This document shows positions 1 through 64,000 of a stretch of DNA of 64,000 nt, piece by piece. The DNA comes from Candidatus Binatia bacterium (GTDB lineage Bacteria; Desulfobacterota; Binatia; Bin18), in contig OY729511.1 in NCBI GenBank assembly GCA_963422435.1, forward strand, positions 3,850,105 through 3,914,104, in the 5' to 3' direction. The notes beneath the pieces are model-generated. The model saw only the letters and a program-made list of their open reading frames with translations, ran no database searches and was not told the DNA's origin. A program made the translations under genes and the position numbers. Positions within the stretch are counted from its first letter, which is position 1; each line of letters opens with the position of its first letter.

Positions 1-221
1 TCATACGGCCACTCGGCGATGCAAGCACGAAGATTCAGGCGTGCGGTCACCACGTCCTCGTTCAGGTGGAGCACGGGGAAACTCTGGGACGGATGCCACC
101 GCCCCCCATGTTCCCGCGCGAAACCGGGATTGATCGGGTCTGTCCACGAAGGGTCGGCGATACGCCACCAGTCGTGACCATAGGGAAGCGTCTCTCGAAG
201 CAACTCCACCGCCAGTCAGCC

Positions 222-707
222 CTATGCCTGCTCGAACCGGAACATGTCCCGGCACGCGGTCAACAAGGCTTGCGTATCGCCGCGCGCCAGCAAATCCATC
301 AAGGAGGCACCGTCGAGCGCTCGAATCGGCCTCCGCACAACGGCCGGTATACGGTCGCGTTTGAGGTAGTGGGCGAGCAGTTCGGTAGCGGCGGCGAGAT
401 CCGATACCGCGCCGGCACGTCCCACGGGTGCGCCTTGCCTGAGCCACTTGCCGACCGCTTGGCGGCTCACGCCAAACAGGCGCGCCGCCTCGGCTTGACT
501 CAGTTTCCACGTCTCGAGCACTCGCGCAAAGGCCCGGCCCGCGCGCCGGCGATCAAGGCTCTCGGAGAAAGCGTCGAGCCATGCCGCCTCGTGCTGATGC
601 GCCGCATATATCTGCGCCGCCGCTTCCTCTGGGTCGAGTCTCTGGATCAATGTAACTGCGCTCATGCCGCGGACTCCGAGTTCGAGAGGCAGCCATATGT
701 CAACCAC
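222..707 (-). CDS. Type II antitoxin, Xre/MbcA/ParS family (HTH plus DUF2384-like C-terminal domain)
   Basis: 161-aa ORF with a central helix-turn-helix (LSQAEAARLFGVSRQAVGKWL) and a C-terminal segment (IRALDGASLMDLLARGDTQALL) typical of the antitoxins that pair with RES toxins. The 221 bp downstream before the window edge has no recognisable toxin ORF. Confidence 0.65.
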   Translation of the reverse strand: MVDIWLPLELGVRGMSAVTLIQRLDPEEAAAQIYAAHQHEAAWLDAFSESLDRRRAGRAFARVLETWKLSQAEAARLFGVSRQAVGKWLRQGAPVGRAGAVSDLAAATELLAHYLKRDRIPAVVRRPIRALDGASLMDLLARGDTQALLTACRDMFRFEQA

Positions 708-935
708 TACCGAATGTCAACCTCGGACTCTGAACCCCACAGGGAACGGTTCTGCTGGATGTCAGAGCCTCCACAATACAAAGAGGGATACCGCTCCAGC
801 AGGTATCCCAATGAAGATACGATTATCTTTTCGGATTCCTGTGTCACTCTCAGTCTTCCAACAAGAGAGCGATAACGCCTCTGGGCTTCAGTACCAGGGC
901 CGGATACACTCTCTCTCACGACGCAATCCAATACG

Positions 936-3818
936 ATGAGCCATAAGAAGGGCCTGCCAATATCAATGCCTACGCAGCGCAATCGTGAAGAGGTCGTCAA
1001 TACGCAACTTGCCGTGTTGATCTCACAGCTCGGCGTCACGGCCGACGCCGAAACCATTCATGTTCACGGCAAACACAGACCCGATGTGCTGTTCCAGCTT
1101 CGCGGCCTGCGGGCTGTCATCGAGGGCAAGTTTGCCGACGTGTCGAACGCCAAACAGATCGTCCTGGACGATGCCCGCAAACGCGTTCGGGCCGGCATTG
1201 CCCACATCGCTGCGGCAACCGTCTATCCCGAGCAACTTCGCACCACGCCCACCACGCAGATGCTTGATGTGCTGGCCGAGGCACGGCTGCACTACTGCAT
1301 TATTACCGAGACCTCCGAAGGCGATGAATGGTTCGAGGGGAATCCGGCGGCGCTGATGGAAGCCCTGCGCCGGGCGCAAGAGGCGCTCAGCCAAGATGAT
1401 CTCGTTGAGCGGACAGCCAAAGCGCTGCATGGCCGACTGGTCAGCGTGACTCAGCTCTGGCTGGGCCAGGCCGGCGCGTGTGACCGTCTGTCAAACATTC
1501 TCGGTATCACCCCGCCGAAAGGTGAGACACCAGACAAAGCCCAAGGCCGGCGCGAAACAGCGGCTAAGGTCTCGGCCCTGGTACTGGCCAACGCGCTGAT
1601 TTTTCAAGAACAGTTGGCGATAACGGATGGCCGGATCACCCCGCTACGCAAAATCGAAAAGGAAGCCGATTTAGTTGGCGCTATTGCGAAGCATTGGCAC
1701 TGGATATGGGAGAACATCAACTATGTGCCGATTTTCCAGCTCGGTGAGCGCGTGCTGGATGAACTGCCGAGCAATCTCAGCACCACGCAGGCCGTCAGCG
1801 CAGTACTCTCACAAGCCACAGCCATTTGCGAGCAACAGGCCGCCCTCCGCCATGACCTGATGGGGCGCATCTATCACTGGCTGCTGCACGAAGCGAAATA
1901 TCTCGGCACCTATTACACCTCGGTGCCAGCCGCTACCCTACTGCTCAAACTGACCCTGTCGGCGCACTGGAAACAGGACTTGGGCGACCCCGCGGAATTG
2001 GCGCACTTCAAGGTGGCCGACCTGGCCTGCGGAACGGGCACGCTGCTGATGGCGGCAGCCCAGGCATTTTCCGACGCGTACATCAGAACACGCGCGGCCT
2101 CAGACAGGCCGCTGGGCCAGCCGGAACTTTCGACACTGCATCGAACCTTGATGGAGCATATGTTGCACGGCTATGACGTGCTGCCTTCAGCCGTGCACCT
2201 GACGGCCTCGACCCTGGCCCTGCTCGCCCCGGACATTGCCTTTGTGCGGATGAATCTGTTTGTCATGCCGCTCGGCGTGGACCAGGGGCAGGCGCGGTTG
2301 GGCAGCCTGGATTTTCTTGACAACAGAGCACTCAGAACACAGATGGCACTTGACTATTCGCAGATTGAGACCGTCCGTACCGGCGCGTCCATGTCCCAAG
2401 AAACGAACGCGACGCTGCCCAAGCTGGACCTGTGCGTGATGAACCCCCCCTTTGTCCGTAGCGTGGGCGGCAACCTGCTCTTCGGTTCTCTGCCGGATGA
2501 ACGCGGCGTCCTGCAAAAAGACCTCAAGAAGCGACTCACGCACCTGCCAGCAAGTGCGACCGCTGGGCTGGGCAGCGTATTTGTTGCCCTGGCCGACAAG
2601 CACCTGGAAGTTGACGGACGGCTGGCCTTCGTCCTGCCGGCGGCCCTCGCTTCGGGCGAAGCCTGGGGGCCGACGCGCCAACTGCTCGCCGAGAGCTACC
2701 ATCTGGAAACCGTGGTTTCGAGCCATGACGCCGAGCGGCCCAATTTCTCGGAAAACACCGACTTGTCCGAACTGTTGTTCATCGCCCGCAAGCGCGGCAG
2801 CGGCGAGAAGTCGGGCAGAACGACCTATATCAGCCTGTGGCGCAACCCGCGCTCAATTCATGCAGCCCTGCACTTGGCGAACGCCATCGAGCATGTTGGC
2901 TCCATTGTCGGTATTGAAGAAGCCGGCATCACCGGGGCCAAGTTGGGAGACGAAAAGCTGGCCGAATTGATGACGCTGCCGGCCGCGTCGCCAGACGATA
3001 TTTGGCTCGGCGCGCTCTTTGCCCAAGTGGAATTGCTGCGTATTTCTTGGCACTTAGCGCAAGGCAGGCTGTCGATTCCAGGCTCAACGGAGAAAATGCC
3101 GATTCCCCTGTGTCCACTCCATGATCTCGGCGCACTCGGCCCGGACCGGAAACGGATACACGAAGGGTTCAAGGTCACAAAATCCGACTGGACGCCATTT
3201 CCGGGCTTCTGGGGACACAAGGCGGACGAGGTGACAACCATCGCGCAGACACCGAACTGCAAACTGCTGGAATGGCAGGATTCCCCGCGTGGTCCACACT
3301 ACGGGTCTCATCTGTGGCAGCGCGCGGGTCGAATACTTCTCGTCGAGCGATTATGGCCAATCACTCAACGGGTTTTAGCAGTGGGATTTGAGGAGAAAGT
3401 TCTCGGTAATACATGGTGGGCTTTCGACGAGTCTCAGTTGAATGAACTGCAACGGAAGGCACTGCTTGTATGGCTCAATTCGACCCTGAGCCTGCTCTTT
3501 TATTTTGGCCGGCGGACGGTCACACGGAGTGCCTGGATGCAGATGAAGCAGCCGGCTTGGGCGTCCATGCCGGTGCTCAATGTACGCAGTCTGACGCAAG
3601 AACAACTCACACCGCTTGCCAACGCCTATGACGAGGTGGCCTCGCAATCGCTCGCTCCGCTGGCACAGTTGGACGCCGACCCGGTTCGTATCCGCATTGA
3701 CGCTACCCTCTGCGCGGTTCTCGGCCTTCCCGCAATCGCCTCTGTTCGTGCCCTGCTCGCCCGTGAGCCGGGACTGACCGGGCGGAGGATTGGAGGGTCT
3801 ATTGTTAAAGCTGGATAG
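936..3818 (+). CDS. Single-chain type IIL/IIG (MmeI-like) restriction-modification enzyme: N-terminal PD-(D/E)xK nuclease, gamma-class N6-adenine methyltransferase, C-terminal target-recognition region
   Basis: 960 aa. Candidate PD-x13-EGK nuclease motif near the N-terminus (HRPDVLFQLRGLRAVIEGKF). SAM-binding motif I (VADLACGTGTLLMAAAQ) at ~aa 360 precedes motif IV (CVMNPPF) at ~aa 505, which is the gamma-class order. A ~450-aa C-terminal extension could be the target-recognition domain. Confidence 0.55.
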   Translation: MSHKKGLPISMPTQRNREEVVNTQLAVLISQLGVTADAETIHVHGKHRPDVLFQLRGLRAVIEGKFADVSNAKQIVLDDARKRVRAGIAHIAAATVYPEQLRTTPTTQMLDVLAEARLHYCIITETSEGDEWFEGNPAALMEALRRAQEALSQDDLVERTAKALHGRLVSVTQLWLGQAGACDRLSNILGITPPKGETPDKAQGRRETAAKVSALVLANALIFQEQLAITDGRITPLRKIEKEADLVGAIAKHWHWIWENINYVPIFQLGERVLDELPSNLSTTQAVSAVLSQATAICEQQAALRHDLMGRIYHWLLHEAKYLGTYYTSVPAATLLLKLTLSAHWKQDLGDPAELAHFKVADLACGTGTLLMAAAQAFSDAYIRTRAASDRPLGQPELSTLHRTLMEHMLHGYDVLPSAVHLTASTLALLAPDIAFVRMNLFVMPLGVDQGQARLGSLDFLDNRALRTQMALDYSQIETVRTGASMSQETNATLPKLDLCVMNPPFVRSVGGNLLFGSLPDERGVLQKDLKKRLTHLPASATAGLGSVFVALADKHLEVDGRLAFVLPAALASGEAWGPTRQLLAESYHLETVVSSHDAERPNFSENTDLSELLFIARKRGSGEKSGRTTYISLWRNPRSIHAALHLANAIEHVGSIVGIEEAGITGAKLGDEKLAELMTLPAASPDDIWLGALFAQVELLRISWHLAQGRLSIPGSTEKMPIPLCPLHDLGALGPDRKRIHEGFKVTKSDWTPFPGFWGHKADEVTTIAQTPNCKLLEWQDSPRGPHYGSHLWQRAGRILLVERLWPITQRVLAVGFEEKVLGNTWWAFDESQLNELQRKALLVWLNSTLSLLFYFGRRTVTRSAWMQMKQPAWASMPVLNVRSLTQEQLTPLANAYDEVASQSLAPLAQLDADPVRIRIDATLCAVLGLPAIASVRALLAREPGLTGRRIGGSIVKAG

Positions 3819-3936
3819 TCGTCCAAAAACCCTCCTTTTTGCCGTTGGCCTTATGCTGGATTTTGCACTTGGTATTTTCGTCGTACTTCTTCATCGGCGA
3901 ATCGAACTGCGTATGAAAGAGACCGGGAGGTCTGAA

Positions 3937-4053
3937 GAATGAGCGCTTACGGACTTATGGGATTCGCTGGACTCCTCATGGTTGCAGGAATGATTAGTGA
4001 CGTCGTAGGGCAGGTCGTCAGAGAGGCCGGGCGAGTTTCGCTGTAAGGATTGA
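3937..4053 (+). CDS. Candidate small membrane peptide (38 aa), speculative
   Basis: ATG preceded by GGGAGG at -8. Hydrophobic N-terminal helix (YGLMGFAGLLMVAGMI). Sits in a lower-GC intergenic stretch. A 9-codon mini-ORF upstream ends in ATGA, which overlaps this start. Confidence 0.2.
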
Positions 4054-4089
4054 GAGTGACAAACTGAGACGGTTCGACAGATCAGCCCC

Positions 4090-4123
4090 CCCCTCACCCT
4101 AGCCCTCTCCCTCCGGGGGAGAG
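4090..4123. repeat. GC-rich hairpin repeat, copy A (CCCTCTCCC-tccgg-GGGAGAGGG) with the shared 5' arm cctcaccctRgccctctccc
   Basis: 9-bp perfect stem with a 5-nt loop. The 21-nt 5' arm is near-identical (1 mismatch) to the copy at 62591-62611. Confidence 0.6.
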
Positions 4124-4238
4124 GGAATAAGACCCCCGACCACGAGCCCGCCGAAATCCTGCCCGCCGGGATAGCCATAACCCGGCGATTTGCTACGCTA
4201 TCGTATAGACCGGGACAGGAGGAGCGGACAGAAAAACT

Positions 4239-5570
4239 ATGGCGCATTTACGACAACTGCGGCTGGGCGCGTTCATGCGACCGGTCAGCATTCATACCGC
4301 GGCCTGGCGCTATCCGGGCGCGTTCCCGGATGCCAACTTCAATTTTTCCCATTACCAGCGCTTCGTCTGCACGCTGGAACGGGGCCGCTTCGACGCCTTT
4401 TTCATGGCCGATCACCTGGCCGTGCTCAATATGCCGATGGCGGCGCTCAAACGGAGTGCCACGGTCACGTCTTTTGATCCGCTCACCCTACTCCCGGCGC
4501 TGGCCACCGTCAGCACGCATCTGGGGCTGATTGCCACGGCCTCTACCACCTACAACGATCCGTATCATGTGGCGCGGAAATTTGCCTCGCTCGACCATAT
4601 CAGCGGCGGACGGGCCGGCTGGAACGTCGTGACCTCGGCCAACCCGGACGAAGCGTTGAACTTCGGACGCGAGGAACACATGGAACATGACGCGCGCTAT
4701 CGTCTGGCGCGCGAGTTCTACGATGTGGTGACCGGCCTGTGGGATAGTTGGGCGGACGATGCCTTTATTCGCGACGTCGAGGCCGGCGTGTATTTCGACC
4801 CTGAGAAGCTGCACGTGCTGAACCATACAGGCCGGCATCTCTCCGTGCGCGGCCCGCTGAATATCGCCCGGCCTATTCAGGGCTGGCCGGTCATCGTCCA
4901 GGCCGGCGCGTCAGAGGCCGGTCGTCAACTCGCCGCGGAGACCGCTGAAGTCGTGTTTTCCGGGGTCAATAATCTACAGGCCGCCCAGTCCTACTATGCG
5001 GATGTCAAAGGCCGGATGGAGGCATACGGGCGCTGTCGAGACCATCTCAAAATCCTGCCGGGTGCCTTTGTTGTCGTTGGCGACACGCTGGCCGAGGCGC
5101 GGGCAAAGAAAACGAAGCTCGACAGCCTGGTCCACCCGGATAGCGGCATGGCCACACTCTGCGTCCTGCTGGGCCATGACGTGTCGGACTCTGACCTGGA
5201 CAGTCCACTGCCCGACATCCCGGAAAGCAACGCCAGTCAATCCGGGCGGCAGAAACTGGTCGAAATGGCGCGCAAGGACAATATGACCATCAGACAGCTT
5301 GCCCAGTATGTGGGCGGCAGTTTCAGCACCCTGGAACTTACTGGCACGCCGAGCATGATCGCCGATCACATGGAGGAATGGCTCATGACCGAAGGGTCGG
5401 ACGGCTTTAATGTCATGTTCCCCTATCTGCCGGGCGGGCTGGACGACTTTGTGGACCGGGTCGTACCCGAACTACAGCGCCGCGGCCTGTTTCGACGCGA
5501 GTACGAGGGCGCGACCCTGCGTGAAAACCTTGGCCTGCCGCGTCCGGAGAATCGCTTTTTTACAGACTGA
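4239..5570 (+). CDS. LLM-class flavin-dependent monooxygenase, NtaA/SnaA/DszA family
   Basis: 443 aa. Start resembles this family (FMADHLAVLNMP...); the translation is TIM-barrel luciferase-like monooxygenase-like throughout. SD GGAGGAG upstream. Confidence 0.85.
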   Translation: MAHLRQLRLGAFMRPVSIHTAAWRYPGAFPDANFNFSHYQRFVCTLERGRFDAFFMADHLAVLNMPMAALKRSATVTSFDPLTLLPALATVSTHLGLIATASTTYNDPYHVARKFASLDHISGGRAGWNVVTSANPDEALNFGREEHMEHDARYRLAREFYDVVTGLWDSWADDAFIRDVEAGVYFDPEKLHVLNHTGRHLSVRGPLNIARPIQGWPVIVQAGASEAGRQLAAETAEVVFSGVNNLQAAQSYYADVKGRMEAYGRCRDHLKILPGAFVVVGDTLAEARAKKTKLDSLVHPDSGMATLCVLLGHDVSDSDLDSPLPDIPESNASQSGRQKLVEMARKDNMTIRQLAQYVGGSFSTLELTGTPSMIADHMEEWLMTEGSDGFNVMFPYLPGGLDDFVDRVVPELQRRGLFRREYEGATLRENLGLPRPENRFFTD

Positions 5571-5673
5571 AGAGAGCCTGCCCTTGAGCGTCCTTCGACT
5601 TCGCTGGCGCTACGCTCAGGACGAACGGAGAAGAAGAGAACCCAGCCGAAGGGTGGACAGAGGAGACAGTGCA

Positions 5674-6474
5674 ATGGCCGATACACAGTCGTCTCACGAG
5701 GCCGCCAGATTTTTATGGAACGAACGTCAGGCCGGCCGGCCCTTTGTTCCCATCCCGGAGCCGCATACACCGCACCGCCTTGAAGATGCCTATGCCGTTC
5801 AGGCCGAGCTTCAGCAATTTTTGACGGAAATCTATGGTTCTCTCGCCGGATATAAAATTGCGTTGACCACGCCGGTGATGCAAAAAATGGTCGGCTTTGA
5901 CGAACCTATTGCCGGCGCCATTATGGAAAAAACTATCCACCATACCCCGGCTCGGGTGCGCCTGAGCGACTATGGTCGCCTGGGAGTCGAGTGCGAGATT
6001 GCCGTGCGGCTGGCGCAAGATTTGCCAGCCGAGCGGGCTCCCTATACGCGCGAGCGTGTAGCCGGGGCAGTCGGGGCTGTCCTGCCGGCCTTTGAACTGG
6101 TTGACGATCGCCACGCTGACTACACCAAGATCGCCGACCACATCCTGACCCTGCTCGCGGATAACGCCTGGAACGACGGCATTGTCTTGGGTTCGCCGCT
6201 GACAGACTGGCAATCGCTCGACCTGGCTGCCATACACGGCACCATGCGCATCAACGGCGAAGTCGTTGGAGAAGGGGATGGTCGGGACGTGCTGGGACAT
6301 CCGCTCGATGCCCTGGCCTGGCTGGCGAGTACACTGGCCGCCCAGGGCAAGACCCTGTCTCAAGGCATGGTCGTCATGACCGGCAGCGTGGTGGCGACCA
6401 AGTTTGTGAGTCAGGGCGACCGGGTGCAGTTGACGATGGATGGGCTGGGCGAGGTGGAACTGAGTATTAAATAA
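5674..6474 (+). CDS. 2-keto-4-pentenoate hydratase family protein (MhpD/BphH/HpaH-like)
   Basis: Translation from MADTQ resembles MhpD (LEDAYAVQAELQ..., GHPLDALAWLA..., MTGSVV). AGGAGA SD 7 nt upstream of the ATG at 5674. The longer ORF from 5410 is an out-of-gene extension. Confidence 0.75.
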   Translation: MADTQSSHEAARFLWNERQAGRPFVPIPEPHTPHRLEDAYAVQAELQQFLTEIYGSLAGYKIALTTPVMQKMVGFDEPIAGAIMEKTIHHTPARVRLSDYGRLGVECEIAVRLAQDLPAERAPYTRERVAGAVGAVLPAFELVDDRHADYTKIADHILTLLADNAWNDGIVLGSPLTDWQSLDLAAIHGTMRINGEVVGEGDGRDVLGHPLDALAWLASTLAAQGKTLSQGMVVMTGSVVATKFVSQGDRVQLTMDGLGEVELSIK

Positions 6475-6524
6475 ACCGGGGAACCCACCCCGCCGCTCCG
6501 AGGAAGGGACAATACTATCCTCAC

Positions 6525-8150
6525 TTACTTCCCCATCCTTTCGTCCAGGAATGCGCTGACCTTACCAATCCCAATGCGCTCCTGCTCCAGGGTGTCACGG
6601 TCACGCACGGTGACGGTCTGGTCCGCAAGCGTGTCACCGTCAATCGTAAAGCAGTAGGGCGTACCGGCTTCATCCATGCGTGCGTAGCGTTTGCCGATGT
6701 TCTGCTTCACATCGAGTCGGACGGCGTATTGCGGGCGCAACCCCTGGTAGAGCTTCTCGGCCACCTCGGGCATACCACTTTTGTTGACCAAGGGAAAAAC
6801 GGCCGCCTTGATCGGCGCCAGCCGGGGGTGGAATTTCATATAGACCTTGCTCGGCCGGCTCTCGTCCGGTGTATAGGCTTCACACAGTGCCGCCAGGGTT
6901 CCACGGTCGGCGCCAGCGCTCGGCTCGATCACGTGCGGGAAATAGCGCTCGTTGCGCTGGTCGTCAAAATAGCGCAGCTTGTCCCCCTGACCACAATGGG
7001 TGGCGTGCTGGCGCAGGTCATAGTCGGCACGATGGGCTATGCCTTCCAATTCCCCATAGCCGGGCGCGGTAAACGGGAAACGATACTCGACATCGCTCGT
7101 GCCGGCTCCCTCTTTGGCGTAGTGGGCGAGTTCGTCCTGATCGTGCGCACGCAGTGTCAGGTTCTCGCCCGCCAGACCAATAGACTGCCACCAACGAAAA
7201 CGAGTGTCGCGCCAGTACTGATACCACTCTGCGGCTTCCTGGGGATGAATGAAGAACTCGATTTCCATCTGCTCGAACTCGCGCGACCGGAACGTAAAAT
7301 TGCGCGGCGTGACCTCGTTGCGGAACGCTTTGCCGATCTGCGCAATCCCGAACGGCACCCGCACCCGATTGGTATCCAGCACATTCCAGAACTGGGTAAA
7401 AATTCCCTGGGCCGTCTCCGGACGCAGATAGGTAACCGCCGACGGATCTTCGACCGCGCCGGTCGTGGTCTTGAACATCAGATTAAAAGGCCGCGGCTCA
7501 GTAATCTCCCCGCCACAGAACGGGCATGGCGGCTGTGGCAATTCGCCAGCTACGCGCTGCTCGGTGGCAAGCTGCCCAACCAATTGGTCCAACCCGATGT
7601 CAATCGGCGACGCTTCCTGTTCTCGTCCCTCAGTCAGGAGCGCCAGCGTTTCCGCTGGCTTGCGGACAAGAGCCAGGTTCGGGGCGCTCTTTTTTGCGGT
7701 CTTTTCTCCCCAGCGCTTCACGCTTTTGACAGTCACATTCCCCGCTTCATGCAGCTCTTTCAGCGAGGCATACCAGTCACTCTCGTGAATCATCTCATCA
7801 ATATGATCGTACCGTACGAGCTTCTTACAGTGACGGCAGGTGCTCATCAAATCGGAGAACCCGCCCACATGACCCGAGGCTTCCCAGACTTTCGGGTTCA
7901 TAATAATGGTCGCGTCCACGGGAACGATCTCGATGGGCCGACCGTCCGGACCAGGGGCCGGGCAACGGACCACGTCTTGCCACCAGGCTTCCTTGAGGTT
8001 GCGTTTCAGTTCAGCGCCGAGCGGGCCGTAATCCCAGAAGCCGTTAATGCCGCCGTACAATTCGGACGACTGAAAGATAAACCCGCGGCGTCGGCATAAC
8101 GAGACAATAGGGTCCATTGATTTTGTTGCGGGCGGAGTCTGTTTGCTCAT
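6525..8150 (-). CDS. glyQS: Glycine--tRNA ligase, alpha2 homodimeric type
   Basis: 541-aa translation matches class II GlyRS (IVSLCRRRGFIFQSSELYGG, FRNE, GIAHRADYDL). The start may be the second Met at 8117. Confidence 0.9.
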   Translation of the reverse strand: MSKQTPPATKSMDPIVSLCRRRGFIFQSSELYGGINGFWDYGPLGAELKRNLKEAWWQDVVRCPAPGPDGRPIEIVPVDATIIMNPKVWEASGHVGGFSDLMSTCRHCKKLVRYDHIDEMIHESDWYASLKELHEAGNVTVKSVKRWGEKTAKKSAPNLALVRKPAETLALLTEGREQEASPIDIGLDQLVGQLATEQRVAGELPQPPCPFCGGEITEPRPFNLMFKTTTGAVEDPSAVTYLRPETAQGIFTQFWNVLDTNRVRVPFGIAQIGKAFRNEVTPRNFTFRSREFEQMEIEFFIHPQEAAEWYQYWRDTRFRWWQSIGLAGENLTLRAHDQDELAHYAKEGAGTSDVEYRFPFTAPGYGELEGIAHRADYDLRQHATHCGQGDKLRYFDDQRNERYFPHVIEPSAGADRGTLAALCEAYTPDESRPSKVYMKFHPRLAPIKAAVFPLVNKSGMPEVAEKLYQGLRPQYAVRLDVKQNIGKRYARMDEAGTPYCFTIDGDTLADQTVTVRDRDTLEQERIGIGKVSAFLDERMGK

Positions 8151-8356
8151 AAGGTTGATCTCATTTTGTGTGTACTATCCTCCCGGTTGGTACAGCCGGA
8201 CTGGGCGGCGTGCATGATATTGGATGGCCCTGACCTCGGCAAGGGAGCAGGCCCGCGCCCCCTTCGATGCTGCTTTGGACAGGCCCCTTTGCGTCGGGGA
8301 TCGGACACGGTACAAGTAAGCGCGAAACAGTCATTGTGTCTGGCAAGGAGCAAACC

Positions 8357-9598
8357 ATGGACAAAGCTTTGGACGGTATCCGTGTTCTTGACATGACCCA
8401 CGTCCAGATGGGGCCTTCTTGTACCCAGATTCTCGCCTGGCTTGGCGCGGACGTCATTAAGGTCGAACTGCCGGGGCGAGGCGATATCACCCGCCAGCAG
8501 CTCCGGGACCTGCCCGATGTTGATAGCCTGTATTTCACCATGCTCAACTGCAATAAGCGCAGCATCACCATCAACACCAAGACTCCGAAAGGGCAAGATA
8601 TTTTTCGCAAGCTGGTCGAAGTGTGCGACGTGCTGGTCGAAAACTTTGCACCCGGTGCGCTGGACCGCCAAGGATTCAGTTGGGAGGTCATCCGGCAGAT
8701 CAATCCACGCATGATCTATGCCTCCGGCAAGGGGTTCGGCCCCGGTCCGTTCGCAGACTGCAAGGCATATGAGACCGTCGCCCAGGCCATGGGCGGGGCC
8801 ATGAGCACGACGGGCTGGGATGACGGCCCGCCGACCAGCACGGGAGCCCAGATTGGAGATTCCGGTACAGGCATGCATCTGGTGGCCGCGATTCTGGCAG
8901 CCCTCTTTCAGCGCGAGCAAACCGGGTCCGGTCAGCGGGTTGAGGTCGCCATGCAGGACGCGGTGCTGAACCTGTGTCGAGTCAAGCTGCGCGACCAGCA
9001 GCGGCTTGTCCACGGCCCCTTGAAGGAGTACCCACAATATCCCGATAAGACCTTCGGCCCAGCCGTGCCGCGCTCCGGCAACGCCTCCGGTGGCGGCCAT
9101 CCGGGGGTGGCCCTCAAATGCAAACCCGGCGGCCCCAACGACTACATCTATGTGGTCGTCCAGGCCCAAGTCTGGCAACCGCTAATGCAGCTCATCGACC
9201 GTGAGGACCTTATTGATAACCCGGAGTACGCCACGCCGGAGGCGCGTCTCTCGCACCTGGATGACTGTTTCGCGGTAATTGAAGCCTGGACCCAGAAGCA
9301 CACCAAGTACGAAGCCATGCAACGCCTCAACACGGTCAACGTGCCCTGTGGTCCGATCCTGGACATGAAAGAGCTGATGGAAGATGAGTCGCTAGCCGCG
9401 CGGGATATTGTGGCCGAAGTCGAGCATCCGGAGCGCGGACGGTTCAAGACAGTCGGCTGTCCGCTTAAACTTTCAGATTCTTCGGTCGAGGTCACGACTT
9501 CGCCCCGCCTTGGCGAGCATACCCAGGAAATCCTGCGGGAACTGGTCGGGTACGACGACGAAGAGGTTGAGGCAGCCCGGACCGAGGGCGCAATCTGA
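8357..9598 (+). CDS. frc: Formyl-CoA transferase (CoA-transferase family III)
   Basis: 413 aa. The N-terminus ([37 protein letters not shown]...[15 protein letters not shown]) is near-collinear with Oxalobacter formigenes Frc, including the glycine-rich [10 protein letters not shown] loop. SD AAGGAG upstream. Confidence 0.85.
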
Positions 9599-9622
9599 CA
9601 CCACTTCGCACGCACTCTCCGC

Positions 9623-11188
9623 ATGTCACTCATTACCTGGTCGTGGATCTTTCTCATCTTTTATATCGGCGGCATGTTGGCCATCGGCGTGTTTGCCGGG
9701 CGACGGGTCAAGCACGCTGACGACTTTGCCACCGCACGCGGCGCATACGGACCCTTATTTCTCGCGTTTGCCTTTGCCGCGACCACGGCCAGCGGCGCCA
9801 CCTTTCTCGGCAGCTCGGGCCTTGGCTACGAGTGGGGCCTGCCGACGATGTGGGGGTGCTTCCTGTACCCGACCGGGATGTATGTCGGCGTGTTGATCGC
9901 CATGCGCCTGGTTACCACCTCGGGCCATCGGTTCGGGAACCGCTCCATACCGGAGTACCTCGGGGACCGCTACCAATCCGAAGGCATCCGGATACTCATC
10001 TCGGTCTTTTCCTTAGTGCTATTTTTCTATCTGGCCGGGCAGTTGGTGTCCGGGCTGGTGATGTTCGAGATTATGCTGGGCCTGTCCCCCCTCTGGGCGC
10101 TGCTCATCACCACCACCGTGTTATTGATTTATGTCGTGCTCGGCGGCGCGCATGCCGACATCCTGACGGATGGGGTGCAGGGCTTCATGATGCTGCTGGT
10201 CGCGCTGATGGTGATCATCCTGTTTCTGACCGGATTTGGAGTAGACAGCGAAAGAGCGGGCCTGCCGGGCATTATCGACAGCCTGACCGAGCAGGACGCG
10301 TACCTGGTCGGCGTGCTGAATGCCGAGACCGCGCTGTATCATTCCTGGTGGTCCGTTGTGGCCATTTTTATTTCACACATACCCCTCGGCCTGCTGCCCC
10401 ATCTCGGGAACAAACTCTGGGCCTTAAAAAGCGTGAGCCAACAGCAATCGTTTATCAAACTGGCCTTCACGTTTGGGCTGACGCTGGGCATGCTCGGCTT
10501 GGGCGGTCTCCTGGCCCGCGCGATATTGGGCGATGCGCTTTATGCCGAGGGGGCGAACCCGAATCAGGCCCTGCCCCTCCTCTTCATCGAGCTGTTCCCA
10601 ACCTGGCTCGCCGCCCTCATTGGGGTGGGCGTGCTGGCGGCGATCATGTCCACCGCGGATGGGCTGGTCATCTCCTCATCCCAGGTGATTGCCAACGATC
10701 TCTACCGTCGGACCATCGTGCCTCGACTCAAGCATCCTCCGAATGCTGCGCAACTGGACCAGCGGATTTTAGCCATCAGTCGGGTGGCGACTGTTGTTGT
10801 TCTGGTACTGTGTACCGCCCTGGCCTGGGCTTTGGTCGAGACCAATATCGCCCTCATTGTCTGGATCGGGAACGGCGGCATGATGGCGGCCTTTGCCGGC
10901 CCCCTCGTGGTCGGTGCGCTCTGGCGCGGTGTCACCCGCACAGGCGCTTATGCCGGCCTGATCAGCGGTTTCGTCACCTTCCTCGTGCTGCACACCCAAA
11001 TGATTGATCCCGCCTGGTTCGCGCCCGGCCTGCTGCACACTGCCGCCTCCTGGCTGTACGCCGAGGGACCAAGCCCGTTCTCCTGTGCAACGATAGGGGA
11101 ACTCATGTCGGTCGCCTGTACCTATGTCGTATCCAAAGCAACCCAACCGCTGCCTGAGACGCACGTGCAGGCGTTGTTTGAGTCTTGA
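9623..11188 (+). CDS. Sodium:solute symporter (SSS) family transporter, paralog 1
   Basis: 521 aa with ~13 predicted TM helices. SSS-type N-terminus (HADDFATARGAYGPLFLAFAFAATTASGATFLGSSG). About 75% identical to the ORF at 14324-15901. Confidence 0.8.
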   Translation: MSLITWSWIFLIFYIGGMLAIGVFAGRRVKHADDFATARGAYGPLFLAFAFAATTASGATFLGSSGLGYEWGLPTMWGCFLYPTGMYVGVLIAMRLVTTSGHRFGNRSIPEYLGDRYQSEGIRILISVFSLVLFFYLAGQLVSGLVMFEIMLGLSPLWALLITTTVLLIYVVLGGAHADILTDGVQGFMMLLVALMVIILFLTGFGVDSERAGLPGIIDSLTEQDAYLVGVLNAETALYHSWWSVVAIFISHIPLGLLPHLGNKLWALKSVSQQQSFIKLAFTFGLTLGMLGLGGLLARAILGDALYAEGANPNQALPLLFIELFPTWLAALIGVGVLAAIMSTADGLVISSSQVIANDLYRRTIVPRLKHPPNAAQLDQRILAISRVATVVVLVLCTALAWALVETNIALIVWIGNGGMMAAFAGPLVVGALWRGVTRTGAYAGLISGFVTFLVLHTQMIDPAWFAPGLLHTAASWLYAEGPSPFSCATIGELMSVACTYVVSKATQPLPETHVQALFES

Positions 11189-11265
11189 ATAAGTTTCGAG
11201 GATAGATATGCAGGCCATCTGAACTGACACGGCATAAAAAGTTACAGAGGGAAAGCGGTAGTCAT

Positions 11266-11589
11266 ATGGCAAGTAGCATAAAAATAGGTCTTCAGATCGT
11301 CAGGGCTGTCCATCGCGCTCACAGACAGTTTCTCCGAGAGGCTGAGAGAAGACGTAAGGCTGAGAGAAGACGTAAGGCTGAGGAAAGGGAAGCCGCACGT
11401 CATCAACGAGAGTACGCGCGCTTGCTCAAACAGCAATCGCGTGAGAGAGCCGCTTACGAGCGAGCACAAGCGGTTGCAGGGAAGAATAGGTTTAAGCGGA
11501 GTCTAGAAAGCGCTCAAGCAGCTTTCGACATGAGATGTCGAGAGCGGAAAATCCTTCGTGACTCAATAGTCAATGCAGTTCTAAAATAG
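11266..11589 (+). CDS. Small Arg/Lys-rich predicted coiled-coil protein (107 aa), unknown function
   Basis: Low-GC ORF. Highly charged (ERRRKAERRRKAEEREAARHQRE), with an 18-bp tandem duplication at the nucleotide level. Stop lies 11 nt before the next gene start, so it is probably co-transcribed. Confidence 0.5.
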   Translation: MASSIKIGLQIVRAVHRAHRQFLREAERRRKAERRRKAEEREAARHQREYARLLKQQSRERAAYERAQAVAGKNRFKRSLESAQAAFDMRCRERKILRDSIVNAVLK

Positions 11590-11600
11590 AGTGGAGAACA

Positions 11601-13028
11601 ATGGATGCTCAGTATATTACGGGAACGCTGGGAGTCTTATCTTTTTCCATCATCACAACTTACTTCTTAGTTCGTAATAGATTTAAGAAGCAGATTGCAG
11701 CATACCGCTCCATCTCTGATGCGGTCGAGAAGACCACTCAGAAACTGACTCAAACTGAAACAGAGCTGACCGAAGCCCAGCAGGGACTTGAGACTGTTCG
11801 AGACGAAACGAAGGAGCTTCAAGACCTCAAGGAGAACGCTGGGCAACTTAAGGCTCAGTTGGAAGAGTCATCAAAGCAACTCGAAGAGATATCTGTCGAT
11901 ATTGAATCCAAAGAAGATAGACTGGACACCCTGGACGGGCAACTTCACCAATTAATGTCAAAAGTTGACCTCTATTCTAGAGTCGATGAATTTGTTGAGC
12001 ATGGCCTATTCGAAGAGCCAGAGTATCTATTTGAAACTACAGAGCGCTTCGCTGAAGAAATCAAACGAACCCGCGAGAAGCAAAAAGAATTGATCAAGAA
12101 TAAAGAAGCTGTCACTCTTCCTAGTTCCCTTACAGTTTCGTCAGATAAAAGGCAGGGCAAGAAAATACTTGAAGGTCAAGTCAAGCTCATGCTGACCACT
12201 TTTAATATTGAGTGTGATCTTCTTATCGGCAAGGTTAATCCTGGTAATTTTGCACGTGCTTTGGAGCGCATTGAGAAGCTGGCGGCTACGCTCGAAAAAT
12301 CTGCCGCTACTCTACATTGTGGGTTCAACATTGAATTTGTTCGACTAAAATTCGAGGAATGTAGGCAGCAGTATCAATACAAACTCAAGAAGCAGGAAGA
12401 ACAAGAGGAACAACGCCTGATTCGTGAGCAGATGCGCGAGGAACAAAAAGCGATCAAAGAATATGAGCGTGCATTGGCCCAGGCGGAAAAGGAGGAGCGG
12501 GTATACCGCGACATACTTGAGAGGGTCCGCAACGAACTTGAGCAGGCTACCGCAGGTGATCGCCTTCTCATAGAACAACGGATTGCTGACCTTGAGAGAC
12601 AACTTGCGGAAGCTGAGGCAAAAGAGGAGCGTGCCAAGAGCATGGCTGAACAGACGCGTCGTGGCCATGTCTATATAATAAGCAATCTAGGCTCATTCGG
12701 TGAAAACGTATACAAAATTGGCCTTACTCGCCGTCTAGAGCCTTTGGATCGTGTGAAAGAGCTTGGCGATGCAAGTGTACCCTTCTCATTTGACGTCCAT
12801 GCCCTAATCTACTCGGATGATGCCCCGGCACTTGAAAAGGCTTTGCATCGTAAGTTCGCTCATAACCGAGTTAACGTGGTGAACCTCCGTAAAGAGTTTT
12901 TTCGTACTGAGATTACCGCCATAAAAGAAGCAGTTGAAAAAATAACCAATGGAGAAGCTGACTTTAAGCTGACCGCGGTGGCAGAAGAATATTATGAATC
13001 CAGACGACTACAGAGAGTAGAGACGTAG
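11601..13028 (+). CDS. Membrane-anchored coiled-coil protein with C-terminal GIY-YIG-like (T5orf172/DUF4041-type) nuclease domain
   Basis: 475 aa. N-terminal TM helix (ITGTLGVLSFSIITTYFLV). Then ~330 aa of heptad-rich charged coiled coil. C-terminus: GHVYIISNLGSFGENVYKIGLTRRLEPLDRVKEL (GIY-x11-YIG spacing, with the Arg and Glu in the expected places). The gene's GC (~45%) is well below its surroundings. Confidence 0.6.
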   Translation: MDAQYITGTLGVLSFSIITTYFLVRNRFKKQIAAYRSISDAVEKTTQKLTQTETELTEAQQGLETVRDETKELQDLKENAGQLKAQLEESSKQLEEISVDIESKEDRLDTLDGQLHQLMSKVDLYSRVDEFVEHGLFEEPEYLFETTERFAEEIKRTREKQKELIKNKEAVTLPSSLTVSSDKRQGKKILEGQVKLMLTTFNIECDLLIGKVNPGNFARALERIEKLAATLEKSAATLHCGFNIEFVRLKFEECRQQYQYKLKKQEEQEEQRLIREQMREEQKAIKEYERALAQAEKEERVYRDILERVRNELEQATAGDRLLIEQRIADLERQLAEAEAKEERAKSMAEQTRRGHVYIISNLGSFGENVYKIGLTRRLEPLDRVKELGDASVPFSFDVHALIYSDDAPALEKALHRKFAHNRVNVVNLRKEFFRTEITAIKEAVEKITNGEADFKLTAVAEEYYESRRLQRVET

Positions 13029-13093
13029 AGTCAAAAAGAGGCTTTTCAGAGCTTCCTCCTACCTTCTGACCTTTCAGCAGGAGACTCAGTTAG

Positions 13094-13366
13094 GTGGACA
13101 CAGGTCTCGGTGCTGCACTGCACGAGAAAGGCAGCCGTATGAAAGATCAAAGCGTTGTCGTGCATAGCGATCCTGACATTCTCGGTGGAACTCCCGTCTT
13201 TATAGGGACACGAGTTCCGGTGAAAGCGCTATTGGATTACTTCGCTGGGGGACATACTCTGGATGACTTTCTTGATGATTTTCCTACGGTAACACGCGCT
13301 CAGGCAGTAGCAGTCTTGGAGCAGGAGGGACAGTTGCCGGCGGGTGTTCATGCGCGTTCTGCTTGA
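13094..13366 (+). CDS. DUF433-family antitoxin-like protein
   Basis: HSDPDILGGTPVFIGTRVPVKALLDYFAGGHTLDDFLDDFPTVTRAQAVAVLE matches the DUF433 pattern. Probably starts at the internal Met (13139). Overlaps the downstream DUF5615 ORF by 17 nt. Confidence 0.6.
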   Translation: MDTGLGAALHEKGSRMKDQSVVVHSDPDILGGTPVFIGTRVPVKALLDYFAGGHTLDDFLDDFPTVTRAQAVAVLEQEGQLPAGVHARSA

Positions 13367-13728
13367 TGAGTGCGTCCCCCGGAAGATTCGAGGCGAACTG
13401 CCGAGCCATGATGTCCAGACCGTAGCCGAGATGGGCTGGGGAGGCACAAAGAAATGGAGCCTTGCTCCGCCGAGCCACCTCGGAGTTCGGTGTCCTGCTG
13501 ACCGTAGATCAAGGAATCCCATATCAGCAGAATATCGGGGGTCTCTCTCTGGCTTTGGTCATCATCAAAGCGTCAAGCAATGACATCAATGACTTGCGAC
13601 CCAAGCTGTCTGAGGTGTTACGAGTACGGGAGACGATTCAGCCTGGCCAAGTGGTACAGGTTGCCTCACCACACGCTCTGGCCGTTCACATCCTTATATC
13701 ATCCAGACGGTTTCTTTCTGCGGCGTAA
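13350..13728 (+). pseudogene. DUF5615 (PIN-like) toxin partner of DUF433, disrupted by a +1 frameshift
   Basis: N-terminal half (MRVLLDECVPRKIRGELPSHDVQTVAEMGWGG) is in the frame of 13344/13350. C-terminal half (NGALLRRATSEFGVLLTVDQGIPYQQ...PGQVVQV) is in the frame of 13462. One extra A in aaagaaatgg (~13447) explains the shift. Confidence 0.55.
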
Positions 13729-13806
13729 ATAATAAGGCATTGCTGCCTGGTCAGCGAACCGTGTAGTAAGAATGAAATCACACGTCTGGCCAAAGGAGGG
13801 CTTAGT

Positions 13807-14241
13807 ATGGCCATGTCAGAACTGGAAGCGCGCATCATCAGGCTCGAAGACATCGAGGCGATAAAACAGCTCAAGGCTCGCTACTGCGAAATCTGCGACG
13901 ATATGCACAACCCCGACAGAGTCACGTCGGTCTTTGCTGAGGACGCCATCTGGGAAAGTCCAGATTTCGGCAAGGCTGAGGGCCATGAGGCGATTCGTGA
14001 ATTATTTCGCAAATTCCAAAATATGTTCAGCTTTTCCCAGCACAACATCACGAACCCCATCATCGAGGTCAACGGCGCTCGCGCCACCGGCATCTGGTAT
14101 ATCATGGGTCCGTGGACGTATGCCGAAAATGACGACGAGAAATGGCTGGCCCTGCGCTATGACGACGACTACGTGAAAGTCAACGGGGAGTGGAAGTATC
14201 AGCACTTACGGGTCGCCCTGCGGATGACGGCCGATCGATAA
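13807..14241 (+). CDS. NTF2-like / SnoaL-like domain protein
   Basis: 144 aa; LEDIEAIKQLKARYCEICDD...WESPDFG...KWLALRYDDDYVKVNGEWKY resembles the nuclear-transport-factor-2 fold family. Confidence 0.65.
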   Translation: MAMSELEARIIRLEDIEAIKQLKARYCEICDDMHNPDRVTSVFAEDAIWESPDFGKAEGHEAIRELFRKFQNMFSFSQHNITNPIIEVNGARATGIWYIMGPWTYAENDDEKWLALRYDDDYVKVNGEWKYQHLRVALRMTADR

Positions 14242-14323
14242 CACCAGCCCCTGCGCGCCGTGTGGCAAAGCGGGGTCCGTGGAATCCCCAGACTTCCCTT
14301 TGGACGTGTAAGGAAACCTGCCC

Positions 14324-15901
14324 ATGACACTTATTACTTGGTCGTGGTTCTTCCTCATCATCTATATCGGCGGCATGATAACCATCGGGGTTGTGGCCCA
14401 GCGGCGCGTTAAACATGCCGACGACTTTGCCACGGCGCGTGGCGCGTACGGACCGCTGTTTCTGGCCCTGGCATTTTCGGCGACCACTGTGAGCGGGGCA
14501 ACCTTCCTGGGCTTGCCGGGACTGAGCTACACTTGGGGGCTGACTACAATGTGGGGCGTCTTTCTGGGTCCTGCCGGCCTGTGTCTGGGCATGTTGCTCA
14601 CCATGCGTCTGATCACGAACTCCGGCCACCGGTTCGGCAACCGCTCCATCCCCGAGTACCTGGGCGACCGCTACCAGTCCGAAGGCATTCGGGTCCTGGT
14701 CTCGCTGTTTTCCCTGTTGTTGTGTTTTTATCTGGCCGGACAGCTCGTGTCGGGCTTGGTCATGTTCGAGATTCTGCTGGGTTTACCGCCGCTCTGGGCG
14801 CTGATCATCACCACAACTGTGTTGCTGATTTACGTGGTGCTGGGTGGAGCCCATGCCGATATTATTGCCGACGGAATCCAGGCCTGTCTGATGCTGCTGG
14901 TCGCCGTTGTGGTCGTCGTGCTCTTCCTCATCGGCTTTGGGCTGGATGTGGGCGAATCGGGGAGGAGCGGATTCTTGGGACTGGTCGATAATCTGGCCGC
15001 TCAGGACGAGCACCTGGTGAGTACACTCAACACGAAAACCCCGCTCTATCACTCCTGGTGGTCGATTGTCTCGCTGGTGATTTCGTTCATTCCGCTGGGT
15101 GTGCTGCCTCACCTGGGCAATAAGCTCTGGGCCTTAAAACACAGCATGTACCAGAACCGCTTTCTGACCCTCACGACCATATTTGTCATCACCTTGGCCA
15201 TGCTGACCTTGGGCGGCCTGCTGGCTCGGGCACTGCTGGGCGAGGCCCTGTTTGCCGAGGGCGCGACCTCGAATCACGCCCTGCCGACCCTCTTCATCGA
15301 GCTGTTTCCGACCTGGTTGGCGGCCCTGGTCGGTGTCGGCATCCTGGCCGCCATTATGTCCACCGCGGACGGACTCGTCGTGTCTTCCTCTCAGATTATC
15401 GCCAACGACCTCTACCGGCGGAGCATAGTCCCACGATTGAAGCATCCGCCAACCGAGGCGCAGCTCGACCGCCAAGTTCTATACATCAGCCGGGTGGCGA
15501 CCGTTGCCGTGCTGGTCATTTGCGCAGCGATAGCCTGGTCGTGGGTTGAAACCAACGTCATGCTGATTGTCTGGATTGGCACCGGCTGCGTCATGTCGGC
15601 CCTGGCCGGTTCCCTGGTATTCGGGGCCCTGTGGCGCGGGGTCACCCTGGCTGGGGCCTACGCCGGGCTGGTCAGCGGCTTTGTCAGCTTTCTGGTTCTG
15701 CACGCCCAACTGGTCGACCCGGCCTGGTTTGCCCCCGGCCTGCTGCACACAGTCGTCTCCTGGCTTTATATCGAGGGCGTCAATCCGTTCTCCTGCTCGG
15801 CCCTCGCCAGCCTCACCTCGGTCGTCTGCACCATCATCATCTCCAAAGTGACCCAGCCCCTGCCCGAGTCGCACGTCCAAGAGCTGTTCGAGGGGGTGTA
15901 A
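14324..15901 (+). CDS. Sodium:solute symporter (SSS) family transporter, paralog 2
   Basis: 525 aa; collinear with and ~75% identical to 9623-11188. Confidence 0.8.
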   Translation: MTLITWSWFFLIIYIGGMITIGVVAQRRVKHADDFATARGAYGPLFLALAFSATTVSGATFLGLPGLSYTWGLTTMWGVFLGPAGLCLGMLLTMRLITNSGHRFGNRSIPEYLGDRYQSEGIRVLVSLFSLLLCFYLAGQLVSGLVMFEILLGLPPLWALIITTTVLLIYVVLGGAHADIIADGIQACLMLLVAVVVVVLFLIGFGLDVGESGRSGFLGLVDNLAAQDEHLVSTLNTKTPLYHSWWSIVSLVISFIPLGVLPHLGNKLWALKHSMYQNRFLTLTTIFVITLAMLTLGGLLARALLGEALFAEGATSNHALPTLFIELFPTWLAALVGVGILAAIMSTADGLVVSSSQIIANDLYRRSIVPRLKHPPTEAQLDRQVLYISRVATVAVLVICAAIAWSWVETNVMLIVWIGTGCVMSALAGSLVFGALWRGVTLAGAYAGLVSGFVSFLVLHAQLVDPAWFAPGLLHTVVSWLYIEGVNPFSCSALASLTSVVCTIIISKVTQPLPESHVQELFEGV

Positions 15902-15986
15902 GCCTGAAAATGATAGGTTGCTCAGCCATACGCTCTATGCTGCTTCTAGCCGTCCATCCAAGCGTTCCGAGAAGGGCTACTTATGA

Positions 15987-16268
15987 CGAGTTTGCCGAAC
16001 AGTATCCCTCCCTATCACTGCACTGCGCCAGGACGCCACGACCGTGTGAAAGCAAGTCAGCCAGTCGGACGACCCGTTTGTCATCACCCAACGAGGACGA
16101 GCCGCGGCGGTGTTATTGAGTGCAGAAGCCTACCAGCGGGTCGAGTCTGAGCGGCAGATACCCAGGCTCCTGGCTCAGGGGAAAAAAGAAATTGCTGAAG
16201 GGCGTGGTATCGACTTGGACACGGTACTCGCCGAGGCCGATGTACTGCTTGAAACTGAAGACTTGTGA
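15987..16268 (+). pseudogene. Phd/YefM-family antitoxin remnant with an in-frame TGA and no in-frame start
   Basis: Frame reads ...TVSLPITALRQDATTV*KQVSQSDDPFVITQRGRAAAVLLSAEAYQRVESE...LETEDL*. This matches Phd/YefM throughout but is interrupted by TGA at 16047-16049. The only nearby ATG is in another frame. The stop overlaps the next ORF's GTG (GTGA). Confidence 0.55.
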
Positions 16269-16420
16269 CCGTTGGATTCACCCCGTCCGCTCGGGCGCAA
16301 TTCCTAGCTGCCATTACGTACATCCGTCGCGACAACCCAGGAGCGGCGAGACAGTTTCGCCAACGCGCCAAGCAGATTCTCCGTCGGCTTGGACAATTTC
16401 CAGAACGCAGCCCGGCTCGT
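16265..16420 (+). pseudogene. ParE/RelE-family toxin N-terminal fragment, 3' half lost
   Basis: MTVGFTPSARAQFLAAITYIRRDNPGAARQFRQRAKQILRRLGQFPE matches the ParE N-terminus. The similarity is lost where the convergent secreted-protein gene ends (16420). Confidence 0.5.
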
Positions 16421-16938
16421 CAGATGATGGGGGTATCCTCCACATCAGTCATCTCCATGTGTTGGGTGCTCTGGTTCCACTCAAATGTCGTGGTCTCCCC
16501 TGGACTAGGGAAACCCGAGAGCCGGCACGTGCCACTCGCCCCTTTCAAAAACGCCTCCCCTGTCGTCGTTACGGTGAGCCTGGCCTCCGCAAATAAGACG
16601 CCATTATCATAAGCCTTGGCGGTGTGGGGCCCATCGCCGAGTTCGCCCCAGTTCCAGATGGCGACAAAACCGTTGTCGGTATCTCCACACACCTCTTGGG
16701 TATCGGGCCGCTGACTGCCGTATAGCATGGGAACTGGATTCGGAATGCCCTCTGCAATGAGGGCCCCATCGTTGAATTCAACGGTGATGTCTCCCTCAGC
16801 GTCACATTTCCATCCGCTGATCACCCCAACACCCGATAATTTGGTCCCGTCGCTCGGCACACCAAGGGCAGACTGGGCATGAACCAGAGCCGGGACCAGA
16901 ACAATGAGTGTAGTAGAAATACAATGCAGAAAAGACAT
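16420..16938 (-). CDS. Secreted protein of unknown function (signal peptide)
   Basis: 172 aa; N-terminal MSFLHCISTTLIVLVPALVHA-QS signal peptide. AGGAGG SD upstream. Confidence 0.55.
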   Translation of the reverse strand: MSFLHCISTTLIVLVPALVHAQSALGVPSDGTKLSGVGVISGWKCDAEGDITVEFNDGALIAEGIPNPVPMLYGSQRPDTQEVCGDTDNGFVAIWNWGELGDGPHTAKAYDNGVLFAEARLTVTTTGEAFLKGASGTCRLSGFPSPGETTTFEWNQSTQHMEMTDVEDTPII

Positions 16939-17092
16939 CAGTACCTCCTAACTAAGAAAGAGTCCTTTTTTCTTTAGCTCTTCTATTTATCATTCCGTTT
17001 AGCTGCCTCTCATTTTTCCCGCCGTCGTTTCCACAAGAAGAGCAACCAGTACAAAAACCGATTCATAGTTCTCTCCCGCTGGGCTATTCCTA

Positions 17093-17791
17093 TTAACTGA
17101 TATACAGGGAGAAAGTCGAAAGCGCAGCAGAAGACGGGAGGGTAATTTCAATCTCAACAGTGTCGTCTTCTATGACAGGGGACCACACCGGAGGGTCGGG
17201 CGGCAGAGGACCGTTTACAGCAGTAGACTCCTCTGCCTGTGGGAGGGGACCGTACCCTAGCGGAGGGTCAGCAGGCAGCTCACGAGTCTGGGGAGTGAAA
17301 TCGTGCTCTGTCAGGGGAGCAAAGGTTTGGATGGGGCCAACCGGACTAGAGAAGCGCAGTTCTGCGCCTGCGGGCAAGATGGCAGACACGGCAATTCGTA
17401 GCGCCATCGCACCGGGTGAGGTCACGCTGGGCGCACTGAGCAGCGTCCCATCGCTCAGCGTGGTCCATTCCAGACGTGGCGCCATATCGTCACGATAGGC
17501 AGCGGGAATCTCCCGGCCAAAGCCGATTTGCAAAGGGAAGTCCTCTCTCTGCTCCCACTCCGCTTGCTCAGAGTTGGTGACCGCTGGCAACGTAATGCGG
17601 AGTAATTGGGGAATAGGTGTATCCTGTGTGAGCGACTGCGCTTGCTGCGGCAGATGAGTGTCGTCCTCCACTTCTGGGGGTCTGAATGCGCCGTCAATTC
17701 CTTGTGCCTCGCCGATAGCCGAAAAACTGAGAACCAGGATGAAAAAAAAGGGCAGAAAGAGAATATGTAGAGAAAACACTGATAACCTCAC
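17093..17791 (-). CDS. Secreted or membrane-anchored protein of unknown function (GTG start, signal peptide)
   Basis: 232 aa; hydrophobic leader LHILFLPFFFILVLSFSAIGEA. Pro-rich C-terminal region. GTG start 3 nt from the large palindrome. Confidence 0.5.
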   Translation of the reverse strand: MRLSVFSLHILFLPFFFILVLSFSAIGEAQGIDGAFRPPEVEDDTHLPQQAQSLTQDTPIPQLLRITLPAVTNSEQAEWEQREDFPLQIGFGREIPAAYRDDMAPRLEWTTLSDGTLLSAPSVTSPGAMALRIAVSAILPAGAELRFSSPVGPIQTFAPLTEHDFTPQTRELPADPPLGYGPLPQAEESTAVNGPLPPDPPVWSPVIEDDTVEIEITLPSSAALSTFSLYIS

Positions 17792-17793
17792 AG

Positions 17794-17838
17794 CATCCCT
17801 AAGATATAGTTTTAGCCACTAATTATATCTTAGGGATG
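17794..17838. promoter_or_regulatory. 15-bp perfect inverted repeat (CATCCCTAAGATATA / TATATCTTAGGGATG, 15-nt spacer); candidate operator or RBS-sequestering hairpin
   Basis: Seen directly in the sequence. Lies in the AT-rich divergent region between the secreted-protein gene (17791, minus) and the XRE regulator (17947, plus). An 11-nt direct repeat AGATATAGTTT occurs at 17802 and 17856. Confidence 0.6.
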
Positions 17839-17946
17839 TTTCCCTATCACCATCAGATATAGTTTGTCAAGTAAATACCACTGTGGGTCAATTCATCCGA
17901 CCTAGAAGCGTCTTCATACTGCCCTTGAACTGCGAGGCGGTTATGT

Positions 17947-18270
17947 ATGGATGACCGAAAACTATTGGGAAAGCGGATCAAAAGCCTGCGAAAATCAAAG
18001 GGGCATACCCAGGAGCGGCTGGCGGAAATCATGGACATCAGTTCCAACTATCTGGCTGGCATTGAGCGAGGAGAGGCAAATCCAACCCTGGCTCTGCTTG
18101 AGCGTCTTTCCACGGGTCTGGAGGTCCCGCTGCCCGAATTGTTCAAGTATCGCCCGGAGGAAGGATACCAACCGGCCCAACTTCGCCAGAGGCTGGACCG
18201 GCTGGTCAACGAAGCCGGTGACGGAGAGCTGCCCCGGCTGACTCGTGTTTTTGAGGCGTTGTTGGAGTAA
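17947..18270 (+). CDS. XRE-family (Cro/C1-type) HTH transcriptional regulator
   Basis: 107 aa; LGKRIKSLRKSKGHTQERLAEIMDISSNYLAGIERGEANPTLALLERL is a canonical HTH_3 motif. Confidence 0.85.
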   Translation: MDDRKLLGKRIKSLRKSKGHTQERLAEIMDISSNYLAGIERGEANPTLALLERLSTGLEVPLPELFKYRPEEGYQPAQLRQRLDRLVNEAGDGELPRLTRVFEALLE

Positions 18271-18358
18271 CACCGGGGCGAAGGCCGCCCCGCTTTGCCA
18301 CGGGGTGTACACTCATACGTATTGACATTTATGGTGAGTAGAGACGAAAAAAGAGCGG

Positions 18359-18556
18359 ATGACCACGCACACAACGCAATTTGTCTATTGGGAGGAAGAT
18401 GGAGCGTGGCTAGGCTATCTCCACGAGTATCCTGATTACTGGACGCAAGGCGAGACGCTGGACGCCCTGAAAGACCATCTGCGAGACTTGTATGCTGACC
18501 TGACCGGCGGGGACCTGACCGGTATCCGCAAAATGGACGAATTAGCCTTGACATGA
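18359..18556 (+). CDS. hicB: HicB-family antitoxin (short, N-terminal domain only)
   Basis: 65 aa; FVYWEEDGAWLGYLHEYPDYWTQGETLDALKDHLRDLY matches the HicB N-terminal domain. Its stop overlaps the next ATG (ATGA). Confidence 0.6.
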   Translation: MTTHTTQFVYWEEDGAWLGYLHEYPDYWTQGETLDALKDHLRDLYADLTGGDLTGIRKMDELALT

Positions 18557-18768
18557 AACGAGTCGCTCTAGTCAAACGGATTGAAGGATTTGGTTGTATT
18601 TTGGTAAGGCATGGCGGTAGGCACGCCTCTCATCTGCATAGGAAACAATAACAATATTGGTATCGTAATCCGGTAACCGGAGTTTATCAGCCGGTTCCTC
18701 GTCAGCGGAAAATCAAAGAGAATCTAGCCAAGCATATTATCAAACAGTTGAGTAATCCTTCTGGTTAG
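18553..18768 (+). pseudogene. hicA: HicA-family toxin with an in-frame TAA at codon 33
   Basis: MKRVALVKRIEGFGCILVRHGGRHASHLHRKQ*QYWYRNPVTGVYQPVPRQRKIKENLAKHIIKQLSNPSG*. Both halves resemble HicA (EGFGCILVR.GGRH...H and the C-terminal ...L...HIIKQ), joined by TAA at 18649-18651. Confidence 0.5.
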
Positions 18769-18840
18769 ACGGTAAATAGATACCGCCAAAGCCGCCCCGG
18801 TCTGAGGAATTGGAGACACACTGCACGGAGGACACACACC

Positions 18841-19488
18841 ATGCTGAAAATCTACGGGACGACCCTGAGCAATTATTACAGCACGGCCAAGGCCGCGCTG
18901 GTCGAAAAGGGACTCGCCTTTGAGGAAGTCCCGGTTATGCCGAGCCCGAAACCCGAAGTCCTAGCCAAAAGCCCGATGGGCAAGGTGCCCTATATTGAGG
19001 TCGAAGGCACAACCTTGACCGAGACAAACATCATCTTCGACTATCTCGAAGATATCCAGCCACAGCCGGCACTGTATCCCAGCGACCCCTGGGCTAGGGC
19101 CAAAGTCAAAGAAATCATCCGGTGTGTCGAGCTGTATCTCGACACACCGGCGCGGCGCCACCTGCCGACGGTGTACTTCGGCGCGCCGGTTGATCAGGCC
19201 GCATACGACGCAGTCCGGCCATTACTGGAAAACGGGCTACGGGCGCTCAAGCAACTCGCCCGCTTCGAGCCCTATATCGCCGGCGACACATTTACCTTCG
19301 CCGACCTGACCGCCTATTTCGAGATGCGCTTCACCAATCTGCACACTACGCAAATCTATAACTGGGACATTACGGCTGACGTGCCCGGCCTTGGCGAGTA
19401 TTTGCACTTGGTCGGCGAACGACCGGCGGTCAACGCGGTCGATTCCGTCATGCAACGAGATTTTGCGGCCTTCAAGAACAAGAGCTAG
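18841..19488 (+). CDS. Glutathione S-transferase
   Basis: 215 aa; N-terminal thioredoxin-like GST domain (MLKIYGTTLSNYYSTAKAALVEKGLAFEEV...PMGKVPYIEVEG) and C-terminal helical domain. Confidence 0.8.
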   Translation: MLKIYGTTLSNYYSTAKAALVEKGLAFEEVPVMPSPKPEVLAKSPMGKVPYIEVEGTTLTETNIIFDYLEDIQPQPALYPSDPWARAKVKEIIRCVELYLDTPARRHLPTVYFGAPVDQAAYDAVRPLLENGLRALKQLARFEPYIAGDTFTFADLTAYFEMRFTNLHTTQIYNWDITADVPGLGEYLHLVGERPAVNAVDSVMQRDFAAFKNKS

Positions 19489-19504
19489 TCCGCAGTATCG
19501 AGCC

Positions 19505-20128
19505 ATGGGCAGCAGCAAGACCGCGCCGGCGATTCACTACCGACCAATGACCGTTGAAGACGTTGGGGCGGTGCCGATTGGTCATCAGGGCGACGAGCAG
19601 GAGGTCCGCGCGCGCATTCAAGACCTTGGATCAAGCGCGATATTGGCATTTGACGGTACGCAGCACGTCGGCCAACTCCAGTTTCGGCGCTACGCCGCGG
19701 ATACCCGTTCGCCCAAGGGGCTGTGGGACCCCCTGTATTGGGGCGAGTTCGGCAACGCCGCGCCCGCGCTGCCTGACCACAGCCTGTCCATTTACTGTTA
19801 CCACGTCGGCCAACTCGACGACACCGACGACCGAGACGCGCGATATCAGGGCCGAGGTATTGGCCTGCGTCTCTTGGACTCTTTTTTGGACTGGGCCAAG
19901 CAGGCCGGCTTCGAGGCGGTGACGGCCAAGGCTACCCCTATCCCACGGGCCGTCATGGCTTTTATGGGCGGGCAGCCACCCAAAGCCTATCTGGCACGCG
20001 GCTTTGAGGTCTTTTCGAGCGTGGTCGATACCGAGCTGCGCGATATCGTGAAAGACAGGCAACTCGTGCCGGCTGAGGCGGACTACGATAGCGCCGCACA
20101 GGTCAGCTATTGCGTGAAGTTTTTCTAA
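19505..20128 (+). CDS. GNAT-family N-acetyltransferase
   Basis: Motif A QGRGIGLRLLDSFLDWAKQAG. The start was chosen at the first ATG after the GST stop; 19546 is an alternative. Confidence 0.6.
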   Translation: MGSSKTAPAIHYRPMTVEDVGAVPIGHQGDEQEVRARIQDLGSSAILAFDGTQHVGQLQFRRYAADTRSPKGLWDPLYWGEFGNAAPALPDHSLSIYCYHVGQLDDTDDRDARYQGRGIGLRLLDSFLDWAKQAGFEAVTAKATPIPRAVMAFMGGQPPKAYLARGFEVFSSVVDTELRDIVKDRQLVPAEADYDSAAQVSYCVKFF

Positions 20129-20194
20129 GGCATAGTGCGCGAGCCATAGCGTACTTTTCGGTTCAACAGGGGACATAATGCCGAAGCTGAACCC

Positions 20195-20541
20195 TTGCTG
20201 GACATGTCATTTGAGGTGCCGAAAGGGGAGAGATTACGGTCAACGTCACGCTTGAAAATCCCGACGACCGCGCCGTCTTTGAGCGGGGATATGGCGAGGA
20301 ATCGTCCATTCGCCGTTCCAGCATTGACGCGATTGTTGATACCGGCGGCGTCATGCTGGTCTTACCGCAGAACGTTGTTGAACGGCTCGGACTGGAAACA
20401 CGACGGACCGTGATTATTTCCTATGCAGATGAGAGGAAAGAGGAACGCCATGTGGCTGGTCCCCTGACCATCCACATGGGCAACCGTTTTATGAGCACCG
20501 ACTGTATTGTCGGTCCTCCTCTGAGTGAGCCGCTGAAATGA
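20195..20541 (+). pseudogene. Retropepsin-like (clan AA) aspartic protease with an apparent 1-nt deletion frameshift near the 5' end
   Basis: Frame 2 gives MLDMSFEVPKGE. Frame 1 continues ITVNVTLENPDDRAVFERG...IDAIVDTGGVMLVLPQNVVERLGL...CIVGPPLSEPLK with the catalytic DTG motif. The only in-frame ATG (20353) lies downstream of DTG. Confidence 0.5.
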
Positions 20542-20650
20542 TGGATCGCTTCCCTCAGGTTGTCGCGTGAATCAGTAGGGGGGCCGCCTAGCCAAACGAC
20601 GCCACACTTGGTATTTAGGCTGGACACAGTAGACACAAAGGAGGCCAGGT

Positions 20651-21898
20651 ATGAAAGTATCCATGTTTCACCTGATGCCCTACCGGGACCTGCCGGATGA
20701 TTTTGAACAACGCTACCACTCGGTCTGGGTCGATCCGCCCTGGACGGAACTGGGCGACGCCGAGAAAGTCGGCCAGTACTATAACTGGACCCTTGACGAA
20801 CTGATCCATGCGGCAAAAGCCGGTGTGGATGGGGTCTGCGTTAATGAGCATCATCAGAATGCCTATGGCTTCATGCCCAACCCCAACCTGATGGGCTCGG
20901 TCCTGGCGCGGGCCACCAATGGGATGGACGTGGCCGTGGTGCAGATGGGATCTACGCTCCCTACGACCAACCCGCCCACACGCGTAGCCGAAGAGTACGG
21001 CATGCTGGATACCATAAGCGGCGGCCGCCTGGTGGCCGGCATGCCGCTGGGAACGGCCATGGATGCCACCTTGTGTGCGGGTATCACCCCGATTGAGCAG
21101 CGCGAGCGCTATTACGAAGCCCACGATTTGATCCTCAAGGCTTGGACCGCAGATGAGATATTCGCCTGGAACGGCAAATACTATCAGCTCCCCAAGGTCA
21201 ACGTCTGGCCGCGGCCGATCCAACAGCCGTACCCGCCCGTCTGGATTCCCGGACTCGGCAGCCTCAGCACCTGGGAATTTGCCGCTCAGCACAACCACTG
21301 CTACTGCTTTTTGAGCTATTACGGCCCCAAGGCGGGTAAAAACGTGATGGACGGGTTTTGGCAATTTATCAGCGAGCGTGGCGTTGAACCCAACCCCTAC
21401 CGTGCCGGCTTTCTGCAACTCGTGGCCGTGGCCGAAACCGACGCCAAAGCCGAAGCCTTGTACGAAAAGCATATCCAGTACTTCTATAACAAATCCCTGC
21501 ATATCCCGCCCGAATACTTCTTCCCGCCGGGCCACCAGGATTATCGCAGCCTGGAAAATAATATCCGCAAGGGCATCTTCAAGAGCTATTTCGATAAACT
21601 CGACGCCATCCCGAACTGGAAGTTCAAAGACTTTGTGGACGAGGGCTTTGTGATTGCCGGCAGTCCGGCAACGGTTCGCGACCTGCTCACCGATGCCGTC
21701 ACCGACCTGCGGATCGGCAATTTGATGGTCTTGCTGCATATCGGCTCCATGCCGCATGACTTGACCCTCAAAAACATCGATATGTTCACCAGCGAAGTCA
21801 TGCCCCATATCCACGATATGTGGGACAACCAGTGGGAGAATCACTGGTGGCCGGAAAAGCTGCGGACCAAGCGCCAGGCCTCCATTGCAGCCTTGTAA
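20651..21898 (+). CDS. LLM-class flavin-dependent oxidoreductase
   Basis: 415 aa luciferase-like monooxygenase-like translation; SD AAGGAGG upstream. Confidence 0.8.
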   Translation: MKVSMFHLMPYRDLPDDFEQRYHSVWVDPPWTELGDAEKVGQYYNWTLDELIHAAKAGVDGVCVNEHHQNAYGFMPNPNLMGSVLARATNGMDVAVVQMGSTLPTTNPPTRVAEEYGMLDTISGGRLVAGMPLGTAMDATLCAGITPIEQRERYYEAHDLILKAWTADEIFAWNGKYYQLPKVNVWPRPIQQPYPPVWIPGLGSLSTWEFAAQHNHCYCFLSYYGPKAGKNVMDGFWQFISERGVEPNPYRAGFLQLVAVAETDAKAEALYEKHIQYFYNKSLHIPPEYFFPPGHQDYRSLENNIRKGIFKSYFDKLDAIPNWKFKDFVDEGFVIAGSPATVRDLLTDAVTDLRIGNLMVLLHIGSMPHDLTLKNIDMFTSEVMPHIHDMWDNQWENHWWPEKLRTKRQASIAAL

Positions 21899-21922
21899 GG
21901 ATACACCTGAAGGGAAAAACAG

Positions 21923-22720
21923 ATGGTCGCAGTCCAAGAACAAACCGTCAGTGTGTGGAAAAATCAGATTAACCCCACAGTCCAGGTCGCCGGCAGTGGG
22001 CCGGCAGTGGTCTTTTTGCACGGTGCCTACGGCCTGACCTGGGACCCCTTCCTGGATGCGCTGGCCGAGCAGTTTACTGTGTACGCGCCGGAGCATCCGG
22101 GTACGACCCTGGGTGATCCGGACGGCGTGAAGGCTTTGGACGATTTGTGGGATCTGGTGCTGTATTACGACGAGTTGTTTGCCCAGCTCGGCCTAGACAA
22201 TCCAACCGTCATCGGCCACTCGTTTGGCGGCATGATCGCCTCGGAGATCGCCGCCTGCTATCCGCAACGGGTTGGCAAGCTGGTGCTGCTGAGTCCAATC
22301 GGCCTCTGGCGGGACGACGTCCCGGTCAAAAACTGGATGATCCTGCCTATGGAAGAGGTGGTCAAAGCGGCTTTCTACGACCCCAGCGGTCCACTCGCCC
22401 AGCAGATGCTAACCATGCCGGAGGATGAGAAGGAAGCCCAAGATGTACAGATTCGGGTGACCTGGTCACTCGCCTGTACGGGCAAATTTATCTGGCCCAT
22501 TCCGGACAAAGGACTCAAGAAGCGCATCCATCGGATTACCGCCCCGACCCTGATCGTCTGGGGTGCCGAGGACAAGCTTGTCCCGCCGGCGTATGCCGAG
22601 GAGTTTGGGAGCCGGATTGCCGGCTCCCAGGTTGCCTTGGTCGAGCAGGCAGCACACGTGCCACAGTTAGAGCAACTCGGACGTGTCTCCGGCTTGGTCC
22701 GGGATTTTATTCAGTCTTAA
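21923..22720 (+). CDS. Alpha/beta-fold hydrolase
   Basis: VVFLHGAYGL...; nucleophile elbow GHSFGG; 265 aa. Confidence 0.85.
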   Translation: MVAVQEQTVSVWKNQINPTVQVAGSGPAVVFLHGAYGLTWDPFLDALAEQFTVYAPEHPGTTLGDPDGVKALDDLWDLVLYYDELFAQLGLDNPTVIGHSFGGMIASEIAACYPQRVGKLVLLSPIGLWRDDVPVKNWMILPMEEVVKAAFYDPSGPLAQQMLTMPEDEKEAQDVQIRVTWSLACTGKFIWPIPDKGLKKRIHRITAPTLIVWGAEDKLVPPAYAEEFGSRIAGSQVALVEQAAHVPQLEQLGRVSGLVRDFIQS

Positions 22721-22750
22721 CCCTGTCGCAAAACAAGAAGGAGGTAGAGT

Positions 22751-23119
22751 ATGATTAGTTATGTCACAATCGGAACGAACGATCTTGACCGCGCGGCCAA
22801 GTATTATGACGAACTCCTGGCCGAATTTGGGGCCAAGCGCATGATGGAGAATGAGCGCATTATCTTATGGGGCACCGCAGGGGCTCCGATGCTGGCGGTG
22901 TGCAAGCCGTTTGACGGCAATACCGCCTCGGTTGGCAATGGCGTGATGGTCGCCCTCGCCGCGAACAGCGCGGAACAGGTGGCCGCAATCCATGCGAAGG
23001 CGCTGGAGCTGGGCGGGACGGACGAAGGCGCGCCCGGACCACGTGGCGACGGCGGCATGACCATCGGTTATTTTCGCGATATGGACGGCAACAAGCTCAA
23101 CGCTATCCATATGGGATAA
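22751..23119 (+). CDS. VOC (glyoxalase/bleomycin-resistance) family protein
   Basis: 122 aa; MISYVTIGTNDLDRAAKYYDELL... and C-terminal GYFRDMDGNKLNAIHM are typical VOC beta-alpha-beta-beta-beta modules. Confidence 0.8.
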   Translation: MISYVTIGTNDLDRAAKYYDELLAEFGAKRMMENERIILWGTAGAPMLAVCKPFDGNTASVGNGVMVALAANSAEQVAAIHAKALELGGTDEGAPGPRGDGGMTIGYFRDMDGNKLNAIHMG

Positions 23120-23229
23120 ATCCGTAGATTGAGCATTTGCAACATGGGGTGGGGTCGAATGACCCCACCTTTATTCGTTCCCAACAGCCCCCCTATCTCC
23201 CCTTCCCTCTAGCCGTCCCCGCAATAGCC

Positions 23230-23805
23230 ATGCGTACCAAGGTCTGGATTTTTGGCTATGGGTCATTGGTCTGGAACCCTGGCTTTGTCTTTGAACAGCG
23301 CCAGGTCGGCTACATCCGAGGCTGGACGCGCCGTTTTTACCAGGGCTCAACCGACCATAGAGGGAGTCCGGGTTCCCCGGGCCGTGTTGCCACCTTAGTT
23401 GCCGATGCCCAATCCGTTTGTTGGGGCGTGGCCTATCAGGTTACCGGAGAGTCTCTGATATCGATTTTTTCCTATCTTGATGAGCGCGAGCAAGGGGGGT
23501 TTCGCCGGCATCAGGTGGACTTTTACCCCAAGGCCGGACCCGCGAATGCCGCTGCGCCCTCCGTTACCACCGCCTTTGTCTATATCGCTCAGGACGATAA
23601 TCCTCATTATCTCGGTCCGGCTTCCATCCCGGAGATGGCGCTCCAGATTTTTCATTCCAGGGGCCCGAGCGGATCGAATCGAGACTATCTGTTCCGATTG
23701 GCCGAGAGCTTACGTGACATGGGTGTGACGGATGAACATGTAAGCGAACTCGAACACTCCGTCCGTCAGCTCGGCGCCCACAGCAAAGACGGGTCAAGCG
23801 GCTGA
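23230..23805 (+). CDS. Gamma-glutamylcyclotransferase, ChaC family
   Basis: VWIFGYGSLVWNPGF...GWTRRFYQGSTDHRGSPGSPGRVATLV...VAYQV aligns with E. coli ChaC (PVWIFGYGSLMWNP...GRMLAL...GVAYRL). Confidence 0.8.
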   Translation: MRTKVWIFGYGSLVWNPGFVFEQRQVGYIRGWTRRFYQGSTDHRGSPGSPGRVATLVADAQSVCWGVAYQVTGESLISIFSYLDEREQGGFRRHQVDFYPKAGPANAAAPSVTTAFVYIAQDDNPHYLGPASIPEMALQIFHSRGPSGSNRDYLFRLAESLRDMGVTDEHVSELEHSVRQLGAHSKDGSSG

Positions 23806-23881
23806 GGCGAGGGATATAGCAGCAGGGATGTCGGGTCAATCGGGCAGGCCAAAGGCGATTACGGCATTGCCCAAGGGGAAA

Positions 23882-25672
23882 TCAAACAATTTGTGTCCAC
23901 CGGCGGCAACCGCCACAAATTGCTTCCCGTCTACCGCATACGTTACCAGCGGAGCCATTGACCCCGGCCCCGGCGTTGAAGTGCCACAGCGCCGTGCCGT
24001 CCTGGGCATTCCGGGCAACAAACTTGCCATTTGATTCACGGTGAAAGATCAGCCCGCCCGCCGTTGCGAGCGAGCCGCTCACCAGCGGCAGGTCCGTTTT
24101 GACCTGCCATTTGATCTTCCCGTCCTGGGGCGCGATGGCGCTCAGGGTTCCCCAGCGTTCGACGGTTTTATCAAACGAAATGACAATCCGCTCAGGCTGT
24201 CCGGCCTCCCCCGGCTTGAGTTGATAGCGCGTCGGGTTGTGAGTCCCCGAGACGTATAACCAGCCGGTTTGGGGACTGTACGACGTGGGTGGCCAGTTTG
24301 CTCCGCCCGCGGCTCCGGGCGCAATCCACATTCCTTCAGGGGTTGGTCTATGGAAGAGTAGGGCGTTCTGGGGCACAAAGGCTTCTGAGCGGCGTAATGG
24401 CTTACCGGTCTCCCGGTCGAATATATACAGCCAGCCGGACTTCGAGGCTTCCGCTACTGCTCGGACCGTTTTCCCATTGGTGGAGAAGTCAAACAGCACC
24501 GGGGGTGAGGCGACATCATAGCCCCAGATGTCATGCGGGACGATCTGGTGATACCAGCGCAGCGCACCGGTCTGTACGTCAAGCGCAACCAGGGAGGCCG
24601 TGTACAGATTGTCTCCGGGGCGTTTGTAATCATCATAACCGGGCGACGCGTTCCCGGTCCCGAAATAGATCAGGCCCAACTCCGGGTCGATTGACGGGGA
24701 GGAATAAATAGAGCCACCGCCGGTCTTCCAGGCATCGTGGTGTTTGTCCGCATTGGCGCGCTCGGCGGCCAGGTCGCGCTCCAGTACGTCGCCAAACGCG
24801 GTCTGGCCGACAAAATCACCTTCCCAGCCTTCCGAGGCGGTCGCATACCAGCGCCACACCAACTGCCCGGTCGTTGCATCATAGGCGGACAGGAAGGCGC
24901 GCAGGCCGCGCCGCGGACCGGGCCGGCCGAGGAGAGACGGGGCGTCCGCTTCGGCTTCACCCAGGAGGCCGCTATAGCCGGTCCCGCTCACGCCGACGAA
25001 TACCTTGTCGTCGTAGACGACCGGCGCCATATTCCCGGCAAAGCGTGTCAGTGCCGTGAGTGTGGCCGCGTTTTCGGGCCGTGCCGCGTCTGTGGCTTTG
25101 ATCTCTTTAAGCGCCGTCAGGTCAGCCGGATTTCCGGTCGTCGGATCGACAACCGGCATATCCCACACGCGTGCCCCCGTGGCGGCGTCGAGCGTCACCA
25201 GACGCGCATCCGCGGTGATCATATACAGTCGCCTGTCACCCAGGGCGAGCCCCCGGTTGTGGGTGCCGCAACAGAGCGTATCAACCGACATCTCATGCGT
25301 GTAGCGCCAGCGCTCTACCCCGGTTACTGCATCAAGGGCAACCACGTGGTTATACGGCGTGGTGAGATACATCGTTCCGTCGGCCACAAGAGGATTAGTT
25401 GGAAACGTGCCGAGTATACCGGTCTGATAGATCCACTTCGGCACCAGCCGATGCACGGTATGGGTCGTAATCTGCTCAAGCCCGCTGTAGCGCTGATTGG
25501 CATAGCCATGCCCATAGGTCAGCCAGTTGTCATGGTCGGCGTGGGCTTGGAGTAAACGTGTCCCTTCGACCGCCCTGACCGTTCCACCGCCAAGACAGAG
25601 GACAGTAGAGACACAGACTGCAATCCGTATGATCCGTCTGAGCGTCGTGTTTCGCTTTCCTCGTTTGTGCAT
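23882..25672 (-). CDS. PQQ-dependent alcohol dehydrogenase (methanol/ethanol family quinoprotein)
   Basis: ~596 aa with signal peptide. Vicinal Cys pair (DTLCCGTHNRG). Eight-bladed propeller W-motifs; HDIWGYD segment. Confidence 0.8.
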   Translation of the reverse strand: MHKRGKRNTTLRRIIRIAVCVSTVLCLGGGTVRAVEGTRLLQAHADHDNWLTYGHGYANQRYSGLEQITTHTVHRLVPKWIYQTGILGTFPTNPLVADGTMYLTTPYNHVVALDAVTGVERWRYTHEMSVDTLCCGTHNRGLALGDRRLYMITADARLVTLDAATGARVWDMPVVDPTTGNPADLTALKEIKATDAARPENAATLTALTRFAGNMAPVVYDDKVFVGVSGTGYSGLLGEAEADAPSLLGRPGPRRGLRAFLSAYDATTGQLVWRWYATASEGWEGDFVGQTAFGDVLERDLAAERANADKHHDAWKTGGGSIYSSPSIDPELGLIYFGTGNASPGYDDYKRPGDNLYTASLVALDVQTGALRWYHQIVPHDIWGYDVASPPVLFDFSTNGKTVRAVAEASKSGWLYIFDRETGKPLRRSEAFVPQNALLFHRPTPEGMWIAPGAAGGANWPPTSYSPQTGWLYVSGTHNPTRYQLKPGEAGQPERIVISFDKTVERWGTLSAIAPQDGKIKWQVKTDLPLVSGSLATAGGLIFHRESNGKFVARNAQDGTALWHFNAGAGVNGSAGNVCGRREAICGGCRRWTQIV

Positions 25673-25928
25673 GGAAAACCTCAATAGATGTGAAAAAGAG
25701 TAGCTTCTAGGTATAGGAAAATCGCTACCCTGCCTAATCCTCTCCAATGAAGCGGGGAAGAGATAAAATTGCCCCGCCAGGGTGCGATGGCTCCTCCCCC
25801 GTTCACCCCTGAGCCTAGCGAAGCGAAGGGAGGAGAAAACAGCTTCGTTCCCCGCTCAGTGGCCTTTTCACCCTGAGTGTGATTTGTTTGCCTGACCAAA
25901 TGAGCGATATAGCGGATAGGAGTAGCCG

Positions 25929-26726
25929 ATGTTGCAGCAAGCCCTAGATTTCCGGGAAGAGAGCGAAGCGGTCTTCGCCCTGCTCGACGGGTTGGACGAG
26001 CAGGACTGGGGAAGGAAAACGCAGTTCAAAGAGTGGACGATCAACGACATCGTGGCCCATCTGCATATGGGCAACTACGCGGCAGACCTCTCCTTGCAGG
26101 ATACGAACGCCTTCCTGGACCTCGCGAAAGAATTTACCGACGGCCGCACACAGCACGGCCGTCGGGCCTTCACTCACGTCTGGCTCGACGGGCTGCGGGA
26201 CCGTGCACTGTTGAACCACTGGCGCGCTTTCTCGCTTGAGATGACAGACCGCTTTGCGGCCGCGGACCCGAAAAAACGGGTGCAATGGTTTGGGCCGGAC
26301 ATGAGCGTACGCTCCAGCATTACGGCGCGTCTGATGGAAACCTGGGCGCACAGCCAGGCCATATACGACCTGCTGGGTCAAACGCGGACCGACACCGATC
26401 GGATCAAGAACGTTGTCGTCATGGGAGTGAACACCTTCGGCTGGACCTTCACGAACCGCAACCTCGCCGTGCCAACGGACATCCCCTATCTGCGGCTCAG
26501 CGCACCGTCGGGCGCACTATGGGAGTGGAATCAAGCGGATCAGGAGAACCGGGTCGAGGGCAGCGCCGTCGAGTTCTGTCAGGTGGTCACCCAGGTGCGC
26601 AATATTGCGGACACCTCACTTCGAGTGAGTGGCGATACGGCCACCAGATGGATGGCCAGTGCCCAGTGCTTCGCCGGTCCGCCGGAAGAGCCGCCCGCGC
26701 CGGGCAGCCGCTTCCGGCACGTCTAG
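25929..26726 (+). CDS. DinB_2 / maleylpyruvate-isomerase N-terminal domain family protein
   Basis: WTINDIVAHLHMGNYAADLSL... matches the DinB/YfiT-like four-helix metal-binding domain. 265 aa. Confidence 0.55.
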   Translation: MLQQALDFREESEAVFALLDGLDEQDWGRKTQFKEWTINDIVAHLHMGNYAADLSLQDTNAFLDLAKEFTDGRTQHGRRAFTHVWLDGLRDRALLNHWRAFSLEMTDRFAAADPKKRVQWFGPDMSVRSSITARLMETWAHSQAIYDLLGQTRTDTDRIKNVVVMGVNTFGWTFTNRNLAVPTDIPYLRLSAPSGALWEWNQADQENRVEGSAVEFCQVVTQVRNIADTSLRVSGDTATRWMASAQCFAGPPEEPPAPGSRFRHV

Positions 26727-26753
26727 GAGCCGCGCGCGCTGTCTCGGTCGGAC

Positions 26754-27461
26754 TCAGAATTTTTCCTTGAACGGCCGCACGTCGATTTCGGTCGTCCAGG
26801 AACTGCGGTCCTGATGGGCCATATGCCAATACGTCTCGGCAATGGCCTCGGGCTTGAGCATGTCTTCCTCGGTCATATTGGAAAAATTGCGGCCCGGGAT
26901 ATCGATCACGCCATCGACATTGACCCAGCCCACATGAATGCCCTTGGGACCCAGGTCGCGCGCCAACGATTGCACCAAGCCGCGCAGGGCGAACTTTGCC
27001 GGGCCGAAGGCCACCGAGCGGGGGCCGGCCTTCACGCCGGCGGTCGCGCCGGTAAACAGCATGGCGCCGCGCCCGCGTTCAAGCATGTCCGGAACTACTT
27101 CCTTCGCGCTCAGAAACGCGCCATAGGCGTTGACACGCCAAGCGTCCTCGTACTGCTCCGGGGTCATATCAGCGATCGTGCCGAAGGCCCCACTGCCGGC
27201 GTTATAGAGCAATATCTCGGGCGGGCCGAGCTGTTCACGAATCGTCTTGAACAGCGTCTCGATCTGGGCTCGGTCGCTCAGGTCGGCTGGTGCCTCGCAG
27301 ACCTGCCCCCCGTCAGCACGGATCTCTTCCGCCAGCGATGCGAGATATTCCGTACGGCGGGCGTTGATGGCCACGGCATATTCTTGGGCGAACCGATGGG
27401 CCAGCGCGGCCCCCAAGCCCGGACCAACTCCGAGTACTGCGACAACTGGTTTTTCTGCCAT
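26754..27461 (-). CDS. SDR-family oxidoreductase
   Basis: VVAVLGVGPGLGAALAHRF (Rossmann GxxxGxG); NAG; Y...K motif (AFGPAKFALRG). Confidence 0.8.
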   Translation of the reverse strand: MAEKPVVAVLGVGPGLGAALAHRFAQEYAVAINARRTEYLASLAEEIRADGGQVCEAPADLSDRAQIETLFKTIREQLGPPEILLYNAGSGAFGTIADMTPEQYEDAWRVNAYGAFLSAKEVVPDMLERGRGAMLFTGATAGVKAGPRSVAFGPAKFALRGLVQSLARDLGPKGIHVGWVNVDGVIDIPGRNFSNMTEEDMLKPEAIAETYWHMAHQDRSSWTTEIDVRPFKEKF

Positions 27462-27603
27462 GCTAGTGTCCTTTCGTTCGGAAGAGTTATGGCCCACATC
27501 CTACCGGTAGCAGGAGAAAGGGACAAGCGTTTGCAGCGGACACCTATCTGATATACCTATCGGCCTTTGTCCTGGGCAGAAGCGAGAGGCAGAGGAGAGA
27601 CGC

Positions 27604-28587
27604 ATGCATGCTGTCAAGTTTGGTTTGTTCCTCCCCACTGGCGACTTTGCCGCGGCAAAGCAGGTCGCGCTCCGTGCCGAGAACGACGGCTTTTATTCGG
27701 TGTCGATCAACGATCACTTTTTTTCTCCGTTGGGCACACCGCAGGTGCCGCAGTTGGAGTGCTTCACCACCCTGACGGCTGTTGCCGCCGTGACCAGCCG
27801 CATCCGTCTGACGCCCACGGTCGCCGCCGCCTCGTTTCGTCCGCCTCCGCTCCTGGCCAAGATCACCTCCACGCTGGACCACGTCAGTAATGGGCGGCTG
27901 ACCCTGGGCTTGGGAGCCGGCTGGCAGCAATCGGAATACGAGGCCCACGGGTATGCCTATCCCTCCAACGCGGAACGTCTGGACCAAATGGCCGAGGCCA
28001 TTCAGGTCATCAAAGCCATGTGGACCCAGGCAGAGCCGACGTTTCACGGCCAGTATTACGCAATCGATAGGGCATACAATAATCCGCGCCCGGTGCAACA
28101 GCCCCGTCCGCCGCTCATGCTAGGCGGTTCCGGGAGCGGACTGCTCAAAATCGCCGCGGCCGAAGCCGACATCCTCAATATCATCCCCCCCATTTTTAAC
28201 GGCAAAGACTTTGTGAACGACCCAGTCGCCACTGTCGCCTTCGACATGGCCCAACTCAAACGGCGGATTGGCCTGTTCCGCACCTATGTCGGGGAAGTCG
28301 GCCGTGACCCGCGGAGCATCGAGCTGGGCGGCATGGTCATGCTGTGTCTGTCCGACACGGCCGACGATCCCATGTTCGGTAAAATCGCGTCTCGCCTGGG
28401 CTTTCCCGATGTGGAGACGGCGCGCCGCTCTCCCCTGCTCTGTATGGGCACCCCGGCCGAGGTCAGACTGAATCTCACCATGCGTATTGAAGACCTGGGC
28501 ATCACCTCTTTCGTTCTCATATCGGTATCCGCGGATACGCAGGCGATCTTCGTCAAGAAAGTCATGCCCGAGTTTGTGTCCCCCTAG
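27604..28587 (+). CDS. LLM-class flavin-dependent oxidoreductase (F420-dependent type possible)
   Basis: 327 aa luciferase-like translation (MHAVKFGLFLPTGDFAAAKQVALRAENDGFYSVSINDHFF). Confidence 0.8.
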   Translation: MHAVKFGLFLPTGDFAAAKQVALRAENDGFYSVSINDHFFSPLGTPQVPQLECFTTLTAVAAVTSRIRLTPTVAAASFRPPPLLAKITSTLDHVSNGRLTLGLGAGWQQSEYEAHGYAYPSNAERLDQMAEAIQVIKAMWTQAEPTFHGQYYAIDRAYNNPRPVQQPRPPLMLGGSGSGLLKIAAAEADILNIIPPIFNGKDFVNDPVATVAFDMAQLKRRIGLFRTYVGEVGRDPRSIELGGMVMLCLSDTADDPMFGKIASRLGFPDVETARRSPLLCMGTPAEVRLNLTMRIEDLGITSFVLISVSADTQAIFVKKVMPEFVSP

Positions 28588-28605
28588 CGTGAGGATTATT
28601 CCTAC

Positions 28606-29466
28606 ATGCCCCACATTGGCAGGCTGAATACGCTCCGGGTCATTACGGCAACAGACAGCGGAGTCTCTCTTGACGCGGGAGAACTCGGCGAAATAGGACT
28701 CCCGCAGCCCGATGTTCCCGCTCCGTGTCGGACGGGCGAGCATCTCACCGTTTTTCTCTACACGGATTCCGAGGATCGGCCGATTGCCACCACGCACTCG
28801 CCCCATGCCGTGGTCGGCGACTTTGCCTTGCTTACAGTTGTTGCCGAGACACCGGTCGGCGCTTTTCTCGATTGGGGTTTACCCAAGGATCTGCTGGTTC
28901 CCTTTCGAGAACAGAATACGCCGATGAAAAAGGGACGCGCCTATATTGTCAGGGTCTATCTGGATGAGCGGAGTCAGCGCGTCGTTGCCTCGGCAAAGCT
29001 TGATCGCTTTCTGTCCGATACCGCGCCCACTCTTCACCCCGGTCAGGAGGTTGAGCTTTTCGTCTGTACCCAGACGGTGCTAGGGCGCAAGGTCATTATC
29101 AATCGTGCCCACTGGGGGCTGTTGCATTCCGGCGACATCTTTCAGCCGCTTCACACAGGGCAAGGGCTGACCGGCTTCGTCAAAACCGTGCGGGCGGACG
29201 GGAAAATTGACGTCTGTCTGCACAAGCCGGGATATGCCAAAGTCCGGGAGATCAGCGCGACCATTCTGGACGCTCTGGAACAACATGGCGGACAGATTCC
29301 CGTCACTGACCGGAGTACGCCCGCGTGTATCCGACAGTGGTTCGGGGTGAGCAAGAAGACGTATAAAAAAGCCTTGGGAGCGCTGTATAAGAAGAGATTA
29401 GTAACCCTGACGGATGCCCAGGTCAGCCTGAACCGGAACAGTCGGAAACAGGCCACGGGCATGTAG
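28606..29466 (+). CDS. S1 RNA-binding domain protein, CvfB/YitL family
   Basis: 286 aa with repeated S1-like segments and a C-terminal winged-helix-like tail; resemblance to CvfB. Confidence 0.5.
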   Translation: MPHIGRLNTLRVITATDSGVSLDAGELGEIGLPQPDVPAPCRTGEHLTVFLYTDSEDRPIATTHSPHAVVGDFALLTVVAETPVGAFLDWGLPKDLLVPFREQNTPMKKGRAYIVRVYLDERSQRVVASAKLDRFLSDTAPTLHPGQEVELFVCTQTVLGRKVIINRAHWGLLHSGDIFQPLHTGQGLTGFVKTVRADGKIDVCLHKPGYAKVREISATILDALEQHGGQIPVTDRSTPACIRQWFGVSKKTYKKALGALYKKRLVTLTDAQVSLNRNSRKQATGM

Positions 29467-29489
29467 CCGTGCAGGTTGCTTTTCCCCGC

Positions 29490-30308
29490 CTAGGCGCTCT
29501 GCCGTTCAATCCGCTTATGCAGCTTCTCCAGATAGGGTTGGACATCTGGCGCAAATGCCTCATGCTCGGACAGCCTGGCGAAGTGAGCCAAGGCTCGCGG
29601 ATATTCGGCTTCCGCGCCGGCATGGAATATCAGGGCGAGCCCGTTGTCGGCCAGCAGCTTCTGCCGGGCCTTTTCGTTGGAGAACAGGGCAATTTCCGCC
29701 ACAAAGCAGATATCCGCCAGGGTGACGCTCTCACCAACGAGATAGTCCCGGTTCGGGGCCAGCCCCTGCTCAATGCCGGAAAGATACATCCCAAAGGCGT
29801 CCTTCGCCCTGGCATGAATATCTGCCGTGAGCGAGCCGCCCATTAAGGCCAGGAGATAAATCTGCGTGTCCCGCGCAAAGACTAGGCTCGCGTCCAGAAA
29901 GCTATCGATGCGTGTAGCGGAATACGCATCCGTTCCATACACCGGATAGGTCTCCTGCCCCAGACGCCCCACCGCGCGCATGATACTGTTCGACTCAAAA
30001 ATCCCGGTCTTGCCGTCCGGACTGAACGCGGCCGGAACCGTCCCAAACGGGTGCGCTTCGAGAAAGGCGTCCGTCTTGAACAACCGGCCGCTAAAACCGG
30101 CCCGGGCCTGCCGTTCCGTCTCCTGGGGAGCCGTCTTTTCTTCCTCGGTCAGCGGGCGGGCCTCAAAATCCCACAGCCAGTGCTGCAAGTCGGGCGGCGC
30201 ACTGCCCCGGATATCAAGGCGGATATCGCACAGGCGGGCCGCAATGGTGGCCTTCCAGATGCGCGGGTTGGGCAGATAGGAAAAAATGCGGAGGTCAAAG
30301 TCTGGCAT
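29490..30308 (-). CDS. Glutathione S-transferase-like protein
   Basis: 272 aa; GST N- and C-terminal domain-like pattern (SNSIMRAV..., VTLADICFVAEIALF). Confidence 0.55.
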   Translation of the reverse strand: MPDFDLRIFSYLPNPRIWKATIAARLCDIRLDIRGSAPPDLQHWLWDFEARPLTEEEKTAPQETERQARAGFSGRLFKTDAFLEAHPFGTVPAAFSPDGKTGIFESNSIMRAVGRLGQETYPVYGTDAYSATRIDSFLDASLVFARDTQIYLLALMGGSLTADIHARAKDAFGMYLSGIEQGLAPNRDYLVGESVTLADICFVAEIALFSNEKARQKLLADNGLALIFHAGAEAEYPRALAHFARLSEHEAFAPDVQPYLEKLHKRIERQSA

Positions 30309-30377
30309 GGTGACTATCCTTTCCGAACGGAATATATCTCAGGCCAGAGAGCATAACAGAAGAGCGGGGCTGAGAAC

Positions 30378-30797
30378 ATGACGACACCCACCCACAGCCA
30401 ACAACCGAGGTATGGCGATGGCGATGCTTCCTTTCAGGCGGCCGGCGGTAGGACGGGGATTCGGCGGTTAGTCGATAATTTTTACGATTTGATGGAACAG
30501 TTGCCCGAGACCCAGGAAATTCGAGCCCTGCACCCCGCCGACCTCACCCAGTCCCGGGACAAACTGGCCCGGTTTTTATGCGGCTGGTTGGGCGGACCGC
30601 AGCTGTATCGCGAGAAATACGGCTCGATCAGGATTCCGAGCGCGCATGCCCATCTGAACATCGGGACGAAACAGCGCGACGCCTGGCTGTTGTGTATGCA
30701 CAAGGCGCTGGAGCAACAGCCGTACGCAGAAAGCTTCAAGGCGTATCTGATCGAACAGTTGGCTATTCCCGCGGAACGGTGTCGGACGCGGGATTAG
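30378..30797 (+). CDS. Group II truncated hemoglobin
   Basis: 139 aa; 2/2 Hb fold pattern (RLVDNFYDLM...H...LARFLCGWLGGPQLYREKYG...H). Confidence 0.7.
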   Translation: MTTPTHSQQPRYGDGDASFQAAGGRTGIRRLVDNFYDLMEQLPETQEIRALHPADLTQSRDKLARFLCGWLGGPQLYREKYGSIRIPSAHAHLNIGTKQRDAWLLCMHKALEQQPYAESFKAYLIEQLAIPAERCRTRD

Positions 30798-31108
30798 GCC
30801 ATAGAGCCCTCGGCCCAGGGTTGGCCGAGTCGCTCGGCGACCGCGCGGGGAGAATACGGAGACGAATAGAAACCGACCTTGTAGCTCGACCCGGTAGCAA
30901 CATCATTCCGCTGGAGTTCGACCAGCACCATGTCGGCGGACGACACCTCTTGCGCCGGAAGGCCGGGAGCAGGCGCGTGGTCGGTGTAAAATCGATGGAC
31001 GCCAATATCCAAAGGCCACTGGATACTCTCGAAAGGCCGCTCATAGGCCGGCTTGCCGCCGACGGCAATCAGCCGATTTTCCTGTCGGATAAACCACACT
31101 TTTGCCAT
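30794..31108 (-). CDS. Hypothetical protein (104 aa)
   Basis: ORF from MAKVWFIRQENRLIAVGG...; no family recognised. Confidence 0.4.
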   Translation of the reverse strand: MAKVWFIRQENRLIAVGGKPAYERPFESIQWPLDIGVHRFYTDHAPAPGLPAQEVSSADMVLVELQRNDVATGSSYKVGFYSSPYSPRAVAERLGQPWAEGSMA

Positions 31109-31112
31109 AGAC

Positions 31113-32321
31113 TCAGCTCTCCTTTGTGAGAATGGGGATGACTTCCGTTTGGACCGGATCACCGGTCACAATCGCTTCACTCTCGGTGACATAGACGTCA
31201 ACCTCACTGCGCACCCCAAAGTCTCCGGCCAGATAAATCCCAGGCTCGACGGAAAAACAGGTATGGGGCAGCACCCGGCGCGTATCACGGGTCTCGACGC
31301 CATCCATATTTGCGCCGTTGCCATGGACTTCCGTGCCAATGGAGTGGCCGGTTCGATGAAAAAACTGGTCGCCATAGCCGGCGGTGGTAATGACGGTTCG
31401 GGACGCGGCATCGACTTCGTGACCAAAGAATGCCTGTCCGCTGACCACGCGCGTTTTCACAAAGGCCAGCGCGGCATCTCGCGCCTCACGAACGAGTTGA
31501 AATATCTTCTGATACCGCTCGGGGACGACCCGGCCCATAAAGCCGGTCCAGGTGATATCGGCATACACCCCGTCCGGTTCTTTGGCCCACAGGTCAATCA
31601 AGACAAAGTCGTCGGGCCGAATCAGCGCCGTCTGTTCAGCCGTTGGCGTGTAGTGCGGGTCCGCGCTATGGGCGTTGGCCGCCACCACGGGCGGATAGGA
31701 GGTCGTCAGTCCGTGCCGGGCAAAGCGGTCCATGATGAACTGCTGCACCTGATACTCAGACGCCGGCGCGTTGTCGCTCAAATAGCCAAAGGCGGCCTCA
31801 ACCGTCTGGCGGACCACGGTGGCGGCGCGGCGATGACTGTGCCATTGCTCTTGGGTCCAGACCGCCTCAAAACGCTGCACCAGGTCCGCAGACGAGACCA
31901 CCTCAACCCCAAGCTGACGGATGGTTTCAATGGTGCCGGCGTCAACCCGTGAGATATACGGGATGGCATTCCCCGGCGAATACTGCATGGCAACGCGCCG
32001 CCGATTACGCAACAGTTCGGCCAGGCGTTGGGCGTGCTGCTGCCAGGTGAAAAACGGCAGCTTTGGTCCGGGCAGGCTAGCCAGACGATACGGCTCAATG
32101 GTGGAAACGAGTCCGACCGGCACGCCCTCAGCCGGAATGAAATAATACCAGCGCCGCGTCGACAACTCGGTTTCATCGAGCCCGAGAATCCGGTAGGCGA
32201 GCGGGTCGCTGCCCCGAAAATCATAAAACAGCCACCCGTCGAGCGTCTCCTCTTGCAATGCGCGCTGAATCTCGCGCAAGCGGTCTGCGTCCATACCCTC
32301 CTCGTTTGAGTTGCGGCCCAT
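31113..32321 (-). CDS. M24-family metallopeptidase (Xaa-Pro aminopeptidase/creatinase-like)
   Basis: Pita-bread C-terminal domain with metal ligands (D..D..H..E..E pattern: FFHRTGHSIGTEVHGNG...CFSVEPGIY). N-terminal creatinase-like domain. Confidence 0.8.
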   Translation of the reverse strand: MGRNSNEEGMDADRLREIQRALQEETLDGWLFYDFRGSDPLAYRILGLDETELSTRRWYYFIPAEGVPVGLVSTIEPYRLASLPGPKLPFFTWQQHAQRLAELLRNRRRVAMQYSPGNAIPYISRVDAGTIETIRQLGVEVVSSADLVQRFEAVWTQEQWHSHRRAATVVRQTVEAAFGYLSDNAPASEYQVQQFIMDRFARHGLTTSYPPVVAANAHSADPHYTPTAEQTALIRPDDFVLIDLWAKEPDGVYADITWTGFMGRVVPERYQKIFQLVREARDAALAFVKTRVVSGQAFFGHEVDAASRTVITTAGYGDQFFHRTGHSIGTEVHGNGANMDGVETRDTRRVLPHTCFSVEPGIYLAGDFGVRSEVDVYVTESEAIVTGDPVQTEVIPILTKES

Positions 32322-32358
32322 CTGACGAGATGGTAATACTAACCGCTGGAGGTTGAGA

Positions 32359-32634
32359 ATGAAAGCAGGAATCCATCCAGAAACGTATCGAGAGGTCGTC
32401 TTTCAGGACACCTCGGCGGACTTCGCCTTTCTCACGCGGGCATGCATCGAGACGAACGACACGATTGAGTGGGAGGACGGCAAGACCTATCCGTTATATA
32501 AACTCGATATTTCGAGCGCGTCCCATCCGTTCTACACCGGGAAACAGCGCATTGTTGATACGGCCGGACGAGTTGAACGCTTCCGCCGGAAGTATGGGTT
32601 GCCAGACCCGGAGAAGAAAAAAGAAGACGCATAG
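32359..32634 (+). CDS. rpmE: 50S ribosomal protein L31, type B (no CxxC zinc ribbon)
   Basis: [24 protein letters not shown]...[26 protein letters not shown]. Confidence 0.9.
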
Positions 32635-32670
32635 CCTGCGTCGGACGGACGCGGAGCAAGACCAAGCGGA

Positions 32671-32700
32671 GGGGCGGTTTTCTACCGCCCCTTATTATAT
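32671..32700 (+). terminator. Rho-independent terminator after rpmE
   Basis: GGGGCGG-ttttcta-CCGCCCC followed by TTATTATAT. Confidence 0.7.
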
Positions 32701-32731
32701 GTATCTCCGGCTCTGGCCCTTGGTTGCGATT

Positions 32732-33817
32732 ATGAGTGAAGCCGTTGCGTTGCGCGAAAAACTCTCCGAAGTTGAGAAGCATTACGAAGAAGTAGAACGC
32801 ACGCTGGGCCGTCCCGAGGTCGCCAGTAACGCCAAAGAATATGCGAAACTGGCCAAGGAGCATGCCGCTCTGGAAGAGGTCGTGACGTGTTTTCGAGAAT
32901 GGCGCAAAGTCCATACAGACCTCGAAGGCAGCAAAGGCCTGCTTGAGGATAACGACCCGGAGGTGCGCGACTTGGCGCAAGAAGAGATCGAAGGTCTGAG
33001 CCAACGGGCCACCCAGCTTGAAGACCGACTCCATCTTTTGCTGCTCCCCAAGGACCCGCTCGACGAGAAAAACGTGATCCTTGAAATCCGGGCCGGCACC
33101 GGAGGTGAGGAGGCGAGCTTGTTTGCCGCCGACCTGTTTCGGATGTATTCGCATTATGCCGAACAGCGGAGCTGGCGCATGGAGGTGCTGAGTTCGAGTC
33201 CCACCGGTTTGGGTGGATTTAAGGAAATCATCAGCATGGTGACCGGCAAGAATGCCTACAGCCGTCTTAAATTCGAGGGTGGAGTACATCGCGTCCAACG
33301 GGTCCCCGAGACGGAAGCGTCGGGGCGGATTCATACCTCGGCCGTCACAGTCGCGGTCCTGCCCGAAGCGGACGAGGTCGATATCGCCATTGACGAAAAA
33401 GAACTCCGGATTGATGTTTTTCGGTCCTCCGGCCCGGGCGGACAGAGTGTGAATACGACGGATTCGGCTGTCCGCATTACGCATCTGCCGACAAACTTGG
33501 TTGTCTCCTGCCAGGATGAGAAGTCGCAGCACAAAAACAAGGCCAAGGCCCTCAAAATTCTGCGCTCCCGCCTGCTCGAACGGGCGCAAGAAGAGCAACA
33601 TGCTGAAATCACGGCGTCCCGACGAAGCATGGTCGGCTCGGGAGATCGCTCCGAGCGGATACGAACCTATAATTTCCCCCAATCGCGGATGACGGACCAC
33701 CGGATCAATATGACGCTCCATACGCTTGAGCGTGTTCTCGATGGCGAGATCGACCCCGTCGTCGATGCTCTCGTCACTTCGCATCAAGCCGCAATGCTCC
33801 AAGCCGAAACCGGCTGA
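32732..33817 (+). CDS. prfA: Peptide chain release factor 1
   Basis: 361 aa. Contains GGQ motif ([23 protein letters not shown]) and PxT-type RF1 anticodon-mimic region. Confidence 0.95.
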
Positions 33818-33843
33818 ATCGGGCTTGGTGGGTTTACTCTCCG

Positions 33844-34797
33844 GTGAAGAACGCTCAGACTCACCCGACCCCACTCGTCCTCCCCCCGCGTCTCCAGCCG
33901 GATTCTTTATCCCGTGTTGAGACGGTTGCCCAGCTTGTGGCCTGGGCCGAAAATAGACTCAGGGCGTACGATATTGATACGCCTCGCCTGGACGCGGAAG
34001 TCCTGTTGGCGCAGACGCTCCAGGTCAACCGGTCTTGCCTGTACAGGCGACTTCAGGATGCGGTCTCCGCTGCCCAGAAAAATGCCTTCCAGCGGTGCGT
34101 GGCCCGCCGTACCCAGCGTGAGCCGCTGGCCTATATCACCGGCCACCAGGAATTCTGGTCGCTGGATTTTCAGGTCAACCCCTGCGTGCTTATTCCACGT
34201 CCCGATACGGAGATCGTCGTTGAAACGGCTCTCCGCCTGCTGGCCTCGTCCCGGATAGTCGCTCCACGCATCCTCGATATTGGGACGGGCAGCGGCTGCA
34301 TTGCCGTCGCCCTTGCGACCGAATTGCCGCACGCGCGGATATGGGCGGTCGATAGGACACCAGCAATTCTGTCCATTGCCCAAAAGAATGCCCACGCGCA
34401 TCAGGTCGGCCGACGCATCACATTTGCCTGCGGAGACCTGCTCGCTCCCGTGCCGCTTGGCGCACCGTTCTTTGACCTGATCGTGACCAATCCCCCGTAT
34501 ATCGACTCGCCAGTGCTCGACACGCTTCAGCCCGAGGTCCGCGCGTGGGAGCCTCGGAGCGCCCTGGATGGCGGAGTGGACGGTCTCGATTTTTACGGCC
34601 GCCTGTTGTACGACAGTCCAGACTACCTGCGGCCCGGCGGCTGGCTCGTCATGGAAATTGGGGAGACACAAAAAGACCTCGTAGTGCAGCTTGGACAAAA
34701 GCAGCGCCGCCTGCGTTTTCGCACGTGCAGGCAGGACTACGCCGGCCGGGACCGGGGTATCGTCTTCCAGAGGAGCGCTGGTAGTCGCTGGTGGTGA
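33844..34797 (+). CDS. prmC: Release-factor glutamine N5-methyltransferase PrmC/HemK
   Basis: ILDIGTGSGCIAVALA (motif I); IVTNPPYI (NPPY). Immediately downstream of prfA. Start codon uncertain. Confidence 0.85.
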   Translation: MKNAQTHPTPLVLPPRLQPDSLSRVETVAQLVAWAENRLRAYDIDTPRLDAEVLLAQTLQVNRSCLYRRLQDAVSAAQKNAFQRCVARRTQREPLAYITGHQEFWSLDFQVNPCVLIPRPDTEIVVETALRLLASSRIVAPRILDIGTGSGCIAVALATELPHARIWAVDRTPAILSIAQKNAHAHQVGRRITFACGDLLAPVPLGAPFFDLIVTNPPYIDSPVLDTLQPEVRAWEPRSALDGGVDGLDFYGRLLYDSPDYLRPGGWLVMEIGETQKDLVVQLGQKQRRLRFRTCRQDYAGRDRGIVFQRSAGSRWW

Positions 34798-34852
34798 GGG
34801 AGTGGGGCGGACTTTCATGCATTTCTTACAGACCTTCTTCGGATCTCTATAA

Positions 34853-36121
34853 ATGGACACGATTCTCATTCAAGGCGGAATTCCGCTGCACGGGGAAGTG
34901 GCGGTCAGCGGAGCGAAAAACGCGGCCCTACCGCTGCTCTTCGCCTCTCTGCTGACCCAGGAGGAATGCACCCTGCGTGGCGTGCCGCGTCTGGTCGATA
35001 TCCAGACCGCCTTGGGCTTGCTGACCGAACTCGGGGTACGGGCCGACTGGCTGAGTCCAAATGAAACGGTGCTCAGCGCCGAGCGGGTCGGTCAATTTGA
35101 GGCACCGTATGACCTGGTCAAAACCATGCGCGCGTCGTTTTTGGTGCTTGGGCCGCTGTTGGCGCGCTTTGGCAGCGCGCGCGTCTCAACCCCGGGCGGC
35201 TGTGCCATTGGTACCCGGCCGGTCAATATTCACCTGGCGGGCTTACAGCAGCTCGGCGCATCCATACGGATTCGGCAAGGCTATGTCGAAGCGCGGGCCA
35301 GCCAGTTGACGGGAGCGCGGATCGCGCTCGATTTTCCCTCTGTCGGGGCGACAGAGAATCTCATGATGGCGGCCACCTTAGCCACGGGAACGACCGTCCT
35401 GGACAATGCCGCGCGTGAACCCGAAATTGCAGACTTGGCGGCCATGCTTACGGCAATGGGCGCTCGTATTCATGGGGCCGGGAGCCGGACAATTGTGATT
35501 GAGGGCGTTGAGGCCCTGCACGGCGTCAGCCACCCCGTTATTCCCGACCGCGTCGAGGCCGGGACTTTTCTGATTGCCGGAGCAATCACCTCGGGCAATG
35601 TTCTGGTTCGCGGTGCCCGCGCTGACCATCTCGCAAGCTTTTTGGACATCCTCCAACGCGCGGGAGTCGCCATTCGCCACGAACCGGAAGGGATTCGGGT
35701 CCAGGGCAATGGGCGGCTGACCGGGGTCCAACTCGACACCCGGCCCTACCCCGGTTTTCCAACTGACCTGCAAGCACAGATGATGGCACTCCTGACCCTC
35801 GGTGAGCAGCAGAGCAGCATCACCGAAACAATCTTCGAGAATCGCTTCATGCACGCCCAAGAACTCGTCCGTTTAGGCGCGGACGTGCATGTCCAGGGCC
35901 ATACCGCGACTATTCAGGGCGTCGCGTTTTTAAGCGGCGCGCCCGTCATGGCGACGGACTTGCGGGCCAGCGTGTCGCTGATCCTGGCCGGCCTGGCAGC
36001 CCGCGGTGAGACGGCGGTCTCCCGGATTTACCATCTTGATCGCGGCTATGAACACATCGAGGCCAAGCTGGGACAGCTTGGGGCGAAAATTCAGCGTCAA
36101 ACAAGCCGGCCTGTCCAATGA
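34853..36121 (+). CDS. murA: UDP-N-acetylglucosamine 1-carboxyvinyltransferase
   Basis: 422 aa; [29 protein letters not shown]... with active-site Cys region ([11 protein letters not shown]). Confidence 0.95.
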
Positions 36122-37458
36122 CACGCTCTGCAACGAAAGCTCTGATTCCGCTGCTCTCCACAACAGACGCGGCCTGCCAGCGTCACCTGGACAAGCTGCT
36201 GTCGCGCGGCGAGAGCGCCAGTACTCAGGTTGAAGTCGCGGTCCGCTCCATTCTGCGCGATGTTCATAGGCGCGGCGACCGAGCGCTTGCGGCCCTCACC
36301 AAAAAATTCGATCAGGTGGCACTCTCATCTCATGAACTGGGTGTAGCCCAGGACGAGATGGAGCACGCCCTCAAGAGCCTGTCAGCACCGATCAGAAAGG
36401 CGCTACGGGCCGCGGCGCAACGTATCCGTCGCTTTCACCGCAAACAGCGTCAGTCATCATGGACCTACCGCGACGAGCTCGGGGTCACCCTAGGCCAAAA
36501 AATAGCGCCGCTTGAACGGGTCGGGGTGTATGTTCCCGGCGGCACAGCGGCCTATCCGTCTTCGGTGCTCATGAATGTGATTCCGGCCAAAGTTGCCGGA
36601 GTCAAAGAGGTTATCGTGGTCTCGCCGCCGTCTCCCGAAGGAGATAATCCCGCCCTGCTGGCCGCGGCTCGTATTGCGGGAGCGGACGCCTTTTTTCGGG
36701 TCGGCGGGGCCCAGGCGGTGGCCGCCCTAGCCTACGGTACCCAAACGATTCCGCGCGTCGATAAAATCGTCGGGCCGGGCAATATCTATGTCGCCACAGC
36801 CAAACGCCTTGTCTTTGGTCGGGTTGATATCGATATGATTGCCGGGCCGAGCGAGATTCTTGTGATCGCCGACCAGACGGCCAGACCCGACTATATTGCG
36901 GCCGACATGCTCTCCCAGGCGGAACATGACACCCTGGCCGCCCCGTTATGTCTGACGACATCCCGACGCCTGGGCCAGGCGGTCGTCCACGAACTCACCG
37001 AACAGCTCGCCCGACTTCCCCGACGTGCCATCGCGTCTGCCTCCTTACGTCGCTTCGGTGCGGTGATTATCGCCCGGCATCGTCAGGAAGTCGTGGCACT
37101 GGCCAATGCGATTGCCCCCGAGCATCTGGAACTGGCTGTTAAAGACCCGCACACCTGGATCAAAGATATTCGTCACACCGGAGCGATATTTCTGGGCCAT
37201 CTTTCAACCGAACCGTTTGGCGATTATATAGCCGGGCCCAATCACGTCCTGCCAACAGGCGGGACGGCTCGATTTTCCTCGCCCCTGGGTGTCTACGATT
37301 TCTTGAAACGCACCAGTGTCATACGGGCGTCGTCGCAGGCCCTGTCTGCCTTGGGCCCCGAAGTGGTACGGCTGGCCGAGCTTGAGGGACTTGAGGCCCA
37401 CGCACGGGCCGTGCAATATCGTTTAGACGGAGGCAGGCATGGCCGCACGCACAGCTGA
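36118..37458 (+). CDS. hisD: Histidinol dehydrogenase
   Basis: 446 aa with HisD signature regions (IDMIAGPSEILVIAD, AEHDTLAA). 4-nt ATGA overlap with murA. Confidence 0.9.
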   Translation: MTRSATKALIPLLSTTDAACQRHLDKLLSRGESASTQVEVAVRSILRDVHRRGDRALAALTKKFDQVALSSHELGVAQDEMEHALKSLSAPIRKALRAAAQRIRRFHRKQRQSSWTYRDELGVTLGQKIAPLERVGVYVPGGTAAYPSSVLMNVIPAKVAGVKEVIVVSPPSPEGDNPALLAAARIAGADAFFRVGGAQAVAALAYGTQTIPRVDKIVGPGNIYVATAKRLVFGRVDIDMIAGPSEILVIADQTARPDYIAADMLSQAEHDTLAAPLCLTTSRRLGQAVVHELTEQLARLPRRAIASASLRRFGAVIIARHRQEVVALANAIAPEHLELAVKDPHTWIKDIRHTGAIFLGHLSTEPFGDYIAGPNHVLPTGGTARFSSPLGVYDFLKRTSVIRASSQALSALGPEVVRLAELEGLEAHARAVQYRLDGGRHGRTHS

Positions 37459-38029
37459 TATACATCGGCAGACCACTGAAACCGATATCCACCTGAGCAT
37501 CCAGGTCGAAGGCGAGGGGCAGTACGAGGTCTCGACCGGCGTCCCTTTTCTCGACCATATGCTGGCACTGTTTGCCCGGCACGGCTTCTTTAATCTCAGC
37601 GTGCAGGCGAGCGGTGATATTGCCATCGACGATCATCATACGGTTGAAGATGTCGGTCTGGCGCTCGGCCAGGCATTACGCGAAGCCCTGGGCGACAAAC
37701 ACGGCATCCGCCGCTTCGGAGAGGCCAGCGTGCCGCTGGATGAGGCCCTGGTCGAGTGTGTGGTTGACCTGAGCGGGCGGCCGTTTCTGGCCTATAATCT
37801 GGAGATTCGACAGGAACGAGTGGGAAGTTTTTCGACGGAACTTGTCCACGACTTCTTTTTGGCCCTGACAAATCAGGTCGGCATGAACCTGCACCTGAAT
37901 ATGACCCAGGGCCGCAACCCCCATCACATTATCGAAGCGGGCTTCAAAGCCTTTGCCCGGGCGCTCGACAGCGCGGTGGAATACGACCCACGGGTTCAGG
38001 GTGTCTTATCCACAAAAGGTTCCCTGTAA
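37439..38029 (+). CDS. hisB: Imidazoleglycerol-phosphate dehydratase
   Basis: RQTTETDIHLSI...LDHMLALFARHGFF...IDDHHTVEDVGLALG motifs. Confidence 0.95.
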   Translation: MAARTADIHRQTTETDIHLSIQVEGEGQYEVSTGVPFLDHMLALFARHGFFNLSVQASGDIAIDDHHTVEDVGLALGQALREALGDKHGIRRFGEASVPLDEALVECVVDLSGRPFLAYNLEIRQERVGSFSTELVHDFFLALTNQVGMNLHLNMTQGRNPHHIIEAGFKAFARALDSAVEYDPRVQGVLSTKGSL

Positions 38030-38105
38030 ATTTGACTGGCTGGAGAAGGGCGAAGTGGCGCGCAGTGTGATTCTGTATTGAAAGAGTATCTCACAGAGAG
38101 GCGGC

Positions 38106-38389
38106 ATGGAAGACGCTCACTCAATTCGTGCGCAGATCAGGTACGAAACCGACCGCACAGGCCCCCCGGAGGGCTTCCCGCAATTCCCCGACCTGCCGGG
38201 CAGGCGGTACACCGATCCCCGGTTTATGAGCTGGAAAAGCGGCAGCTGTGGCGCAAAGCGTGGCTGTTTGCCGGGCATCTGGATGAGATTCCAGAGCCAG
38301 GGTGTTTTAAGCTGTGGGAAACAGCCGGACAGCCGGTTGTCATTCTCCAGTCGGGGTCGTTGCCGATGTCGAGCCACAGCTGGGACTAG
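38106..38389 (+). pseudogene. Rieske non-heme-iron ring-hydroxylating oxygenase alpha-subunit N-terminal fragment, frameshifted and truncated before the Rieske CxH motif
   Basis: Frame of 38106 gives ...LPGRRYTDP. Frame of 38078 gives VYELEKRQLWRKAWLFAGHLDEIPEPGCFKLWETAGQPVVILQSG, then a stop. A 1-nt insertion near gatccccggttt links the two frames. Confidence 0.5.
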
Positions 38390-38586
38390 GCGTTGTGAAT
38401 CGGCAGGCCGTAGATGACGGGTCCTCCCTCGGTATGCATATGCACCTGGAGGATGCCGTTGCGGCGCTCCATGTTGAAGTAGGTGGCGTATTTCTCACGA
38501 TAGTCCTTGAACCGCGGCCGGCTCACAAACCCCAGGCGTTGTTCCCGCGCACGCGCGTTCGGCCGTTCGTCAGTCTTCGTACTCAT
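38386..38586 (-). CDS. Small ORF (66 aa), possibly the 5' fragment of a truncated gene
   Basis: Strong SD AAGGAGGA 7 nt upstream of the ATG. Ends convergently, with a 4-bp overlap, at the stop of the Rieske fragment. Confidence 0.35.
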   Translation of the reverse strand: MSTKTDERPNARAREQRLGFVSRPRFKDYREKYATYFNMERRNGILQVHMHTEGGPVIYGLPIHNA

Positions 38587-38892
38587 GCGTCTCTCCTCCT
38601 TTGAACGTCGGCCCGGTCAGGCGGCAATGCCTTCGACAGGCGTTCCGGTAAAAAAGGGCGGCGGTTTCCCCAGGCGTAGCATCCCCTGAGGATAGGATAC
38701 TATCCCTTCCGCCCTGGTTTGGTGGGCGAGTTGCGAGAGAAATTTTTTCCCTAAAGGATACCGCGCCGGTTTCAGGCGAAATCAAACGGCTCGAAGACCT
38801 CGGGGGGATCGATTTGTGTGGCTATGCCTTTCAGGCTGAAGCCGATACCTTCGAGCGGACGGCCGATTTTTTGGCTTCGCTGAGGACGGGTG

Positions 38893-38917
38893 TGGGTGCC
38901 CTCTCCCTCAGGGCACC
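38893..38917. repeat. GC-rich hairpin repeat, copy D (GGGTGCCCT-ctccctc-AGGGCACCC) containing the gccctctccctc core
   Basis: 9-bp stem with a 7-nt loop, 20 nt downstream of the yghU stop. Confidence 0.5.
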
Positions 38918-38936
38918 CTTGAGGAGCGATGTGGTA

Positions 38937-39791
38937 TCAGCTGGCCAGCCTATCGAAGTCGCTGGCGCTGTGGCGTTCGATGAGCCGCTCTTCTTCTGGT
39001 CCCCAGGATTTGTTCACGCGGCGGCCGCGTTGGACGGCCGGCCGGGCTTCGATGTCCTTCGTCCACCGGATCACATGCGTGTACGATTTAACGTCAAGAA
39101 ACTCAGCGGCTTCATAGATATTCTGCCCGACTAAGGCGCCATACCAGGCGTAGTTCGCGATGTCCGCGATGGTGTACTCGTCACCACACAAATACTGATG
39201 GTTGCTGAGATGACAATTCAACACATCCAGGAGGCGTTTCGTCTCCATGGTGAAGCGATTGATGGGGTACTCGAACCTTTCCGGAGCGTAGGCATAAAAA
39301 TGCCCAAACCCACCGCCGATATAGGGAGCGCTGCCCATCTGAAAGAACAGCCACGACAAACATTCTGCGCGGGCTGAAGGCTCGGTCGGCAGGAAAGCGC
39401 CAAACTTTTCTGCCAGATAGACGAGCATGGCGCCGGACTCAAAGACTCGGGTCGGGGGGGTAGTGCTGCGGTCAAGGAGCGCCGGGATTTTGGAATTTGG
39501 GTTGACGGCCACAAAACCACTGCCGAATTGATCGCCCTCGCTGATGTCGATCAGGTATGCATCATACTCGGCCGCCTTGATGCCGAGTTCGAGGAGTTCC
39601 TCCAGCAGGACGGTCACCTTGACGCCATTGGGCGTGGCAAGCGAATAGAGCTGTAGGTCGTGCTCGCCGACCGGGAGTTCCTTGTCGTGCGTCGCGCCTG
39701 CGATAGGTCTATTGATTTTTGCAAAACGACCACCACTTTCTTTGTCCCACTGCCAGACTTTCGGGGGTGTGTACGTACTGTTTTCTGCCAT
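38937..39791 (-). CDS. yghU: Nu-class glutathione S-transferase YghU
   Basis: Near-collinear with E. coli YghU across the whole length (KVWQWDKESGGRFAKINRPIAGATHDKELPVGEHDLQLYSLATPNG...INRFTMETKRLLDVL...DEYTIADIA). Confidence 0.9.
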   Translation of the reverse strand: MAENSTYTPPKVWQWDKESGGRFAKINRPIAGATHDKELPVGEHDLQLYSLATPNGVKVTVLLEELLELGIKAAEYDAYLIDISEGDQFGSGFVAVNPNSKIPALLDRSTTPPTRVFESGAMLVYLAEKFGAFLPTEPSARAECLSWLFFQMGSAPYIGGGFGHFYAYAPERFEYPINRFTMETKRLLDVLNCHLSNHQYLCGDEYTIADIANYAWYGALVGQNIYEAAEFLDVKSYTHVIRWTKDIEARPAVQRGRRVNKSWGPEEERLIERHSASDFDRLAS

Positions 39792-39842
39792 AGCTTCTCC
39801 TTTTTTTGGAATGGTTTTCCAGAGCATGCGTAACGGGGCTGA

Positions 39843-40709
39843 TCAGCGCGCAACCGTGGGCGACCAGTTATAGATGCGGGCGAGGCTGCCGCCCATGAGC
39901 GCGGCCCGTTCGGAGTCTGACAAATGGTCGGTGACCCGGAACGCCTCGACCCCCTGCTCGTAGGTCAGCAACTCGACCGCCCGGGTCCAGTCCGTGCCCC
40001 ACAGGCAGCGCGCAAAGCCGTACGCTTCAAAGAGCTGTCCCAGAGGCTCCCAAATGTCGGCGTAGGGAAATGGCTCGTGCGACAGAGTGCACGCCCCGGA
40101 AATCTTGATGGCGACATTGTCATGCTCGGCAAGGGCGATGACCTTGCTAAGATCGGCAAAGGGCTCTGGCGGGGCAGGAGGCTTGAAGGGTTGCCGGAGG
40201 CCCACGTGATCTACGATTACCTGAGTGTTTGGGTTCCTGCGCGCCAGTTCACCCAAGAGCGGAAGTTTTCCCCAACACAGCACGTTCACCGGTAGGCCGT
40301 GCCGCGCGCCAGCCACCAATATCCGGTTCAGCCCCGGATCGTCGGCCGTCGCGTCACCCATCATCATGATGCGCGCCCCTACCACGCCCGGCCTTGCCGC
40401 CCATTCGGCAATCTCGTCGCTGACGGTTTCTACCCGGGGATCGAACGGTTTGATCAGACCGAACCGGCCGGGATGCCTGGCATACACTTCGAGCGCGTAA
40501 CTCGCCTCGAAGCGATACATGGTCCACGGCGAGACCAACAGGGCCCCGTCGACGCAAACGGCATCCATCGCTGCAACCATGTCATCACCCGTGACCTCGG
40601 ATGGGCCGGGCAATGTCCTCATCCACGGCCGCTCCGGGTGGTCATGTTCATAGGCATGGACCTGCGAGTCGATCGTCGGGGTCGGGGCAGTTTGCGAAGC
40701 GACCACCAT
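39843..40709 (-). CDS. Amidohydrolase-2 (TIM-barrel metal-dependent hydrolase) family protein
   Basis: IDSQVHAY (metal-binding HxH-like start), ...VIVDHVG..., C-terminal WGTDW. 288 aa. Confidence 0.75.
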   Translation of the reverse strand: MVVASQTAPTPTIDSQVHAYEHDHPERPWMRTLPGPSEVTGDDMVAAMDAVCVDGALLVSPWTMYRFEASYALEVYARHPGRFGLIKPFDPRVETVSDEIAEWAARPGVVGARIMMMGDATADDPGLNRILVAGARHGLPVNVLCWGKLPLLGELARRNPNTQVIVDHVGLRQPFKPPAPPEPFADLSKVIALAEHDNVAIKISGACTLSHEPFPYADIWEPLGQLFEAYGFARCLWGTDWTRAVELLTYEQGVEAFRVTDHLSDSERAALMGGSLARIYNWSPTVAR

Positions 40710-40720
40710 TCTTTTTGTTC

Positions 40721-41797
40721 CTATGCGTCCGCAAAGTGGGGCAGCACTTCTTCAACCAGCATGCGCTGTGAGTTCTCCCAGGCCTCGTTGTTTTCCGATT
40801 GATCGAAGGTCAGGGCCAGCAGGCAACCGAAACCTCCGGTTTGTTCGTACATATCGCCCAGCTTTTGGGTCACGGTTTGCGGTGAGCCGACCAGCCACAC
40901 ATAGTCAGCCAGATACGCTAAGGTCACGTCGGAATCCGGGACTTCAGGGTGGTGCTTGAACAAGCTCATCATCTCAAACGACTTGAAGAGCGGCAGCAGA
41001 TACTCGCCCCACACCCGTCCCAGCATCCCGTTCAGGGCTTGCTCGCGCGCCTCCCGGTCGGTCTCGGCAATATAGACCTCGCGCGAGATGCGCCAGTCAC
41101 TCCGAGATGGCGTGACGCCGGACCGCTCGGCGCCTTCAACGACGGCCTGCCAATGGGTGTTGAGATAGCTGTTGCTCAGCGCAATGCTGAGAGGCAGAAA
41201 GCCGTTCTCGCCGGCGAACTTCAGGGTGTCCGAGCCGGGGGTGAGGCCGGCGATACCGATGGGCGGGTGGGGTTGTTGAAAGGGTTTGAGGTGGAACTTG
41301 AGGGAGTCGAGCATGGTGTCAATACGGTTGAACGACCAGAACTCGCCCTGATATTCAAACGGCTCTTCGCTCTGCCACAGCCGGAGCATGATATTGAGTG
41401 CTTCCAGCGTCATGCGCCGATTTTCTCCGGCCGCGCCGTCCACATTGAACAGTTTCCAGTCGCTCGGCAGGCCGCTCGTTCCGACCCCCAGCATGAAACG
41501 GCCCTGGGCCATATGATCCAGAAAAGCCACCCGGTGGGCCAGCTCAACCGGATGATGATACGGCAGGAGATGGGCACCGGGACAGAGTTTCATGCGCTGG
41601 GTACGCAGGAGTGCCTGGGCAATGAGCAAATCCGGGGCGGGGTTGGGTTCCCACGGGGCGGTAAAATGCTCACCTATCCAGGCCTCGTGAAAGCCGATGC
41701 GATCAACAAACTCCAGGTGTTGCAGGTCCCACGCATGGCCCTCGTAGAGATCTCTTTCGGGTGGGTGTGAGGGCATCATAAAGACTCCGGCTTTCAT
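40721..41797 (-). CDS. LLM-class flavin-dependent oxidoreductase
   Basis: 358 aa luciferase-like translation (FHEAWIGEHFTAPWE..., GVGTSG). Confidence 0.8.
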   Translation of the reverse strand: MKAGVFMMPSHPPERDLYEGHAWDLQHLEFVDRIGFHEAWIGEHFTAPWEPNPAPDLLIAQALLRTQRMKLCPGAHLLPYHHPVELAHRVAFLDHMAQGRFMLGVGTSGLPSDWKLFNVDGAAGENRRMTLEALNIMLRLWQSEEPFEYQGEFWSFNRIDTMLDSLKFHLKPFQQPHPPIGIAGLTPGSDTLKFAGENGFLPLSIALSNSYLNTHWQAVVEGAERSGVTPSRSDWRISREVYIAETDREAREQALNGMLGRVWGEYLLPLFKSFEMMSLFKHHPEVPDSDVTLAYLADYVWLVGSPQTVTQKLGDMYEQTGGFGCLLALTFDQSENNEAWENSQRMLVEEVLPHFADA

Positions 41798-41958
41798 AGG
41801 CTTCCTCCTTCAGCTCCCGCTCCTGCGAGCTGTGAGAACACCTATCGGTTTTCGCCCGGAGCCTCAAGGCCGGGGAGTTTCCACAGTGAATACACGGTGG
41901 CCCAAGGCTGGCTCTCCCTTGATTCCCGCCAGTCCGACCGCAATAATGGCCCTCCACT

Positions 41959-42630
41959 ATGATTGCGATTATTGATTACGGCATGGGCAATCTGCGCAGT
42001 GTCCAAAAGGGCTTTGAAAAAACGGGCCACGCCGCCACCGTCACCCGGGACGCCGCCCAGATTGAGGCAGCCGCAGGCGTTGTTTTGCCGGGGGTGGGCG
42101 CGTTTGGGGCGTGCATGGATGGCTTGGCCAAATGCGGCCTGGTCGATACTGTCCATCGGGTGGTTGAGCGGGGCACGCCGTTTCTCGGCATCTGCGTGGG
42201 CATGCAGATTTTATTCTCGGAAAGTATTGAGTTTGGCCGGGTCCGCGGGCTGGATATTCTGAAAGGCAAGATCGTGCGGTTTGATCCGACCTCCCTGGCC
42301 GGGCAGAAAATTCCGCACATGGGCTGGAATCAGCTTCAGATACAACAGCCGCCCCCCCATCTCGACGGCGTGGCCGAGGGCGTGAGCGTGTATTTTGTGC
42401 ATTCGTATTATCCGGTCCCGGATGACGCGGCGATTATTGCCACCACCACAGAGTATGGGTTGCCGTTTGCCTCCAGTGTGTGGTCGGGCAATATCTTTGC
42501 CACCCAGTTTCACCCGGAAAAAAGCCAGACGGTGGGCCTGCGGATTCTGGCCAATTTCGGACAACTCGTGCGCGAGCAGCGCGCAGACAGCCCGTCCCGC
42601 GCCTCGTCTGTCTCAGTGTCACCATGCTGA
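41959..42630 (+). CDS. hisH: Imidazole glycerol phosphate synthase, glutamine amidotransferase subunit
   Basis: MIAIIDYGMGNLRSV...GICVGMQ (Cys nucleophile)...HSYY...FHPEKS (His). Confidence 0.95.
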   Translation: MIAIIDYGMGNLRSVQKGFEKTGHAATVTRDAAQIEAAAGVVLPGVGAFGACMDGLAKCGLVDTVHRVVERGTPFLGICVGMQILFSESIEFGRVRGLDILKGKIVRFDPTSLAGQKIPHMGWNQLQIQQPPPHLDGVAEGVSVYFVHSYYPVPDDAAIIATTTEYGLPFASSVWSGNIFATQFHPEKSQTVGLRILANFGQLVREQRADSPSRASSVSVSPC

Positions 42631-43355
42631 TTATTCCGGCCATTGATCTGAAAGCCGGACAGTGTGTCCGCCTCTATCAGGGGGATATGGACCGGGCCAC
42701 GGTCTACTCGGACGCCCCGGTTGAAACCGCGCTGCGCTGGCAACGGGAGGGAGCGCCACGGCTGCACGTAGTGGACCTTGATGCCGCGGTCAGCGGCACC
42801 ACGGTCAATACCAGTGCCATTGCGCGCCTCTGTCAGGCCTTGACCATTCCGGTTCAGGTCGGGGGCGGTATCCGCAGCCTCGCCACGCTCGAACGCCTGC
42901 TCTCGCTCGGTGTCAGTCGCGCGATTCTGGGGACGGTGGCCTATCGTCAGCCGGCTCTCGTGGCGGAAGCCTGTGCCGAGTTCCCCGGCCGTATTACGGT
43001 CGGCATTGACGCCCGAGCCGGTCGGGTCGCGGTCCAAGGCTGGACGGAAACGACCGACCTGGAGGCCACGGACCTGGCGCTCCGCTGTCAGGACCAAGGG
43101 GTGAGCGAAATCGTCTATACGGATATCAGCCGCGACGGGACCCAGCAGGGCGTGAACCATGAGGCCACAGCAACTCTTGCCGGGGCCGTCTCCGTCCCGG
43201 TCATTGCCTCGGGCGGAGTGGCGAGTAGCACCGACATTCAACGTCTCCTGCCTTTTGAATCATCTGGGGTCATGGGAGTGATTATCGGGCGGGCACTCTA
43301 TACCGGAGGGGTACAGTTGGGGGAAGCGATTCGGCTGGGTGCCTCCCGCGGATAA
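42624..43355 (+). CDS. hisA: 1-(5-phosphoribosyl)-5-[(5-phosphoribosylamino)methylideneamino]imidazole-4-carboxamide isomerase
   Basis: MLIIPAIDLKAGQCVRLYQGD...VQVGGGIRS...ASGGV. Overlaps the hisH stop. Confidence 0.9.
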   Translation: MLIIPAIDLKAGQCVRLYQGDMDRATVYSDAPVETALRWQREGAPRLHVVDLDAAVSGTTVNTSAIARLCQALTIPVQVGGGIRSLATLERLLSLGVSRAILGTVAYRQPALVAEACAEFPGRITVGIDARAGRVAVQGWTETTDLEATDLALRCQDQGVSEIVYTDISRDGTQQGVNHEATATLAGAVSVPVIASGGVASSTDIQRLLPFESSGVMGVIIGRALYTGGVQLGEAIRLGASRG

Positions 43356-43382
43356 GGCTCTTCTACAGAGCTGCCCGCGCCC

Positions 43383-43826
43383 TCATTCCGGCGGCGTCTC
43401 CGAGACAGCTCCCTGTTCAATATGGGTTTGGATGGTTTGGAAAGCCTGAAGCAGGTCGGTCGAAGTCAGAATCCCGCAGACCCGGTCGTTCTCGACCACC
43501 GGCAAACAATTAATGCGGCGGCTCAACATCTGGGTAGCGGCTTCGGACAGCAAAGTCTCCGGTTGCACGGTCACCACGGCAGACCACATGATGTCGGCGA
43601 CCGTGACCCGCTCCAGGTCCGACTCCCGGCTCATACAGCGGAGCAAGTCGCGGTCAGAAATCACCCCGGCCAAACGCGCCTCGGCATCAACCACCAGCAA
43701 ATGCCGGAACCGATGCTGGGCCAGGAGGGCTAATGCCTGGGCAAACGGTTGCTGCGGCCTGAGCGCAACCACGTCTCGGGTCATGACCTCTTTGACCCGC
43801 TGCGGATAGGTTTTCTGAGCTGCCAT
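43383..43826 (-). CDS. CBS-domain pair protein
   Basis: 147 aa; two CBS repeats (VKEVMTRDVVALRP..., VADIMWSAVVTVQP...). Confidence 0.8.
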   Translation of the reverse strand: MAAQKTYPQRVKEVMTRDVVALRPQQPFAQALALLAQHRFRHLLVVDAEARLAGVISDRDLLRCMSRESDLERVTVADIMWSAVVTVQPETLLSEAATQMLSRRINCLPVVENDRVCGILTSTDLLQAFQTIQTHIEQGAVSETPPE

Positions 43827-43957
43827 GCGCCCCTACTCCGTCTGAGCATTTTCGCACCGTGCAATCCTAGCATACAATCGAAGCGCCGGGCAGAGACACG
43901 CTTCCCTTGTCGCCTCCGGCTCGCTTCCTCTACAATGCGGAGGAGGGAAGGCAGGGA

Positions 43958-44929
43958 ATGACACAAGCGATATTTCACCCACTTCGGCGCCTCCGTCAGG
44001 CGATTATCAAGCAGTTCGCCGCCCTGCTCACCAAGCCCCTCAAGAACTATGCGGTTCGTTTTCCGAACAATTTGGATGCACTCAAGAGCCAGATACGCAC
44101 CGGGGATGTCCTGCTGGTGGAAGGCTCTCAGCGTATTAGCGAGGTCGTTAAATATCTCACCCAGAGTTCCTGGTCGCACTCCGCCATCTACATTGGCGAT
44201 GAACTGATTCGCAGCAATCATCCGCTGGCGGAGCAGGCCCGGACCACCTTTGGCGGCGACGCCCAGTTCCTGTTGGTGGAAGCGCTGGTTGAGGAAGGGG
44301 GCGTGCTGTCCCCCCTGTCGAAGTACGTCGAGTACAATATCCGTCTGTGCCGCCCGTACAACCTCCAGCCTCAGGACTGCCAAGTGATCTTGGACGATGT
44401 GATCAGTCAGCTCGGCTATACGTATGATCTCCAGAATATCCTGGACCTGGCACGCTATTTCCTGCCGGTCAGTCTGGTCCCGCGCCGGTTTCGCCGGCGG
44501 GCGCTCCATTTTGGGAGCGGGCGGCCGACCCAGGTCATCTGTTCCAGTATGATTGCTGCGTCCTTTGGCAAAGTCCGCTTTCCCATTCTGCCCCACGTCG
44601 AGTCCACTCCCGATGCTCAGGAAACGCGGTCCCCCTTTTACCACCGCTTCTTTGCCAAGGAACAGAACACTCGCGACCGGCCTGCCTTTCGGCGGCGGCA
44701 CCCCACCCTGATTACCCCGCGCGACTTCGATCTATCACCCTATTTCCATGCGATTAAATTCAATATCATCGGCTCGCGGCGGCTCGACTATCGGAATATC
44801 ATCTGGGCCGAAGACCGCGCTACCGGAGAAGCGCAGGCCCCCATCACACCGCCGCCCGCGCCAGCTCAGCCAGACCTCGCTGCTTCCCCAGTCTCCTCAG
44901 TACCGTCTGTCCGGGGTCGAGCCAGTTGA
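43958..44929 (+). CDS. Permuted papain-fold (NlpC/P60-like, YiiX/DUF830-type) putative hydrolase
   Basis: [33 protein letters not shown] (His region) precedes [12 protein letters not shown] (Cys region), which is the permuted order. Identification is tentative. Confidence 0.4.
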
Positions 44930-44979
44930 ACGCGGCCACCTCTCTTGACAGTTTTCCGCGAACGCCTGACACTGCGCCC

Positions 44980-45762
44980 ATGCTGAGCAAACGCATTATT
45001 CCGTGCCTGGACGTCAAAGAAGGCCGCGTGGTGAAGGGGGTAAATTTTGTCGATTTGCGTGATGCCGGCGACCCGGTTGCAGTTGCGCAGCGGTATGACG
45101 CAGAGGGCGCAGACGAGTTGACGTTTCTCGATATTACGGCCTCGCACGAACGGCGGCGGATTATTCTCGATGTTGTCCGAAAAACGGCGGAAACCGTTTT
45201 CATGCCGCTGACCGTTGGGGGCGGGGTGCGGGAGAACCAGGATATTCGTGACCTGCTTAATGCCGGTGCAGATAAAGTCTCGATCAACACCGCGGCAGTC
45301 AACCGACCTGAATTTGTCAAAGAAGCGGCCGAACGCTTTGGGAGCCAGTGCATCGTGGTGGCGATTGATGCCAAGCGGAGGTCGGCGTCCGAGCCGTCCG
45401 GTTGGGAGGTCTTTATTCATGGCGGACGCACCCCGACCGGCATTGACGCCGTCGAGTGGGCACAGCGCATGGAAGCCTATGGCTCGGGCGAACTCCTGCT
45501 GACGAGTATGGACCGGGACGGCACCAAGGCCGGTTATGATATTGAGCTCACCTGCGCGATAGCAGAAGCGGTCACGATTCCGGTCATTGCTTCGGGCGGG
45601 GTGGGAAATTTGCAGCATATTTACGAAGGTCTCACCGCGGGCAAAGCCGATGCCGCGCTGGCCGCCTCGATTTTCCATTACCAGGAACACTCCATTCAGG
45701 AGTGCAAGCGTTTCCTGGACGCCCGCGGGGTCCGGGTGCGGCTCTCAGACCATCAGGGGTGA
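44980..45762 (+). CDS. hisF: Imidazole glycerol phosphate synthase, cyclase subunit
   Basis: [23 protein letters not shown]...[11 protein letters not shown]...IASGGVG. Confidence 0.95.
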
Positions 45763-45786
45763 AGCAGACGCCCAAAAGGAGGAAGT

Positions 45787-46653
45787 ATGGCCAAGATCAT
45801 GATTGAGGCAGCCATCAACGGCAATTCCGATAAAGCCCGCAACCCCAATATTGCCTATAGCCCGGAAGACATTGCCAAGGATGCCATTGCGACCTGTCAG
45901 GCCGGCGCGGCCGCGGTTCATTTTCATGTCAGGGAGCCCGACACGGGCGAATGGGTGCAGGACGTGGGATATTACAGCGAGGTGTTCAGGCGGACGCGCG
46001 CGCGGTGCAATCCCATTCTCTGGCCCACATTTCCGTTCGGCGATGACCCGGTTGAGCGCTTTGCCCATTTTCTGGAACTCGCCAAAGACCCGGCTACAAA
46101 ACCGGACCTGGGCTGGGCTGATCCTGGCTCGGTCAACCTGGTTTCGTATGACGCGCGCACCAAAACGCTCTCGGGCGGAAATTTCATCTATCAGAATTCG
46201 TATGACGCCAATCGGTATTTTCTGGAACAGTCGCGGGCCTGCGGGGTGAGACCGACCCTCCAGATTTTTGATCCCAGCTTTCTGCGGGCGGTGCTGGTTT
46301 TTCTGGACCAGGGTCTGCTGACCGAACCCTTGTTGATCAAGTTCTATTTTGGCGGACCGGAGTTGCCGTTTGGCCTGCCCCCTTCCCTTAAGAGCCTGGA
46401 AGCCTATTTGGCTATGCTGCACGGCGTGCGCTGCAACTGGTTTGCGGCCACGCTTGGCGGAGATAATCTGCCGTTTATCCCGCACATCGTCAGCCTGGGG
46501 GGCCATGTCCGGCTTGGCCTGGAAGACCACCATTATGCGCGGGAGGGACAGCCCGCAAACCCACAACTTGTCGAGCGCGCCGTGGCAACCATTACCGCTA
46601 TGGGACACGAGGTGGCGACGCCGGACGAGGCGCGGGCCATCATAGAAGCCTAA
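45787..46653 (+). CDS. 3-keto-5-aminohexanoate cleavage enzyme family (BKACE/DUF849) protein
   Basis: IMIEAAINGN...AVHFHVREPDTGEW...; TIM-barrel BKACE pattern. 288 aa. Confidence 0.7.
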   Translation: MAKIMIEAAINGNSDKARNPNIAYSPEDIAKDAIATCQAGAAAVHFHVREPDTGEWVQDVGYYSEVFRRTRARCNPILWPTFPFGDDPVERFAHFLELAKDPATKPDLGWADPGSVNLVSYDARTKTLSGGNFIYQNSYDANRYFLEQSRACGVRPTLQIFDPSFLRAVLVFLDQGLLTEPLLIKFYFGGPELPFGLPPSLKSLEAYLAMLHGVRCNWFAATLGGDNLPFIPHIVSLGGHVRLGLEDHHYAREGQPANPQLVERAVATITAMGHEVATPDEARAIIEA

Positions 46654-46655
46654 AC

Positions 46656-47198
46656 ATGACAGCCGCCCACACCACGCGCATCGCCCAGATCCATGCCAGC
46701 GCTCTCAGGGCCATGCTGGTGGTGACGGGCGGCGGAACGCAGGCAATCGCGGATTTGCTGGCTGTTCCGGGTGCCTCACGGACCGTGCTTGAAGTGGTCA
46801 TCCCTTATAGTGAAGCCGCGCTCGCCGAATTTCTGGGAGCCGATCCAGACCAGGCCGTGAGCGTGGAAACCGCGGCGGCCCTGGCACGGGCCGCCTATAA
46901 ACGGGCAGTCGTCTTACACGCGGCTGAGGGATCGTTGGTTGGCGTTGCCTGCACCGCCGCGCTGGCGACGGACCGGCTCAAAAAGGGGACGCACCGCGCG
47001 CACATCGGCATCAGTATCGCAGCGGAAACCCGCGTCTATTCGTGCACGCTGACCAAGGGCGCACGAGACCGACAGGGCGAAGAACGGGTCGTCAGCGCCC
47101 TGCTGCTGGCGGTCCTGGCCCGGGCGTGCGGTCTATACCTGACATTTGACGGACTCCTGCGGGCCGATGAGTATATAGAGGAGCAAAGCGTAGAGTAG
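46656..47198 (+). CDS. CinA C-terminal/PncC-fold-like protein (catalytic motif divergent)
   Basis: VVTGGGTQAIADLLAVPGASRTVLEVVIPYSEAALAEFLG parallels CinA-C (TAESCTGG...PGSS...YSNEAK) but lacks the ESCTGG Cys. Confidence 0.35.
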   Translation: MTAAHTTRIAQIHASALRAMLVVTGGGTQAIADLLAVPGASRTVLEVVIPYSEAALAEFLGADPDQAVSVETAAALARAAYKRAVVLHAAEGSLVGVACTAALATDRLKKGTHRAHIGISIAAETRVYSCTLTKGARDRQGEERVVSALLLAVLARACGLYLTFDGLLRADEYIEEQSVE

Positions 47199-47272
47199 CG
47201 AGCAGGGTTGTCCCTCTTGCATGAGCGCCGAGCACCCACTACACATTGACTCAACAGACTCCGACTAGCGCT

Positions 47273-47851
47273 ATGAAAATTGGCATTGTCTCCGATATCC
47301 ACGCCGACGCGCCGGCCCTCCGGCGCGCGCTCAACGACATGCCCGCGACTGATTTATTGTTATGTCCCGGAGACGCGGTGAGTGAATACCGTTTCTGCCC
47401 GGCCACGGTCTCGCTGCTGCAAGAGGCGGGCGTGCGCTGCATTCAGGGCAATCACGAGGTCGTTCTTTTTGGCGGCCGTAACCCCGCCTACCTGAAAAAA
47501 TGCCAGGAGACCTTCCCAGCAGCGTCGCTCGCCTTTCTGGCAAACGCCCCCCTCAGCCGGGAGTTTGAGTGCGACGGCCTGCGGATTCTCATGGTCCACG
47601 CCAGCCCGTGGGAGCCCTATGAGGAATATATTTATCCGGGCAGCAAGCGCTTGGACGAGTTCGCCGCCCTGCCCTATGATATGGTCTGCTTCGGACACAC
47701 CCACGTGCCGCTGGTCCACCAGGCTGGCGATGTGGTGGTCATTAATCCGGGCTCGTGTTCGCAGCCGCGCGACCAAGACCGGCGGGGAGCCTATGCCCTG
47801 TTTGATACGCAGACGAGAGAAGGAACGATTTGCAGGGTGGAGCAGGCCTGA
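47273..47851 (+). CDS. Metallophosphoesterase (YfcE-like)
   Basis: MKIGIVSDIHAD...GD...GNHE...GHTH motifs. Confidence 0.85.
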   Translation: MKIGIVSDIHADAPALRRALNDMPATDLLLCPGDAVSEYRFCPATVSLLQEAGVRCIQGNHEVVLFGGRNPAYLKKCQETFPAASLAFLANAPLSREFECDGLRILMVHASPWEPYEEYIYPGSKRLDEFAALPYDMVCFGHTHVPLVHQAGDVVVINPGSCSQPRDQDRRGAYALFDTQTREGTICRVEQA

Positions 47852-47930
47852 ATCCGGGCACGTTTATGTCCGGGTCCAGGTGATCTTTTGACACCGGTCA
47901 TAACCACACGAGATAAGGAGACCGTCTGCC

Positions 47931-49226
47931 ATGCGTAAGCAACAGTCCCAGGTTCACAGCTCTCCCCAACAGGACGAGCAGGTCAGGCCGCCGACGAGTC
48001 GGCGCACGTTTCTGAGAAATGCCGCGCTGGGTGCGGTCGGTGGCGGCGCGGCGCTGGCAGCCGGCTGTGAGTATAAAACCCAACTGTTTCTGTTGAGCCG
48101 GCCTGAAACCGAAGCAGAGGAAAAAAGCCCGGACTGGCAGGAGGCCCGGGTTCGCAGCTATCGGCCATTGGGCCGGACGGGCATGGAGATGTCAGATATC
48201 TCGTTCGGCTGCTCGGGGCTCGACAACGCGGATGTTGTGCGGCGGGCCATTGATCGGGGCATCAATTATTTTGATACGTCCCCGGATTATTCGCGGGCCG
48301 GGTCGGAAAAAACTCTGGGTCAAGGTATTCAAGGCTACCAGCGCGATACACTCTTTATCGTCTCCAAGTTTTGTACGACGCAGGGTCATCTGAGCGATAC
48401 CACCCCGGTCAAGGATGTGATGGCTGCGGTTGAAGCCAGTCTCCAGCGAATCGGCACCGACTATCTTGATCTGGCCCATATTCATGCCTGCAATTCCATC
48501 GATCGGCTCATGAATCCGAACATCCACGAGGCCTTTGATCGACTCAAAGAGCAGGGGAAACTCCGTTTTCTCGGCGTCTCGTCCCATACCCCGCGGCTCG
48601 AATCGGTCATGCGTCACGCCGTGGACAGCGACCGCTTCGATGTCATCATGGTCGCCTATAGTTTTCGTAACTGGCCCGAGCTGACGAATATTTTCCACGA
48701 TGCCAAGCGGAAGGGGGTCGGCGTGGTGGCCATGAAGACCCTCAAGGGGGCGCGCCATAGCGCGTTGTCGGACTTTACCCCAACCGAACGGGAATCGTTC
48801 TCACAGGCCGCCTTTAAGTGGGTGCTGTCCAATCCTGACGTGAGCGGGCTTGTGGTCACGATCGGCTCCTTCCATCACATCGACGAATACCTACACGCCT
48901 CCGGGCAGCCGTTTCAGCAGGCCGACCTGGCCTTGCTCGAAAAATACGACCAGCTCGTTGCGAATGACTATTGTCCGCCGGGCTGTGGCGAGTGCTTGCC
49001 CGCCTGTCCGTCTGCTGTTCCGGTCAATGATATCCTGCGCTACGCCATGTATTATGAAAACTACGGCCAGCAGCGGGTCGGCATGGAAGAATACGCCAAG
49101 CTTCCATCCGCCCGGAACGCCTCTCAATGTGTCGACTGTCGGGCCCCGTGCGAAAGCGCGTGTCCCCACCAGATTCCGATTCAGGCCAAGCTGCTCCGGG
49201 CGAATCAGATGCTCCGGTTTGGGTAG
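47931..49226 (+). CDS. Tat-signal aldo/keto reductase fused to a C-terminal 4Fe-4S ferredoxin domain
   Basis: Twin-arginine leader ([23 protein letters not shown]). AKR core ([21 protein letters not shown]). Two Cys clusters near the C-terminus ([13 protein letters not shown]...[13 protein letters not shown]). Confidence 0.75.
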
Positions 49227-49234
49227 GCGCCAGC

Positions 49235-49732
49235 ATGAAAAAACTGAGTCATACCGACTCCCAGGGTCGCGCCCGGATGGTCGATGTGGGGGCGAAATCC
49301 GCGACCGAGCGGGAGGCCATTGCGACCGGTACTGTCCATATGCGCCCGGAGACGCTGCGACTCATTACGACGGGTCAGATACCCAAAGGTGATCCCCTCG
49401 CGGTCGCTCGTGTCGCTGGTATCATGGCGGCCAAGAAAACGCCGGACCTCATCCCGCTGTGTCATCCGCTGCTCATATCCTCAGTGCGTATTGAATGTAC
49501 GCCGGACGAAGCAAGCGGCCGCATTGACATTGAGGCGCGGGTCAAAGTCAACGGACAAACCGGAGTGGAAATGGAAGCTCTGACTGCGGTTTCCGTCACT
49601 GCACTGACCATCTATGATATGTGTAAAGCCGTGGAAAAGGACATGGTCATCTCGGACATCAGCCTCAAACACAAGAGGGGCGGAAAAAGCGGCACCTACG
49701 TCAGAGCGGCCCCTCCCCATCGACCGGAATGA
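49235..49732 (+). CDS. moaC: Cyclic pyranopterin monophosphate synthase
   Basis: [21 protein letters not shown]...IPLCHPL...[20 protein letters not shown]. Confidence 0.9.
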
Positions 49733-49852
49733 CCCGTGCGTCATCCCTTCTGACCGAGAAAAACCACTCCAATACCGGGCTCCGAGCAGGGAGGGGATTG
49801 AATTTCCCCGGGGAAAATGGAACCCTGGACCGACAGCCGATAGGAGCCCACC

Positions 49853-50467
49853 ATGAAGAGCCGCCCGTCTGCAAAGCCTGCCAAGAAGAAGACAGAAAGT
49901 ACGACGACGGTGAAATCTACAAAAAAACCAGTGAAAAAGCTGGTCAGAACCGCTGCCAAACAAAAAACAGTCGCGAAAAAGAGCAAAACAGCCGCTAAGA
50001 AAAAAACACCAGCCTCAGCAGCCGCCAAGACACTTCCTGCGGAGCCTGCTGAGGTGAAAACCGAGCCCCCCCCCACTCCCTCTCCCCCACCAGAGCCTGT
50101 CGCTCCTCCGGTTCCCCCTCCCCAAGCGTCCGACCAGGAAATCGGAGAGGAATCGTCACCAGCCGCGGCATCTCCCGTCTTTGTGAAGCGAGACCTGACC
50201 GGACCGGATGGGAGCATCCGTCCCGGCTGGGAAATGTGGATTGGCGATCATTGTTTCGGGCGGGCAGATAGCAAGGACTTGCTGCTGGCAAGCTTTGAAC
50301 GGCTCCAGAGTCCGCCGAGCAGTTTTCACTGGCGTGAAGTCCGTAATCGGATGCCGATGCGTGGCCGCGCAAAACGGCCCGTGGCTGCACAGGATACGGG
50401 GCAGGTAGCAGACAATGGTGGGGAACTGCTTGATGACGGCGTTGGGAAAACACAGGACGTTTCGTAA
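49853..50467 (+). CDS. Lys/Ala/Pro-rich histone-H1-like N-terminal tail fused to an unknown C-terminal domain
   Basis: AKPAKKKTES...KKPVKKLVRTAAKQKTVAKKSKTAAKKK, then a Pro-rich linker and a ~90-aa globular-looking region. SD AGGAGC upstream. The antisense ORF is Phe/Gly-rich and looks artefactual. Confidence 0.45.
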   Translation: MKSRPSAKPAKKKTESTTTVKSTKKPVKKLVRTAAKQKTVAKKSKTAAKKKTPASAAAKTLPAEPAEVKTEPPPTPSPPPEPVAPPVPPPQASDQEIGEESSPAAASPVFVKRDLTGPDGSIRPGWEMWIGDHCFGRADSKDLLLASFERLQSPPSSFHWREVRNRMPMRGRAKRPVAAQDTGQVADNGGELLDDGVGKTQDVS

Positions 50468-50588
50468 GACCGGCGCGCCGACGCACTCGACACGCAGGAA
50501 AAAAGACTGCGCAGATATAGCGGGGGAAGACAACAGGGGGAAGAGCAGAGCTGTCTCCGCTATGGCTCCGCTCTTCCCCCTGTCCGGT

Positions 50589-50909
50589 CTAACCTTGAGA
50601 CAAGGTCTTCAGATCTTCGGCCCAGTTTTCGTACGGGCGCAGGGGCAGCATTTCAACGTCTGAGACGATATGCGCGTAGCCGAGCTGCCAGATCGGCAGC
50701 CCATTGATCGCCTGGTCAAGCATATCGCCTGACTCCACATCCATAATCACCACCACCTCGGGTTTGCCCGCAACCTTCCAAATCCCTTTAATAACGCCGG
50801 CTTCCTTCGCTCCTAGGGCAGCTTCGGACTCCTTCCGCCAGACGGTGTAAAAGTCTTTATTCGACATATCAGCGGGTTTGTTAATCCTCGCCTTGAACAT
50901 GAGCAGCAT
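50589..50909 (-). CDS. Muconolactone delta-isomerase family protein
   Basis: MLLMFKARINKPADMS...; ~106 aa, the right size and N-terminal pattern for CatC-like ferredoxin-fold isomerases. Confidence 0.6.
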   Translation of the reverse strand: MLLMFKARINKPADMSNKDFYTVWRKESEAALGAKEAGVIKGIWKVAGKPEVVVIMDVESGDMLDQAINGLPIWQLGYAHIVSDVEMLPLRPYENWAEDLKTLSQG

Positions 50910-51046
50910 ACCGGTCTCCTTTCGTGTGCAATACGCTGACACGACCTATACCGACCTGCTCCGCATTCGTCAAATATATCTCACCCAACGCTCTCACATG
51001 AGTCCATATTTTCCGCGAACAGTGGAAAAGTGAGGGGCGATCAGGT

Positions 51047-52873
51047 ATGGGTGCGTGTATCTCTATGACAACAATATCTCGTGCGTTCTGGGCCTCTGCC
51101 CCACAAGGGGCGGGAGCCAACCACACACCAAGCGAGAAAATTCTGGCCCGGCTGCGCTGGCTCGCTTTAGGGGTCGGGGTCGGAGTTCTCTGGTTCAATC
51201 CACCTACCCTCTCCCAAACCGTTACACAATACTGTCTTCTCGGCAGCGTCCTGTACTGCTTGCTCGGTCAATATTTTGCCTATCGTCACTATAAAGGGAC
51301 GCCGTTGCCGTTTCCCATTGGGCTGAGTGATGTGGTCTTTATCGCCGTGCTGTGTGGCGTCAGTGGCGGCCTGTTGAGCCCGCTGTCTGTCTATTTGTAT
51401 GGACTCACCCTGATCGCAGCGCTCCGCTTTGGCTGGCAGGCAGGTTGTGGTATGGCACTCGCTGCGAGTGCAGCCTCAGGGCTGCTGCTCTTCCTTGTTC
51501 CCCCGCCGTCCGCCTCAATTCCTGAGCTCTACTCCAGCCTCGCCTTTCGCTGTACCCTGCTTTTTGGCATTGCCGGTCTGGCAGGCCTTTTTTCTGCACC
51601 ACGTCCCTCGCAGGACAGCCTTCCGAAAGCGGCTCCAGACCCTCAGCACGCCGATCAAATCGAGGCCCTTCAAGAGAAGCTCGCACTCTTGGAAATTGAC
51701 CCGCTCCTCCAACAGTTGGTTGAGGAAGTGTTGCGACGTATTCCCTGCCGCGGGGCGGGCGTTGTTCTTCTTGACCCGGACACCCAGGCGTGTGTCAAGG
51801 TCAAAACGGCAGGGTCTTTTCCGATGCTTGTCCCTGCTACGTGGGATCGTTCCTTTGCCAAAGGCGGGCCCCTACGGGCGGCTCTCACCCTTGGTCTCAA
51901 CGTCCTCAATACCTCGCAGGATATTTATGCGTGCTTGCAAGCGCTCTCTGAAAAAGAGCTGGCACAGCGACAGCTCCTTATCCATCCGCTTGGCAGTGAC
52001 TCGTTCCTCGGCTGTTTTCTTCTGTCTGATAGAAAGCAGCCCGGCGGCTTTCGTCTCCAAGACAGCGAGGTTCTCACGGACATTGCGCAATATGCTCTCC
52101 CTGTCGTGCAGCGCGCCTCCACACTTGCCGAGGCCCGTCGGTCGGTGAGGGAACTGCGTGGTCTTCTCCACGCCGTGCTCAACGCGCAAGAAGGAGAACG
52201 CCAGCGCATTGTCAGTGAATGGCATCACCAGATAGAAGAACGGCTCTTTCGCATTTTTCAGGACTTTCACGGTTTTCAGGAATTCGTCCTGCAACATGCT
52301 CCCGCGGGTCGTGAGCGCGTGAGCAAGCTTGCCGCTGAACTGGATACGGTCTCCGGGCTCGTCCGTCAGTTTACCGACGGATTGTTGCCACCGGTGCTTG
52401 AAGACTTCGGCCTTGTGCCGGCACTCCGCGCCTATGTGACCGACCTGCAGGAACACGAACCCTTTGAGGTGGCCATGCAGGCAGATGACGGGGACCGGTC
52501 CCTTCCGACCCAAACCAGCCGCACGCTCTTTCGCATTACCCAGGAAGCCCTCCACAATGTCCAGCGACACGCCAAAGCCAACCAAGTGCAGATTGCCCTG
52601 ACCTTCGAGCAGCAGGGCGTGTCCCTGATGATTAAAGATGACGGGCAGGGTTTTCAGCCGGAACAGTCCGTTCCTGGCCATTACGGCCTGCTCTATATGC
52701 GCGAACAGGCCGTCTCCTGTGGCGGACGTTTTTCGGTGCAAAGCCAGCACGGTCGCGGTACCGAGGTCCGGGTGGAACTCCCCATCACGGAAGATTCTGC
52801 CCCGGCGCCTGCCACAAACGCAGGGAGCTTTCCGCCGGCACCGGCCGTCGCCCCGGCCGTGTCCGAGTCATAG
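51047..52873 (+). CDS. Sensor histidine kinase (membrane N-terminal domain, GAF-like region, HisKA_3 plus HATPase_c)
   Basis: N-terminal TM helices; H-box region EGERQRIVSEWHHQIEERL; ATPase N/G boxes (NVQRHAKANQVQI, IKDDGQGF, GLLYMRE). Confidence 0.8.
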   Translation: MGACISMTTISRAFWASAPQGAGANHTPSEKILARLRWLALGVGVGVLWFNPPTLSQTVTQYCLLGSVLYCLLGQYFAYRHYKGTPLPFPIGLSDVVFIAVLCGVSGGLLSPLSVYLYGLTLIAALRFGWQAGCGMALAASAASGLLLFLVPPPSASIPELYSSLAFRCTLLFGIAGLAGLFSAPRPSQDSLPKAAPDPQHADQIEALQEKLALLEIDPLLQQLVEEVLRRIPCRGAGVVLLDPDTQACVKVKTAGSFPMLVPATWDRSFAKGGPLRAALTLGLNVLNTSQDIYACLQALSEKELAQRQLLIHPLGSDSFLGCFLLSDRKQPGGFRLQDSEVLTDIAQYALPVVQRASTLAEARRSVRELRGLLHAVLNAQEGERQRIVSEWHHQIEERLFRIFQDFHGFQEFVLQHAPAGRERVSKLAAELDTVSGLVRQFTDGLLPPVLEDFGLVPALRAYVTDLQEHEPFEVAMQADDGDRSLPTQTSRTLFRITQEALHNVQRHAKANQVQIALTFEQQGVSLMIKDDGQGFQPEQSVPGHYGLLYMREQAVSCGGRFSVQSQHGRGTEVRVELPITEDSAPAPATNAGSFPPAPAVAPAVSES

Positions 52874-53005
52874 TCGCGCCCACGCTGTCGCGGCCCTAGT
52901 CTCACCGGAGCGCGCCCGCTCCGTATTGCGCTTCACATTCTTCGGCAGACCCGATAGCATAGCGCCCCAGCACGGTACCGGCTCGACGAGACGGGAGTTT
53001 GTCAC

Positions 53006-54136
53006 ATGAAGTTTCACCTTTTCATCTATGCCACCCTAGGCCGTCGTCACGAACTCGAAGCGGGCATGGCGGGCAAGCGGCCCGAACTCTATCAGCGCAT
53101 GCTGAGTGAAGTGGCAGAGTATGTCCAGTTTGCGGACGAAGTGGGCTATGCCGGCTTTGGGCATCCCGAACATCATCTGCAAATCGAAGGCTTTGAGGCC
53201 AGTAATGAGCCGGGCTTATTGTCCATGTGGATTGGCCAGCACAGCAAAAAGCTCCGCGTGAATATGGTCGGCTGGGTCGCGCCGACGCATAATCCTGTTC
53301 GCACGGCAGAGTATATTGCGACCCTCGACCACATGCTCAAAGGCCGTTTGGCAGTCGGCATGGTGCGAGGCTACCAGGCGCGCTGGGTGCATAATTTTCG
53401 GATCCGTCCTGACCTGAACGCAGTCGGCGAATGGAATCGCAATTCGGAAGACGACAATATGAACCGCGAATATTTTCGTGAGTTCGTCGAAGTGGTACTC
53501 ACCGCTCTGAAAGAAGACACCTTCAGCTATCAGGGCAAATACTGGACGATTCCGCCTGAGGACTTTGTCAATCCGCACCCACAGGGGGTGTATACGCACT
53601 ATGGAACGGGCGTAGATGCGGATATGCGTATCCGCGAGATTGGTATTGCGCCTAAACCGTACCAGGACCCGCACTCGCCCATCTACGGCGGTTTCACCCA
53701 TAGCCTGCGCACGGCACTCTTCTGGGCACGCTACGGAGGCAAGCCGATTGTCCTGGCCTCAGACCTCGATTTCTGTCAACGACTGTGGTCCGGCTATCAC
53801 GACGAGGCGCTGAAACACGGGCATGATGTTCAGCCCGGAGACGAGGCCGCCTGGGGCGGCGCCATGATCTGCCATAAAAACATCGCGACGGCGCAGGAAT
53901 GGCTGACCGACCCCATGTGGATGTGGGACACTTGGTTTACTCCGTTCGGCCAGGGACATCCTGAGTTATTGGTTGGCGACCCGGATACGATTTCTCGCCG
54001 TATTGAAGCAGCCAGCAAGAAATTCCCCATCAAAGAGTGTTTTCTCCTCATCCAGCAAGGGATTCACGAGCGTGAACAGGTGCTCAGCTCGCTTGACCTG
54101 TTCGCCAACAAGGTCATGCCTCGCTTTGCCGACTAG
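53006..54136 (+). CDS. LLM-class flavin-dependent oxidoreductase
   Basis: 376 aa luciferase-like translation. Confidence 0.8.
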   Translation: MKFHLFIYATLGRRHELEAGMAGKRPELYQRMLSEVAEYVQFADEVGYAGFGHPEHHLQIEGFEASNEPGLLSMWIGQHSKKLRVNMVGWVAPTHNPVRTAEYIATLDHMLKGRLAVGMVRGYQARWVHNFRIRPDLNAVGEWNRNSEDDNMNREYFREFVEVVLTALKEDTFSYQGKYWTIPPEDFVNPHPQGVYTHYGTGVDADMRIREIGIAPKPYQDPHSPIYGGFTHSLRTALFWARYGGKPIVLASDLDFCQRLWSGYHDEALKHGHDVQPGDEAAWGGAMICHKNIATAQEWLTDPMWMWDTWFTPFGQGHPELLVGDPDTISRRIEAASKKFPIKECFLLIQQGIHEREQVLSSLDLFANKVMPRFAD

Positions 54137-54217
54137 AGCGCATCTGCTTTCCCGGGGTGTCCTCTCTCGTGCAGCGGGGTCACAGGGGACAGAGCGGCCC
54201 GACTGTCCTGGACGCAA

Positions 54218-56257
54218 ATGACTCCAACTGTTGGCATCGATATTGGGGGGACGTTCACTGACGTCCTCGTCCATGACGAAGGCGGCCCCGTCTTTCACAG
54301 GAAAATCCCGTCCGCCTCGGATCCGGCCGAGAGTCTTCAGGCGGCTTTTGCCGTCCTCCACACGCGGAATCTGCGTCCGAGCGCGCTCCTCTACAGCACG
54401 ACGCTGGCCACGAATGCCTTACTCCAACACCGCCTCCCGCGGGTCGGCCTGCTCATCACCGCCGGCTTTCGCCATATTTTGGAGTTGAACCAGCCCCAAC
54501 AAGGGCGAGATGACGGGTCCCCTTCGCCCCTTGCTTCTCGGCCAGTGGTGCCGCTTGAGGACATCCACGAGGTGACTGAACGTCTTGATGCCCAGGGGAA
54601 TGTACACATACCCATTGTCACAGAAGAGGTACCGGCAATAGCAGCCTGGTGTCATGCCCAAAACCTGAAGACCCTTGCCGTCTCGCTCTTGCACAGCGCT
54701 CGCAACCCTGAACCGGAGCGGCGGCTGAGAGCATTGCTGCTCGCGGCGGATCCCTCTCTACACGTGCGGCTCTCGTCCGATGTCCTGCCCGAACAACGCG
54801 AGTATGAGCGCACTGTAGCCACCTGTCTGAACGCGGCCCTCCAGTCATTGCTGGAAGCGCATCTCAATCGGGTCAGGTACAGCATGCAGGAGAGTGGCCT
54901 GCACCGGCCGCCGCTGATCATGCAGTCGTCCGGCGGGCTGCACAGCGGAGCGCGTGTCAGTCAGCGGCCTTTGACAATCGTTTCCTCGGGGCCCAGTGCG
55001 GCAGCAGTCGCCATGACCCGCGTTGGAGCCGCCAGCGGATTCTCCGATCTGGTCACGTTTGACATGGGCGGCACCTCAACCGATATCGCCCTCGTCCAGG
55101 CCGGGCAGCCTGTGCTCACCACGCACGGCCAGGTCGGCGGATATCCGCTCCGCACGCCTATGGTCGATATCACTTCTATTGGGGCGGGCGGTGGGTCCAT
55201 TGCCCAGGTGGACCCGGATACACGCTGGCGCGTTGGTCCGCTCAGCGCTGGTGCCGACCCCGGTCCGGTCTGTTATGGCAAAGGCGGGACACAGGTGACG
55301 GTCACTGATGCCAATCTCCTGCTGCATCGTCTGCCCGCGTCTCTGCTTGACGGGGCTCTTCCTCTTTCACAGGAAGCGGCCGCAAAAGCGCTCTTTGCCT
55401 TCGGACAGTCGCGCCACAAAAGCGCCATAGAAACCGCCCAAGATATCGTCCAATTGGTCAATCACACCATGTGTGGAGCCATCCGGCGTGTGTGTACGCA
55501 ACGCGGCCTCGATCCGCGGGAGGCGGTGTTGATCGCCGGAGGCGGAGCCGGTCCGCTGCACGCCGCCGATCTTGCCGCGTTGCTCGGCATTTCAACAGTT
55601 GTGATTCCAGCCCAGCCGGGGTTTGCCGCGCCCTTCGGCCTGTTCTATGCCGATATCCGGGAGGATTGTGCCGCGCCCGCACCGCCCGCCACCTCCGCGC
55701 TTGATCCCCAGCGGCTGACCCACCTCTTTACGCAGCTCGAACACCAGGCTGAGGCCGCCTTGAGCCAGCAACACCTACCGGGCGCAGCCAGGCAGTTCAG
55801 GCGGGCGGTGGACTTTCACTATGTTGATATGTCAACCCGTCTCACTATCGACCTTCCGCAGGGCAGGCTTACCAGCGATATTCTCCAGCAGGCAGTCACC
55901 CAGTTTCATCATAAGCACGAGCAGCTCTGCGGCTTTTCGTTTCAGGGCCGAAAAGAGGTCAGCCGGTCCACCCTGCGCATGACTGCCCTTGCGACGCGGC
56001 CAAAGCCGAGGCTACCCACGATTGCCGAACAGACCGGCCCCATGCAGCCGATAGACACCCGCTCGGTCTTCTTTTTTGAATCGCGCGGCTTTCAGACTTG
56101 TCCGGTCTATGCGCGGACGCACCTCGGGGCGGGGGCGGCCCTCACTGGCCCGGCGGTGGTTGAACAGTACGATGCCACCACACTCATCCCGCCGGACGGT
56201 CAGGCCACGGTCGATCGGTTTGGCACGCTGATTCTGAAGCCCACTATTGCCCAATAG
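54218..56257 (+). CDS. hyuA: Hydantoinase/oxoprolinase family A subunit, copy 1
   Basis: MTPTVGIDIGGTFTDV...; ~680 aa, with the acetate/sugar-kinase-like ATPase fold pattern of HyuA. Confidence 0.85.
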   Translation: MTPTVGIDIGGTFTDVLVHDEGGPVFHRKIPSASDPAESLQAAFAVLHTRNLRPSALLYSTTLATNALLQHRLPRVGLLITAGFRHILELNQPQQGRDDGSPSPLASRPVVPLEDIHEVTERLDAQGNVHIPIVTEEVPAIAAWCHAQNLKTLAVSLLHSARNPEPERRLRALLLAADPSLHVRLSSDVLPEQREYERTVATCLNAALQSLLEAHLNRVRYSMQESGLHRPPLIMQSSGGLHSGARVSQRPLTIVSSGPSAAAVAMTRVGAASGFSDLVTFDMGGTSTDIALVQAGQPVLTTHGQVGGYPLRTPMVDITSIGAGGGSIAQVDPDTRWRVGPLSAGADPGPVCYGKGGTQVTVTDANLLLHRLPASLLDGALPLSQEAAAKALFAFGQSRHKSAIETAQDIVQLVNHTMCGAIRRVCTQRGLDPREAVLIAGGGAGPLHAADLAALLGISTVVIPAQPGFAAPFGLFYADIREDCAAPAPPATSALDPQRLTHLFTQLEHQAEAALSQQHLPGAARQFRRAVDFHYVDMSTRLTIDLPQGRLTSDILQQAVTQFHHKHEQLCGFSFQGRKEVSRSTLRMTALATRPKPRLPTIAEQTGPMQPIDTRSVFFFESRGFQTCPVYARTHLGAGAALTGPAVVEQYDATTLIPPDGQATVDRFGTLILKPTIAQ

Positions 56258-56274
56258 GTCGAATTATTTATCTC

Positions 56275-57627
56275 ATGTCCATCCCCGCTCGACTCAACGC
56301 CCTGGCCAGCCGGCGCGCACAATACGTCTGGCATATCGGTCTCAACCTCTTTCTGCTCTTGGCAGCCTGTGCCATGTGGCAGTGGGTTACCTGGCGGGCG
56401 GTGTATCTGGTCGCCATGGTTCCGATTGCCATTGTCCCCTTCTCGTATGCCCGGCAACGTTTGCACGCCTCCTGCCGCAAGCTGCTTGGACCTGCTTCCC
56501 TGTCGCTCGGGCTCTTCAGCGTAGTCGGAATGATGTTCGATGCCATTATGGCGATGCAGATCCTGACTGCCCGGTCCGGCAGTCCGCTGCCGTTCTTGCA
56601 CGCGCCTGGTATCTCCTGGATCGGCGCTCTGTGGTATAGCGCCTATGGCCTCCTCCTGTTTGGTTATGCCGGTCTTGGCATTATTCGAGGATTCGTTCAA
56701 TTGGTGCAGCGCGTGAGCACATGGTTCATACGGCAACAGGCCCGGCACGCCCAGCACGATAATCTGCCCTCCCCCGAGCGGCGTCAATTCATGCAGCAGC
56801 TCGGTCTGCTGGGTGCGGGGGCACCGTTTTTCTTTTCGCTGTCGAGCCTCAAGCTCACCTATGATTTTCAGGTTGAGGAACGAGACTTGGTTCTGCCCGC
56901 CTGGCCCACGGCGCTCGACGGGCTGCGGGTCGCCCATTTGTCGGACATCCATGTGGGCGGGGCAATGGACCGTCCCAAGCTGCTCCACGTTGCCGCACTG
57001 ACGAATGCCGCCAGACCCGACCTCGTGCTGCATACCGGAGACTTTCTGACCCACCGGACCGGTGATTTTGACCTGCCGCTGTACGAGGCGCTGGCCCGGA
57101 TCAACGCACCGTACGGCCAGTGGGCCTGTTTGGGCAACCATGACTTCGACAATCCTCACCGCCTTGTCCGGTATTTACGCCAGGCCGGCGTGACCACCTT
57201 ACGTAATCGGGTGACGACGCTCTCGATTGACGGACAGCCCCTGGAACTCGCCGGCCTGGACTTCCTCTTCCAACGCTTTGATCGCGCCGTGCTCTACGAC
57301 CGCCTCATCAGTTCCTGGGGTCCCCGGCAGCCGGTCCCGCGTATTCTGCTCAACCACGACCCGCGCGCCTTTGTCACCCTGCCGGCGCGCTGTGCCGACC
57401 TGGTGTTGTCCGGCCATACCCACGGCGGACACGCCGGCATTCAACTGGGCAAGGACCGGGCACTGAGCGTTGTCGGCCTGCTCGGCATCCCTGATCAGGG
57501 ACTGTATCGTCATGCGGACATGCAGATGTTTGTCACCCGGTGTGTCGGGTTCTACGGCTATCCCATGCGGCTGGGGATTCCGCCAGAGATTGCAATCATG
57601 ACGCTCCGTTCGGCGCAAAAGACGTAA
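56275..57627 (+). CDS. Membrane-anchored metallophosphoesterase (calcineurin-like)
   Basis: ~6 N-terminal TM helices, then LSDIHVGG...GDF...GNHDF...SGHTHGG. Confidence 0.75.
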   Translation: MSIPARLNALASRRAQYVWHIGLNLFLLLAACAMWQWVTWRAVYLVAMVPIAIVPFSYARQRLHASCRKLLGPASLSLGLFSVVGMMFDAIMAMQILTARSGSPLPFLHAPGISWIGALWYSAYGLLLFGYAGLGIIRGFVQLVQRVSTWFIRQQARHAQHDNLPSPERRQFMQQLGLLGAGAPFFFSLSSLKLTYDFQVEERDLVLPAWPTALDGLRVAHLSDIHVGGAMDRPKLLHVAALTNAARPDLVLHTGDFLTHRTGDFDLPLYEALARINAPYGQWACLGNHDFDNPHRLVRYLRQAGVTTLRNRVTTLSIDGQPLELAGLDFLFQRFDRAVLYDRLISSWGPRQPVPRILLNHDPRAFVTLPARCADLVLSGHTHGGHAGIQLGKDRALSVVGLLGIPDQGLYRHADMQMFVTRCVGFYGYPMRLGIPPEIAIMTLRSAQKT

Positions 57628-57692
57628 CACCTAGTCCTTTCTCTGTAGACAGGTCCAGCCATGCACCCTACAGTAACACAAGGAGGGACAGT

Positions 57693-59756
57693 ATGACTTG
57701 GCGGTTAGCGGTAGACATTGGTGGGACGTTTACTGATGTCGTTGCGCTCGAAGAGAGGAGCGGGACGCTGCATTCAGCAAAAGTGCGCAGCACGCCGGAC
57801 GACCCGGCCCAGGGCTTTGTGAACGGCCTTGAGCATATCACGCAGCACGGGGAGATCGCGGCTCACGAGGTCAACGCGGTTTTTCACGGTACGACGGTTG
57901 CCACCAACGCCATCCTGGAGCGCAAGTATTCAGAGCTCGGTCTGATCATTACCGCCGGCTACCGGGAAGCCCTGGAGTGCGCCCGCCAGACCGTCCCCGG
58001 AGAATTTGGTGATATCACCTGGTGGATCAAACCGCCGCGGGTGGTGCCGCTCGAACGCATCCGTGAAATCAGCGCCCGGATGGACGTGCGGGGCACGGTC
58101 ACCCAGGAGTTGGACCGGGACGAAGTGGCGGCTATTGCCCAGGACTTCAAAGCGCGCGGCACTCAGGCCGTGGCCGTTTCGTTATTACACTCCTATCGCA
58201 ATCCAGAGCACGAGGAAGAAGTCCGACGCATTCTCCACGAGGTGTATCCGGACTGTTTTATTTCCATTTCGTCGGACATCTTACGCGAGTATCGTGAATA
58301 CGAGCGGACCAATACGACCTGCTTGAACACGGCCCTGATGCCCCTCCTGTCCGCGTATCACACCCGGATTGAACAGCACTTACGCGAACAGGACATCAGC
58401 GTGCCGTTTTACATCATGCGCTCAAGCGGCGGATTGGCCCAGGCCCAGGAGGTCGCCCGTTTGCCGATTGCCGCGGCCCTTTCCGGCCCGGCTGCGGGGG
58501 TAATTGCCGCTACCCATTTTGGCACGCTGAGCGGCTGCCAGGATATTATCACTTTCGATATGGGCGGCACCTCGGCTGATATCTGCCTGGTCGAGGGCGG
58601 CCAGCCGCGCATGTTGACGGAGGGAAAAGTCGATATCTATGACCTCAAAACGCCCATGATCGAGCTCCATACGGTTGGGGCCGGCGGCGGGTCGATTGCC
58701 TGGTTGGCGGGCGGACGAAGCCTGAAAGTAGGGCCGGACAGCGCGGGCGCGAATCCCGGGCCGGCCTGCTATGGTCGGGGCGGCAGCCAGCCGACGGTGA
58801 CGGACGCTAATCTGGTGCTGGGACGCATCACACCGACCATCGCCGGGGGAAGCGTTTCTCTGGATCTCGGTCAGGCAACCCAGGTTGTGGCCGAACTGGC
58901 CGCGGGCCTCACACTCGATACGATCGCCGCGGCAGAAGGCATTCTGCGCATAGCCGTTGAGAATATTGCTGCCGGCATTCGGACCGTTTCGGTGAAACGC
59001 GGACGCGACCCGCGTAGCTATGCCCTGGTCGCGTTTGGCGGAGCAGGACCGCTCCACGCCTGCTATCTTGCCGACTGGCTCGGTATGCAGCAGGTCATTA
59101 TCCCGCCCAACCCAGGCGTGACTTCGGCCTACGGCCTGCTGCTGACCGATGTGCGCGTGGACTTGGTGCATACGGATGTCCAGCGTGAGGACCGCCTGGA
59201 CGTAGACCGTATTGCGGCTGAAATTCAGGACCTGGAACGCCGTGTGACCGCCCGTCTGGAAGATGAAGGCTTGCTCACTCAGGAGACCCGACTCGATCAT
59301 TTTGTGGACATGCGGTACGCCGGCCAGGCCTACGAGATTCGGGTTCCACTCCCAATTGATTCGGCTACATCAGATATTCAAACCCATATTCAGCGCGCCA
59401 TCGTCGCTTTTCACGCCAGCCATAAGGACCTCTATGGCTATTCCTATGCAGGGAAGGAACTGGTCGAGTTGGTCAACGTAGGTGTCACCGGACTGGGACT
59501 GCTCAAACGCCCCCACGTGCCGCAAGCGCAACCGGCAGGCACGAGTCCGGAGCAGGCCCGGACGGGCCAGACCGCTGTCTACTTCTCCAAAAGCACGCTG
59601 GATACCCCAGTATACGATCGGTCGGCGCTGCAAACGGGCAACGAACTGAGCGGCCCGGCCATCCTCCAGCAGTACGACGCCACCACGGTTGTGGAGCCGG
59701 GCTGGAGTGGCCGGGTGGACCAGTGGGGGACGCTGCGGCTTGAGCGAACGCAATAA
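57693..59756 (+). CDS. hyuA: Hydantoinase/oxoprolinase family A subunit, copy 2
   Basis: MTWRLAVDIGGTFTDVV...; collinear with copy 1. Confidence 0.85.
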   Translation: MTWRLAVDIGGTFTDVVALEERSGTLHSAKVRSTPDDPAQGFVNGLEHITQHGEIAAHEVNAVFHGTTVATNAILERKYSELGLIITAGYREALECARQTVPGEFGDITWWIKPPRVVPLERIREISARMDVRGTVTQELDRDEVAAIAQDFKARGTQAVAVSLLHSYRNPEHEEEVRRILHEVYPDCFISISSDILREYREYERTNTTCLNTALMPLLSAYHTRIEQHLREQDISVPFYIMRSSGGLAQAQEVARLPIAAALSGPAAGVIAATHFGTLSGCQDIITFDMGGTSADICLVEGGQPRMLTEGKVDIYDLKTPMIELHTVGAGGGSIAWLAGGRSLKVGPDSAGANPGPACYGRGGSQPTVTDANLVLGRITPTIAGGSVSLDLGQATQVVAELAAGLTLDTIAAAEGILRIAVENIAAGIRTVSVKRGRDPRSYALVAFGGAGPLHACYLADWLGMQQVIIPPNPGVTSAYGLLLTDVRVDLVHTDVQREDRLDVDRIAAEIQDLERRVTARLEDEGLLTQETRLDHFVDMRYAGQAYEIRVPLPIDSATSDIQTHIQRAIVAFHASHKDLYGYSYAGKELVELVNVGVTGLGLLKRPHVPQAQPAGTSPEQARTGQTAVYFSKSTLDTPVYDRSALQTGNELSGPAILQQYDATTVVEPGWSGRVDQWGTLRLERTQ

Positions 59757-59782
59757 CGAAACGCATTCGACGGAGTGTCAGC

Positions 59783-61810
59783 ATGACCGACCACAAGCGG
59801 TTTTCGCAAACCTATTATGACAAAGCCAATGAGGCCGTCGCCTTTCAGGACTACGCCCCGTTTCGGTACGGCCAGGTTGCCCAGGACCCCGCCGCTGTCA
59901 GCCGCATCGACGCGCTGAGAAAACATCTGGACCCGATACTGGTTGATATTGTGGACGGCGGAATCGAGGCCGCCATTATGGAAGCCGAAGCCGCGGTCGA
60001 GCGGACCGCCCGTTCGACCATTATCCGCGAACAGCACGACTACCGGGCCTCGCTCAATACGCTCGACTGTCTGTCGGTCTCGCGCGTGTCCTGGGCCGCC
60101 ACCGCCGACCCGATTCGGATGAAGTTTCCGGCTGAGCGCATTTATGAAGGCGATGTGTTCATCTACAACGATGTCTATCAGTCGGCCGGAACGATCGGTC
60201 ATCTGCCGGACTATTGTGTGGTCACGCCTATTTTTTGGGACGAGCGGCTGATTGGCTTTGCCCAGATTTTCGGCCACGTCAACGATGTGGGCGGCCGTAT
60301 GGCGGGATCCTGGCCGAACACCTCGACCAGTATTTTCGAGGAGGGCACCATCTGTCCGCCCGTCAAGCTGTACGAAAAGGGTCAGCTCAACGAGGGACTG
60401 TACGATATCCTGCTGCGGAACAGTCGTTTTCCCGAAGACCTGCGGGGCGATATCGATGCCTTTGTTGGCGCGAATGAGGTCATTCGGCGTCGGGTAACGG
60501 AATTATGCGAGCGCTTTGGCGGCAACGAGGTGGAAGCCGCGTTTTATGAAATCCTCGACCGCTGCGCTGCGGTGGTGCGCGAGAAGGGCCTGCCTTTATT
60601 CCCGGATGGGGAGTTCATAGGGGAAGATTTTATTGAGAACGACGGCCTGACCCTGGACCAGCCGGTCAAGCTCCAGATCACCATGCGTAAATATCCGGAC
60701 AAGATGGTGCTGGATTTCGCCGGCACCAGTCCCCAGGCTAAGGGACCGATCAACTGGCCGGTCGATGGCCGTCATTACTCCAAATGGCTCGGCGCGTTCT
60801 TCAAGGCGCAGATTCCCGGCATCATTATTAACGAAGGCGTGACCCAGGTGTTTCGCTGTCGTATTCCACAGGGGACCATTCTGAGCCCAGAGTTTCCGGC
60901 TCCGGTGGTGAGTCGCATGACCTGTATGCTGCGTATGATCAGCGCCTATACCGTTGCCCTGGCCAAGGCATTTGACGGCGAGGTGGTGGCCGACATGCAG
61001 AACATTCAGATCTACGGCCTGTACGGACAGGACTTTGAGGGCAGGTTGTTTCTGATGCGTGAAATTTTCGGGGCGGGTTCGGGCGCGCGGCCGTATGCGG
61101 ACGGCACCGACGCCGTAGACTTGGTGCCCTATTCCAAAAACCTGCCGGCGGAGTTCATTGAACAGCGCTTCCCGGTTGAAGTCCTACGCGTTGGTCTGGC
61201 GCCCGATTCGGGCGGAGCCGGGAAATACCGCGGCGGGCTGGGCTACGAGAAAGAGATACGGACATTGGTTGACGGGTATTATCTGACGGTCACGGAGCGG
61301 ACCGCCTTTGCCTGCACGGGCATCAAGGGCGGCAAATGGGGCGCGCCGAGTTCGTCCATCAAGAACCCCGACACCCCGGAGGAAGAAGCGGTCTACTTCA
61401 GCCGGGATGCCATTCCGGTCAAAGCAGGGGACATTATTCGCCTCACCACCCCAGGCGGCGGGGGCTGGGGCGACCCTCTGGGACGCGACATCGACGCCGT
61501 TCGTATGGATGTGGTGCGCAAGCTCGTCTCGCCCGAGCGGGCCGAGCGGGATTACGGCGTCGTCCTGGACCCAGTCACGCACACAGTCGATCAATCAGCC
61601 ACAGCCCAACTCCGCCAACGGCTGGCCGAGGAGCGCGGCCCGGTCAAACTGATCGACCGCGGACCGTATGCGGAAACCTTAATCAAAAAGGGGCTGCTGG
61701 CCGTATCCGACCCCGAGCTTGAGTGTCTCGACTGCGCCGACGATGCGGTGCTGGATCACTATTGGAAGGATTTGTATAAGTACACGCCGCGGCCAATGGG
61801 GGGAGCGTAA
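59783..61810 (+). CDS. hyuB: Hydantoinase B/oxoprolinase family subunit with a C-terminal extension
   Basis: 675 aa; HyuB-like core, plus ~100 extra C-terminal residues ending in a CLDC-containing tail. Confidence 0.8.
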   Translation: MTDHKRFSQTYYDKANEAVAFQDYAPFRYGQVAQDPAAVSRIDALRKHLDPILVDIVDGGIEAAIMEAEAAVERTARSTIIREQHDYRASLNTLDCLSVSRVSWAATADPIRMKFPAERIYEGDVFIYNDVYQSAGTIGHLPDYCVVTPIFWDERLIGFAQIFGHVNDVGGRMAGSWPNTSTSIFEEGTICPPVKLYEKGQLNEGLYDILLRNSRFPEDLRGDIDAFVGANEVIRRRVTELCERFGGNEVEAAFYEILDRCAAVVREKGLPLFPDGEFIGEDFIENDGLTLDQPVKLQITMRKYPDKMVLDFAGTSPQAKGPINWPVDGRHYSKWLGAFFKAQIPGIIINEGVTQVFRCRIPQGTILSPEFPAPVVSRMTCMLRMISAYTVALAKAFDGEVVADMQNIQIYGLYGQDFEGRLFLMREIFGAGSGARPYADGTDAVDLVPYSKNLPAEFIEQRFPVEVLRVGLAPDSGGAGKYRGGLGYEKEIRTLVDGYYLTVTERTAFACTGIKGGKWGAPSSSIKNPDTPEEEAVYFSRDAIPVKAGDIIRLTTPGGGGWGDPLGRDIDAVRMDVVRKLVSPERAERDYGVVLDPVTHTVDQSATAQLRQRLAEERGPVKLIDRGPYAETLIKKGLLAVSDPELECLDCADDAVLDHYWKDLYKYTPRPMGGA

Positions 61811-61856
61811 TATCTGCGCCCTCTCCCCCGGTGGGAGAGCGTATCCGGGCAGATAT
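61810..61856. repeat. GC-rich nested hairpin, copy C (ATATCTGC...CTCTCCC-ccggt-GGGAGAG...GCAGATAT), terminator-like position after hyuB
   Basis: Starts at the hyuB stop codon. Inner 7-bp stem shares the CTCTCCC/GGGAGAG core; outer 8-bp stem. Confidence 0.55.
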
Positions 61857-62069
61857 CCTGGTCATATTGTCACAGATTAGGAGATAGCTAAGCACCCGCC
61901 TCTACGCTCTCCACAAGCCCGGGCTCAATTTTTTTTCAATTCGTTCTTGAGACGCTGTTCCGCGTGCCAGATGTCATAGTTCTGCTGCATCCGAAGCCAG
62001 AGCCCAGGACCGTTGCCGGCAAGTTTACCGAGTCGGAGTGCCATCTCGGTCTGCTTTTTCGAGCACTAC

Positions 62070-62516
62070 TCAGGCCGCTGGTTTCAGCTTGCCGCCGTGC
62101 GCTTCCAGATATGCGACCAGACGCTGACATTCCTCGTCAGCGACTCTGTCTTCCAGCAGACTGATGCGGTCGCCCTCAAAGACAGCCCGCTCCTCGCCTT
62201 CCATGCGGCAATCGGGTGCACCGTCCAGAGTGTAGGTCGCGAGCCAGCGCATCCAGACCTCGCCATTCTTTGCTATTGGTCCCTCAATGAGATCAACGCG
62301 ACGTGAGGTAAAGCGACGGTCGAAGCCATTCACCGCAACCTGAAAATCGCTCAGGATCGTAGCCCGGCTTTCGTGTCGTCCGCCCAGGGGTGGCCCGGCA
62401 ATAAAATCGTATACCGAATCCTCGGTAAAATAGGGCTCAAGCAGCGACCAGTCATCGCTGTCATACGCCTCTTCAAAAGCTTGTGCATATTCCAGGAACC
62501 GTTCGACAATACCCAC
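62070..62516 (-). CDS. NTF2-like / SnoaL-like domain protein
   Basis: 148 aa; cone-shaped alpha+beta fold pattern similar to 13807-14241. Confidence 0.55.
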   Translation of the reverse strand: MGIVERFLEYAQAFEEAYDSDDWSLLEPYFTEDSVYDFIAGPPLGGRHESRATILSDFQVAVNGFDRRFTSRRVDLIEGPIAKNGEVWMRWLATYTLDGAPDCRMEGEERAVFEGDRISLLEDRVADEECQRLVAYLEAHGGKLKPAA

Positions 62517-62590
62517 AGATGGCCTCCTTGTTCTCTCAGGTCAGTTTGGCTCACTTGTTTGAGCTGCCTGAGATGTCTGAATTAGAGGAA

Positions 62591-62622
62591 CCCTCACCCT
62601 GGCCCTCTCCCAGAGGGAGAGG
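62591..62622. repeat. GC-rich hairpin repeat, copy B (ccctcaccctggCCCTCTCCC-aga-GGGAGAGG)
   Basis: The 5' arm matches copy A at 20 of 21 positions. Lies just downstream of the PaaI-like gene stop. Confidence 0.6.
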
Positions 62623-62640
62623 AGAAGAGGAGTGGATCCC

Positions 62641-63078
62641 CTACCCTTTCGTTGCCACCACGGTCCACGTACTGCTCACCGTGGCGACGACTTCATCTTG
62701 CGCATTACATATGGTCGCTTCAACAAAGGCTACCCGCTGGCCCTTGCGCAGGACTTTGCCCGCCCCTTTGACCAAGCCTTTTTTGACCGGCTTGAGAAAA
62801 CTGATTTTCAGTTCCGCGGTCGTGGCAAATTCGCCTTCGTCCATGACCGACCCGATTGCACTGCTCAGCAGCTCGTCGGCAAAAACGCTCAGATAGCCAC
62901 CGGCCACATAGCCGAACGGATTCAACACGCGCGAGTGGCTGGCAGCCCACTCCCATTCGGACGTACCAGGACCGAACCGTACCGGTCGCAGACCAATCTC
63001 CCCATGCGCTTGCGTGGCATAGTCTTCGGGCCGATTTGCGCGCAGGGCGGCATTCAGTTTTTCGACAGGAGAAAGCAT
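62641..63078 (-). CDS. PaaI-family hotdog-fold thioesterase
   Basis: SHSRVLNPFGYVAGGYLSVFADELLSSAIG... matches the PaaI/YbgC-like hotdog pattern. 145 aa. Confidence 0.75.
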   Translation of the reverse strand: MLSPVEKLNAALRANRPEDYATQAHGEIGLRPVRFGPGTSEWEWAASHSRVLNPFGYVAGGYLSVFADELLSSAIGSVMDEGEFATTAELKISFLKPVKKGLVKGAGKVLRKGQRVAFVEATICNAQDEVVATVSSTWTVVATKG

Positions 63079-63165
63079 AGTTCCTCGTAGCACCTTTTGA
63101 TCGTCTTCTCAAAAGGGTAGCCGCGTGTCGCGATTTCCGGCAGTATGAACGACTCGGAGATGCGC

Positions 63166-64000
63166 ATGCGTAAAGAGATACTTATGGCCCGGCTGGCCGA
63201 GGTGAAAGAGAATGGCTTGCATCGTCGCCTGCACCCAGTTGAGAGTGCGCAGGACGCAACCATTATCCTTGAAGGCCGGGAGGTCTTGCTGTTTTCTTCC
63301 AATAATTACCTGAGTTTAGCCAATCACCCAGCCCTCAAGCAGGCGGCCCAAGAGGCGACCCAGCAGTACGGCTGTGGCAGTGGCGCGTCACGCCTGATTT
63401 CCGGCTCCATGGCGGTCCATCACGAGTTGGAACACCGCCTTGCGACACTCAAAAAAACAGAAGCGGCCCTTGTTTTTCCGACGGGTTATCACGCCAATAT
63501 CGGGGTGCTGTCGGCCCTGATGGGACCGGATGATACGATCTTGAGCGACAGCCTGAATCACGCCAGCATCATCGACGGCTGTCGCCTGTCGCGGGCTGAT
63601 ATCCGGGTCTATCGTCACACTGACACCGCGCATCTGGGTGAACTGCTGCAAGCGTGTCCAGCGACCGGCCAACGCCTGATCGTAACGGACAGCGTGTTCA
63701 GCATGGACGGCGACCTGGCTCCACTGGCGGAGATTGTTCGCCTGGCCCAACAGTATGACGCCTGGGTAATGGTTGATGAGGCCCATGCAACCGGCGTGTT
63801 CGGGCCGCACGGCGGCGGCCTGGTTGAAAAGCTCGGCCTGACCGGGCAGGTCGATATCCAGATGGGCACCTTGGGCAAGGCCCTGGGCTGTGTGGGGGCC
63901 TTTGTGGCCGGCAGTTGCGAGCTGATTGACTGGCTGGTGAATCGGGCGCGGAGCTTCATCTATACCACGGCGATTCCACCCGCGGTTGCGGCGGCGGTCC
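63166..64000 (+). CDS. bioF: 8-amino-7-oxononanoate synthase-like PLP-dependent acyltransferase (3' end outside the window)
   Basis: LLFSSNNYLSLANHP, GCGSGASRLISGSMAVHHELEHRLA, SMDGDLAPL and PLP-Lys in GTLGKALG all align with BioF. A Kbl-like alternative is not excluded. GGAG SD before the ATG at 63166. Confidence 0.7.
   Translation, partial: MRKEILMARLAEVKENGLHRRLHPVESAQDATIILEGREVLLFSSNNYLSLANHPALKQAAQEATQQYGCGSGASRLISGSMAVHHELEHRLATLKKTEAALVFPTGYHANIGVLSALMGPDDTILSDSLNHASIIDGCRLSRADIRVYRHTDTAHLGELLQACPATGQRLIVTDSVFSMDGDLAPLAEIVRLAQQYDAWVMVDEAHATGVFGPHGGGLVEKLGLTGQVDIQMGTLGKALGCVGAFVAGSCELIDWLVNRARSFIYTTAIPPAVAAAV

Follow-up and report, generated by a model that had tools for sequence, protein, structure and literature searches.

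A putative single-chain type IIG restriction-modification enzyme from a Candidatus Binatia bacterium, with a sequence family apart from MmeI and BpuSI

Does the long reading frame near the edge of the analysed stretch of Candidatus Binatia DNA (64,000 nucleotides, hereafter the window) encode a complete restriction-modification system in one polypeptide, or a methyltransferase that carries a nuclease-like appendage? The frame, an uninterrupted ORF of 960 aa at 936..3818(+), belongs to a genuine gene, judging from the 2642 homologues that a homology search returned at E<=0.001, the best 120 of which share at least 63% identity with it over nearly the full length. The true start is probably the second ATG, at nt 966, and the product 950 aa rather than 960 aa, because both the homologues and the DNA homology begin there: every homologue opens with M-x-x-Q-R-N-R-E-E, nt 966 is the point at which DNA homology to other Binatia loci sets in, and one protein found in the search (P0001), itself 950 aa long, is 100% identical to the window protein. 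Residue numbers below are counted from this start, and the features are collected in Table 1.

In databases, proteins of this family are called "N-6 DNA methylase" or "hypothetical protein" and nothing more, and we found no biochemistry or methylome for any member in the published literature; the genome paper on Aminobacter MSH1 comes without methylation data. The distribution is patchy, crosses phyla and includes plasmids, and the family is common in bacteria of soil and sediment (Binatia, Acidobacteriota, Rhizobiales, Competibacteraceae and Desulfobacterales). Most likely, we are dealing with a widespread family that is both uncharacterised and undescribed.

Table 1. Features of the enzyme gene and its upstream neighbours (positions in the window; residues counted from nt 966)
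Feature	Position	Strand	Basis
RES-domain toxin, N-terminal fragment (~70 codons)	1..210	-	Pfam RES E 3.3e-4, profile positions 2-44 of 157
Xre-like HTH antitoxin gene, 161 aa	222..707	-	PF20432, E 4e-5
DUF2617 gene, 3' remnant	790..875	+	DNA homology of 790-847 to loci L049 and L009
Enzyme gene, 950 aa (probable start)	966..3818	+	open from ATG at 936; conserved ATG at 966
N-terminal alpha/beta domain, candidate PD-(D/E)xK endonuclease, aa 1-145	966..1400	+	AF2 model, weak fold matches
E8/E9	987-992	+	translation
Upstream glutamate E29	1050-1052	+	translation
PD-x12-ExK motif, RPDVLFQLRGLRAVIEGKF: P39, D40, E53, K55	1077..1133	+	translation, conservation
All-helical spacer, aa 146-315	1401..1910	+	model helices 146-313
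Gamma-class N6-adenine methyltransferase, aa 316-625	1911..2840	+	Pfam, PADLOC, Foldseek
Beta-rich target-recognition-like region, aa 626-825	2841..3440	+	model
C-terminal helical region, aa 826-935	3441..3770	+	model helices 827-933, pLDDT ~90

The gamma-class N6-adenine methyltransferase core announced by the original prediction is borne out by Pfam N6_Mtase, at 40.1 bits (cut-off 20.4), and by its two motifs, DLACGTGTLL (motif I, nt 2019-2048) and NPPF (motif IV, nt 2442-2453), the residues of which are invariant among homologues. Motif I precedes NPPF and the recognition domain is C-terminal, which is the order of the gamma class. Pfam Eco57I matches this domain weakly, three PADLOC models (MTase_I, MTase_II and IIG) also match it, and Foldseek relates it to CamA, M.BseCI, BpuSI, BrxX and DrdV with E-values from 1e-8 to 1e-12. 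The C-terminal region of ~450 aa that had been expected beyond this core is present as to length, with 454 residues after NPPF, but in the model the first ~130 aa are still part of the methyltransferase fold and do not belong to a separate region.

The AF2 model predicts five parts (residues 1-145, 146-315, 316-625, 626-825 and 827-935) in the same order as in MmeI and BpuSI, with the spacer parting the nuclease-like domain from the methyltransferase. The best full-length match in the PDB according to Foldseek is the type IIG enzyme BpuSI (RM.BpuSI, 3s1s; E 2.6e-12), and further matches are DrdV, BrxX/PglX, CamA and M.BseCI. Model and matches agree with the predicted type IIG/IIL layout, in which a nuclease-like N-terminal domain, a spacer, a gamma-class m6A methyltransferase and a recognition region share one chain. 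We consider it probable (roughly 0.65) that the product is a type IIG restriction-modification enzyme complete in itself, of the lone MmeI style (type IIL-like), whose family is distinct from both MmeI and BpuSI in sequence. Restriction-modification by one protein is familiar among bacterial defences against phages, and what is new here is most likely the family.

The recognition region behaves as expected of a specificity domain. Its variable core, residues 640-790 (nt 2883-3335), is the only fast-evolving and the least conserved segment of the protein, with a mean pairwise identity of 0.42 versus 0.66 for the methyltransferase, and it falls into 21 clusters at 60% identity, where the methyltransferase forms 1. 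In one relative (locus L009) the change takes the form of a clean cassette swap at nt ~2891-3324 in a gene that is otherwise 93-96% identical, and paralogues within one MAG diverge in the same segment. The MmeI family likewise combines a scaffold that hardly varies with a short recognition segment that does.

The original prediction placed a candidate PD-(D/E)xK element in the first 70 residues, within the N-terminal domain; RPDVLF and EGK indeed occupy residues 48-53 and 63-65 of the 960-aa frame, and with 12 residues between D50 and E63 the motif reads PD-x12-ExK. The element is near-invariant among relatives: in about 450 of them E29, P39-D40 and E53-x-K55 hardly vary, and among the sequences that cover each column the aspartate is retained in 443/445, the glutamate in 444/450 and the lysine in 409/450. 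Of 215 full-length proteins, 205 have the complete D-E-K triad, as do 142 of 156 stand-alone N-domain proteins. Down to 37% identity, neither fused nor split forms show any change at the motif residues, which also persist in a 25%-identical homologue from an archaeal plasmid and in haloviral relatives. In the model of the domain (pLDDT 80, topology a-b-b-b-a-b-a-b-b-a), strand 2 begins at D40, strand 3 ends with E53-x-K55 and E29 immediately precedes strand 1; the loop before D40 (residues 23-39) is modelled with low confidence. This is the arrangement described for the MmeI family, in which the aspartate starts strand 2, the glutamate and lysine end strand 3 and a further glutamate lies near strand 1 (PMC2731913). 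The near-invariant residues occupy the places of the catalytic residues of MmeI.

Foldseek against the PDB gives a best E-value of 0.023 for the N-terminal domain, with weak matches enriched in PD-(D/E)xK nucleases, and its best match overall is an unnamed viral protein (E 8.9e-4). Among Pfam nuclease families only CoiA_nuc responds, weakly, in 5 of 26 members (E 0.009); neither Foldseek nor Pfam yields a significant nuclease match. A PDB sequence search with the N-domain profile gave nothing relevant, and hhalign of that profile against the FokI cleavage domain gave no alignment, a result of little weight given that FokI was represented by a single sequence. Because no nuclease fold match is significant, we infer the nuclease activity from motif and topology only.

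It could be argued, then, that the protein is a solitary DNA adenine methyltransferase that never cuts DNA and that methylates one motif, either for epigenetic control or to shield host or plasmid DNA from the restriction enzymes of other cells; its N-terminal part would be a relic without catalytic function or a module for DNA binding or regulation. The family models detect the methyltransferase part only, as this explanation would have it, and the non-significant fold matches suit it as well. On the mobilizable Aminobacter plasmid pUSP4 the gene lies beside an ArdC-type anti-restriction gene, a setting that also suits a protective orphan methylase; in several Binatia genomes the gene is in stable synteny with housekeeping genes, and K55 is changed to E or R in a small percentage of relatives. 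Were the domain a relic, however, E29, D40, E53 and K55 would not be near-invariant in bacteria, on archaeal plasmids and in haloviruses alike, and the domain would not have remained almost as conserved as the methyltransferase (mean pairwise identity 0.59 versus 0.66); it appears to be under purifying selection. The replacement of lysine by glutamate is itself informative, since positions 8 and 55 co-vary, 380 sequences having E8/K55 and 21 having Q8/E55: the pairing of K-to-E with E8-to-Q looks compensatory, unlike decay, and suggests that helix 1 touches the ExK strand. Together with the fit of topology and residue placement to the MmeI family, these observations speak against a methyltransferase devoid of cutting activity, an explanation we regard as unlikely.

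The restriction-modification enzyme gains further support from its split relatives, in which the N-terminal domain is a gene of ~189 aa that overlaps a methylase gene of ~792 aa by 20 nt. The ~792-aa genes match residues 188-942 at 46% identity, and the natural fission point is at residue ~187, within the first linker of the helical spacer. One such pair of genes lies in a Mesorhizobium locus (L087, 8001-10932). The occurrence of a separate ~189-aa gene argues that the domain is an autonomous, independent module, and more than 100 split systems maintain it as a gene of its own, which would hardly be expected of a relic.

The genomic neighbourhood agrees with a self-sufficient enzyme. The original prediction that no separate methyltransferase or specificity gene is nearby holds, with none other within ~10 kb, and a companion methyltransferase gene was found neither in the window nor in 90 other loci. 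The remaining NPPY/DPPW strings in the window sit in unrelated ORFs and were discarded as methylases; for instance, the DPPW at nt 20732 belongs to a luciferase-like monooxygenase. No conserved partner gene of any kind is found across the 90 loci: all-against-all clustering of the ORFs from 87 loci gave solely spurious ORFs overlapping the gene, plus lineage-specific synteny. Upstream genes of ~157 aa in Mesorhizobium and Acidobacteria loci proved unrelated to the HTH protein of the window.

These data also bear on the idea that the protein supplies the methylase of a larger defence system (BREX PglX-like, MADS mad2-like or DISARM-like) whose remaining genes are elsewhere in the genome or beyond the window. 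Models of BREX-6 PglX, MADS2/mad2 and DrmMI do match weakly, Foldseek detects similarity to BrxX/PglX, and the neighbouring HTH protein weakly matches mad1. Yet BREX-6 PglX yields 15 bits where its cut-off is 900, and MADS2 15.7 where it is 720, both far too low, and the matches are confined to the core common to methyltransferases or to the HTH. With 0 conserved neighbours in the 90 loci, which come from many phyla, and with metabolic genes downstream in the window (luciferase-like monooxygenase, FAA-hydrolase, glycyl-tRNA synthetase and CoA-transferase), we reject membership in MADS or BREX on the grounds of score and context, and consider a multi-gene system of any of these kinds very unlikely.

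The divergent neighbour had been taken for an orphan Xre antitoxin that forms a defence islet with the enzyme. The Xre-like HTH is there, but the match to PF20432 falls below threshold (24.2 bits versus a cut-off of 25.8), and the gene is no orphan: a RES-domain toxin gene follows it directly, starting 12 nt after the antitoxin stop, and runs off the window edge after 71 aa, the score of this fragment being slightly under the Pfam cut-off. An Xre-like HTH antitoxin gene directly followed by a RES-domain toxin gene is what defines a RES-Xre pair (ParST/MbcTA-type). The neighbours resemble such pairs in the antitoxin-then-toxin order, the HTH and the start of the RES domain, and differ in scoring just short of the Pfam cut-offs for both genes and in having a toxin cut off by the window edge. 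The islet is not borne out across loci, as the pair adjoins the enzyme gene in this genome only and in 0 of 90 other loci; the pair is a complete module in its own right, cut by the window edge, and has no functional tie to the enzyme. In syntenic relatives the position next to the enzyme gene is held by an intact DUF2617 gene (E 8e-18 in L009), of which the window retains a 3' remnant with the common C-terminal peptide YPNEDTIIFSDSCVTLS.

Between Binatia genomes, the DNA homology coincides almost exactly with the ORF (966-3798) in L079 and in L007/L008, and starts ~70 nt upstream, at 895, in L058; the gene occurs in at least three different contexts, and some MAGs carry two or three copies. 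A scan for promoters and terminators gave nothing above chance, and a 14-nt imperfect inverted repeat that brackets the gene is within chance expectation. It is tempting to see here a selfish single-ORF element, whose nuclease would cut empty alleles or unmethylated genomes for its own spread or retention (homing-like or by addiction), with defence not its primary role. Such an element would account for the homology confined to the ORF in several contexts, for 60-70% identity across phyla, for the multiple copies and for carriage on plasmids. The same patterns are nevertheless normal for horizontally transferred restriction-modification genes, integrases, transposases or terminal repeats are not consistently attached, and multiple copies per MAG may be a binning artefact; we find this explanation very improbable. 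A related and bolder proposal, which we consider unlikely, is that these lone single-chain restriction-modification enzymes form a lineage of their own and constitute a minimal mobile unit: the bare ORF would move between genomes, and the nuclease may aid its spread or persistence and also work as a detachable subunit of ~190 aa. If this were true, the natural split forms would be convenient material for investigating the coupling of recognition to cleavage.

We thus return to the type IIG enzyme and suggest how it may work. The recognition region (residues ~626-825) and the gamma-class methyltransferase domain would clamp one specific DNA sequence, and the methyltransferase would use AdoMet to methylate an adenine in the site, thereby marking host DNA as self. 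Unmethylated incoming DNA would be cut at a fixed distance from the site by the N-terminal PD-x12-ExK nuclease, with E8/E9 and E29, D40, E53 and K55 as candidate catalytic residues and the helical spacer of ~170 aa holding the nuclease away from the recognition site. There would be one catalytic site per chain, and therefore a double-strand cut would need two molecules, as in MmeI. Specificity would shift by divergence or by cassette exchange of residues ~640-790. Cutting at a distance, methylation of a single strand and the role in defence are inferred.

The gene would be better annotated as a putative type IIG restriction-modification enzyme than just as "N-6 DNA methylase"; no Pfam model covers the nuclease-like domain, the spacer or the recognition region. 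If the enzyme is active, the family supplies lone restriction-modification enzymes of a kind that has no described member. Its natural cassette swaps, along with the fused and split versions, should be useful for reading how DNA specificity relates to the amino acids of the recognition segment and for designing enzymes with new specificities.

Among the known systems, the solitary gamma-class m6A methyltransferases CamA and M.BseCI superpose best on the methyltransferase and C-terminal recognition part (target-normalised TM-score 0.6-0.65), but, unlike the window enzyme, they have neither an N-terminal nuclease-like domain nor a helical spacer. BpuSI shares the order of nuclease, helical connector, gamma-class methyltransferase and recognition domain (6-174, 175-289 and 293-579 for the first three), its connector being the counterpart of our spacer, and its N-terminal PD-(D/E)xK nuclease likewise combines a helix-1 glutamate with D...ExK (E21, D60, E76, K78) (PMC3185434). 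On the other hand, the sequence identity is 12%, the TM-score is 0.26-0.28, which is low because the domain orientations differ, and BpuSI needs two companion methylases, encoded in its operon (PMC3185434), whereas the window enzyme's family has none.

The MmeI family, with MmeI and DrdV (Foldseek E ~2e-8), is alike in its five-part single chain with nearly equal boundaries (1-155, 156-300, 301-620, 621-825 and 826-919 in MmeI; PMC4833311), so that the spacer corresponds to MmeI 156-300 and the C-terminal helical region to the helical bundle 826-919. It is also alike in the single catalytic site per chain (a predicted one in the window enzyme), in having no companion methylase and in conservation everywhere but in the recognition region. 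The term "MmeI-like" used in the original prediction is thus apt for the architecture but not for the sequence: similarity along the whole length, which defines the MmeI family and type IIL (Morgan 2009), is absent, Pfam MmeI_N, MmeI_hel, MmeI_Mtase, MmeI_TRD and MmeI_C do not match the whole protein at E<=1 nor its N- and C-terminal parts at E<=10, and PDB sequence searches with the protein or a full-length profile returned nothing relevant. Furthermore, the window enzyme has PD-x12-ExK where MmeI has D70/E80/K82, its motif IV reads NPPF then VRSVGGNLLFGS, and split two-gene forms exist in its family.

Finally, gp38 of the haloarchaeal virus HRTV-10 and a homologue encoded by Methanothermobacter pRMAS01 are true but distant relatives (25-28% identity) of equal length (~956-975 aa) and in the same register, with PD...ExK elements of their own (HPDILF..VIEVK and QPDF..GEAK). 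Their depositors' names, "type IIG restriction modification enzyme" for gp38 and "N-6 DNA methylase" for the other, are annotations rather than tested functions. Both pass the Pfam cut-off for Eco57I, which the window protein does not; that for MmeI_Mtase is passed by the pRMAS01 homologue, approached by gp38 (25.2 bits versus 27) and not passed by the window protein. Through these matches, the distant homologues link the family to the type IIG methylase lineage.

The N-6 DNA methylase homologue of the window probably (with a probability of about 0.65) functions in the manner of MmeI (type IIL), as a lone enzyme of type IIG; by analogy, it would methylate one strand only and cut the DNA at a distance from its recognition site. 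The open reading frame of the original prediction, 936..3818(+), is present and comprises 960 codons. Since the homologues share the N-terminus M-x-x-Q-R-N-R-E-E, the identical database protein (P0001) is 950 residues long, and the DNA of related genomes becomes homologous only from nt 966 on, the true start is probably the ATG at 966; residues are numbered here in the 950-aa protein, and the earlier numbering is higher by 10. The strings RPDVLF...EGK, DLACGTGTLL and NPPF, on which that prediction was built, were all found in the window sequence (Table), and it was right that no other methyltransferase or specificity gene lies nearby (within ~10 kb). Further NPPY and DPPW strings in the window were rejected as methylases, as they are located in unrelated ORFs. 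The downstream genes encode a luciferase-like monooxygenase, an FAA-hydrolase, a glycyl-tRNA synthetase and a CoA-transferase. Among Pfam models, N6_Mtase exceeds its cut-off and the Eco57I match is weak, while the methylase matches from PADLOC and NCBIfam are generic only.

Features of the enzyme gene, its product and the compared loci (nt or aa of the window unless a locus is named)
Feature	Position	Strand	Basis or remark
RPDVLFQLRGLRAVIEGKF, PD-x12-ExK motif	nt 1077-1133	+	window sequence
DLACGTGTLL	nt 2019-2048	+	window sequence
NPPF	nt 2442-2453	+	window sequence
N-domain positions 8 and 55	nt 987-989 and 1128-1130	+	
Small alpha/beta domain (N-domain)	aa 1-145		AlphaFold model
All-helical region (spacer)	aa 146-315		AlphaFold model
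Methyltransferase fold	aa 316-625		AlphaFold model
Beta-rich region	aa 626-825		AlphaFold model
Helical C-terminus	aa 827-935		AlphaFold model
Xre-like HTH protein gene, divergent	nt 222..707	-	PF20432, E 4e-5, slightly below cut-off
RES toxin N-terminal fragment (~70 codons)	nt 1-210	-	RES positions 2-44, E 3.3e-4; exits window at nt 1
DUF2617 gene 3' remnant (last ~28 codons)	nt ~790-875	+	
Intact DUF2617 gene, syntenic Binatia	L009 5286-5882; L049 5315-5911		198 aa
14-nt imperfect inverted repeat, TGTCACTCTCAGTC / GATTGAGAGTGACA	nt 842-855 and 4048-4061		
Split two-gene loci	L087 8001-10932; L089 8001-10929; L090 8001-10971		
Aminobacter plasmid pUSP4 locus	L092 5213-10825		
Halorubrum tailed virus 10 gp38	L094 1979-4906		
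Acidobacteria upstream regions	L004 6481-8001; L005 4437-5442		

The AlphaFold model of the protein (30 homologues as input, mean pLDDT 74) reveals five parts in the same order as in MmeI, whose boundaries are 1-155 (alpha/beta), 156-300 (helical), 301-620 (methyltransferase), 621-825 (beta-rich) and 826-919 (C-terminal helices) (PMC4833311). The domain order is also that of BpuSI, with boundaries at 6-174, 175-289 and 293-579, followed by the recognition domain (PMC3185434). In a Foldseek search of the PDB, BpuSI was the top match (E 2.6e-12, full-length alignment). CamA and M.BseCI ranked next, with matches to the methylase and the recognition domain (TM-score 0.6-0.65), and after these came BrxX/PglX and the MmeI-family enzyme DrdV. 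Thus, at the level of predicted structure, the type IIG/IIL layout proposed originally holds. Membership of the enzyme in BREX or MADS is contradicted by the scores and by the genomic context, and is hardly probable at all.

Judging from its sequence and model, the N-domain is probably a nuclease. Modelled separately as aa 1-155 (pLDDT 80), it has the topology a-b-b-b-a-b-a-b-b-a, in which D40 opens strand 2, E53-x-K55 closes strand 3 and E29 immediately precedes strand 1, exactly matching the placement of the catalytic D70/E80/K82 and the conserved E51 in the MmeI family (PMC2731913). Residues E8, E9, N12, E29, P39, D40, E53 and K55 do not vary, even when the alignment is extended to relatives of 37% identity. 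Among 463 aligned sequences, counting for each column only those that cover it, the triad is conserved in 443/445 (D), 444/450 (E) and 409/450 (K), and it is complete in 205 of the 215 full-length proteins. The main exception is paired: Q8 accompanies E55 in 21 sequences (including database proteins P0180, P0191, P0209 and P0212), as against E8 with K55 in 380. Because these substitutions are paired, they suggest that residue 8 of helix 1 contacts lysine 55 of the ExK strand, much as helix-1 glutamate E21 touches the ExK lysine in the active site of BpuSI (PMC3185434); the Q8/E55 relatives possibly possess a PD..ExE variant of the active site. An archaeal plasmid homologue (25% identity) and the haloviral relatives retain a PD..ExK of their own. 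The mean pairwise identity of the N-domain comes close to that of the methyltransferase (0.59 vs 0.66), a degree of conservation not expected of a decaying domain.

The nuclease-fold comparison suggested for the N-terminus gave a mixed answer: the weak Foldseek matches in the PDB (Hjc resolvase, tRNA-splicing endonuclease, XisH, Cas4 and R2 endonuclease) make a list rich in PD-(D/E)xK proteins, but none is statistically significant, with no match below E 0.02. The viral library returned the same pattern of weak matches without significance, and in Pfam CoiA_nuc alone appeared (5 of 26 members, E 0.009). No PDB sequence was matched by the profile of the N-domain, and hhalign of its profile with the single sequence of FokI gave no alignment. 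This absence of a significant nuclease match, together with the plasmid context, leaves room for an orphan methylase with a non-catalytic N-domain, an alternative that we regard as unlikely, albeit worth bearing in mind.

When its profile (aa 1-155) was searched against 1.84 billion representative proteins, 456 were found, many of them ~185-205 aa long, and the "hypothetical proteins" of ~189 aa form a real family of stand-alone N-domains. In three genomes examined, the ~189-aa N-domain gene shares 20 nt with the start of a second gene, of ~792-805 aa; in one of them, the larger product corresponds to aa 188-942 of the window protein, with 46% identity. The system therefore occurs either fused, as in the window, or split into an N-domain subunit and a spacer-methylase-recognition subunit, the fission point being the linker following "CDRLxxLLGI"; by this comparison, the N-domain is an autonomous module. 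Other architectures were also observed: P0167 (433 aa) combines the N-domain, spacer and C-terminal region without a methyltransferase, P0180 (1376 aa) continues from the N-domain into long repeats, and P0252 (675 aa) begins with a glycosyltransferase-like N-terminus, behind which the N-domain lies. These unusual forms may partly be artefacts of gene calling or assembly.

Conservation along the protein is lowest in aa 640-790 (mean pairwise identity 0.42), a segment that falls into 21 clusters at 60% identity, as compared to one for the methyltransferase. Between the window protein and its homologue in the syntenic Binatia locus L009, identity is 93-96% across the spacer and methylase and only 45% in aa 640-790; in the DNA, homology stops at nt ~2891 and restarts at ~3324, which constitutes a cassette swap. 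Three copies in a Methylocella MAG, subject to the caveat of MAG binning, share 90-96% identity in the N-domain and spacer and 43-67% in aa 640-790. The segment behaves as expected for a target-recognition domain. The motif invariance, the modularity of the domains and the swappable recognition segment raise the support for restriction-modification, which is a reasonable reading in which the nuclease activity is what we infer.

The search retrieved 2642 homologues at E<=0.001, named "N-6 DNA methylase" or "hypothetical protein" in the databases; the best 120 of them are 63-100% identical over nearly the full length. According to a genome scan, the closest relatives are from Candidatus Binatia (77-92% identity), to which the window therefore probably belongs, and the family extends to Acidobacteriota, many Alphaproteobacteria, Competibacteraceae, Chromatium, Desulfobacterales, Sulfobacillus, Ignavibacteriota and Gemmatimonadota. 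A Desulfococcaceae MAG (L059, L064, L065) and the Methylocella MAG (L025, L040, L044) contain two or three copies each, possibly as binning artefacts. Two plasmids carry family members (55-61% identity), whereas just two viral contigs out of 2.9 million do so. Halorubrum tailed virus 10 (gp38) and ten related haloviruses encode a 975-aa relative, 27% identical to the window protein across the spacer and methylase, with its own motif QPDF..GEAK; its depositors annotated it as a type IIG restriction-modification enzyme, and an integrase gene adjoins it. On the mobilizable plasmid pUSP4 of Aminobacter sp. MSH1, the gene has a DUF5710/Toprim gene on one side and an anti-restriction gene of the ArdC type (ArdcN plus zincin metallopeptidase) on the other.

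When the ORFs of 87 loci were clustered all against all, no gene was seen to accompany the family. Three Binatia loci share the downstream genes of the window, another Binatia group has the gene near topA, and in four the homology is confined to the ORF (966-3798 in L079, 974-3798 in L007 and L008, 895-3798 in L058). Such ORF-limited homology hints at a selfish, homing-like spread of the gene, but nothing further supports this scenario, which we consider very unlikely. The imperfect inverted repeat flanking the gene is probably due to chance. In two Acidobacteria loci, the enzyme gene is preceded by 1-1.5 kb that contains no called gene or convincing ORF.

The neighbouring Xre-like gene had been taken for an orphan antitoxin, wrongly, as the ORF of a RES toxin begins 12 nt past its stop codon; by their sequences, the two form an ordinary RES-Xre pair, complete in the genome and cut by the window edge. 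No other locus compared carries this pair beside the enzyme gene. Syntenic Binatia loci have an intact DUF2617 gene just upstream of the enzyme gene, of which the window retains a 3' remnant, the rest being replaced by the pair; the pair is therefore an insertion that came later and locally, and the supposed defence islet is an accident of this genome rather than a functional unit.

The description of the enzyme as MmeI-like stands for the layout and fails for sequence membership: the MmeI domains of Pfam all failed to match the window protein, and PDB sequence searches with the protein and its profile gave no match, so that it lies outside the sequence-defined MmeI family and is alike in layout only. 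Both distant homologues pass the Eco57I Pfam cut-off and the archaeal plasmid homologue also passes that of MmeI_Mtase; the tie to the Eco57I/MmeI methylase lineage runs only through them. BpuSI requires companion methylases (PMC3185434), unlike the family of the window protein.

Follow-up and report, generated by a model that had tools for sequence, protein, structure and literature searches.

Gene content and composition of the locus

The DNA analysed here is a 64-kb stretch of a Candidatus Binatia chromosome (the window), in which two sodium:solute symporter genes, SSS1 and SSS2, are separated by a series of smaller genes. Loci used for comparison are designated by L numbers. The relevant features are as follows.

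9623–11188, + strand: SSS1, native sodium:solute symporter (PF00474, E = 1e-45), left flank of the hotspot
11183–13038, + strand: core of the two-gene SNIPE cassette, 1.9 kb, the DNA common to the L020 and L046 cassettes
11266–11589, + strand: small SNIPE-associated protein, 107 aa, pI 11.6, net charge +18
11339–11374, + strand: 18-bp tandem duplication (AERRRK twice) in the E/R/K-rich centre of the small protein, from a repeat search
11601–13028, + strand: SNIPE/PD-lambda-1 homologue, 475 aa (PADLOC, Pfam, AF2)
11616–11672, + strand: predicted SNIPE transmembrane (TM) helix, residues ~6–24, mean Kyte-Doolittle 1.7
SNIPE residues 38–126, + strand: acidic stalk helix of 89 residues in the AF2 model
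12183–12350, + strand: SNIPE DUF4041, residues 195–250 (PF13250, E = 6e-13, full profile)
12663–12944, + strand: SNIPE T5orf172/MUG113 (GIY-YIG) nuclease, residues 355–448 (PF10544, E = 7e-16; PF13455, E = 4e-18)
12834–12836, + strand: SNIPE catalytic Glu, E412, by alignment with E. coli E414
13080–13728, + strand: DUF433/DUF5615 module, common to many relatives, with a conserved 5' leader, GA(C/T)TCAGTTAGG...
13139–13366, + strand: DUF433 (COG2442) predicted antitoxin, 75 aa, intact (PF04255, E = 1.7e-17)
13350–13728, + strand: DUF5615 (PIN-like) predicted toxin, frameshifted by an extra A at 13452–13454
13807–14241, + strand: SnoaL_4 (NTF2-like), native right flank of the hotspot (PF13577, E = 2e-27)
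14324–15901, + strand: SSS2, native paralogous symporter (PF00474)

As originally predicted, the symporters are paralogues, with 72% identity over 523 aa and PF00474 in both, and neither an integrase nor a transposase ORF lies between them; tRNAs number zero in the 64-kb window. The five genes described on one strand of the interval all exist on the + strand, but the frameshift in the DUF5615 gene had been overlooked.

The low-GC anomaly reported for 11189–14323 is reproduced: GC is 0.496 versus 0.589 for the whole window, the lowest in the 64 kb (z = −6.4 against non-overlapping 3135-bp windows, 0.594 ± 0.015), and tetranucleotide deviation is 0.275 versus 0.173 ± 0.017. GC3 is 0.435 for the small protein gene, 0.447 for SNIPE and 0.44 for DUF433, and 0.77, 0.78 and 0.717 for the native neighbours SSS1, SSS2 and SnoaL, respectively. 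The two SNIPE-cassette genes together have 46.6% GC, and the spacer at 14242–14323 has 64.6%. In each of the 20 close Candidatus Binatia relatives with a contig that reaches past SSS1, SnoaL is found upstream of SSS2, with nucleotide identities of 84–93% (89.6–92.6% in most, 85–86% in L019 and L021). Because of this universal presence and its host-like GC3, SnoaL belongs to the native transporter locus and not to the islet in which it had been included. The anomalous DNA accordingly runs from 11183 to about 13750, with its left junction inside SSS1. Between SSS1 and SnoaL, the view of horizontally acquired defence and addiction content holds: this DNA is foreign by codon-level composition, and such genes are what it carries.

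A full-length SNIPE homologue

Judged by its sequence, the 475-aa protein, previously recognized as a GIY-YIG-like nuclease, is a full-length homologue of SNIPE/PD-lambda-1 (Vassallo et al. 2022, PMC9519451; Saxton et al. 2026, PMC13190303). Residues 10–472 match positions 9–474 of the 491-position PADLOC PD-Lambda-1 profile (PDLC03976) with E = 1.4e-163, and PHROG 1847 is matched with E = 8e-134. The family is large, with more than 7,900 homologues at E <= 1e-10, and a newer Pfam release gives PF13250 the family name SNIPE. SNIPE of E. coli is a GIY-YIG nuclease anchored in the membrane; it cleaves the DNA of phages while this is being injected, protects against siphoviruses and associates with the tape-measure protein (PMC13190303).

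The window protein resembles E. coli SNIPE in its N-terminal single TM helix, DUF4041, C-terminal GIY-YIG (T5orf172) domain and catalytic Glu, in its comparable length (475 versus 500 aa) and in its location in accessory DNA. The residue equivalent to E414 of E. coli SNIPE is E412, which does not vary across 37 homologues. Residues 6–24 are hydrophobic and followed by RNRFKK, a predicted positive-inside signal, and AF2 places a helix at 3–34; a single-pass N-terminal anchor with a cytoplasmic remainder, as in SNIPE, is thereby predicted. The AF2 architecture consists of the TM helix, stalk, DUF4041, linker helices and an alpha/beta domain. Because the nuclease domain is of low confidence in parts (pLDDT is low at 377–396) and a Foldseek search of the model against the PDB returned no significant match, the GIY-YIG fold is supported by sequence only. 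A dN/dS of 0.07–0.18 was obtained for the SNIPE gene.

Several differences set the two proteins apart. Identity to the PD-lambda-1 of E. coli phage PhiR26_1, in which all residues that the SNIPE paper mutated are present, is only 40%, and the N-terminal stalk region aligns poorly. Whereas the E. coli gene belongs to a lambdoid prophage, the window copy is chromosomal and flanked by metabolic genes of Candidatus Binatia. ManYZ, the host factor used by E. coli SNIPE, is not known to matter for the window protein. Furthermore, SNIPE is a single-gene system, but here it is preceded, 11 nt away, by a conserved gene for a 107-aa protein; the E. coli gene has no such small gene upstream, and the SNIPE paper is silent on a partner of this kind.

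A small helical protein accompanies SNIPE

The islet itself is ordinary, and what is new at this locus is the conserved partner gene upstream of SNIPE. The original prediction had recorded the gene, as a charged mini-protein, but missed its conserved association with the nuclease. The N-terminus of the protein is amphipathic, its centre is rich in E/R/K and its C-terminus carries the conserved motif F..RC.ER..LR..I..VL; the whole is predicted to form one continuous helix (AF2 helix 2–106, pLDDT 94). The hydrophobic moment of the N-terminus is 0.7–0.9 in three non-TM variants, and one further variant has a TM segment in place of the N-terminal helix. No match was found in Pfam (above threshold), PADLOC, PHROGs or NCBIfam, and no description of the protein appears in the libraries and papers searched. 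The AERRRK duplication is specific to the window and missing in L020 and L046; an analogous 15-aa duplication occurs in the L077 small protein.

The small gene lies directly upstream of SNIPE in 25 loci from Binatia, Vibrio, metagenomes and viral contigs, and in all five cases where a homologue was reached through the small protein alone, SNIPE follows it. It is present in all eight SNIPE loci at >= 55% identity and in none of the 70 below 40%, and its occurrence varies with the type of N-terminal region in SNIPE. The pairing is conserved in the SNIPE subclade of the window, with L091 as the exception, where a SNIPE of the same subclade (52% identity) occurs without it.

A rather unlikely alternative makes the small ORF an independent element that merely travels with the cassette, for instance a leader peptide, transcription factor or nucleoid-binding protein. 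A protein this basic could bind nucleic acid, L091 lacks the gene, and charge complementarity is inconsistent: SNIPEs with the partner have net charges of −13, −24 and −21, but −2 in L077. However, in none of the 25 neighbourhoods, including the five reached through the small protein alone, does the gene occur without SNIPE. Gaps of 4–13 nt, in the loci where the gap was read, suggest co-translation of the two genes. Moreover, the terminal motifs are conserved and dN/dS stays below 0.5 (0.18–0.47 within Binatia and 0.01–0.05 versus L075, indicating purifying selection), which argues for a folded, selected protein, and an independent passenger sits poorly with the correlation to the SNIPE N-terminal region.

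From synteny, predicted shape and a weak charge trend, we infer that the small protein is a structural partner of SNIPE. In such a complex the small protein would have its amphipathic N-terminus at the membrane and its E/R/K helix alongside the acidic 89-residue stalk, and its conserved C-terminus would touch SNIPE and help to place or hold back the nuclease. DUF4041 would serve to bind both DNA and the tape-measure complex of the phage, and the GIY-YIG domain, through E412, would cleave the phage DNA during its injection. With cutting at injection, self-DNA would therefore be spared by location and not by sequence. This putative anti-phage, injection-coupled activity is modelled by homology on the 40%-identical, partnerless E. 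coli protein.

A predicted toxin-antitoxin module with a frameshifted toxin

Downstream of the SNIPE cassette, the DUF433 and DUF5615 genes overlap by 17 nt (13350–13366). COG2442 (DUF433) proteins are predicted antitoxins of PIN toxins in type II systems (Makarova et al. 2009, PMC2701414), and the window module shares with these systems a small DUF433 gene overlapping a same-strand downstream PIN-like (DUF5615/PIN_10) gene and a patchy occurrence among relatives. In contrast to those systems, the toxin is frameshifted here while the antitoxin is intact and under purifying selection (dN/dS 0.03–0.13). The DUF433 start is ATG 13139, which is conserved in the alignment, and not GTG 13094.

The two halves of DUF5615 are in different frames and neither matches Pfam; with the frame repaired, PF18480 is matched at E = 1e-5 (25.7 bits versus a cut-off of 23.8). 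Relative to the intact genes of L003, L007, L011, L012 and L020, the +1 frameshift is an extra A that falls in a short A-run. The only other assembly with it is the Logan contig L001, possibly from the same sample. The gene is either a pseudogene or carries an uncorrected homopolymer error. The earlier assignment of a DUF433/DUF5615 pair is thereby retained as a predicted PIN-type toxin-antitoxin, overlapping and with a family domain in each product, but the single-nucleotide insertion deprives the toxin of an intact frame. For this subfamily, neither toxicity nor neutralisation has been shown in the literature searched.

The SSS1–SnoaL interval is a turnover hotspot

We compared 21 Binatia loci sharing frc-SSS1, of which 20 extend past SSS1; the L013 contig stops about 150 bp beyond it. 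SSS1 nucleotide identity is 86.9–92.9% in 19 close relatives and 77–79% in L019 and L021. Between these conserved flanks, the distance from SSS1 to SnoaL varies from 101 bp to 6 kb across the 20 loci, and the cargo comprises at least eight distinct gene families, including a short-chain dehydrogenase (SDR), a cyclase, HigB/HigA, a MazF pair, an OLD/AriAB-like ATPase, an IS630 fragment and DUF433/DUF5615. The SDR gene occupies the gap in 19 relatives, and no orthologue of it was found in the window. L015 is an empty site, with SnoaL 101 bp after SSS1 and no cargo. With conserved flanks, differing cargo and one empty site, the SSS1–SnoaL interval is an integrase-free hotspot at which small defence and addiction modules turn over in the Candidatus Binatia lineage.

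Integrase-free defence hotspots between conserved core genes have been described for E. coli and other pangenomes. The present interval is like them in its conserved flanks with species-specific small defence or toxin-antitoxin cargo, its empty site, its low-GC cargo and its freedom from mobility genes. Unlike them, it sits inside a tandem array of paralogous transporter genes and shows duplicated 182-bp fragments of the SSS1 3' end and gene fusions at microhomology. These duplicates and fusions suggest that unequal or illegitimate recombination within the transporter array contributes to the hotspot.

Arrival and origin of the modules

The foreign DNA consists of two modules of separate origin, the SNIPE cassette and the DUF433/DUF5615 pair. 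By blastn, window positions 11181–13038 match L046 3940–5779 with 89.9% identity and positions 11001–13143 match L020 with 89.3%; the cassette is absent from the other 19 of the 21 relatives. Homology to the L075 cassette, in an unrelated context, is limited to 11266–13024. For the toxin-antitoxin module, homology starts at 13080–13083 in L002, L003, L004, L006, L007, L012, L020 and L046 and at 13098 in L011, with nucleotide identities of 87–91% to relatives and 96.5% to L003 within the DUF433 gene.

At the left junction, the alignment indicates that the last sense codon and stop of SSS1 (TCT TGA, 11183–11188) are supplied by the cassette, and the protein ends in ...ALFES* here versus ...ALFEGT* in relatives. 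The same cassette end, TCTTGAAT, joins at different positions in L046 and the window. A check for short direct repeats at the ends of the islet had been proposed; the repeat search found neither direct nor inverted repeats at the boundaries, and Rfam matches and boundary hairpins were likewise lacking. In sum, the integrase or transposase, tRNA or att target and flanking repeats of a classical genomic island or integrative element are all missing.

We consider it highly probable that the hotspot holds a horizontally acquired operon of SNIPE and its partner beside an older, frameshifted toxin-antitoxin pair. Module 1 (11183–13038) would be the acquired two-gene operon, whose arrival would have been accompanied by loss of the locus-native dehydrogenase gene and the last three SSS1 codons, probably through illegitimate or homology-anchored recombination. 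It would then have spread among related Binatia by recombination in the conserved flanks. Module 2 (13080–13728) would be the older DUF433-antitoxin/PIN-toxin pair, its toxin since frameshifted. In two pairs with L020, SNIPE dS is 0.24 and 0.20 versus 0.42–0.64 for SSS1 and SnoaL in the same pairs, which suggests intra-clade exchange of the cassette. Between the window and L046, cassette divergence equals flank divergence, and an ancient acquisition followed by many losses may be an alternative history.

It is improbable that the cassette is a moron left by a decayed prophage once integrated here. SNIPE genes are often prophage-borne, with 336 relatives in viral contigs and 44 cultured phage records, and defence morons are familiar from prophage immunity regions, as with lambda RexAB next to cI. 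Resembling these, the two-gene form in viral contig L163 follows a CI/LexA-like repressor gene, and E. coli SNIPE is an early-region gene of the lambdoid phage PhiR26_1. The window copy, however, is without any phage context: neither genes nor remnants of phage structure, replication or integration lie in the gaps of the window, L020 and L046, the window has no tRNA or att-like repeat, and the L075, L077 and L078 cassettes are naked two-gene inserts between housekeeping genes. A phage may still have served as the delivery vehicle.

The original prediction of a single 3.1-kb islet, comprising small protein, nuclease, toxin-antitoxin and NTF2-like genes and inserted once between adjacent paralogous transporters, is contradicted by the comparison with relatives, and we regard it as very unlikely. 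Five genes do share one strand, the whole interval is below flanking GC, and the symporters are directly adjacent in the more distant Binatia L023 and L033. Those are the only loci with direct adjacency, however, and the gap is normally filled by the SDR gene. SnoaL, with a GC3 of 0.72, is present in all 20 checkable close relatives, even in cargo-free L015. The two modules also differ in distribution, SNIPE occurring in two of 21 relatives and DUF433/DUF5615 or its remnants in about 11, and their separate homology blocks meet at 13038/13080.

There is scarcely any case for an integron-like array (CALIN), in which cassettes would have been captured at attC sites: all cargo genes point in one direction, modules measure 0.7–2 kb, toxin-antitoxin pairs are many and a GTTRRRY-like heptamer, GTTAGGT, stands at the 13080 module boundary, but such heptamers are expected by chance about once per kb, no attC-like boundary hairpin (DNA folding z-scores of 0.08, −0.80 and 0.12, no better than shuffles), inverted repeat or Rfam match was found, the left cassette end has no core site and two joining positions, and no integron integrase was seen among the gap ORFs of the 21 loci. 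Equally remote is the reading of low GC as a by-product of Lys/Glu-rich coiled coils using AT-rich codons in a native gene: SNIPE GC2 (0.326) is the lowest among the genes measured and reflects charged helical composition, but GC3, largely free of protein composition and hence counting against this reading, is 0.44–0.45 versus 0.72–0.78 in native neighbours, and the cassette is missing from most relatives (19/21) and found in unrelated genomic contexts and phyla. The cassette is also AT-richer than its host in L075, L077, L078 and L081; in the low-GC L080 it matches its flanks in composition.

A low-GC segment between paralogous symporter genes

Downstream of a frc-like gene (Pfam CoA-transferase III), the locus comprises the following features:

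9623-11188 (+), SSS1, sodium:solute symporter (Pfam SSF)
11266-11589 (+), small protein of 107 aa
11601-13028 (+), SNIPE (PD-lambda-1) nuclease of 475 aa (Pfam DUF4041, T5orf172 and MUG113)
13094-13366 (+), predicted DUF433 antitoxin (Pfam DUF433), conserved start ATG at 13139
13350-13728 (+), DUF5615, predicted PIN-like toxin
13807-14241 (+), SnoaL, NTF2-like gene (Pfam SnoaL_4)
14324-15901 (+), SSS2, sodium:solute symporter (Pfam SSF)

The original prediction treated 11189-14323 as a single low-GC insertion of ~3.1 kb between paralogous symporters. The symporters are indeed paralogues (72% identical), the 64 kb holds no tRNA, and the composition of the intervening DNA is clearly anomalous. 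Sliding-window GC falls from ~0.60-0.62 in SSS1 to 0.43-0.50 over 11.2-13.2 kb, rises to 0.53-0.55 up to 14.2 kb and reaches 0.61 in SSS2. At 0.496, against 0.589 for the window and 0.594 ± 0.015 for non-overlapping 3135-bp windows (z = -6.4), 11189-14323 has the lowest GC of the window, and its tetranucleotide deviation is the highest (0.275 versus 0.173 ± 0.017). The anomaly persists at synonymous sites, which rules out protein composition as its cause: GC3 is 0.435 for the small ORF, 0.447 for the 475-aa ORF and 0.44 for DUF433, versus 0.77 and 0.78 for the symporters. A 14-kb Logan contig from run ERR11641160, 100% identical over the locus, argues against misassembly. The predicted extent held on the left, from ~11.2 kb, but not on the right, where a GC3 of 0.717 in the NTF2-like gene and 64.6% GC in the spacer before SSS2 indicate that the anomalous DNA stops near 13750.

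A SNIPE nuclease preceded by a conserved small gene

PD-lambda-1 was discovered as an E. coli defence gene by Vassallo et al. (PMC9519451) and characterized as SNIPE by Saxton et al., with the mechanism published in 2026 (PMC13190303). Its DUF4041 domain is DNA-binding, with a suggested part in contacting the tape-measure protein, and its GIY-YIG nuclease, with catalytic residue E414, cuts phage DNA during injection (PMC13190303). PADLOC's PD-Lambda-1 profile aligns with the 475-aa protein over the full length (E = 1.4e-163). As reference we used the SNIPE protein of phage PhiR26_1, which has every residue mutated in the published study (PMC13190303); E. coli genomes queried by megablast with a SNIPE from a gut metagenome, in search of a reference, gave no match. 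E414 of the reference aligns with E412 of the window protein (codon 12834-12836) and is invariant in 37 homologues. Residues 6-24 are hydrophobic and are followed by RNRFKK, and in the AF2 model (mean pLDDT 77) a TM helix leads into a stalk helix of 89 residues, followed by DUF4041, linker helices and an alpha/beta domain at the C-terminus. A Foldseek search of the whole model against the PDB returned nothing at E ≤ 0.001, its matches being long-helix noise, so that the GIY-YIG fold is a prediction from sequence. Read from its sequence, the protein appears to be a SNIPE in every testable respect except that of a "single-gene system": SNIPE of E. coli has no small gene upstream, whereas the window SNIPE is directly preceded by one.

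The 107-aa ORF did not arise by chance. Homologues lie directly upstream of SNIPE between a hydrolase and an ion channel gene (L075), between dcd and bioB (L077) and after ahpF in Vibrio rotiferianus (L078, CP174457; the pair spans 5001-6759), as well as in 12 metagenome loci and the three closest viral contigs. All five homologues found via the small protein alone, distant ones included, were likewise directly upstream of SNIPE, and the pair occurs at 25 loci in total, spanning at least two phyla plus viral contigs. Its presence follows SNIPE identity, with the small gene at 8/8 loci at or above 55%, ~10/31 at 45-55%, 1/43 at 40-45% and 0/70 below 40%. A profile search of 1.84 billion representatives gave 107 members (clusters at 50% identity), nearly all 90-130 aa long. 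No family was matched in Pfam (above threshold), PADLOC, PHROG or NCBIfam. Such a partner is undescribed in the SNIPE papers and in all libraries searched, and the study of the mechanism does not mention an upstream or accessory gene (PMC13190303). The conserved two-gene SNIPE, with its so far uncurated small partner gene, is likely the only part of the locus of specialist interest.

Two candidate identities for the small protein were rejected. A Pfam SYF2 match (E = 0.0076) fell under the cut-off and was regarded as compositional. Fusion of the small protein into SNIPE in homologues without the small gene was raised by weak profile matches; these fell only on the E/R/K-rich linker after DUF4041 and were confined to the compositionally biased centre of the small-protein profile, and BLASTP of the small protein against SNIPE was empty.

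One SNIPE of the subclade, in L091 (52% identity), was found without the small gene; some 450 bp upstream of it, after queA, is a stretch (2381-2536) with spurious ORFs resembling a tRNA gene. In a predicted viral contig (L163, 2909-5533; IMG/VR UViG_3300005043_000095), the small gene and SNIPE directly follow a CI/LexA-like repressor (HTH_3 + Peptidase_S24). This spot is a classic location of prophage-encoded exclusion genes.

A putative helical partner of the SNIPE stalk

Among Binatia the small gene evolves at a dN/dS of 0.18-0.47, and its comparison with L075 gives values under 0.05. AF2 models its product as a single continuous helix (residues 2-106, pLDDT 94). Hydrophobic moments lie at 0.7-0.9 for the N-terminal 18-mers. 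E, R and K make up more than 50% of the centre, and tandem duplications, among them one of 18 bp in the window, change its length. In a 155-aa variant (L082, 2203-2685), an N-terminal TM segment (mean Kyte-Doolittle 3.0) replaces the conserved amphipathic segment, and the E/R/K-rich centre is much longer. From these and related features, we infer that the small protein may be a membrane-proximal helical partner lying along the SNIPE stalk, residues 26-125 of which are acidic (net charge -8). The small protein and the stalk tend weakly towards complementary charge, with L077 as an exception.

The SNIPE study left two questions, namely how the membrane-bound nuclease is auto-inhibited and how the variable N-terminal region selects phages (PMC13190303). 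We consider it possible, if a little short of probable, that a discrete SNIPE subclade is a two-component system, in which the nuclease needs or is gated by a basic single-helix protein of ~100 residues acting as adaptor or latch. This partner would begin with an amphipathic or TM segment, continue through an E/R/K spacer whose length varies and end in a conserved motif (F76-L106), and would lie along the stalk at the membrane. As an adaptor, it would couple the nuclease to the phage injection machinery, replacing a host factor such as ManYZ; as a latch, it would hold membrane-bound SNIPE auto-inhibited. A helical partner that co-varies with the SNIPE N-terminal region offers a testable handle on both auto-inhibition and phage selection.

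A predicted toxin-antitoxin pair with a disrupted toxin frame

COG2442, the DUF433 family, is predicted to supply antitoxins against PIN toxins (PMC2701414), and the gene at this locus has retained purifying selection (dN/dS 0.03-0.13). The DUF5615 frame is broken: ATG 13350 sets the frame of the N-terminal part, the remainder lies in the +1 frame, and neither half matches Pfam. Deleting one A of the run 13452-13454 yields a protein that matches PF18480 (DUF5615) above the cut-off and PIN_10 weakly. The frame is intact in five relatives, and the extra A, a frameshift or possibly a homopolymer error, is also present in the Logan contig. The pair thus has the architecture of a toxin-antitoxin module, with a toxin predicted not to be intact. 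The usual stop TAA of DUF5615 (L007, L011, L012, L020) is TCA in the window and L003, making the frame ~20 codons longer (window 13665-13728).

A hotspot of cargo turnover among Binatia

Scanning species-representative genomes with SSS1 gave 73 loci, the closest in Candidatus Binatia MAGs at 80-96% amino-acid identity; the names of related MAGs and bins suggest sponge-associated sources. The frc-SSS1 arrangement is common to 21 loci, and SnoaL lies downstream in the 20 whose contig passes SSS1 (all except L013). SSS1 and SnoaL are separated by as little as 101 bp in L015, a practically empty site, and by up to ~6 kb elsewhere. Its ORFs were clustered, then scanned with Pfam and PADLOC, which revealed a short-chain dehydrogenase (19 loci), a putative cyclase (7 loci), DUF433/DUF5615 or remnants (~11 loci), HigB/HigA, a MazF/PemK pair, an IS630 fragment (L009) and an OLD/AriAB/GajA-like ATPase of 586 aa (L012 13119-14879; L020 15006-16766; PADLOC AriAB E = 2e-27, Old E = 2e-22). 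Among the Binatia hotspot loci, the small ORF and SNIPE occur together only in the window, L020 and L046.

Cargo turns over in this gap, which makes it a hotspot. Because SnoaL follows in all 20 relatives that reach that far, across a variable gap that holds the dehydrogenase in 19, it is native and not the islet component it had been taken for. No dehydrogenase orthologue occurs anywhere in the window, whose allele has lost a native gene. Whether the symporters adjoin each other elsewhere was one of the proposed checks: they do in distant Binatia (L023, L033, L022), where the paralogues are directly adjacent, but not in close relatives, which have the 101-bp to ~6-kb gap plus SnoaL. The islet itself is ordinary, a hotspot insert made up of an already known defence gene plus an addiction module in decay, and it extends the range of SNIPE to Candidatus Binatia while exposing a conserved partner gene for one SNIPE subclade.

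Three further observations concern these loci. The only window dehydrogenase resembling that of the hotspot (26760-27482, -) is a 31%-identical paralogue ~13 kb away. In L012, a 338-aa protein with no Pfam or PADLOC match precedes the OLD-family ATPase. In many relatives, another DUF433-like gene, divergent from that of the window (38-43% identity), lies between SnoaL and SSS2 (L002 14168-14317; also L004, L005, L006, L007, L012, L018, L046, L054); the window has none, its SnoaL-SSS2 spacer being only 82 bp.

Boundaries and route of arrival

The three SNIPE-bearing loci share DNA corresponding to window 11181/11183-13038. At the left junction of the window and L020, ...TTTGAG is followed directly by TCTTGAATAAG, in place of the three final codons and the stop with which SSS1 ends in relatives (GGGACGTAG); L046 retains the native end of SSS1 and a further ~70 bp, and then also enters TCTTGAATAAG. 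On the right, all three run into the DUF433 leader at differing points, L046 without window 13039-13111. In L020 (13441-13560), an ATGAA microhomology joins the leader and ATG in frame to the dehydrogenase gene, so that a native metabolic gene sits behind a toxin-antitoxin leader. Orphan 182-bp copies of the SSS1 3' end, 87-90% identical to that of the window, lie between cargo modules (L007 12365-12546, L017 12301-12483, L020 14418-14599), and L005, L006, L009, L010 and L054 carry SSS2-like 3' fragments beyond their last symporter. Such fragments suggest that recombination in the paralogue array has been unequal or anchored in the flanks.

The suggested look for direct repeats at 11189 and 14323 yielded none: at those and the refined boundaries, no direct or inverted repeat exceeded chance, the only real repeat being the internal 18-bp duplication. 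Rfam gave no match, and sigma-70 promoter and terminator counts over 11100-14400 lay within ~1.6 sd of shuffles. Homology with cassettes of unrelated genomes is limited to the two genes. Together, shifting junctions, orphan flank copies, the lack of terminal repeats or attC and gene-limited homology fit illegitimate or homology-anchored recombination, not site-specific integration, as the probable route.

SNIPE dS is 0.20-0.24 in pairs involving L020, about half the 0.42-0.64 of flanking genes, which suggests that the cassette has undergone some exchange among Binatia species via recombination in conserved flanks. Ancient acquisition followed by losses is a credible alternative, since cassette and flank divergence are the same between the window and L046; the L020 pairs, however, favour intra-clade exchange. 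An integron attC, raised by a GTTAGGT heptamer at 13087, was rejected, as boundary DNA folds no better than shuffles and Rfam is empty. The locus fits neither a classical island nor, as far as folding and Rfam show, an integron. Prophages commonly carry SNIPE homologues, which number more than 7,900 in all, and Gammaproteobacteria of marine and sponge-associated origin have the nearest ones outside Binatia (~60-65% identity), making a phage or gammaproteobacterial donor plausible. With its empty site, microhomology junctions and duplicated flank fragments, the locus is a clean case of integrase-free cargo turnover in a tandem paralogue array, one in which the movement of naked defence cassettes can be studied.

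Downstream of SSS2, 16110-16612 holds a second decayed addiction module. The match of its 115-aa ORF to the ParE toxin (PF05016) is confined to the N-terminal half (profile positions 3-50 of 89); the antitoxin-sized 52-aa ORF upstream has no Pfam match, and a 172-aa gene overlaps on the opposite strand. GC is likewise reduced, to 0.45-0.55, at 16.6-18.8 kb, and together with the ParE-like remnant this indicates that the SSS2 exit may be another variable spot.

Follow-up and report, generated by a model that had tools for sequence, protein, structure and literature searches.

Five genes within about 7 kb of the chromosome of a sponge-associated Candidatus Binatia bacterium are interrupted. This crowding raises the question of whether the stretch is a genuine graveyard of addiction modules, in which toxins were selectively inactivated, or a locally error-prone assembly. 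An earlier note on this DNA had offered both readings and had described single-site disruptions in DUF5615, Phd, ParE, HicA and a retropepsin-like protease, next to intact partners and neighbours. We examined the stretch (13.3-20.5 kb) within a window of 64,000 nucleotides, meaning the whole piece of DNA that was analysed. The lesions were redrawn by alignment to orthologous loci in a set of about 25 related Binatia genomes (species-level) that have the core genes in common. All five genes were found where they had been placed, were assigned to their families by Pfam and proved to be disrupted. Together with what surrounds them, they make up mutation-riddled remnants of three toxin-antitoxin (TA) pairs and two protease genes (Table 1).

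Table 1. Features of the stretch and of one control locus, in window positions
Feature	Position	Strand	Remarks
DUF433 (antitoxin-like partner)	13139..13366	+	intact, 75 aa; PF04255 64 bits vs cut-off 23.6
DUF5615 (PIN-like) toxin pseudogene	13350..13728	+	one extra A within 13452-13454 (aaagaAAtgg)
Phd/YefM antitoxin pseudogene	15983..16268	+	PF02604 48.5 bits, stop-masked frame; TIGR01552 44.5 bits
ParE toxin 5' remnant	16265..16404	+	~47 codons; Pfam columns 3-50 of 89
172-aa secreted protein, no family match	16420..16938	-	intact; 3' end abuts ParE breakpoint
Truncated lysyl-endopeptidase-like protease, sixth broken gene	17093..17791	-	232-aa ORF, N-terminal domain only
XRE-type HTH regulator	17947..18270	+	intact; PF01381; full-length orthologs in nine relatives
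HicB-like antitoxin	18359..18556	+	intact, 65 aa; 4-nt ATGA overlap with hicA
HicA toxin pseudogene	18553..18768	+	PF07927 21.8 bits as is, below cut-off 27
30-nt in-frame insertion in hicA	18626..18655	+	carries TAA 18649-18651; absent from L017, L032
Retropepsin-like (clan AA) aspartic protease pseudogene	20224..20541	+	PF13650 27 bits
Donor segment for hicA insertion, inside retropepsin gene	20413..20436	+	inverted repeat I1
Control: sole further site of decay seen in the window	38078..38586	both	convergent remnants

Broken genes are concentrated in one part of the window

The stretch has suffered three insertions (1 nt, 4 nt and a templated one of 30 nt), two T>G changes, and deletion or replacement at three places. 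Clustering of broken genes within the window exceeds chance: 6 of 14 genes are broken in the stretch compared to 2 of 52 elsewhere (Fisher p=0.0007), although gene numbers are low and the 52 outside genes were surveyed by ORF continuity and spot checks. The genes for DUF433, the HicB-like protein, SnoaL, the SSF transporter, GST and GNAT are intact, and the lengths of DUF433, SnoaL and GST, the three that were aligned, are unchanged relative to orthologous copies. The claim of intact partners and neighbours therefore stands for these six but not for a 232-aa ORF, which is a truncated protease. An intact anti-phage gene, PD-Lambda-1, adjoins the TA slots. NCBIfam gave no match for most small proteins of the stretch, and neither a tRNA nor an Rfam RNA that could mark an integration site was present.

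In the remaining ~57 kb no long gene showed a frameshift by a six-frame margin score and manual checks. This score was used in place of a sliding codon-usage frame profile, which was too noisy across the window and discriminated weakly between strands. Where frameshifts had been suspected at two places (41959-43355 and 49227-49852), ordinary genes simply lie side by side, by eye hisH/hisA and moaC. The control locus near 38 kb holds a plus-strand remnant of a Rieske dioxygenase alpha subunit, for which a frameshift must be assumed (PDB phmmer 8k0a_A, E=1.8e-6, residues 22-70), and a minus-strand remnant of a crotonase-fold hydrolase with an in-frame stop (PDB phmmer 2j5g, E=1.7e-3, residues 17-72); Pfam matched neither.

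The disruptions are reproduced by a second assembly

If the disruptions were artefacts of assembly or sequencing, the genes would be intact in the organism. Logan contigs from run ERR11641160 were 100.000% identical to window positions 5599-19582 and 19569-20735, so that two assemblers agree over 15.1 kb and every lesion is covered. Look-ups of exact protein matches gave a record for the 62-aa retropepsin fragment but none for the LLM oxidoreductase or the alpha/beta hydrolase. This run is probably the one behind the source assembly, and the two may share reads. Because a single run is involved, a systematic error at the read level could account for one error-like lesion, the extra A in DUF5615, which lengthens a short A run from two bases to three, an error type of some platforms. 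Of the eight lesions, the other seven are of kinds that sequencing errors do not produce: base substitutions (T>G), insertions of several bases (4 and 30 nt) and large deletions, among them one of 102 nt in frame and others on the kilobase scale. Moreover, frameshifted long genes are missing from the rest of the window, and the same genes bear different lesions in relatives. When a metagenome collection was searched with the junction pattern and the transporter protein, the sole find was a relative (L076) at 94% identity, and no other sample yielded a contig of the same species. We consider artefact a very improbable explanation. The suggestion of a locally error-prone assembly is not upheld by these data, which strongly support a genuine graveyard.

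Lesions in three toxin-antitoxin pairs

DUF433 and DUF5615 are small, adjacent and co-oriented, with a 17-nt overlap at 13350-13366, and we take them to be COG2442 and the PIN-like COG4634, a predicted type II TA pair. No paper naming both was found in a literature search for the two together. Both genes are intact in five relatives (dN/dS 0.02-0.2), and DUF433 matches its L008 and L012 counterparts in length and has no indels. As the earlier note proposed, DUF5615 is frameshifted: the extra A breaks the frame and is absent from the five relatives, each of which has an intact 105-aa protein. The ancestral stop has been lost as well, a loss also seen in L012. When repaired, DUF5615 scored 25.7 bits against PF18480 (cut-off 23.8), while the intact L008 ortholog gave a weak PIN_10 match (19.6 bits, below the gathering score). 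A PDB sequence search with DUF5615 yielded no match. Private amino-acid changes in DUF5615 numbered 4 in the window and 1-5 in relatives; given no clear excess, the lesion is of recent date or, with lower probability, spurious. As a means of dating the lesion, such counts are not decisive.

Phd carries two lesions. The TGA already recognized at 16047-16049 derives from TTA (TTA or TTG in relatives), but it is not the sole defect, since alignment to nine loci revealed a 4-nt insertion at about 16003-16009 that throws the ATG (15983) out of frame. Seven relatives have intact 93-aa Phd orthologs, and ParE is intact in seven. The GTG start of ParE overlaps the Phd stop by 4 nt (GTGA, 16265-16268). 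Truncation of ParE was confirmed: the alignment with nine relatives breaks off at 16403-16406 and, from the other side, homology to L075 ends at 16405. The fragment scored 27 bits against PF05016, compared to 56.1 bits for the L003 ortholog (columns 1-88 of 89). The secreted 172-aa protein beyond the breakpoint has no Pfam or NCBIfam match; homologs 30-49% identical occupy the same slot in six relatives, and the L075 sequence is 82% identical at the nucleotide level.

The HicB-like gene equals in length the 65-aa copy of L017, whose HicA partner is intact. The protein gave a weak UPF0150-like Pfam match (E=0.043) and no match in a PDB sequence search; its putative assignment to the HicB type follows from the 4-nt overlap with hicA in both the window and L017. 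HicA does contain the premature TAA described earlier, but this is not a point mutation, as the codon lies within the 30-nt insertion. Removal of the insertion raised the score to 38 bits, and the intact 60-aa L017 ortholog scored 48.1 bits.

Two parts make up the insertion: 24 nt that copy, in inverted orientation, part of the retropepsin gene 1.76 kb away, and a tandem duplication of 6 nt. An exact 20-nt reverse-complement match links it to 20417-20436 (0 expected), and all 24 nt match the retropepsin allele in L009 and L015. The retropepsin sequence involved in the question of the donor is ATTGTTTCCTATGCAGATGAGAGG. A two-switch template-switch and microhomology end-joining were fitted by hand and rejected; the coincidences CACG and CATGGCG gave no consistent model.

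Two broken proteases

In the retropepsin-like gene we found no frameshift, contrary to the earlier note. Relative to six relatives, in which the gene is an intact 139-aa ORF, its start has been lost (ATG>AGG at 20224-20226; aaATGggagag in relatives) and 102 nt have been deleted in frame at about 20535-20537. With two lesions each, neither this gene nor Phd fits the description of single-site disruption. The intact ortholog scored 36.8 bits against PF13650, and the window gene reached 43.5 bits with TIGR03698, below the cut-off of 57.35. The catalytic motif is DTGG in the window and DTGA in relatives. A role as half of a TA pair was rejected, for the gene is solitary: its neighbours differ in all contexts examined, both among Binatia relatives and on unrelated contigs.

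The 232-aa ORF aligns to residues 5-229 of a 370-aa homolog (P0002), and no further homology is present in the window. Beyond the aligned part P0002 contains the stretch ...LTAHHC..., which we take to be the catalytic-His motif of an S1 serine protease. Only 47 bp of the window (17093-17046) replace 2.77 kb of L075 (4511-7280), which contain an IS; roughly 2 kb of the protease gene are therefore missing.

Could the interrupted genes still function, through programmed frameshifting, readthrough or as split or shortened variants? Some bacterial genes use +1 or -1 frameshifting, and the leftover ORF fragments are coding-like in composition. Against this, DUF5615 is read in a single frame in five relatives, without the extra base. 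The largest remaining retropepsin ORF (62 aa) begins past the catalytic DTG, ParE lacks half of its domain, and Phd would need two recoding events. TGA, TAA and TAG are all ordinary stops of neighbouring genes, which also rules out an alternative genetic code. Residual function by recoding is scarcely credible.

The same intervals in related genomes

Between the same core genes, relatives hold intact copies, differently broken copies or no copies of these modules. The lesions in the window are specific to its lineage, for intact copies exist of DUF5615 in five genomes, Phd in seven, ParE in seven, HicA in one and the retropepsin gene in six. Other lesions are independent of those in the window: in L012, Phd has lost 1 nt and ParE carries W85*, an IS is inserted in Phd of L023, and DUF5615 has suffered deletions in L025 and L032 and is reduced to its first 75 nt in L004, L005 and L006. 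One hicA deletion junction is common to L006, L014, L020, L025 and L076, and that of L075 is similar. The contents of the GNAT/LLM interval vary as well (PIN+Phd, HicA+HicB, DUF4160+DUF2442 or a 480-aa gene), and L004 and L011 have 59-140 bp at a place where 2.9 kb lie in the window. The window in turn is without extra material of several relatives, for example ~1.7-1.9 kb between GST and GNAT. Independent lesions, and modules that are intact, broken or absent in the same syntenic intervals, identify these intervals as turnover slots.

Across the clade, both members of a pair were intact in 13 cases, only the toxin was broken in 9, only the antitoxin in 1 and both in 5. This bias, together with the survival of DUF433 and HicB beyond their toxins in the window, bears out part of the claim that toxins are selectively inactivated. 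Another part does not hold, in that the antitoxin Phd, two proteases and the remnants of metabolic genes at 38.1-38.6 kb are dead too. As a common trait, the casualties of the stretch are all accessory genes located in variable slots. Orphan hicB copies that go with the common ancestral hicA deletion had dN/dS of 0.09-0.27 at dS of 0.3-1.2, values which indicate purifying selection on hicB after the loss of hicA.

Discussion

The stretch is, with high confidence, a set of gene-turnover slots between core genes, in which selfish and accessory genes are inserted, exchanged and eroded by ordinary mutation. On this Candidatus Binatia chromosome, the conserved genes that bound the slots encode the SSF transporter, SnoaL, GST, GNAT and an LLM oxidoreductase. 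The genome would have inherited DUF433/DUF5615, Phd/ParE, HicB/HicA, a solitary retropepsin-like protease and a secreted protease, all since inactivated. Mutations that kill a toxin may be tolerated, or even favoured, once the toxin is unneeded or costly. Loss of the antitoxin first would be lethal, and toxins would thus be expected to die first, as with DUF5615 and HicA. The freed antitoxin could then persist for a while (DUF433, HicB) or decay too (Phd). DUF5615, with its single lesion, is probably a younger casualty than genes that were hit twice (Phd, retropepsin) or lost large parts (ParE, secreted protease).

Alternatively, a shrinking genome might lose any dispensable gene of the slots, TA genes merely being what fills them. 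The secreted protease, the retropepsin gene and the Rieske and crotonase remnants are not TA genes, and they are broken as well; the source contig measures 3.92 Mb, compared to 4.5-5.2 Mb for the closest relatives, and the GST-GNAT material noted above is gone. Yet neutral genome-wide decay alone predicts neither the biased order of loss within pairs nor selection on orphan hicB, which counts against it. We regard decay without regard to toxins as possible but rather unlikely, and it is largely compatible with toxin-first loss. A further proposal, which we hold only tentatively, is that the surviving antitoxins are kept by selection and are not just awaiting mutation and, separately, that the hicA insertion arose by unusual long-range templated repair between neighbouring accessory genes. 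Orphan antitoxins may provide immunity against incoming toxins or may be co-opted regulators.

Toxin-first erosion of slot genes remains our preferred reading, and it has practical consequences. The pseudogenes called between 13.3 and 20.5 kb are reliable, and there is no reason to doubt the assembly at this place. A start-loss plus a deletion is the proper annotation of the retropepsin gene, and the 232-aa ORF should be marked as a truncated protease. DUF5615 in L008, ParE in L003 and HicA in L017 are candidate intact orthologs that bear on the predicted DUF433/DUF5615 TA pair.

Chromosomal addiction modules are known to die elsewhere. E. coli K-12 carries inactivated hok/sok copies. In Escherichia coli the chromosomal ccdO157 decays, according to Mine et al. 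2009 as cited in PMC2654758. As far as that secondary account goes, the Binatia modules resemble both in degenerating within a species or clade by point mutations, insertions and rearrangements, but differ in that those are single systems of one species, whereas three families and two proteases are affected here across ~25 species-level genomes. The anti-addiction model of orphan antitoxins (Saavedra De Bast et al. 2008, as cited in PMC2654758) is likewise matched, in the outline given there, by antitoxin genes that outlast the working toxin and by the apparent purifying selection on orphan hicB; in contrast to that model, DUF433 and HicB are at most candidates for neutralising an incoming toxin.

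The closest parallel is TA decay in Photorhabdus, recently quantified (PMC13617665), of which the present locus is a clean, clade-wide counterpart in an uncultured sponge-symbiont phylum. In both, TA genes are clustered in small high-turnover intervals between conserved genes, different systems are independently acquired at the same location, and loss takes the form of complete deletion or toxin pseudogenization. Decay of the antitoxin only is rare in each, with 185 toxin-only, 186 both and 8 antitoxin-only cases in Photorhabdus against 9, 5 and 1 here (PMC13617665). The Binatia belong to another phylum, and their modules are predicted ones, known from sequence. Unlike in Photorhabdus, every module in the slots of the window genome is dead, and the slots adjoin PD-Lambda-1, while Photorhabdus TA systems rarely cluster with defence systems (PMC13617665). 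The erosion of TA genes in this stretch is an ordinary, already published way for selfish genes to die, and the one odd detail beside the published cases lies in the HicA insertion, 24 nt of which repeat part of the neighbouring retropepsin gene in inverted orientation.

Lesions in the decayed stretch

Six-frame translation and Pfam searches bore out the family names that the earlier note had given to five interrupted genes at 13350-20541. The DUF5615 gene, downstream of DUF433, is divided over two frames, the Phd frame contains a TGA, the ParE ORF covers only profile columns 3-50 of 89, a HicB-like gene of 65 aa is followed by a HicA frame with a TAA, and the retropepsin-like (Asp_protease_2) frame lacks a start codon. 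Alignment to related genomes showed the list of five to be essentially right, although several lesion types had to be corrected and a sixth casualty added. Long unbroken ORFs (SnoaL, a 525-aa SSF transporter, an XRE regulator, GST and GNAT) lie between the disrupted genes; one neighbor that is not intact is a 232-aa ORF, a truncated protease gene.

Features of the window and their positions
Feature	Position	Remark
G+C-rich intergenic elements	~4150-4200; ~62560-62640	translations like PSPLPPGERE / PLPEGEE
SSF transporter copies	9623-11188; 14324-15901	~72% nucleotide identity between copies
Low-GC islet	11601-13028, with 11189-11600 upstream	0.46-0.50 vs ~0.60; holds PD-Lambda-1 gene
Tandem repeat	11339-11374	18 nt, perfect
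PD-Lambda-1 gene	11601-13028	intact; PADLOC E=1.4e-163; Pfam DUF4041 + T5orf172/MUG113
DUF433	13139-13366	Pfam
DUF5615 extra A	13452-13454	
Phd 4-nt insertion	about 16003-16009	
Phd TTA to TGA	16047-16049	
End of ParE identity	16403-16406	
Truncated protease gene	17093-17791	minus strand
Palindrome	17794-17838	18 nt, 94% complementary, 9-nt loop
Direct motif	17850-17865	related to palindrome
HicA insertion	18626-18655	30 nt, in frame
Source of HicA insert	20413-20436	in retropepsin-like gene
Rieske and crotonase-fold fragments	38078-38586	converging

The breaks had alternatively been read as products of a locally error-prone assembly, a reading that is unsupported. A Logan contig of 13,984 bp from run ERR11641160, retrieved by exact-protein look-up with the transporter, was 100.000% identical to window 5599-19582, and a second, retrieved with the 62-aa retropepsin fragment, was 100% identical to 19569-20735, so every lesion is reproduced by an independent assembler. 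Should the two assemblies draw on one set of reads, they may have read-level errors in common. Only one lesion, the additional A in DUF5615 (AA to AAA), is of a type prone to read error, and no long gene over the remaining ~57 kb of the window has a frame break. A search of other samples for the same species found nothing nearer than 94%.

The DUF5615 frameshift and the ParE truncation were described correctly. The extra A is missing in five relatives (L008, L010, L012, L019 and L023), each with an unbroken gene for a 105-aa protein. ParE identity breaks off against nine relatives, and relatives run on to a 96-aa protein (Pfam columns 1-88 of 89). Coming from the opposite side, homology of the syntenic contig L075 to the 172-aa cassette also gives out here, at 16405; the 3' half of ParE was thus lost by recombination or deletion at this junction. 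The nonsense change reported for Phd is present, but base-level alignment revealed an additional insertion between the conserved ATG (15983) and the domain frame, hence the damage is not single-site.

No frameshift was found in the retropepsin-like gene. Its start codon is changed (aaAGGggagag in the window, aaATGggagag in six relatives) and an in-frame deletion of 102 nt costs it 34 residues at the C-terminus; the largest ORF left begins downstream of the catalytic DTG. With >1,800 homologs, the family is unusually uniform: the top 120 clusters show 71-98% identity and almost without exception have a length of exactly 139 aa (relatives L008, L009, L014, L015, L019 and L023; proteins P0008-P0127). 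Contigs that carry it come from several sources, Acidobacteria being the name given for one or more of them. The gene always stands alone, with changing neighbors (methylase, STAND NTPase, transposases, S8 peptidase/beta-lactamase), and membership in a gene pair was rejected.

The in-frame TAA of HicA, noted before as a nonsense mutation, is carried by an insertion whose removal raises the Pfam score from 21.8 to 38 bits. Twenty of the 30 inserted nucleotides are the exact reverse complement of 20417-20436 (0 matches expected), and the whole consists of an inverted copy of a 24-nt retropepsin segment and a 6-nt tandem AACAAT duplication at its end. All 24 nt agree with the allele of relatives L009 and L015, which has G at 20419, so the insert keeps the older sequence of its donor. 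The insertion arose by genuine mutation and not through assembly. Its junctions fit neither of the models tried, simple template-switch and end-joining.

The truncated protease aligns to residues 5-229 of an 80% identical homolog (P0002), which runs on beyond the shared region into an LTAHHC stretch that we take to be the catalytic-His motif of an S1 serine protease. A homology search of the window found no further part of such a gene. In L075 the protease gene is itself interrupted by an IS5-type element and is followed by a 494-aa ORF (faint PPC-domain match) and a homolog of the 172-aa protein. Because 47 bp of the window (17093-17046) replace 2.77 kb of L075, IS included, ~2 kb of the protease gene is missing. 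The palindrome and direct motif between the truncated gene and the divergent XRE gene may be an operator.

Variation among relatives

A scan with the transporter, one genome per species, gave ~30 syntenic loci, nearly all from Candidatus Binatia MAGs, with 85-93% nucleotide identity over core genes. The core genes align over their full length; the intervening segments do not. Two relatives (L004 and L011) have 59-140 bp in place of the entire 15905-18823 block, and L011 has 38 bp at the position of the retropepsin gene. In relatives, the occupants of the slot between the GNAT and LLM oxidoreductase genes are PIN toxin plus Phd-like antitoxin, HicA plus a HicB of 109 aa, DUF4160 plus DUF2442, or a protein of 480 aa; these families were recognized from the sequences and not all profile-scanned. 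The slots between core genes are turnover slots for selfish genes. The transporter also varies in copy number, since several relatives among L005-L010, L014, L016, L021, L023 and L025 hold a third tandem copy.

Modules that some species retain intact are broken in others in various ways. Of DUF5615, 75 nt are left in L004, L005 and L006, half is deleted in L025, and L032 has several indels. The closest relative, L012, shows a 1-nt Phd deletion of its own and, in ParE, W85*. In L023 an IS5-type transposase gene (about 13500-13760) cuts Phd and leaves ParE intact; others lie at 4949-5715 and 10214-10965 of L075, where the secreted protease gene is interrupted. IS activity thus adds to erosion in relatives; no IS was found in the window's own 13350-20541 stretch. 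Across the clade, both genes were intact in 13 modules, only the toxin was broken in nine, both in five and only the antitoxin in one. With lineage-specific lesions, reproduced by a second assembler, and variable slots, the graveyard of addiction modules proposed before is genuine; selective toxin inactivation survives as a bias in the order of decay but not as exclusivity, non-toxin genes having decayed as well.

L006, L014, L020, L025 and L076 have lost hicA by a deletion with one common junction, L075 resembling them, and a hicB of 58 aa is left. Its tail is new (..LPALSI; L006 16771-16947, L014 14489-14665, and in L020, L025, L075 and L076). Pairwise dN/dS among these orphan copies, which share one ancestral deletion, is 0.09-0.27 at dS 0.3-1.2, for a gene of only ~50 codons and with values that are not independent, and hints that the orphan may remain functional and under selection.

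Control region

As a control, pseudogenes were counted elsewhere in the window on a gene map made by six-frame codon-margin score. Long ORFs were near-continuous outside the stretch; apparent frame anomalies were rejected as ordinary adjacent genes, by eye hisH/hisA and moaC. The single other decayed spot found holds approximately the N-terminal 60 residues of the alpha subunit of a Rieske ring-hydroxylating dioxygenase, with a frame change needed (PDB 8k0a_A, E=1.8e-6), and the first ~80 of a crotonase-fold (beta-diketone) hydrolase, broken by an in-frame stop (2j5g, E=1.7e-3). Given this spot, and with 6 of 14 genes broken inside and 2 of 52 outside (Fisher p=0.0007), pseudogenes are not restricted to toxin-antitoxin (TA) genes but are strongly concentrated in the stretch.

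The source contig is 3.92 Mb, compared to 4.5-5.2 Mb for the chromosomes of the closest relatives, which may point to genome reduction in the lineage. The short G+C-rich elements look by eye like REP-type repeats and lie within two of the larger non-coding gaps, of which there are few. PD-Lambda-1, a single-gene anti-phage protein in a low-GC islet that directly precedes the decayed TA genes, has orthologs in two relatives only (L019 and L005).

Proposed course of decay

Lesions, lineage specificity and variable slots are direct observations, from which we infer the following process. Modules would enter permissive intervals by horizontal transfer and, while active, be held by purifying selection (dN/dS of DUF433 and DUF5615 is 0.02-0.2). 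A toxin-killing mutation, once arisen, would be tolerated; the antitoxin might then linger or decay, and deletions would clear the slot last. Antitoxin-first loss would be rare because the toxin would be freed.

Literature searches found no paper combining 'Binatota' with 'toxin-antitoxin' or DUF433 with DUF5615. Decay of ccdO157 and hok/sok in E. coli had been described before (PMC2654758). In Photorhabdus, TA genes cluster in small high-turnover spots and are lost by deletion or toxin pseudogenization, with counts of 185 toxin-only, 186 both and 8 antitoxin-only (PMC13617665). The Binatia stretch shows the same pattern as Photorhabdus and is a further case of a TA erosion already described there and in E. 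coli.

Follow-up and report, generated by a model that had tools for sequence, protein, structure and literature searches.

The 64,000-nt stretch of Candidatus Binatia DNA analyzed here (hereafter the window) carries, between positions 15983 and 16404, what are very probably the remains of a chromosomal operon of the type II toxin-antitoxin (TA) class, which paired a Phd/YefM antitoxin with a ParE/RelE toxin and no longer functions. Comparison with related genomes indicates that the module was translationally coupled via a GTGA overlap and that it is ancestral to this Candidatus Binatia clade. Neither of its genes can now yield a full-length product, so the module as a whole would do nothing, and we infer that the locus is not expressed. 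The decay of chromosomal TA modules is well known, and this locus is an ordinary pseudogenized type II TA module rather than a new kind of system or mechanism. Its proper annotation is a Phd/YefM pseudogene followed by a ParE gene fragment, not a pair of hypothetical proteins of 52 and 115 amino acids.

The reference point for this assignment is a set of orthologous loci, which we obtained by scanning GTDB species representatives with the 525-aa sodium:solute symporter encoded upstream of the antitoxin. The scan returned about 25 loci with symporters 81-95% identical, nearly all of them from Candidatus Binatia MAGs and one titled Thermodesulfobacteriota, and across these loci the gene order SnoaL, symporter, Phd, ParE, convergent secreted-protein gene(s), XRE-type HTH (107 aa), GST and DEAD helicase is conserved. 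Eight of them (L002, L005, L008, L011, L012, L017, L019 and L028) retain an intact pair at the syntenic site, with a 93-codon Phd and a 96-codon ParE joined by the GTGA overlap downstream of the 525-aa symporter gene (tblastn), and this bears out an earlier note on the window, made from its letters, which had called the locus a decayed Phd/YefM-ParE module. Other relatives are damaged in ways of their own. L003, which is the same locus as L014, has a Phd frameshift at an A-run and a ParE in which W85 has become TAG; L004 has a Phd lacking codons ~5-47 and a ParE in which W85 has become TGA; in L016 the C-terminal half of Phd alone remains; Phd scraps persist in L010, L027 and L026 and a ParE scrap in L024, and in several genomes nothing is left. 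The presence of intact pairs alongside such varied damage at one site implies that the module is ancestral here and has been lost repeatedly, its decay in several of the sister genomes being independent. None of 72 loci from GTDB representatives came from a genome of the same species with the module intact.

Within this comparative set, Trp85 of ParE has turned into a stop codon twice by different mutations, TGG to TAG in L003 (6278-6568) and TGG to TGA in L004 (6001-6291). Short ParE proteins also occur in other assemblies (P0002 and P0004, 84 aa; P0001, 75 aa), a recurrent C-terminal truncation in the clade.

The antitoxin pseudogene lies on the forward strand at 15983..16268, running from an ATG at 15983 to the native TGA stop at 16266-16268, and comprises 93 codons once repaired. 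The Pfam profile PF02604 (PhdYeFM_antitox) aligns straight across an internal TGA with an E-value of 7e-13 and 48.5 bits against a gathering cut-off of 29.8, covering profile positions 4-69 of 74. The NCBIfam model TIGR01552 (phd_fam) also matches (E 1e-8, 34.3 bits versus 20.8), and the pseudogene is 84% identical to the intact 93-aa orthologues (tblastn, E 7e-42). Frame 3 of 15981-16268 translates as L*RVCRTVSLPITALRQDATTV*KQVSQSDDPFVITQRGRAAAVLLSAEAYQRVESERQ...LLETEDL*, with the internal TGA at 16047-16049, and reproduces the interrupted reading ...TVSLPITALRQDATTV*KQVSQSDDPFVITQRGRAAAVLLSAEAYQRVE... on which the earlier note had based its claim of an in-frame TGA in the antitoxin. The frame it had described does hold the Phd homology, but it has a stop at 15984 and is without a start codon, and the sole ATG, at 15983, sits in another frame (MTSLPNSIPPYHC..., MTSLPNSIP..., then out of frame); intact Phd homologues start with MANLPNIIPITALRQDAATVLKQVS.

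What puts the real ATG out of frame is a 4-bp tandem duplication, TCCC|TCCC at 16005..16012 on the forward strand (copies at 16005-08 and 16009-12), which causes a +1 frameshift after Phd codon 8. In our DNA alignment (A1) the window reads AGTATCCCTCCCTATCAC against ATTA----TCCCTATCAC in the orthologues, six of six of which have the 4-column gap, and in silico deletion of one TCCC copy yields a 93-codon ORF, MTSLPNSIPITALRQDATTV*KQVS..., in which the TGA is the sole remaining defect. The single-lesion account of the antitoxin given earlier was therefore right about the TGA and missed the frameshift upstream of it. The TGA itself (16047..16049, forward strand) stands in place of Leu21: orthologues carry GTATTAAAG or GTGTTAAAG where the window has GTGTGAAAG, the intact proteins read V-L-KQVS, and leucine is encoded in all eight intact orthologues. 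Since codon 21 is TTA in all six orthologues aligned at the DNA level, the window TGA amounts to a single T-to-G change at 16048. Both the duplication and the TTA-to-TGA change are private to the window relative to those six orthologues. Whereas a working family member would be an uninterrupted ORF of ~80-95 aa with its own start, the window Phd is broken at codons 8 and 21 and belongs to the family by descent only, as a pseudogene. The only piece of it still called as a gene, in the Logan contig (L001) described below, is a residual 52-aa ORF with a GTG start (16110..16268, forward strand) that corresponds to the C-terminal, toxin-binding half of Phd. Upstream, the leader or candidate promoter region of the operon (15902..15982, forward strand) aligns with the upstream DNA of L002, L005, L008, L017, L011 and L003, with ~80 nt conserved. 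Scans of 15800-17000 for a simple sigma-70 consensus promoter and for terminators gave no match, and a repeat search upstream of Phd found no operator palindrome.

Damage of this kind could reflect errors of sequencing or assembly in a module that is truly intact in the organism, and related long-read MAGs do show a homopolymer-type Phd frameshift (L003, at GGGAAAAAAG) that is a possible error of this type. For the window we regard such an origin as very improbable. Run ERR11641160 has been assembled independently in Logan, and a 13,984-bp contig of that assembly matches window positions 10420-19582 at 100% identity (9,163 bp without mismatch or gap), so the lesions were not made by one assembler; two assemblies, moreover, contain the exact 172-aa protein encoded beside the toxin remnant. 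Should the Logan contig come from the same sample, this agreement rules out assembler artefacts and not systematic read error. Of the three lesions at the locus, one duplicates 4 bp in tandem, one is a transversion and one is a structural junction, with no homopolymer slip among them; the C-terminal half of ParE is missing throughout the 64-kb window, and the junction is backed by homology to a second locus on its far side.

Programmed recoding could also restore an antitoxin, through a frameshift at CCCTCCCT combined with read-through of the TGA or insertion of selenocysteine, given that, beyond the two lesions, nothing else interrupts the frame before the native stop. We reject this explanation, whose likelihood we put close to nil. 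The aligned orthologues have a plain leucine codon (TTA) and lack the 4-bp insert, which means that no recoding signal is conserved at either site. An Rfam search of the whole window returned no element, SECIS included; TGA terminates 11 of the 28 long ORFs in the window, Phd itself among them, and is the commonest stop there. Two independent recoding events would be required within 40 nt, and with the partner toxin gone the antitoxin would have nothing to neutralize. The earlier interpretation of the TGA as a nonsense mutation and not as recoding thus holds.

What remains of the toxin gene is a 5' remnant at 16265..16404 on the forward strand, consisting of codons 1-47 of a ParE/RelE-family toxin, which cover no more than the N-terminal alpha-hairpin. 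Its GTG start (16265) and the TGA stop of Phd (16266-16268) overlap in a GTGA at 16265-16268, as had been noted before and as is the case in all eight intact orthologues. The GTG opens a 115-codon ORF of which residues 5-53 alone match PF05016 (ParE_toxin; E 7e-6, 27.0 bits versus a cut-off of 23), at profile positions 3-50 of 89, and residues 1-47 are 87% identical to the 96-aa orthologues (tblastn, E 1e-22). A complete ParE fold comprises the alpha-hairpin, a beta-sheet and a C-terminal segment in ~90-100 aa; here homology ends at residue 47. A permissive tblastn search of the 64-kb window (E up to 10, word size 2) detected nothing similar to ParE residues 48-96 in the vicinity of the locus, whichever the frame and including past 16420, and the sole match anywhere in the window lies at 414-455 with a chance-level E of 8.2. 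The remainder of the ORF (16405..16612, forward strand) is a non-homologous run-on tail that has no ParE similarity and is not toxin coding sequence; it overlaps the 3' end of the convergent 172-aa gene (16420-16938, reverse strand) in antisense orientation.

The break in the toxin can be placed precisely. Homology to the orthologous loci that retain ParE stops at 16401-16406 and resumes at ~17800-17930, before the HTH gene (blastn, window 13000-20000), and from exactly 16405 onward the window is 82% identical over 648 bp to the 3' flank and body of a secreted-protein cassette in another Binatia locus, L077. Together these two observations pin a recombination or deletion junction to 16404/16405 from both sides, with ParE homology on its left and cassette 3'-flank homology on its right: ParE runs to ...CAATTTCCAG and is followed by ACGCAGCCCGGCTCG-TCA, which matches the L077 cassette flank. 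ParE codon 47 is thereby fused to a point 15 nt past the last stop codon of the cassette. A repeat search at 16404/5 found no repeat that accounts for the breakpoint. The earlier note had described a toxin cut off after ~50 residues exactly where a convergent gene ends, with its 3' half replaced; the orthologue comparison sets the end at residue 47, places it within 16 nt of the stop codon at 16420-16422 and identifies the replacing DNA as related to the L077 cassette.

The distal gene of this cassette, which abuts the ParE stump, encodes the convergent 172-aa protein with a signal-peptide-like N-terminus (16420..16938, reverse strand; stop codon 16420-16422). No Pfam family matches it, and its 139 homologues (100-300 aa) are without a family name and nearly all without a Pfam domain; nearly all come from ENA/NCBI metagenome assemblies, often in several copies per genome, and the homologues make up an uncharacterized, clade-restricted family. 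The proximal gene is a 232-aa ORF (17093..17791, reverse strand) that represents only the N-terminus (Lysyl_endopep_N) of a longer secreted protease: it shares 80% identity with the N-terminal part of the 370-aa L077 protein (2443-3555) and 54% with the start of a 683-aa Lysyl_endopep_N plus Trypsin protein in L078 (3840-5891). Homology between the window and L077 breaks at 17046 and 17093, between which ~2.8 kb are absent from the window relative to L077: the remainder of the protease gene, an insertion sequence (IS) and a gene for a 494-aa protein. This absence, taken together with the N-terminal-only match, indicates that the protease gene is itself truncated.

Close relatives of the cassette occur in mobile surroundings. 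An 81% identical copy of the 172-aa gene in L077 follows the 370-aa Lysyl_endopep_N protein, the IS (DUF4096 and DDE_Tnp_1) and the 494-aa protein, all within the same GST-HTH neighborhood, and a 67% identical copy in L078 directly follows the 683-aa Lysyl_endopep_N plus trypsin protease on a contig that is plasmid-like in carrying TrfA, ParA-like, MobA/MobL, relaxase and Replicase genes. The cassette thus looks like a fast-turnover element, and these relatives would favor cassette turnover over a simple deletion as the source of the junction. If so, the turnover of a mobile secreted-protein cassette in an adjacent variable slot can clip a neighboring gene. Plain deletion beside an ancestral neighbor gene had been the first candidate, because 172-aa homologues of 30-49% identity occupy the same convergent slot beside the TA module in L025, L011, L002 and other genomes; the relatives near an IS and on the plasmid-like contig make it the less favored of the two.

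In this slot the copies of the 172-aa family reach only 30-49% identity, against ~90% for the flanking genes. Members of the family were seen in loci L002, L005, L009, L011, L012, L025, L035, L077 and L078.

We propose that a rearrangement in the variable slot joined ParE codon 47 to the two-gene cassette, that is, to the truncated Lysyl_endopep_N protease gene and the 172-aa gene, and that the resulting loss of ParE codons 48-96, comprising the whole beta-sheet and the C-terminus, killed the toxin. The missing codons may have gone either by deletion in a cassette-bearing ancestor or with the arrival of the cassette. With no toxin left, the antitoxin would then have drifted, acquiring the 4-bp duplication, the TTA-to-TGA change at codon 21 and an excess of private changes that include the helix-breaking L59P. 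That the toxin was inactivated first we infer from the addiction logic of type II TA systems, under which a cell does not survive loss of the antitoxin as long as the toxin remains active. In the mildly damaged sister genomes the inactivating stop likewise lies in the toxin (W85*, twice independently). Truncation of even the C-terminus of ParE is reported to lower toxicity (PMC11925232), and the window ParE is missing its entire beta-sheet as well as its C-terminus.

The substitution pattern of the antitoxin is suggestive of a recent loss of constraint. Private substitutions in the window Phd number 8 nonsynonymous (I7S, A18T, L21*, K26Q, A52V, L59P, A86V and A90T) versus 2 synonymous, compared with a pooled 21:25 in six intact lineages, an excess with a Fisher p of 0.08, rising to 0.14 when the nonsense codon is left out. 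Pairs involving the window have a dN/dS of 0.13-0.34, only slightly above the 0.06-0.32 among the eight intact orthologues.

In principle, the cell could still produce both the 52 aa from the C-terminal half of Phd and the ParE hairpin of 47 residues, which raises the question of whether these remnants retain a function. Phd/YefM antitoxins bind their toxins through the C-terminal half, the very half that the 52-aa ORF would encode, and this ORF might therefore act as an orphan mini-antitoxin against a paralogous or incoming ParE; L004, L016 and L025 likewise carry a shortened "mini-Phd", in L025 beside a full-length ParE. The ParE stump might for its part still engage gyrase, given that, according to preprint 10.1101/2025.07.24.666505, VcParE2 contacts gyrase through its alpha-hairpin. 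We nonetheless consider residual function quite unlikely: the 52-aa fragment is without the native start and ribosome-binding site (RBS) and relies on an internal GTG, it has private changes at otherwise conserved positions (A52V, L59P and A86V), and there is no other ParE gene within the 64-kb window.

The mini-Phd allele (L004 5855-6001, L025 11927-12073 and L016 9610-9756) arises from an in-frame deletion of codons ~5-47, which leaves the RBS (AAGGAG) and the ATG in place along with the toxin-binding C-terminal half (MASLSRQAESERQILRLL...). It may be an antitoxin without DNA binding. The full-length ParE that it adjoins in L025 differs at a conserved arginine (R69H).

In their intact form the Binatia loci are like known type II modules that combine Phd/YefM with ParE/RelE, sharing with them the antitoxin-first operon, the 4-nt GTGA overlap, the PF02604 and PF05016 domains, and the sizes of the antitoxin (~93 aa) and the toxin (96 aa). 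The intact orthologous toxin is nearest to the ParE structure 6X0A, "plasmid stabilization system" (E 3e-4), and the antitoxin is nearest by sequence to PfiA (9W3A) of the Pf4 prophage PfiAT and to Rv2865 (3G5O), although similarity to all three is remote (E 3e-4 to 4e-3). Unlike these known modules, the window has both genes broken. Work by Pandey and Gerdes from 2005 reportedly provides an example of TA pseudogenes, or of TA loss, in host-restricted or reductively evolving bacteria. The window locus is like such cases in that a chromosomal module was inactivated by truncation, frameshift and nonsense mutation and in that neighboring TA toxins (DUF5615 and HicA, below) are also disrupted; it differs in that the intact ancestor and several decay paths stand side by side in sister genomes. 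C-terminally truncated ParE (PMC11925232) offers a second comparison. There, as in the W85-stop alleles with their 84-aa proteins (P0002, P0004, L003 and L004), loss of the C-terminus inactivates ParE, but the truncation in the window goes much further and leaves only the first 47 of 96 residues.

Seen across the clade, the comparative set illustrates the death of a TA module, from an intact ancestor through independent toxin-inactivating mutations to later decay of the antitoxin, and could be drawn on in broader work on how Binatia symbionts lose their TA modules. Sponges are among the reported sources of Binatia MAGs, and a host-associated lifestyle is likely for the MAGs considered here. 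The wider picture, in which a vertically inherited Phd-ParE module at a fixed site in probably sponge-associated Binatia has been dismantled repeatedly, independently and toxin first, is one we advance tentatively and with considerable doubt. Were it to hold genome-wide, it would mean that TA toxins are being purged across the lineage, and the orphan or mini antitoxins that survive might be retained as anti-addiction factors.

Two more TA modules with broken toxins, DUF433/DUF5615 and HicB/HicA, lie inside the stretch confirmed by the Logan contig. In the first, a TA-like pair spanning 13094-13728, DUF433 (13094-13366) is intact (PF04255, E 2e-17) and the downstream DUF5615/PIN-like gene is frameshifted, with residues 1-38 at 13350-13463 and residues 30-125 at 13432-13725; in L003/L014 the same gene is uninterrupted at 125 aa. 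In the second (18359-18768), a HicB-like 65-aa ORF at 18359-18556 with a weak UPF0150 match is followed by a HicA-like gene into which 30 nt have been inserted in frame, among them a TAA at 18649-18651. HicA is intact at 60 aa in L019 (7398-7219), and most sister loci have lost the HicB C-terminus and HicA by deletion, homology stopping at ~18516 and resuming at ~18817. The antitoxin-side partners DUF433 and HicB, at least, remain open while DUF5615 and HicA are dead. Counting the truncated protease gene, the 13-19 kb region of the window is rich in gene wrecks.

Some further features of the neighborhood deserve mention. In several relatives, among them intact-module loci, a 90-230-bp copy of the symporter 3' end (window 15670-15896, ~92% identical) sits just downstream of ParE (L005 10246-10472, L008 10246-10469, L017 10295-10492, L002 6727-6814, L009 12416-12530 and L012 17486-17574), so that the TA module is bracketed by direct repeats in these loci. 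The downstream copy has been lost from the window; the repeat could be the remnant of a tandem symporter array or an insertion footprint. At the other end of the variable slot, a region conserved in sister loci (17794-17865, alignment A2) marks the right edge and contains an 18-nt inverted repeat (17794-17811 / 17821-17838, 94% complementary). A repeated AGATATAGTTT motif also lies between the cassette and the XRE-type HTH gene (17947-18270), and the inverted repeat and motif are a candidate operator for the HTH regulator. Further upstream, between two symporter paralogues, a 475-aa gene at 11601-13028 with SNIPE/T5orf172/MUG113 domains (L001 gene table) may be a nuclease-type or defense-related insertion.
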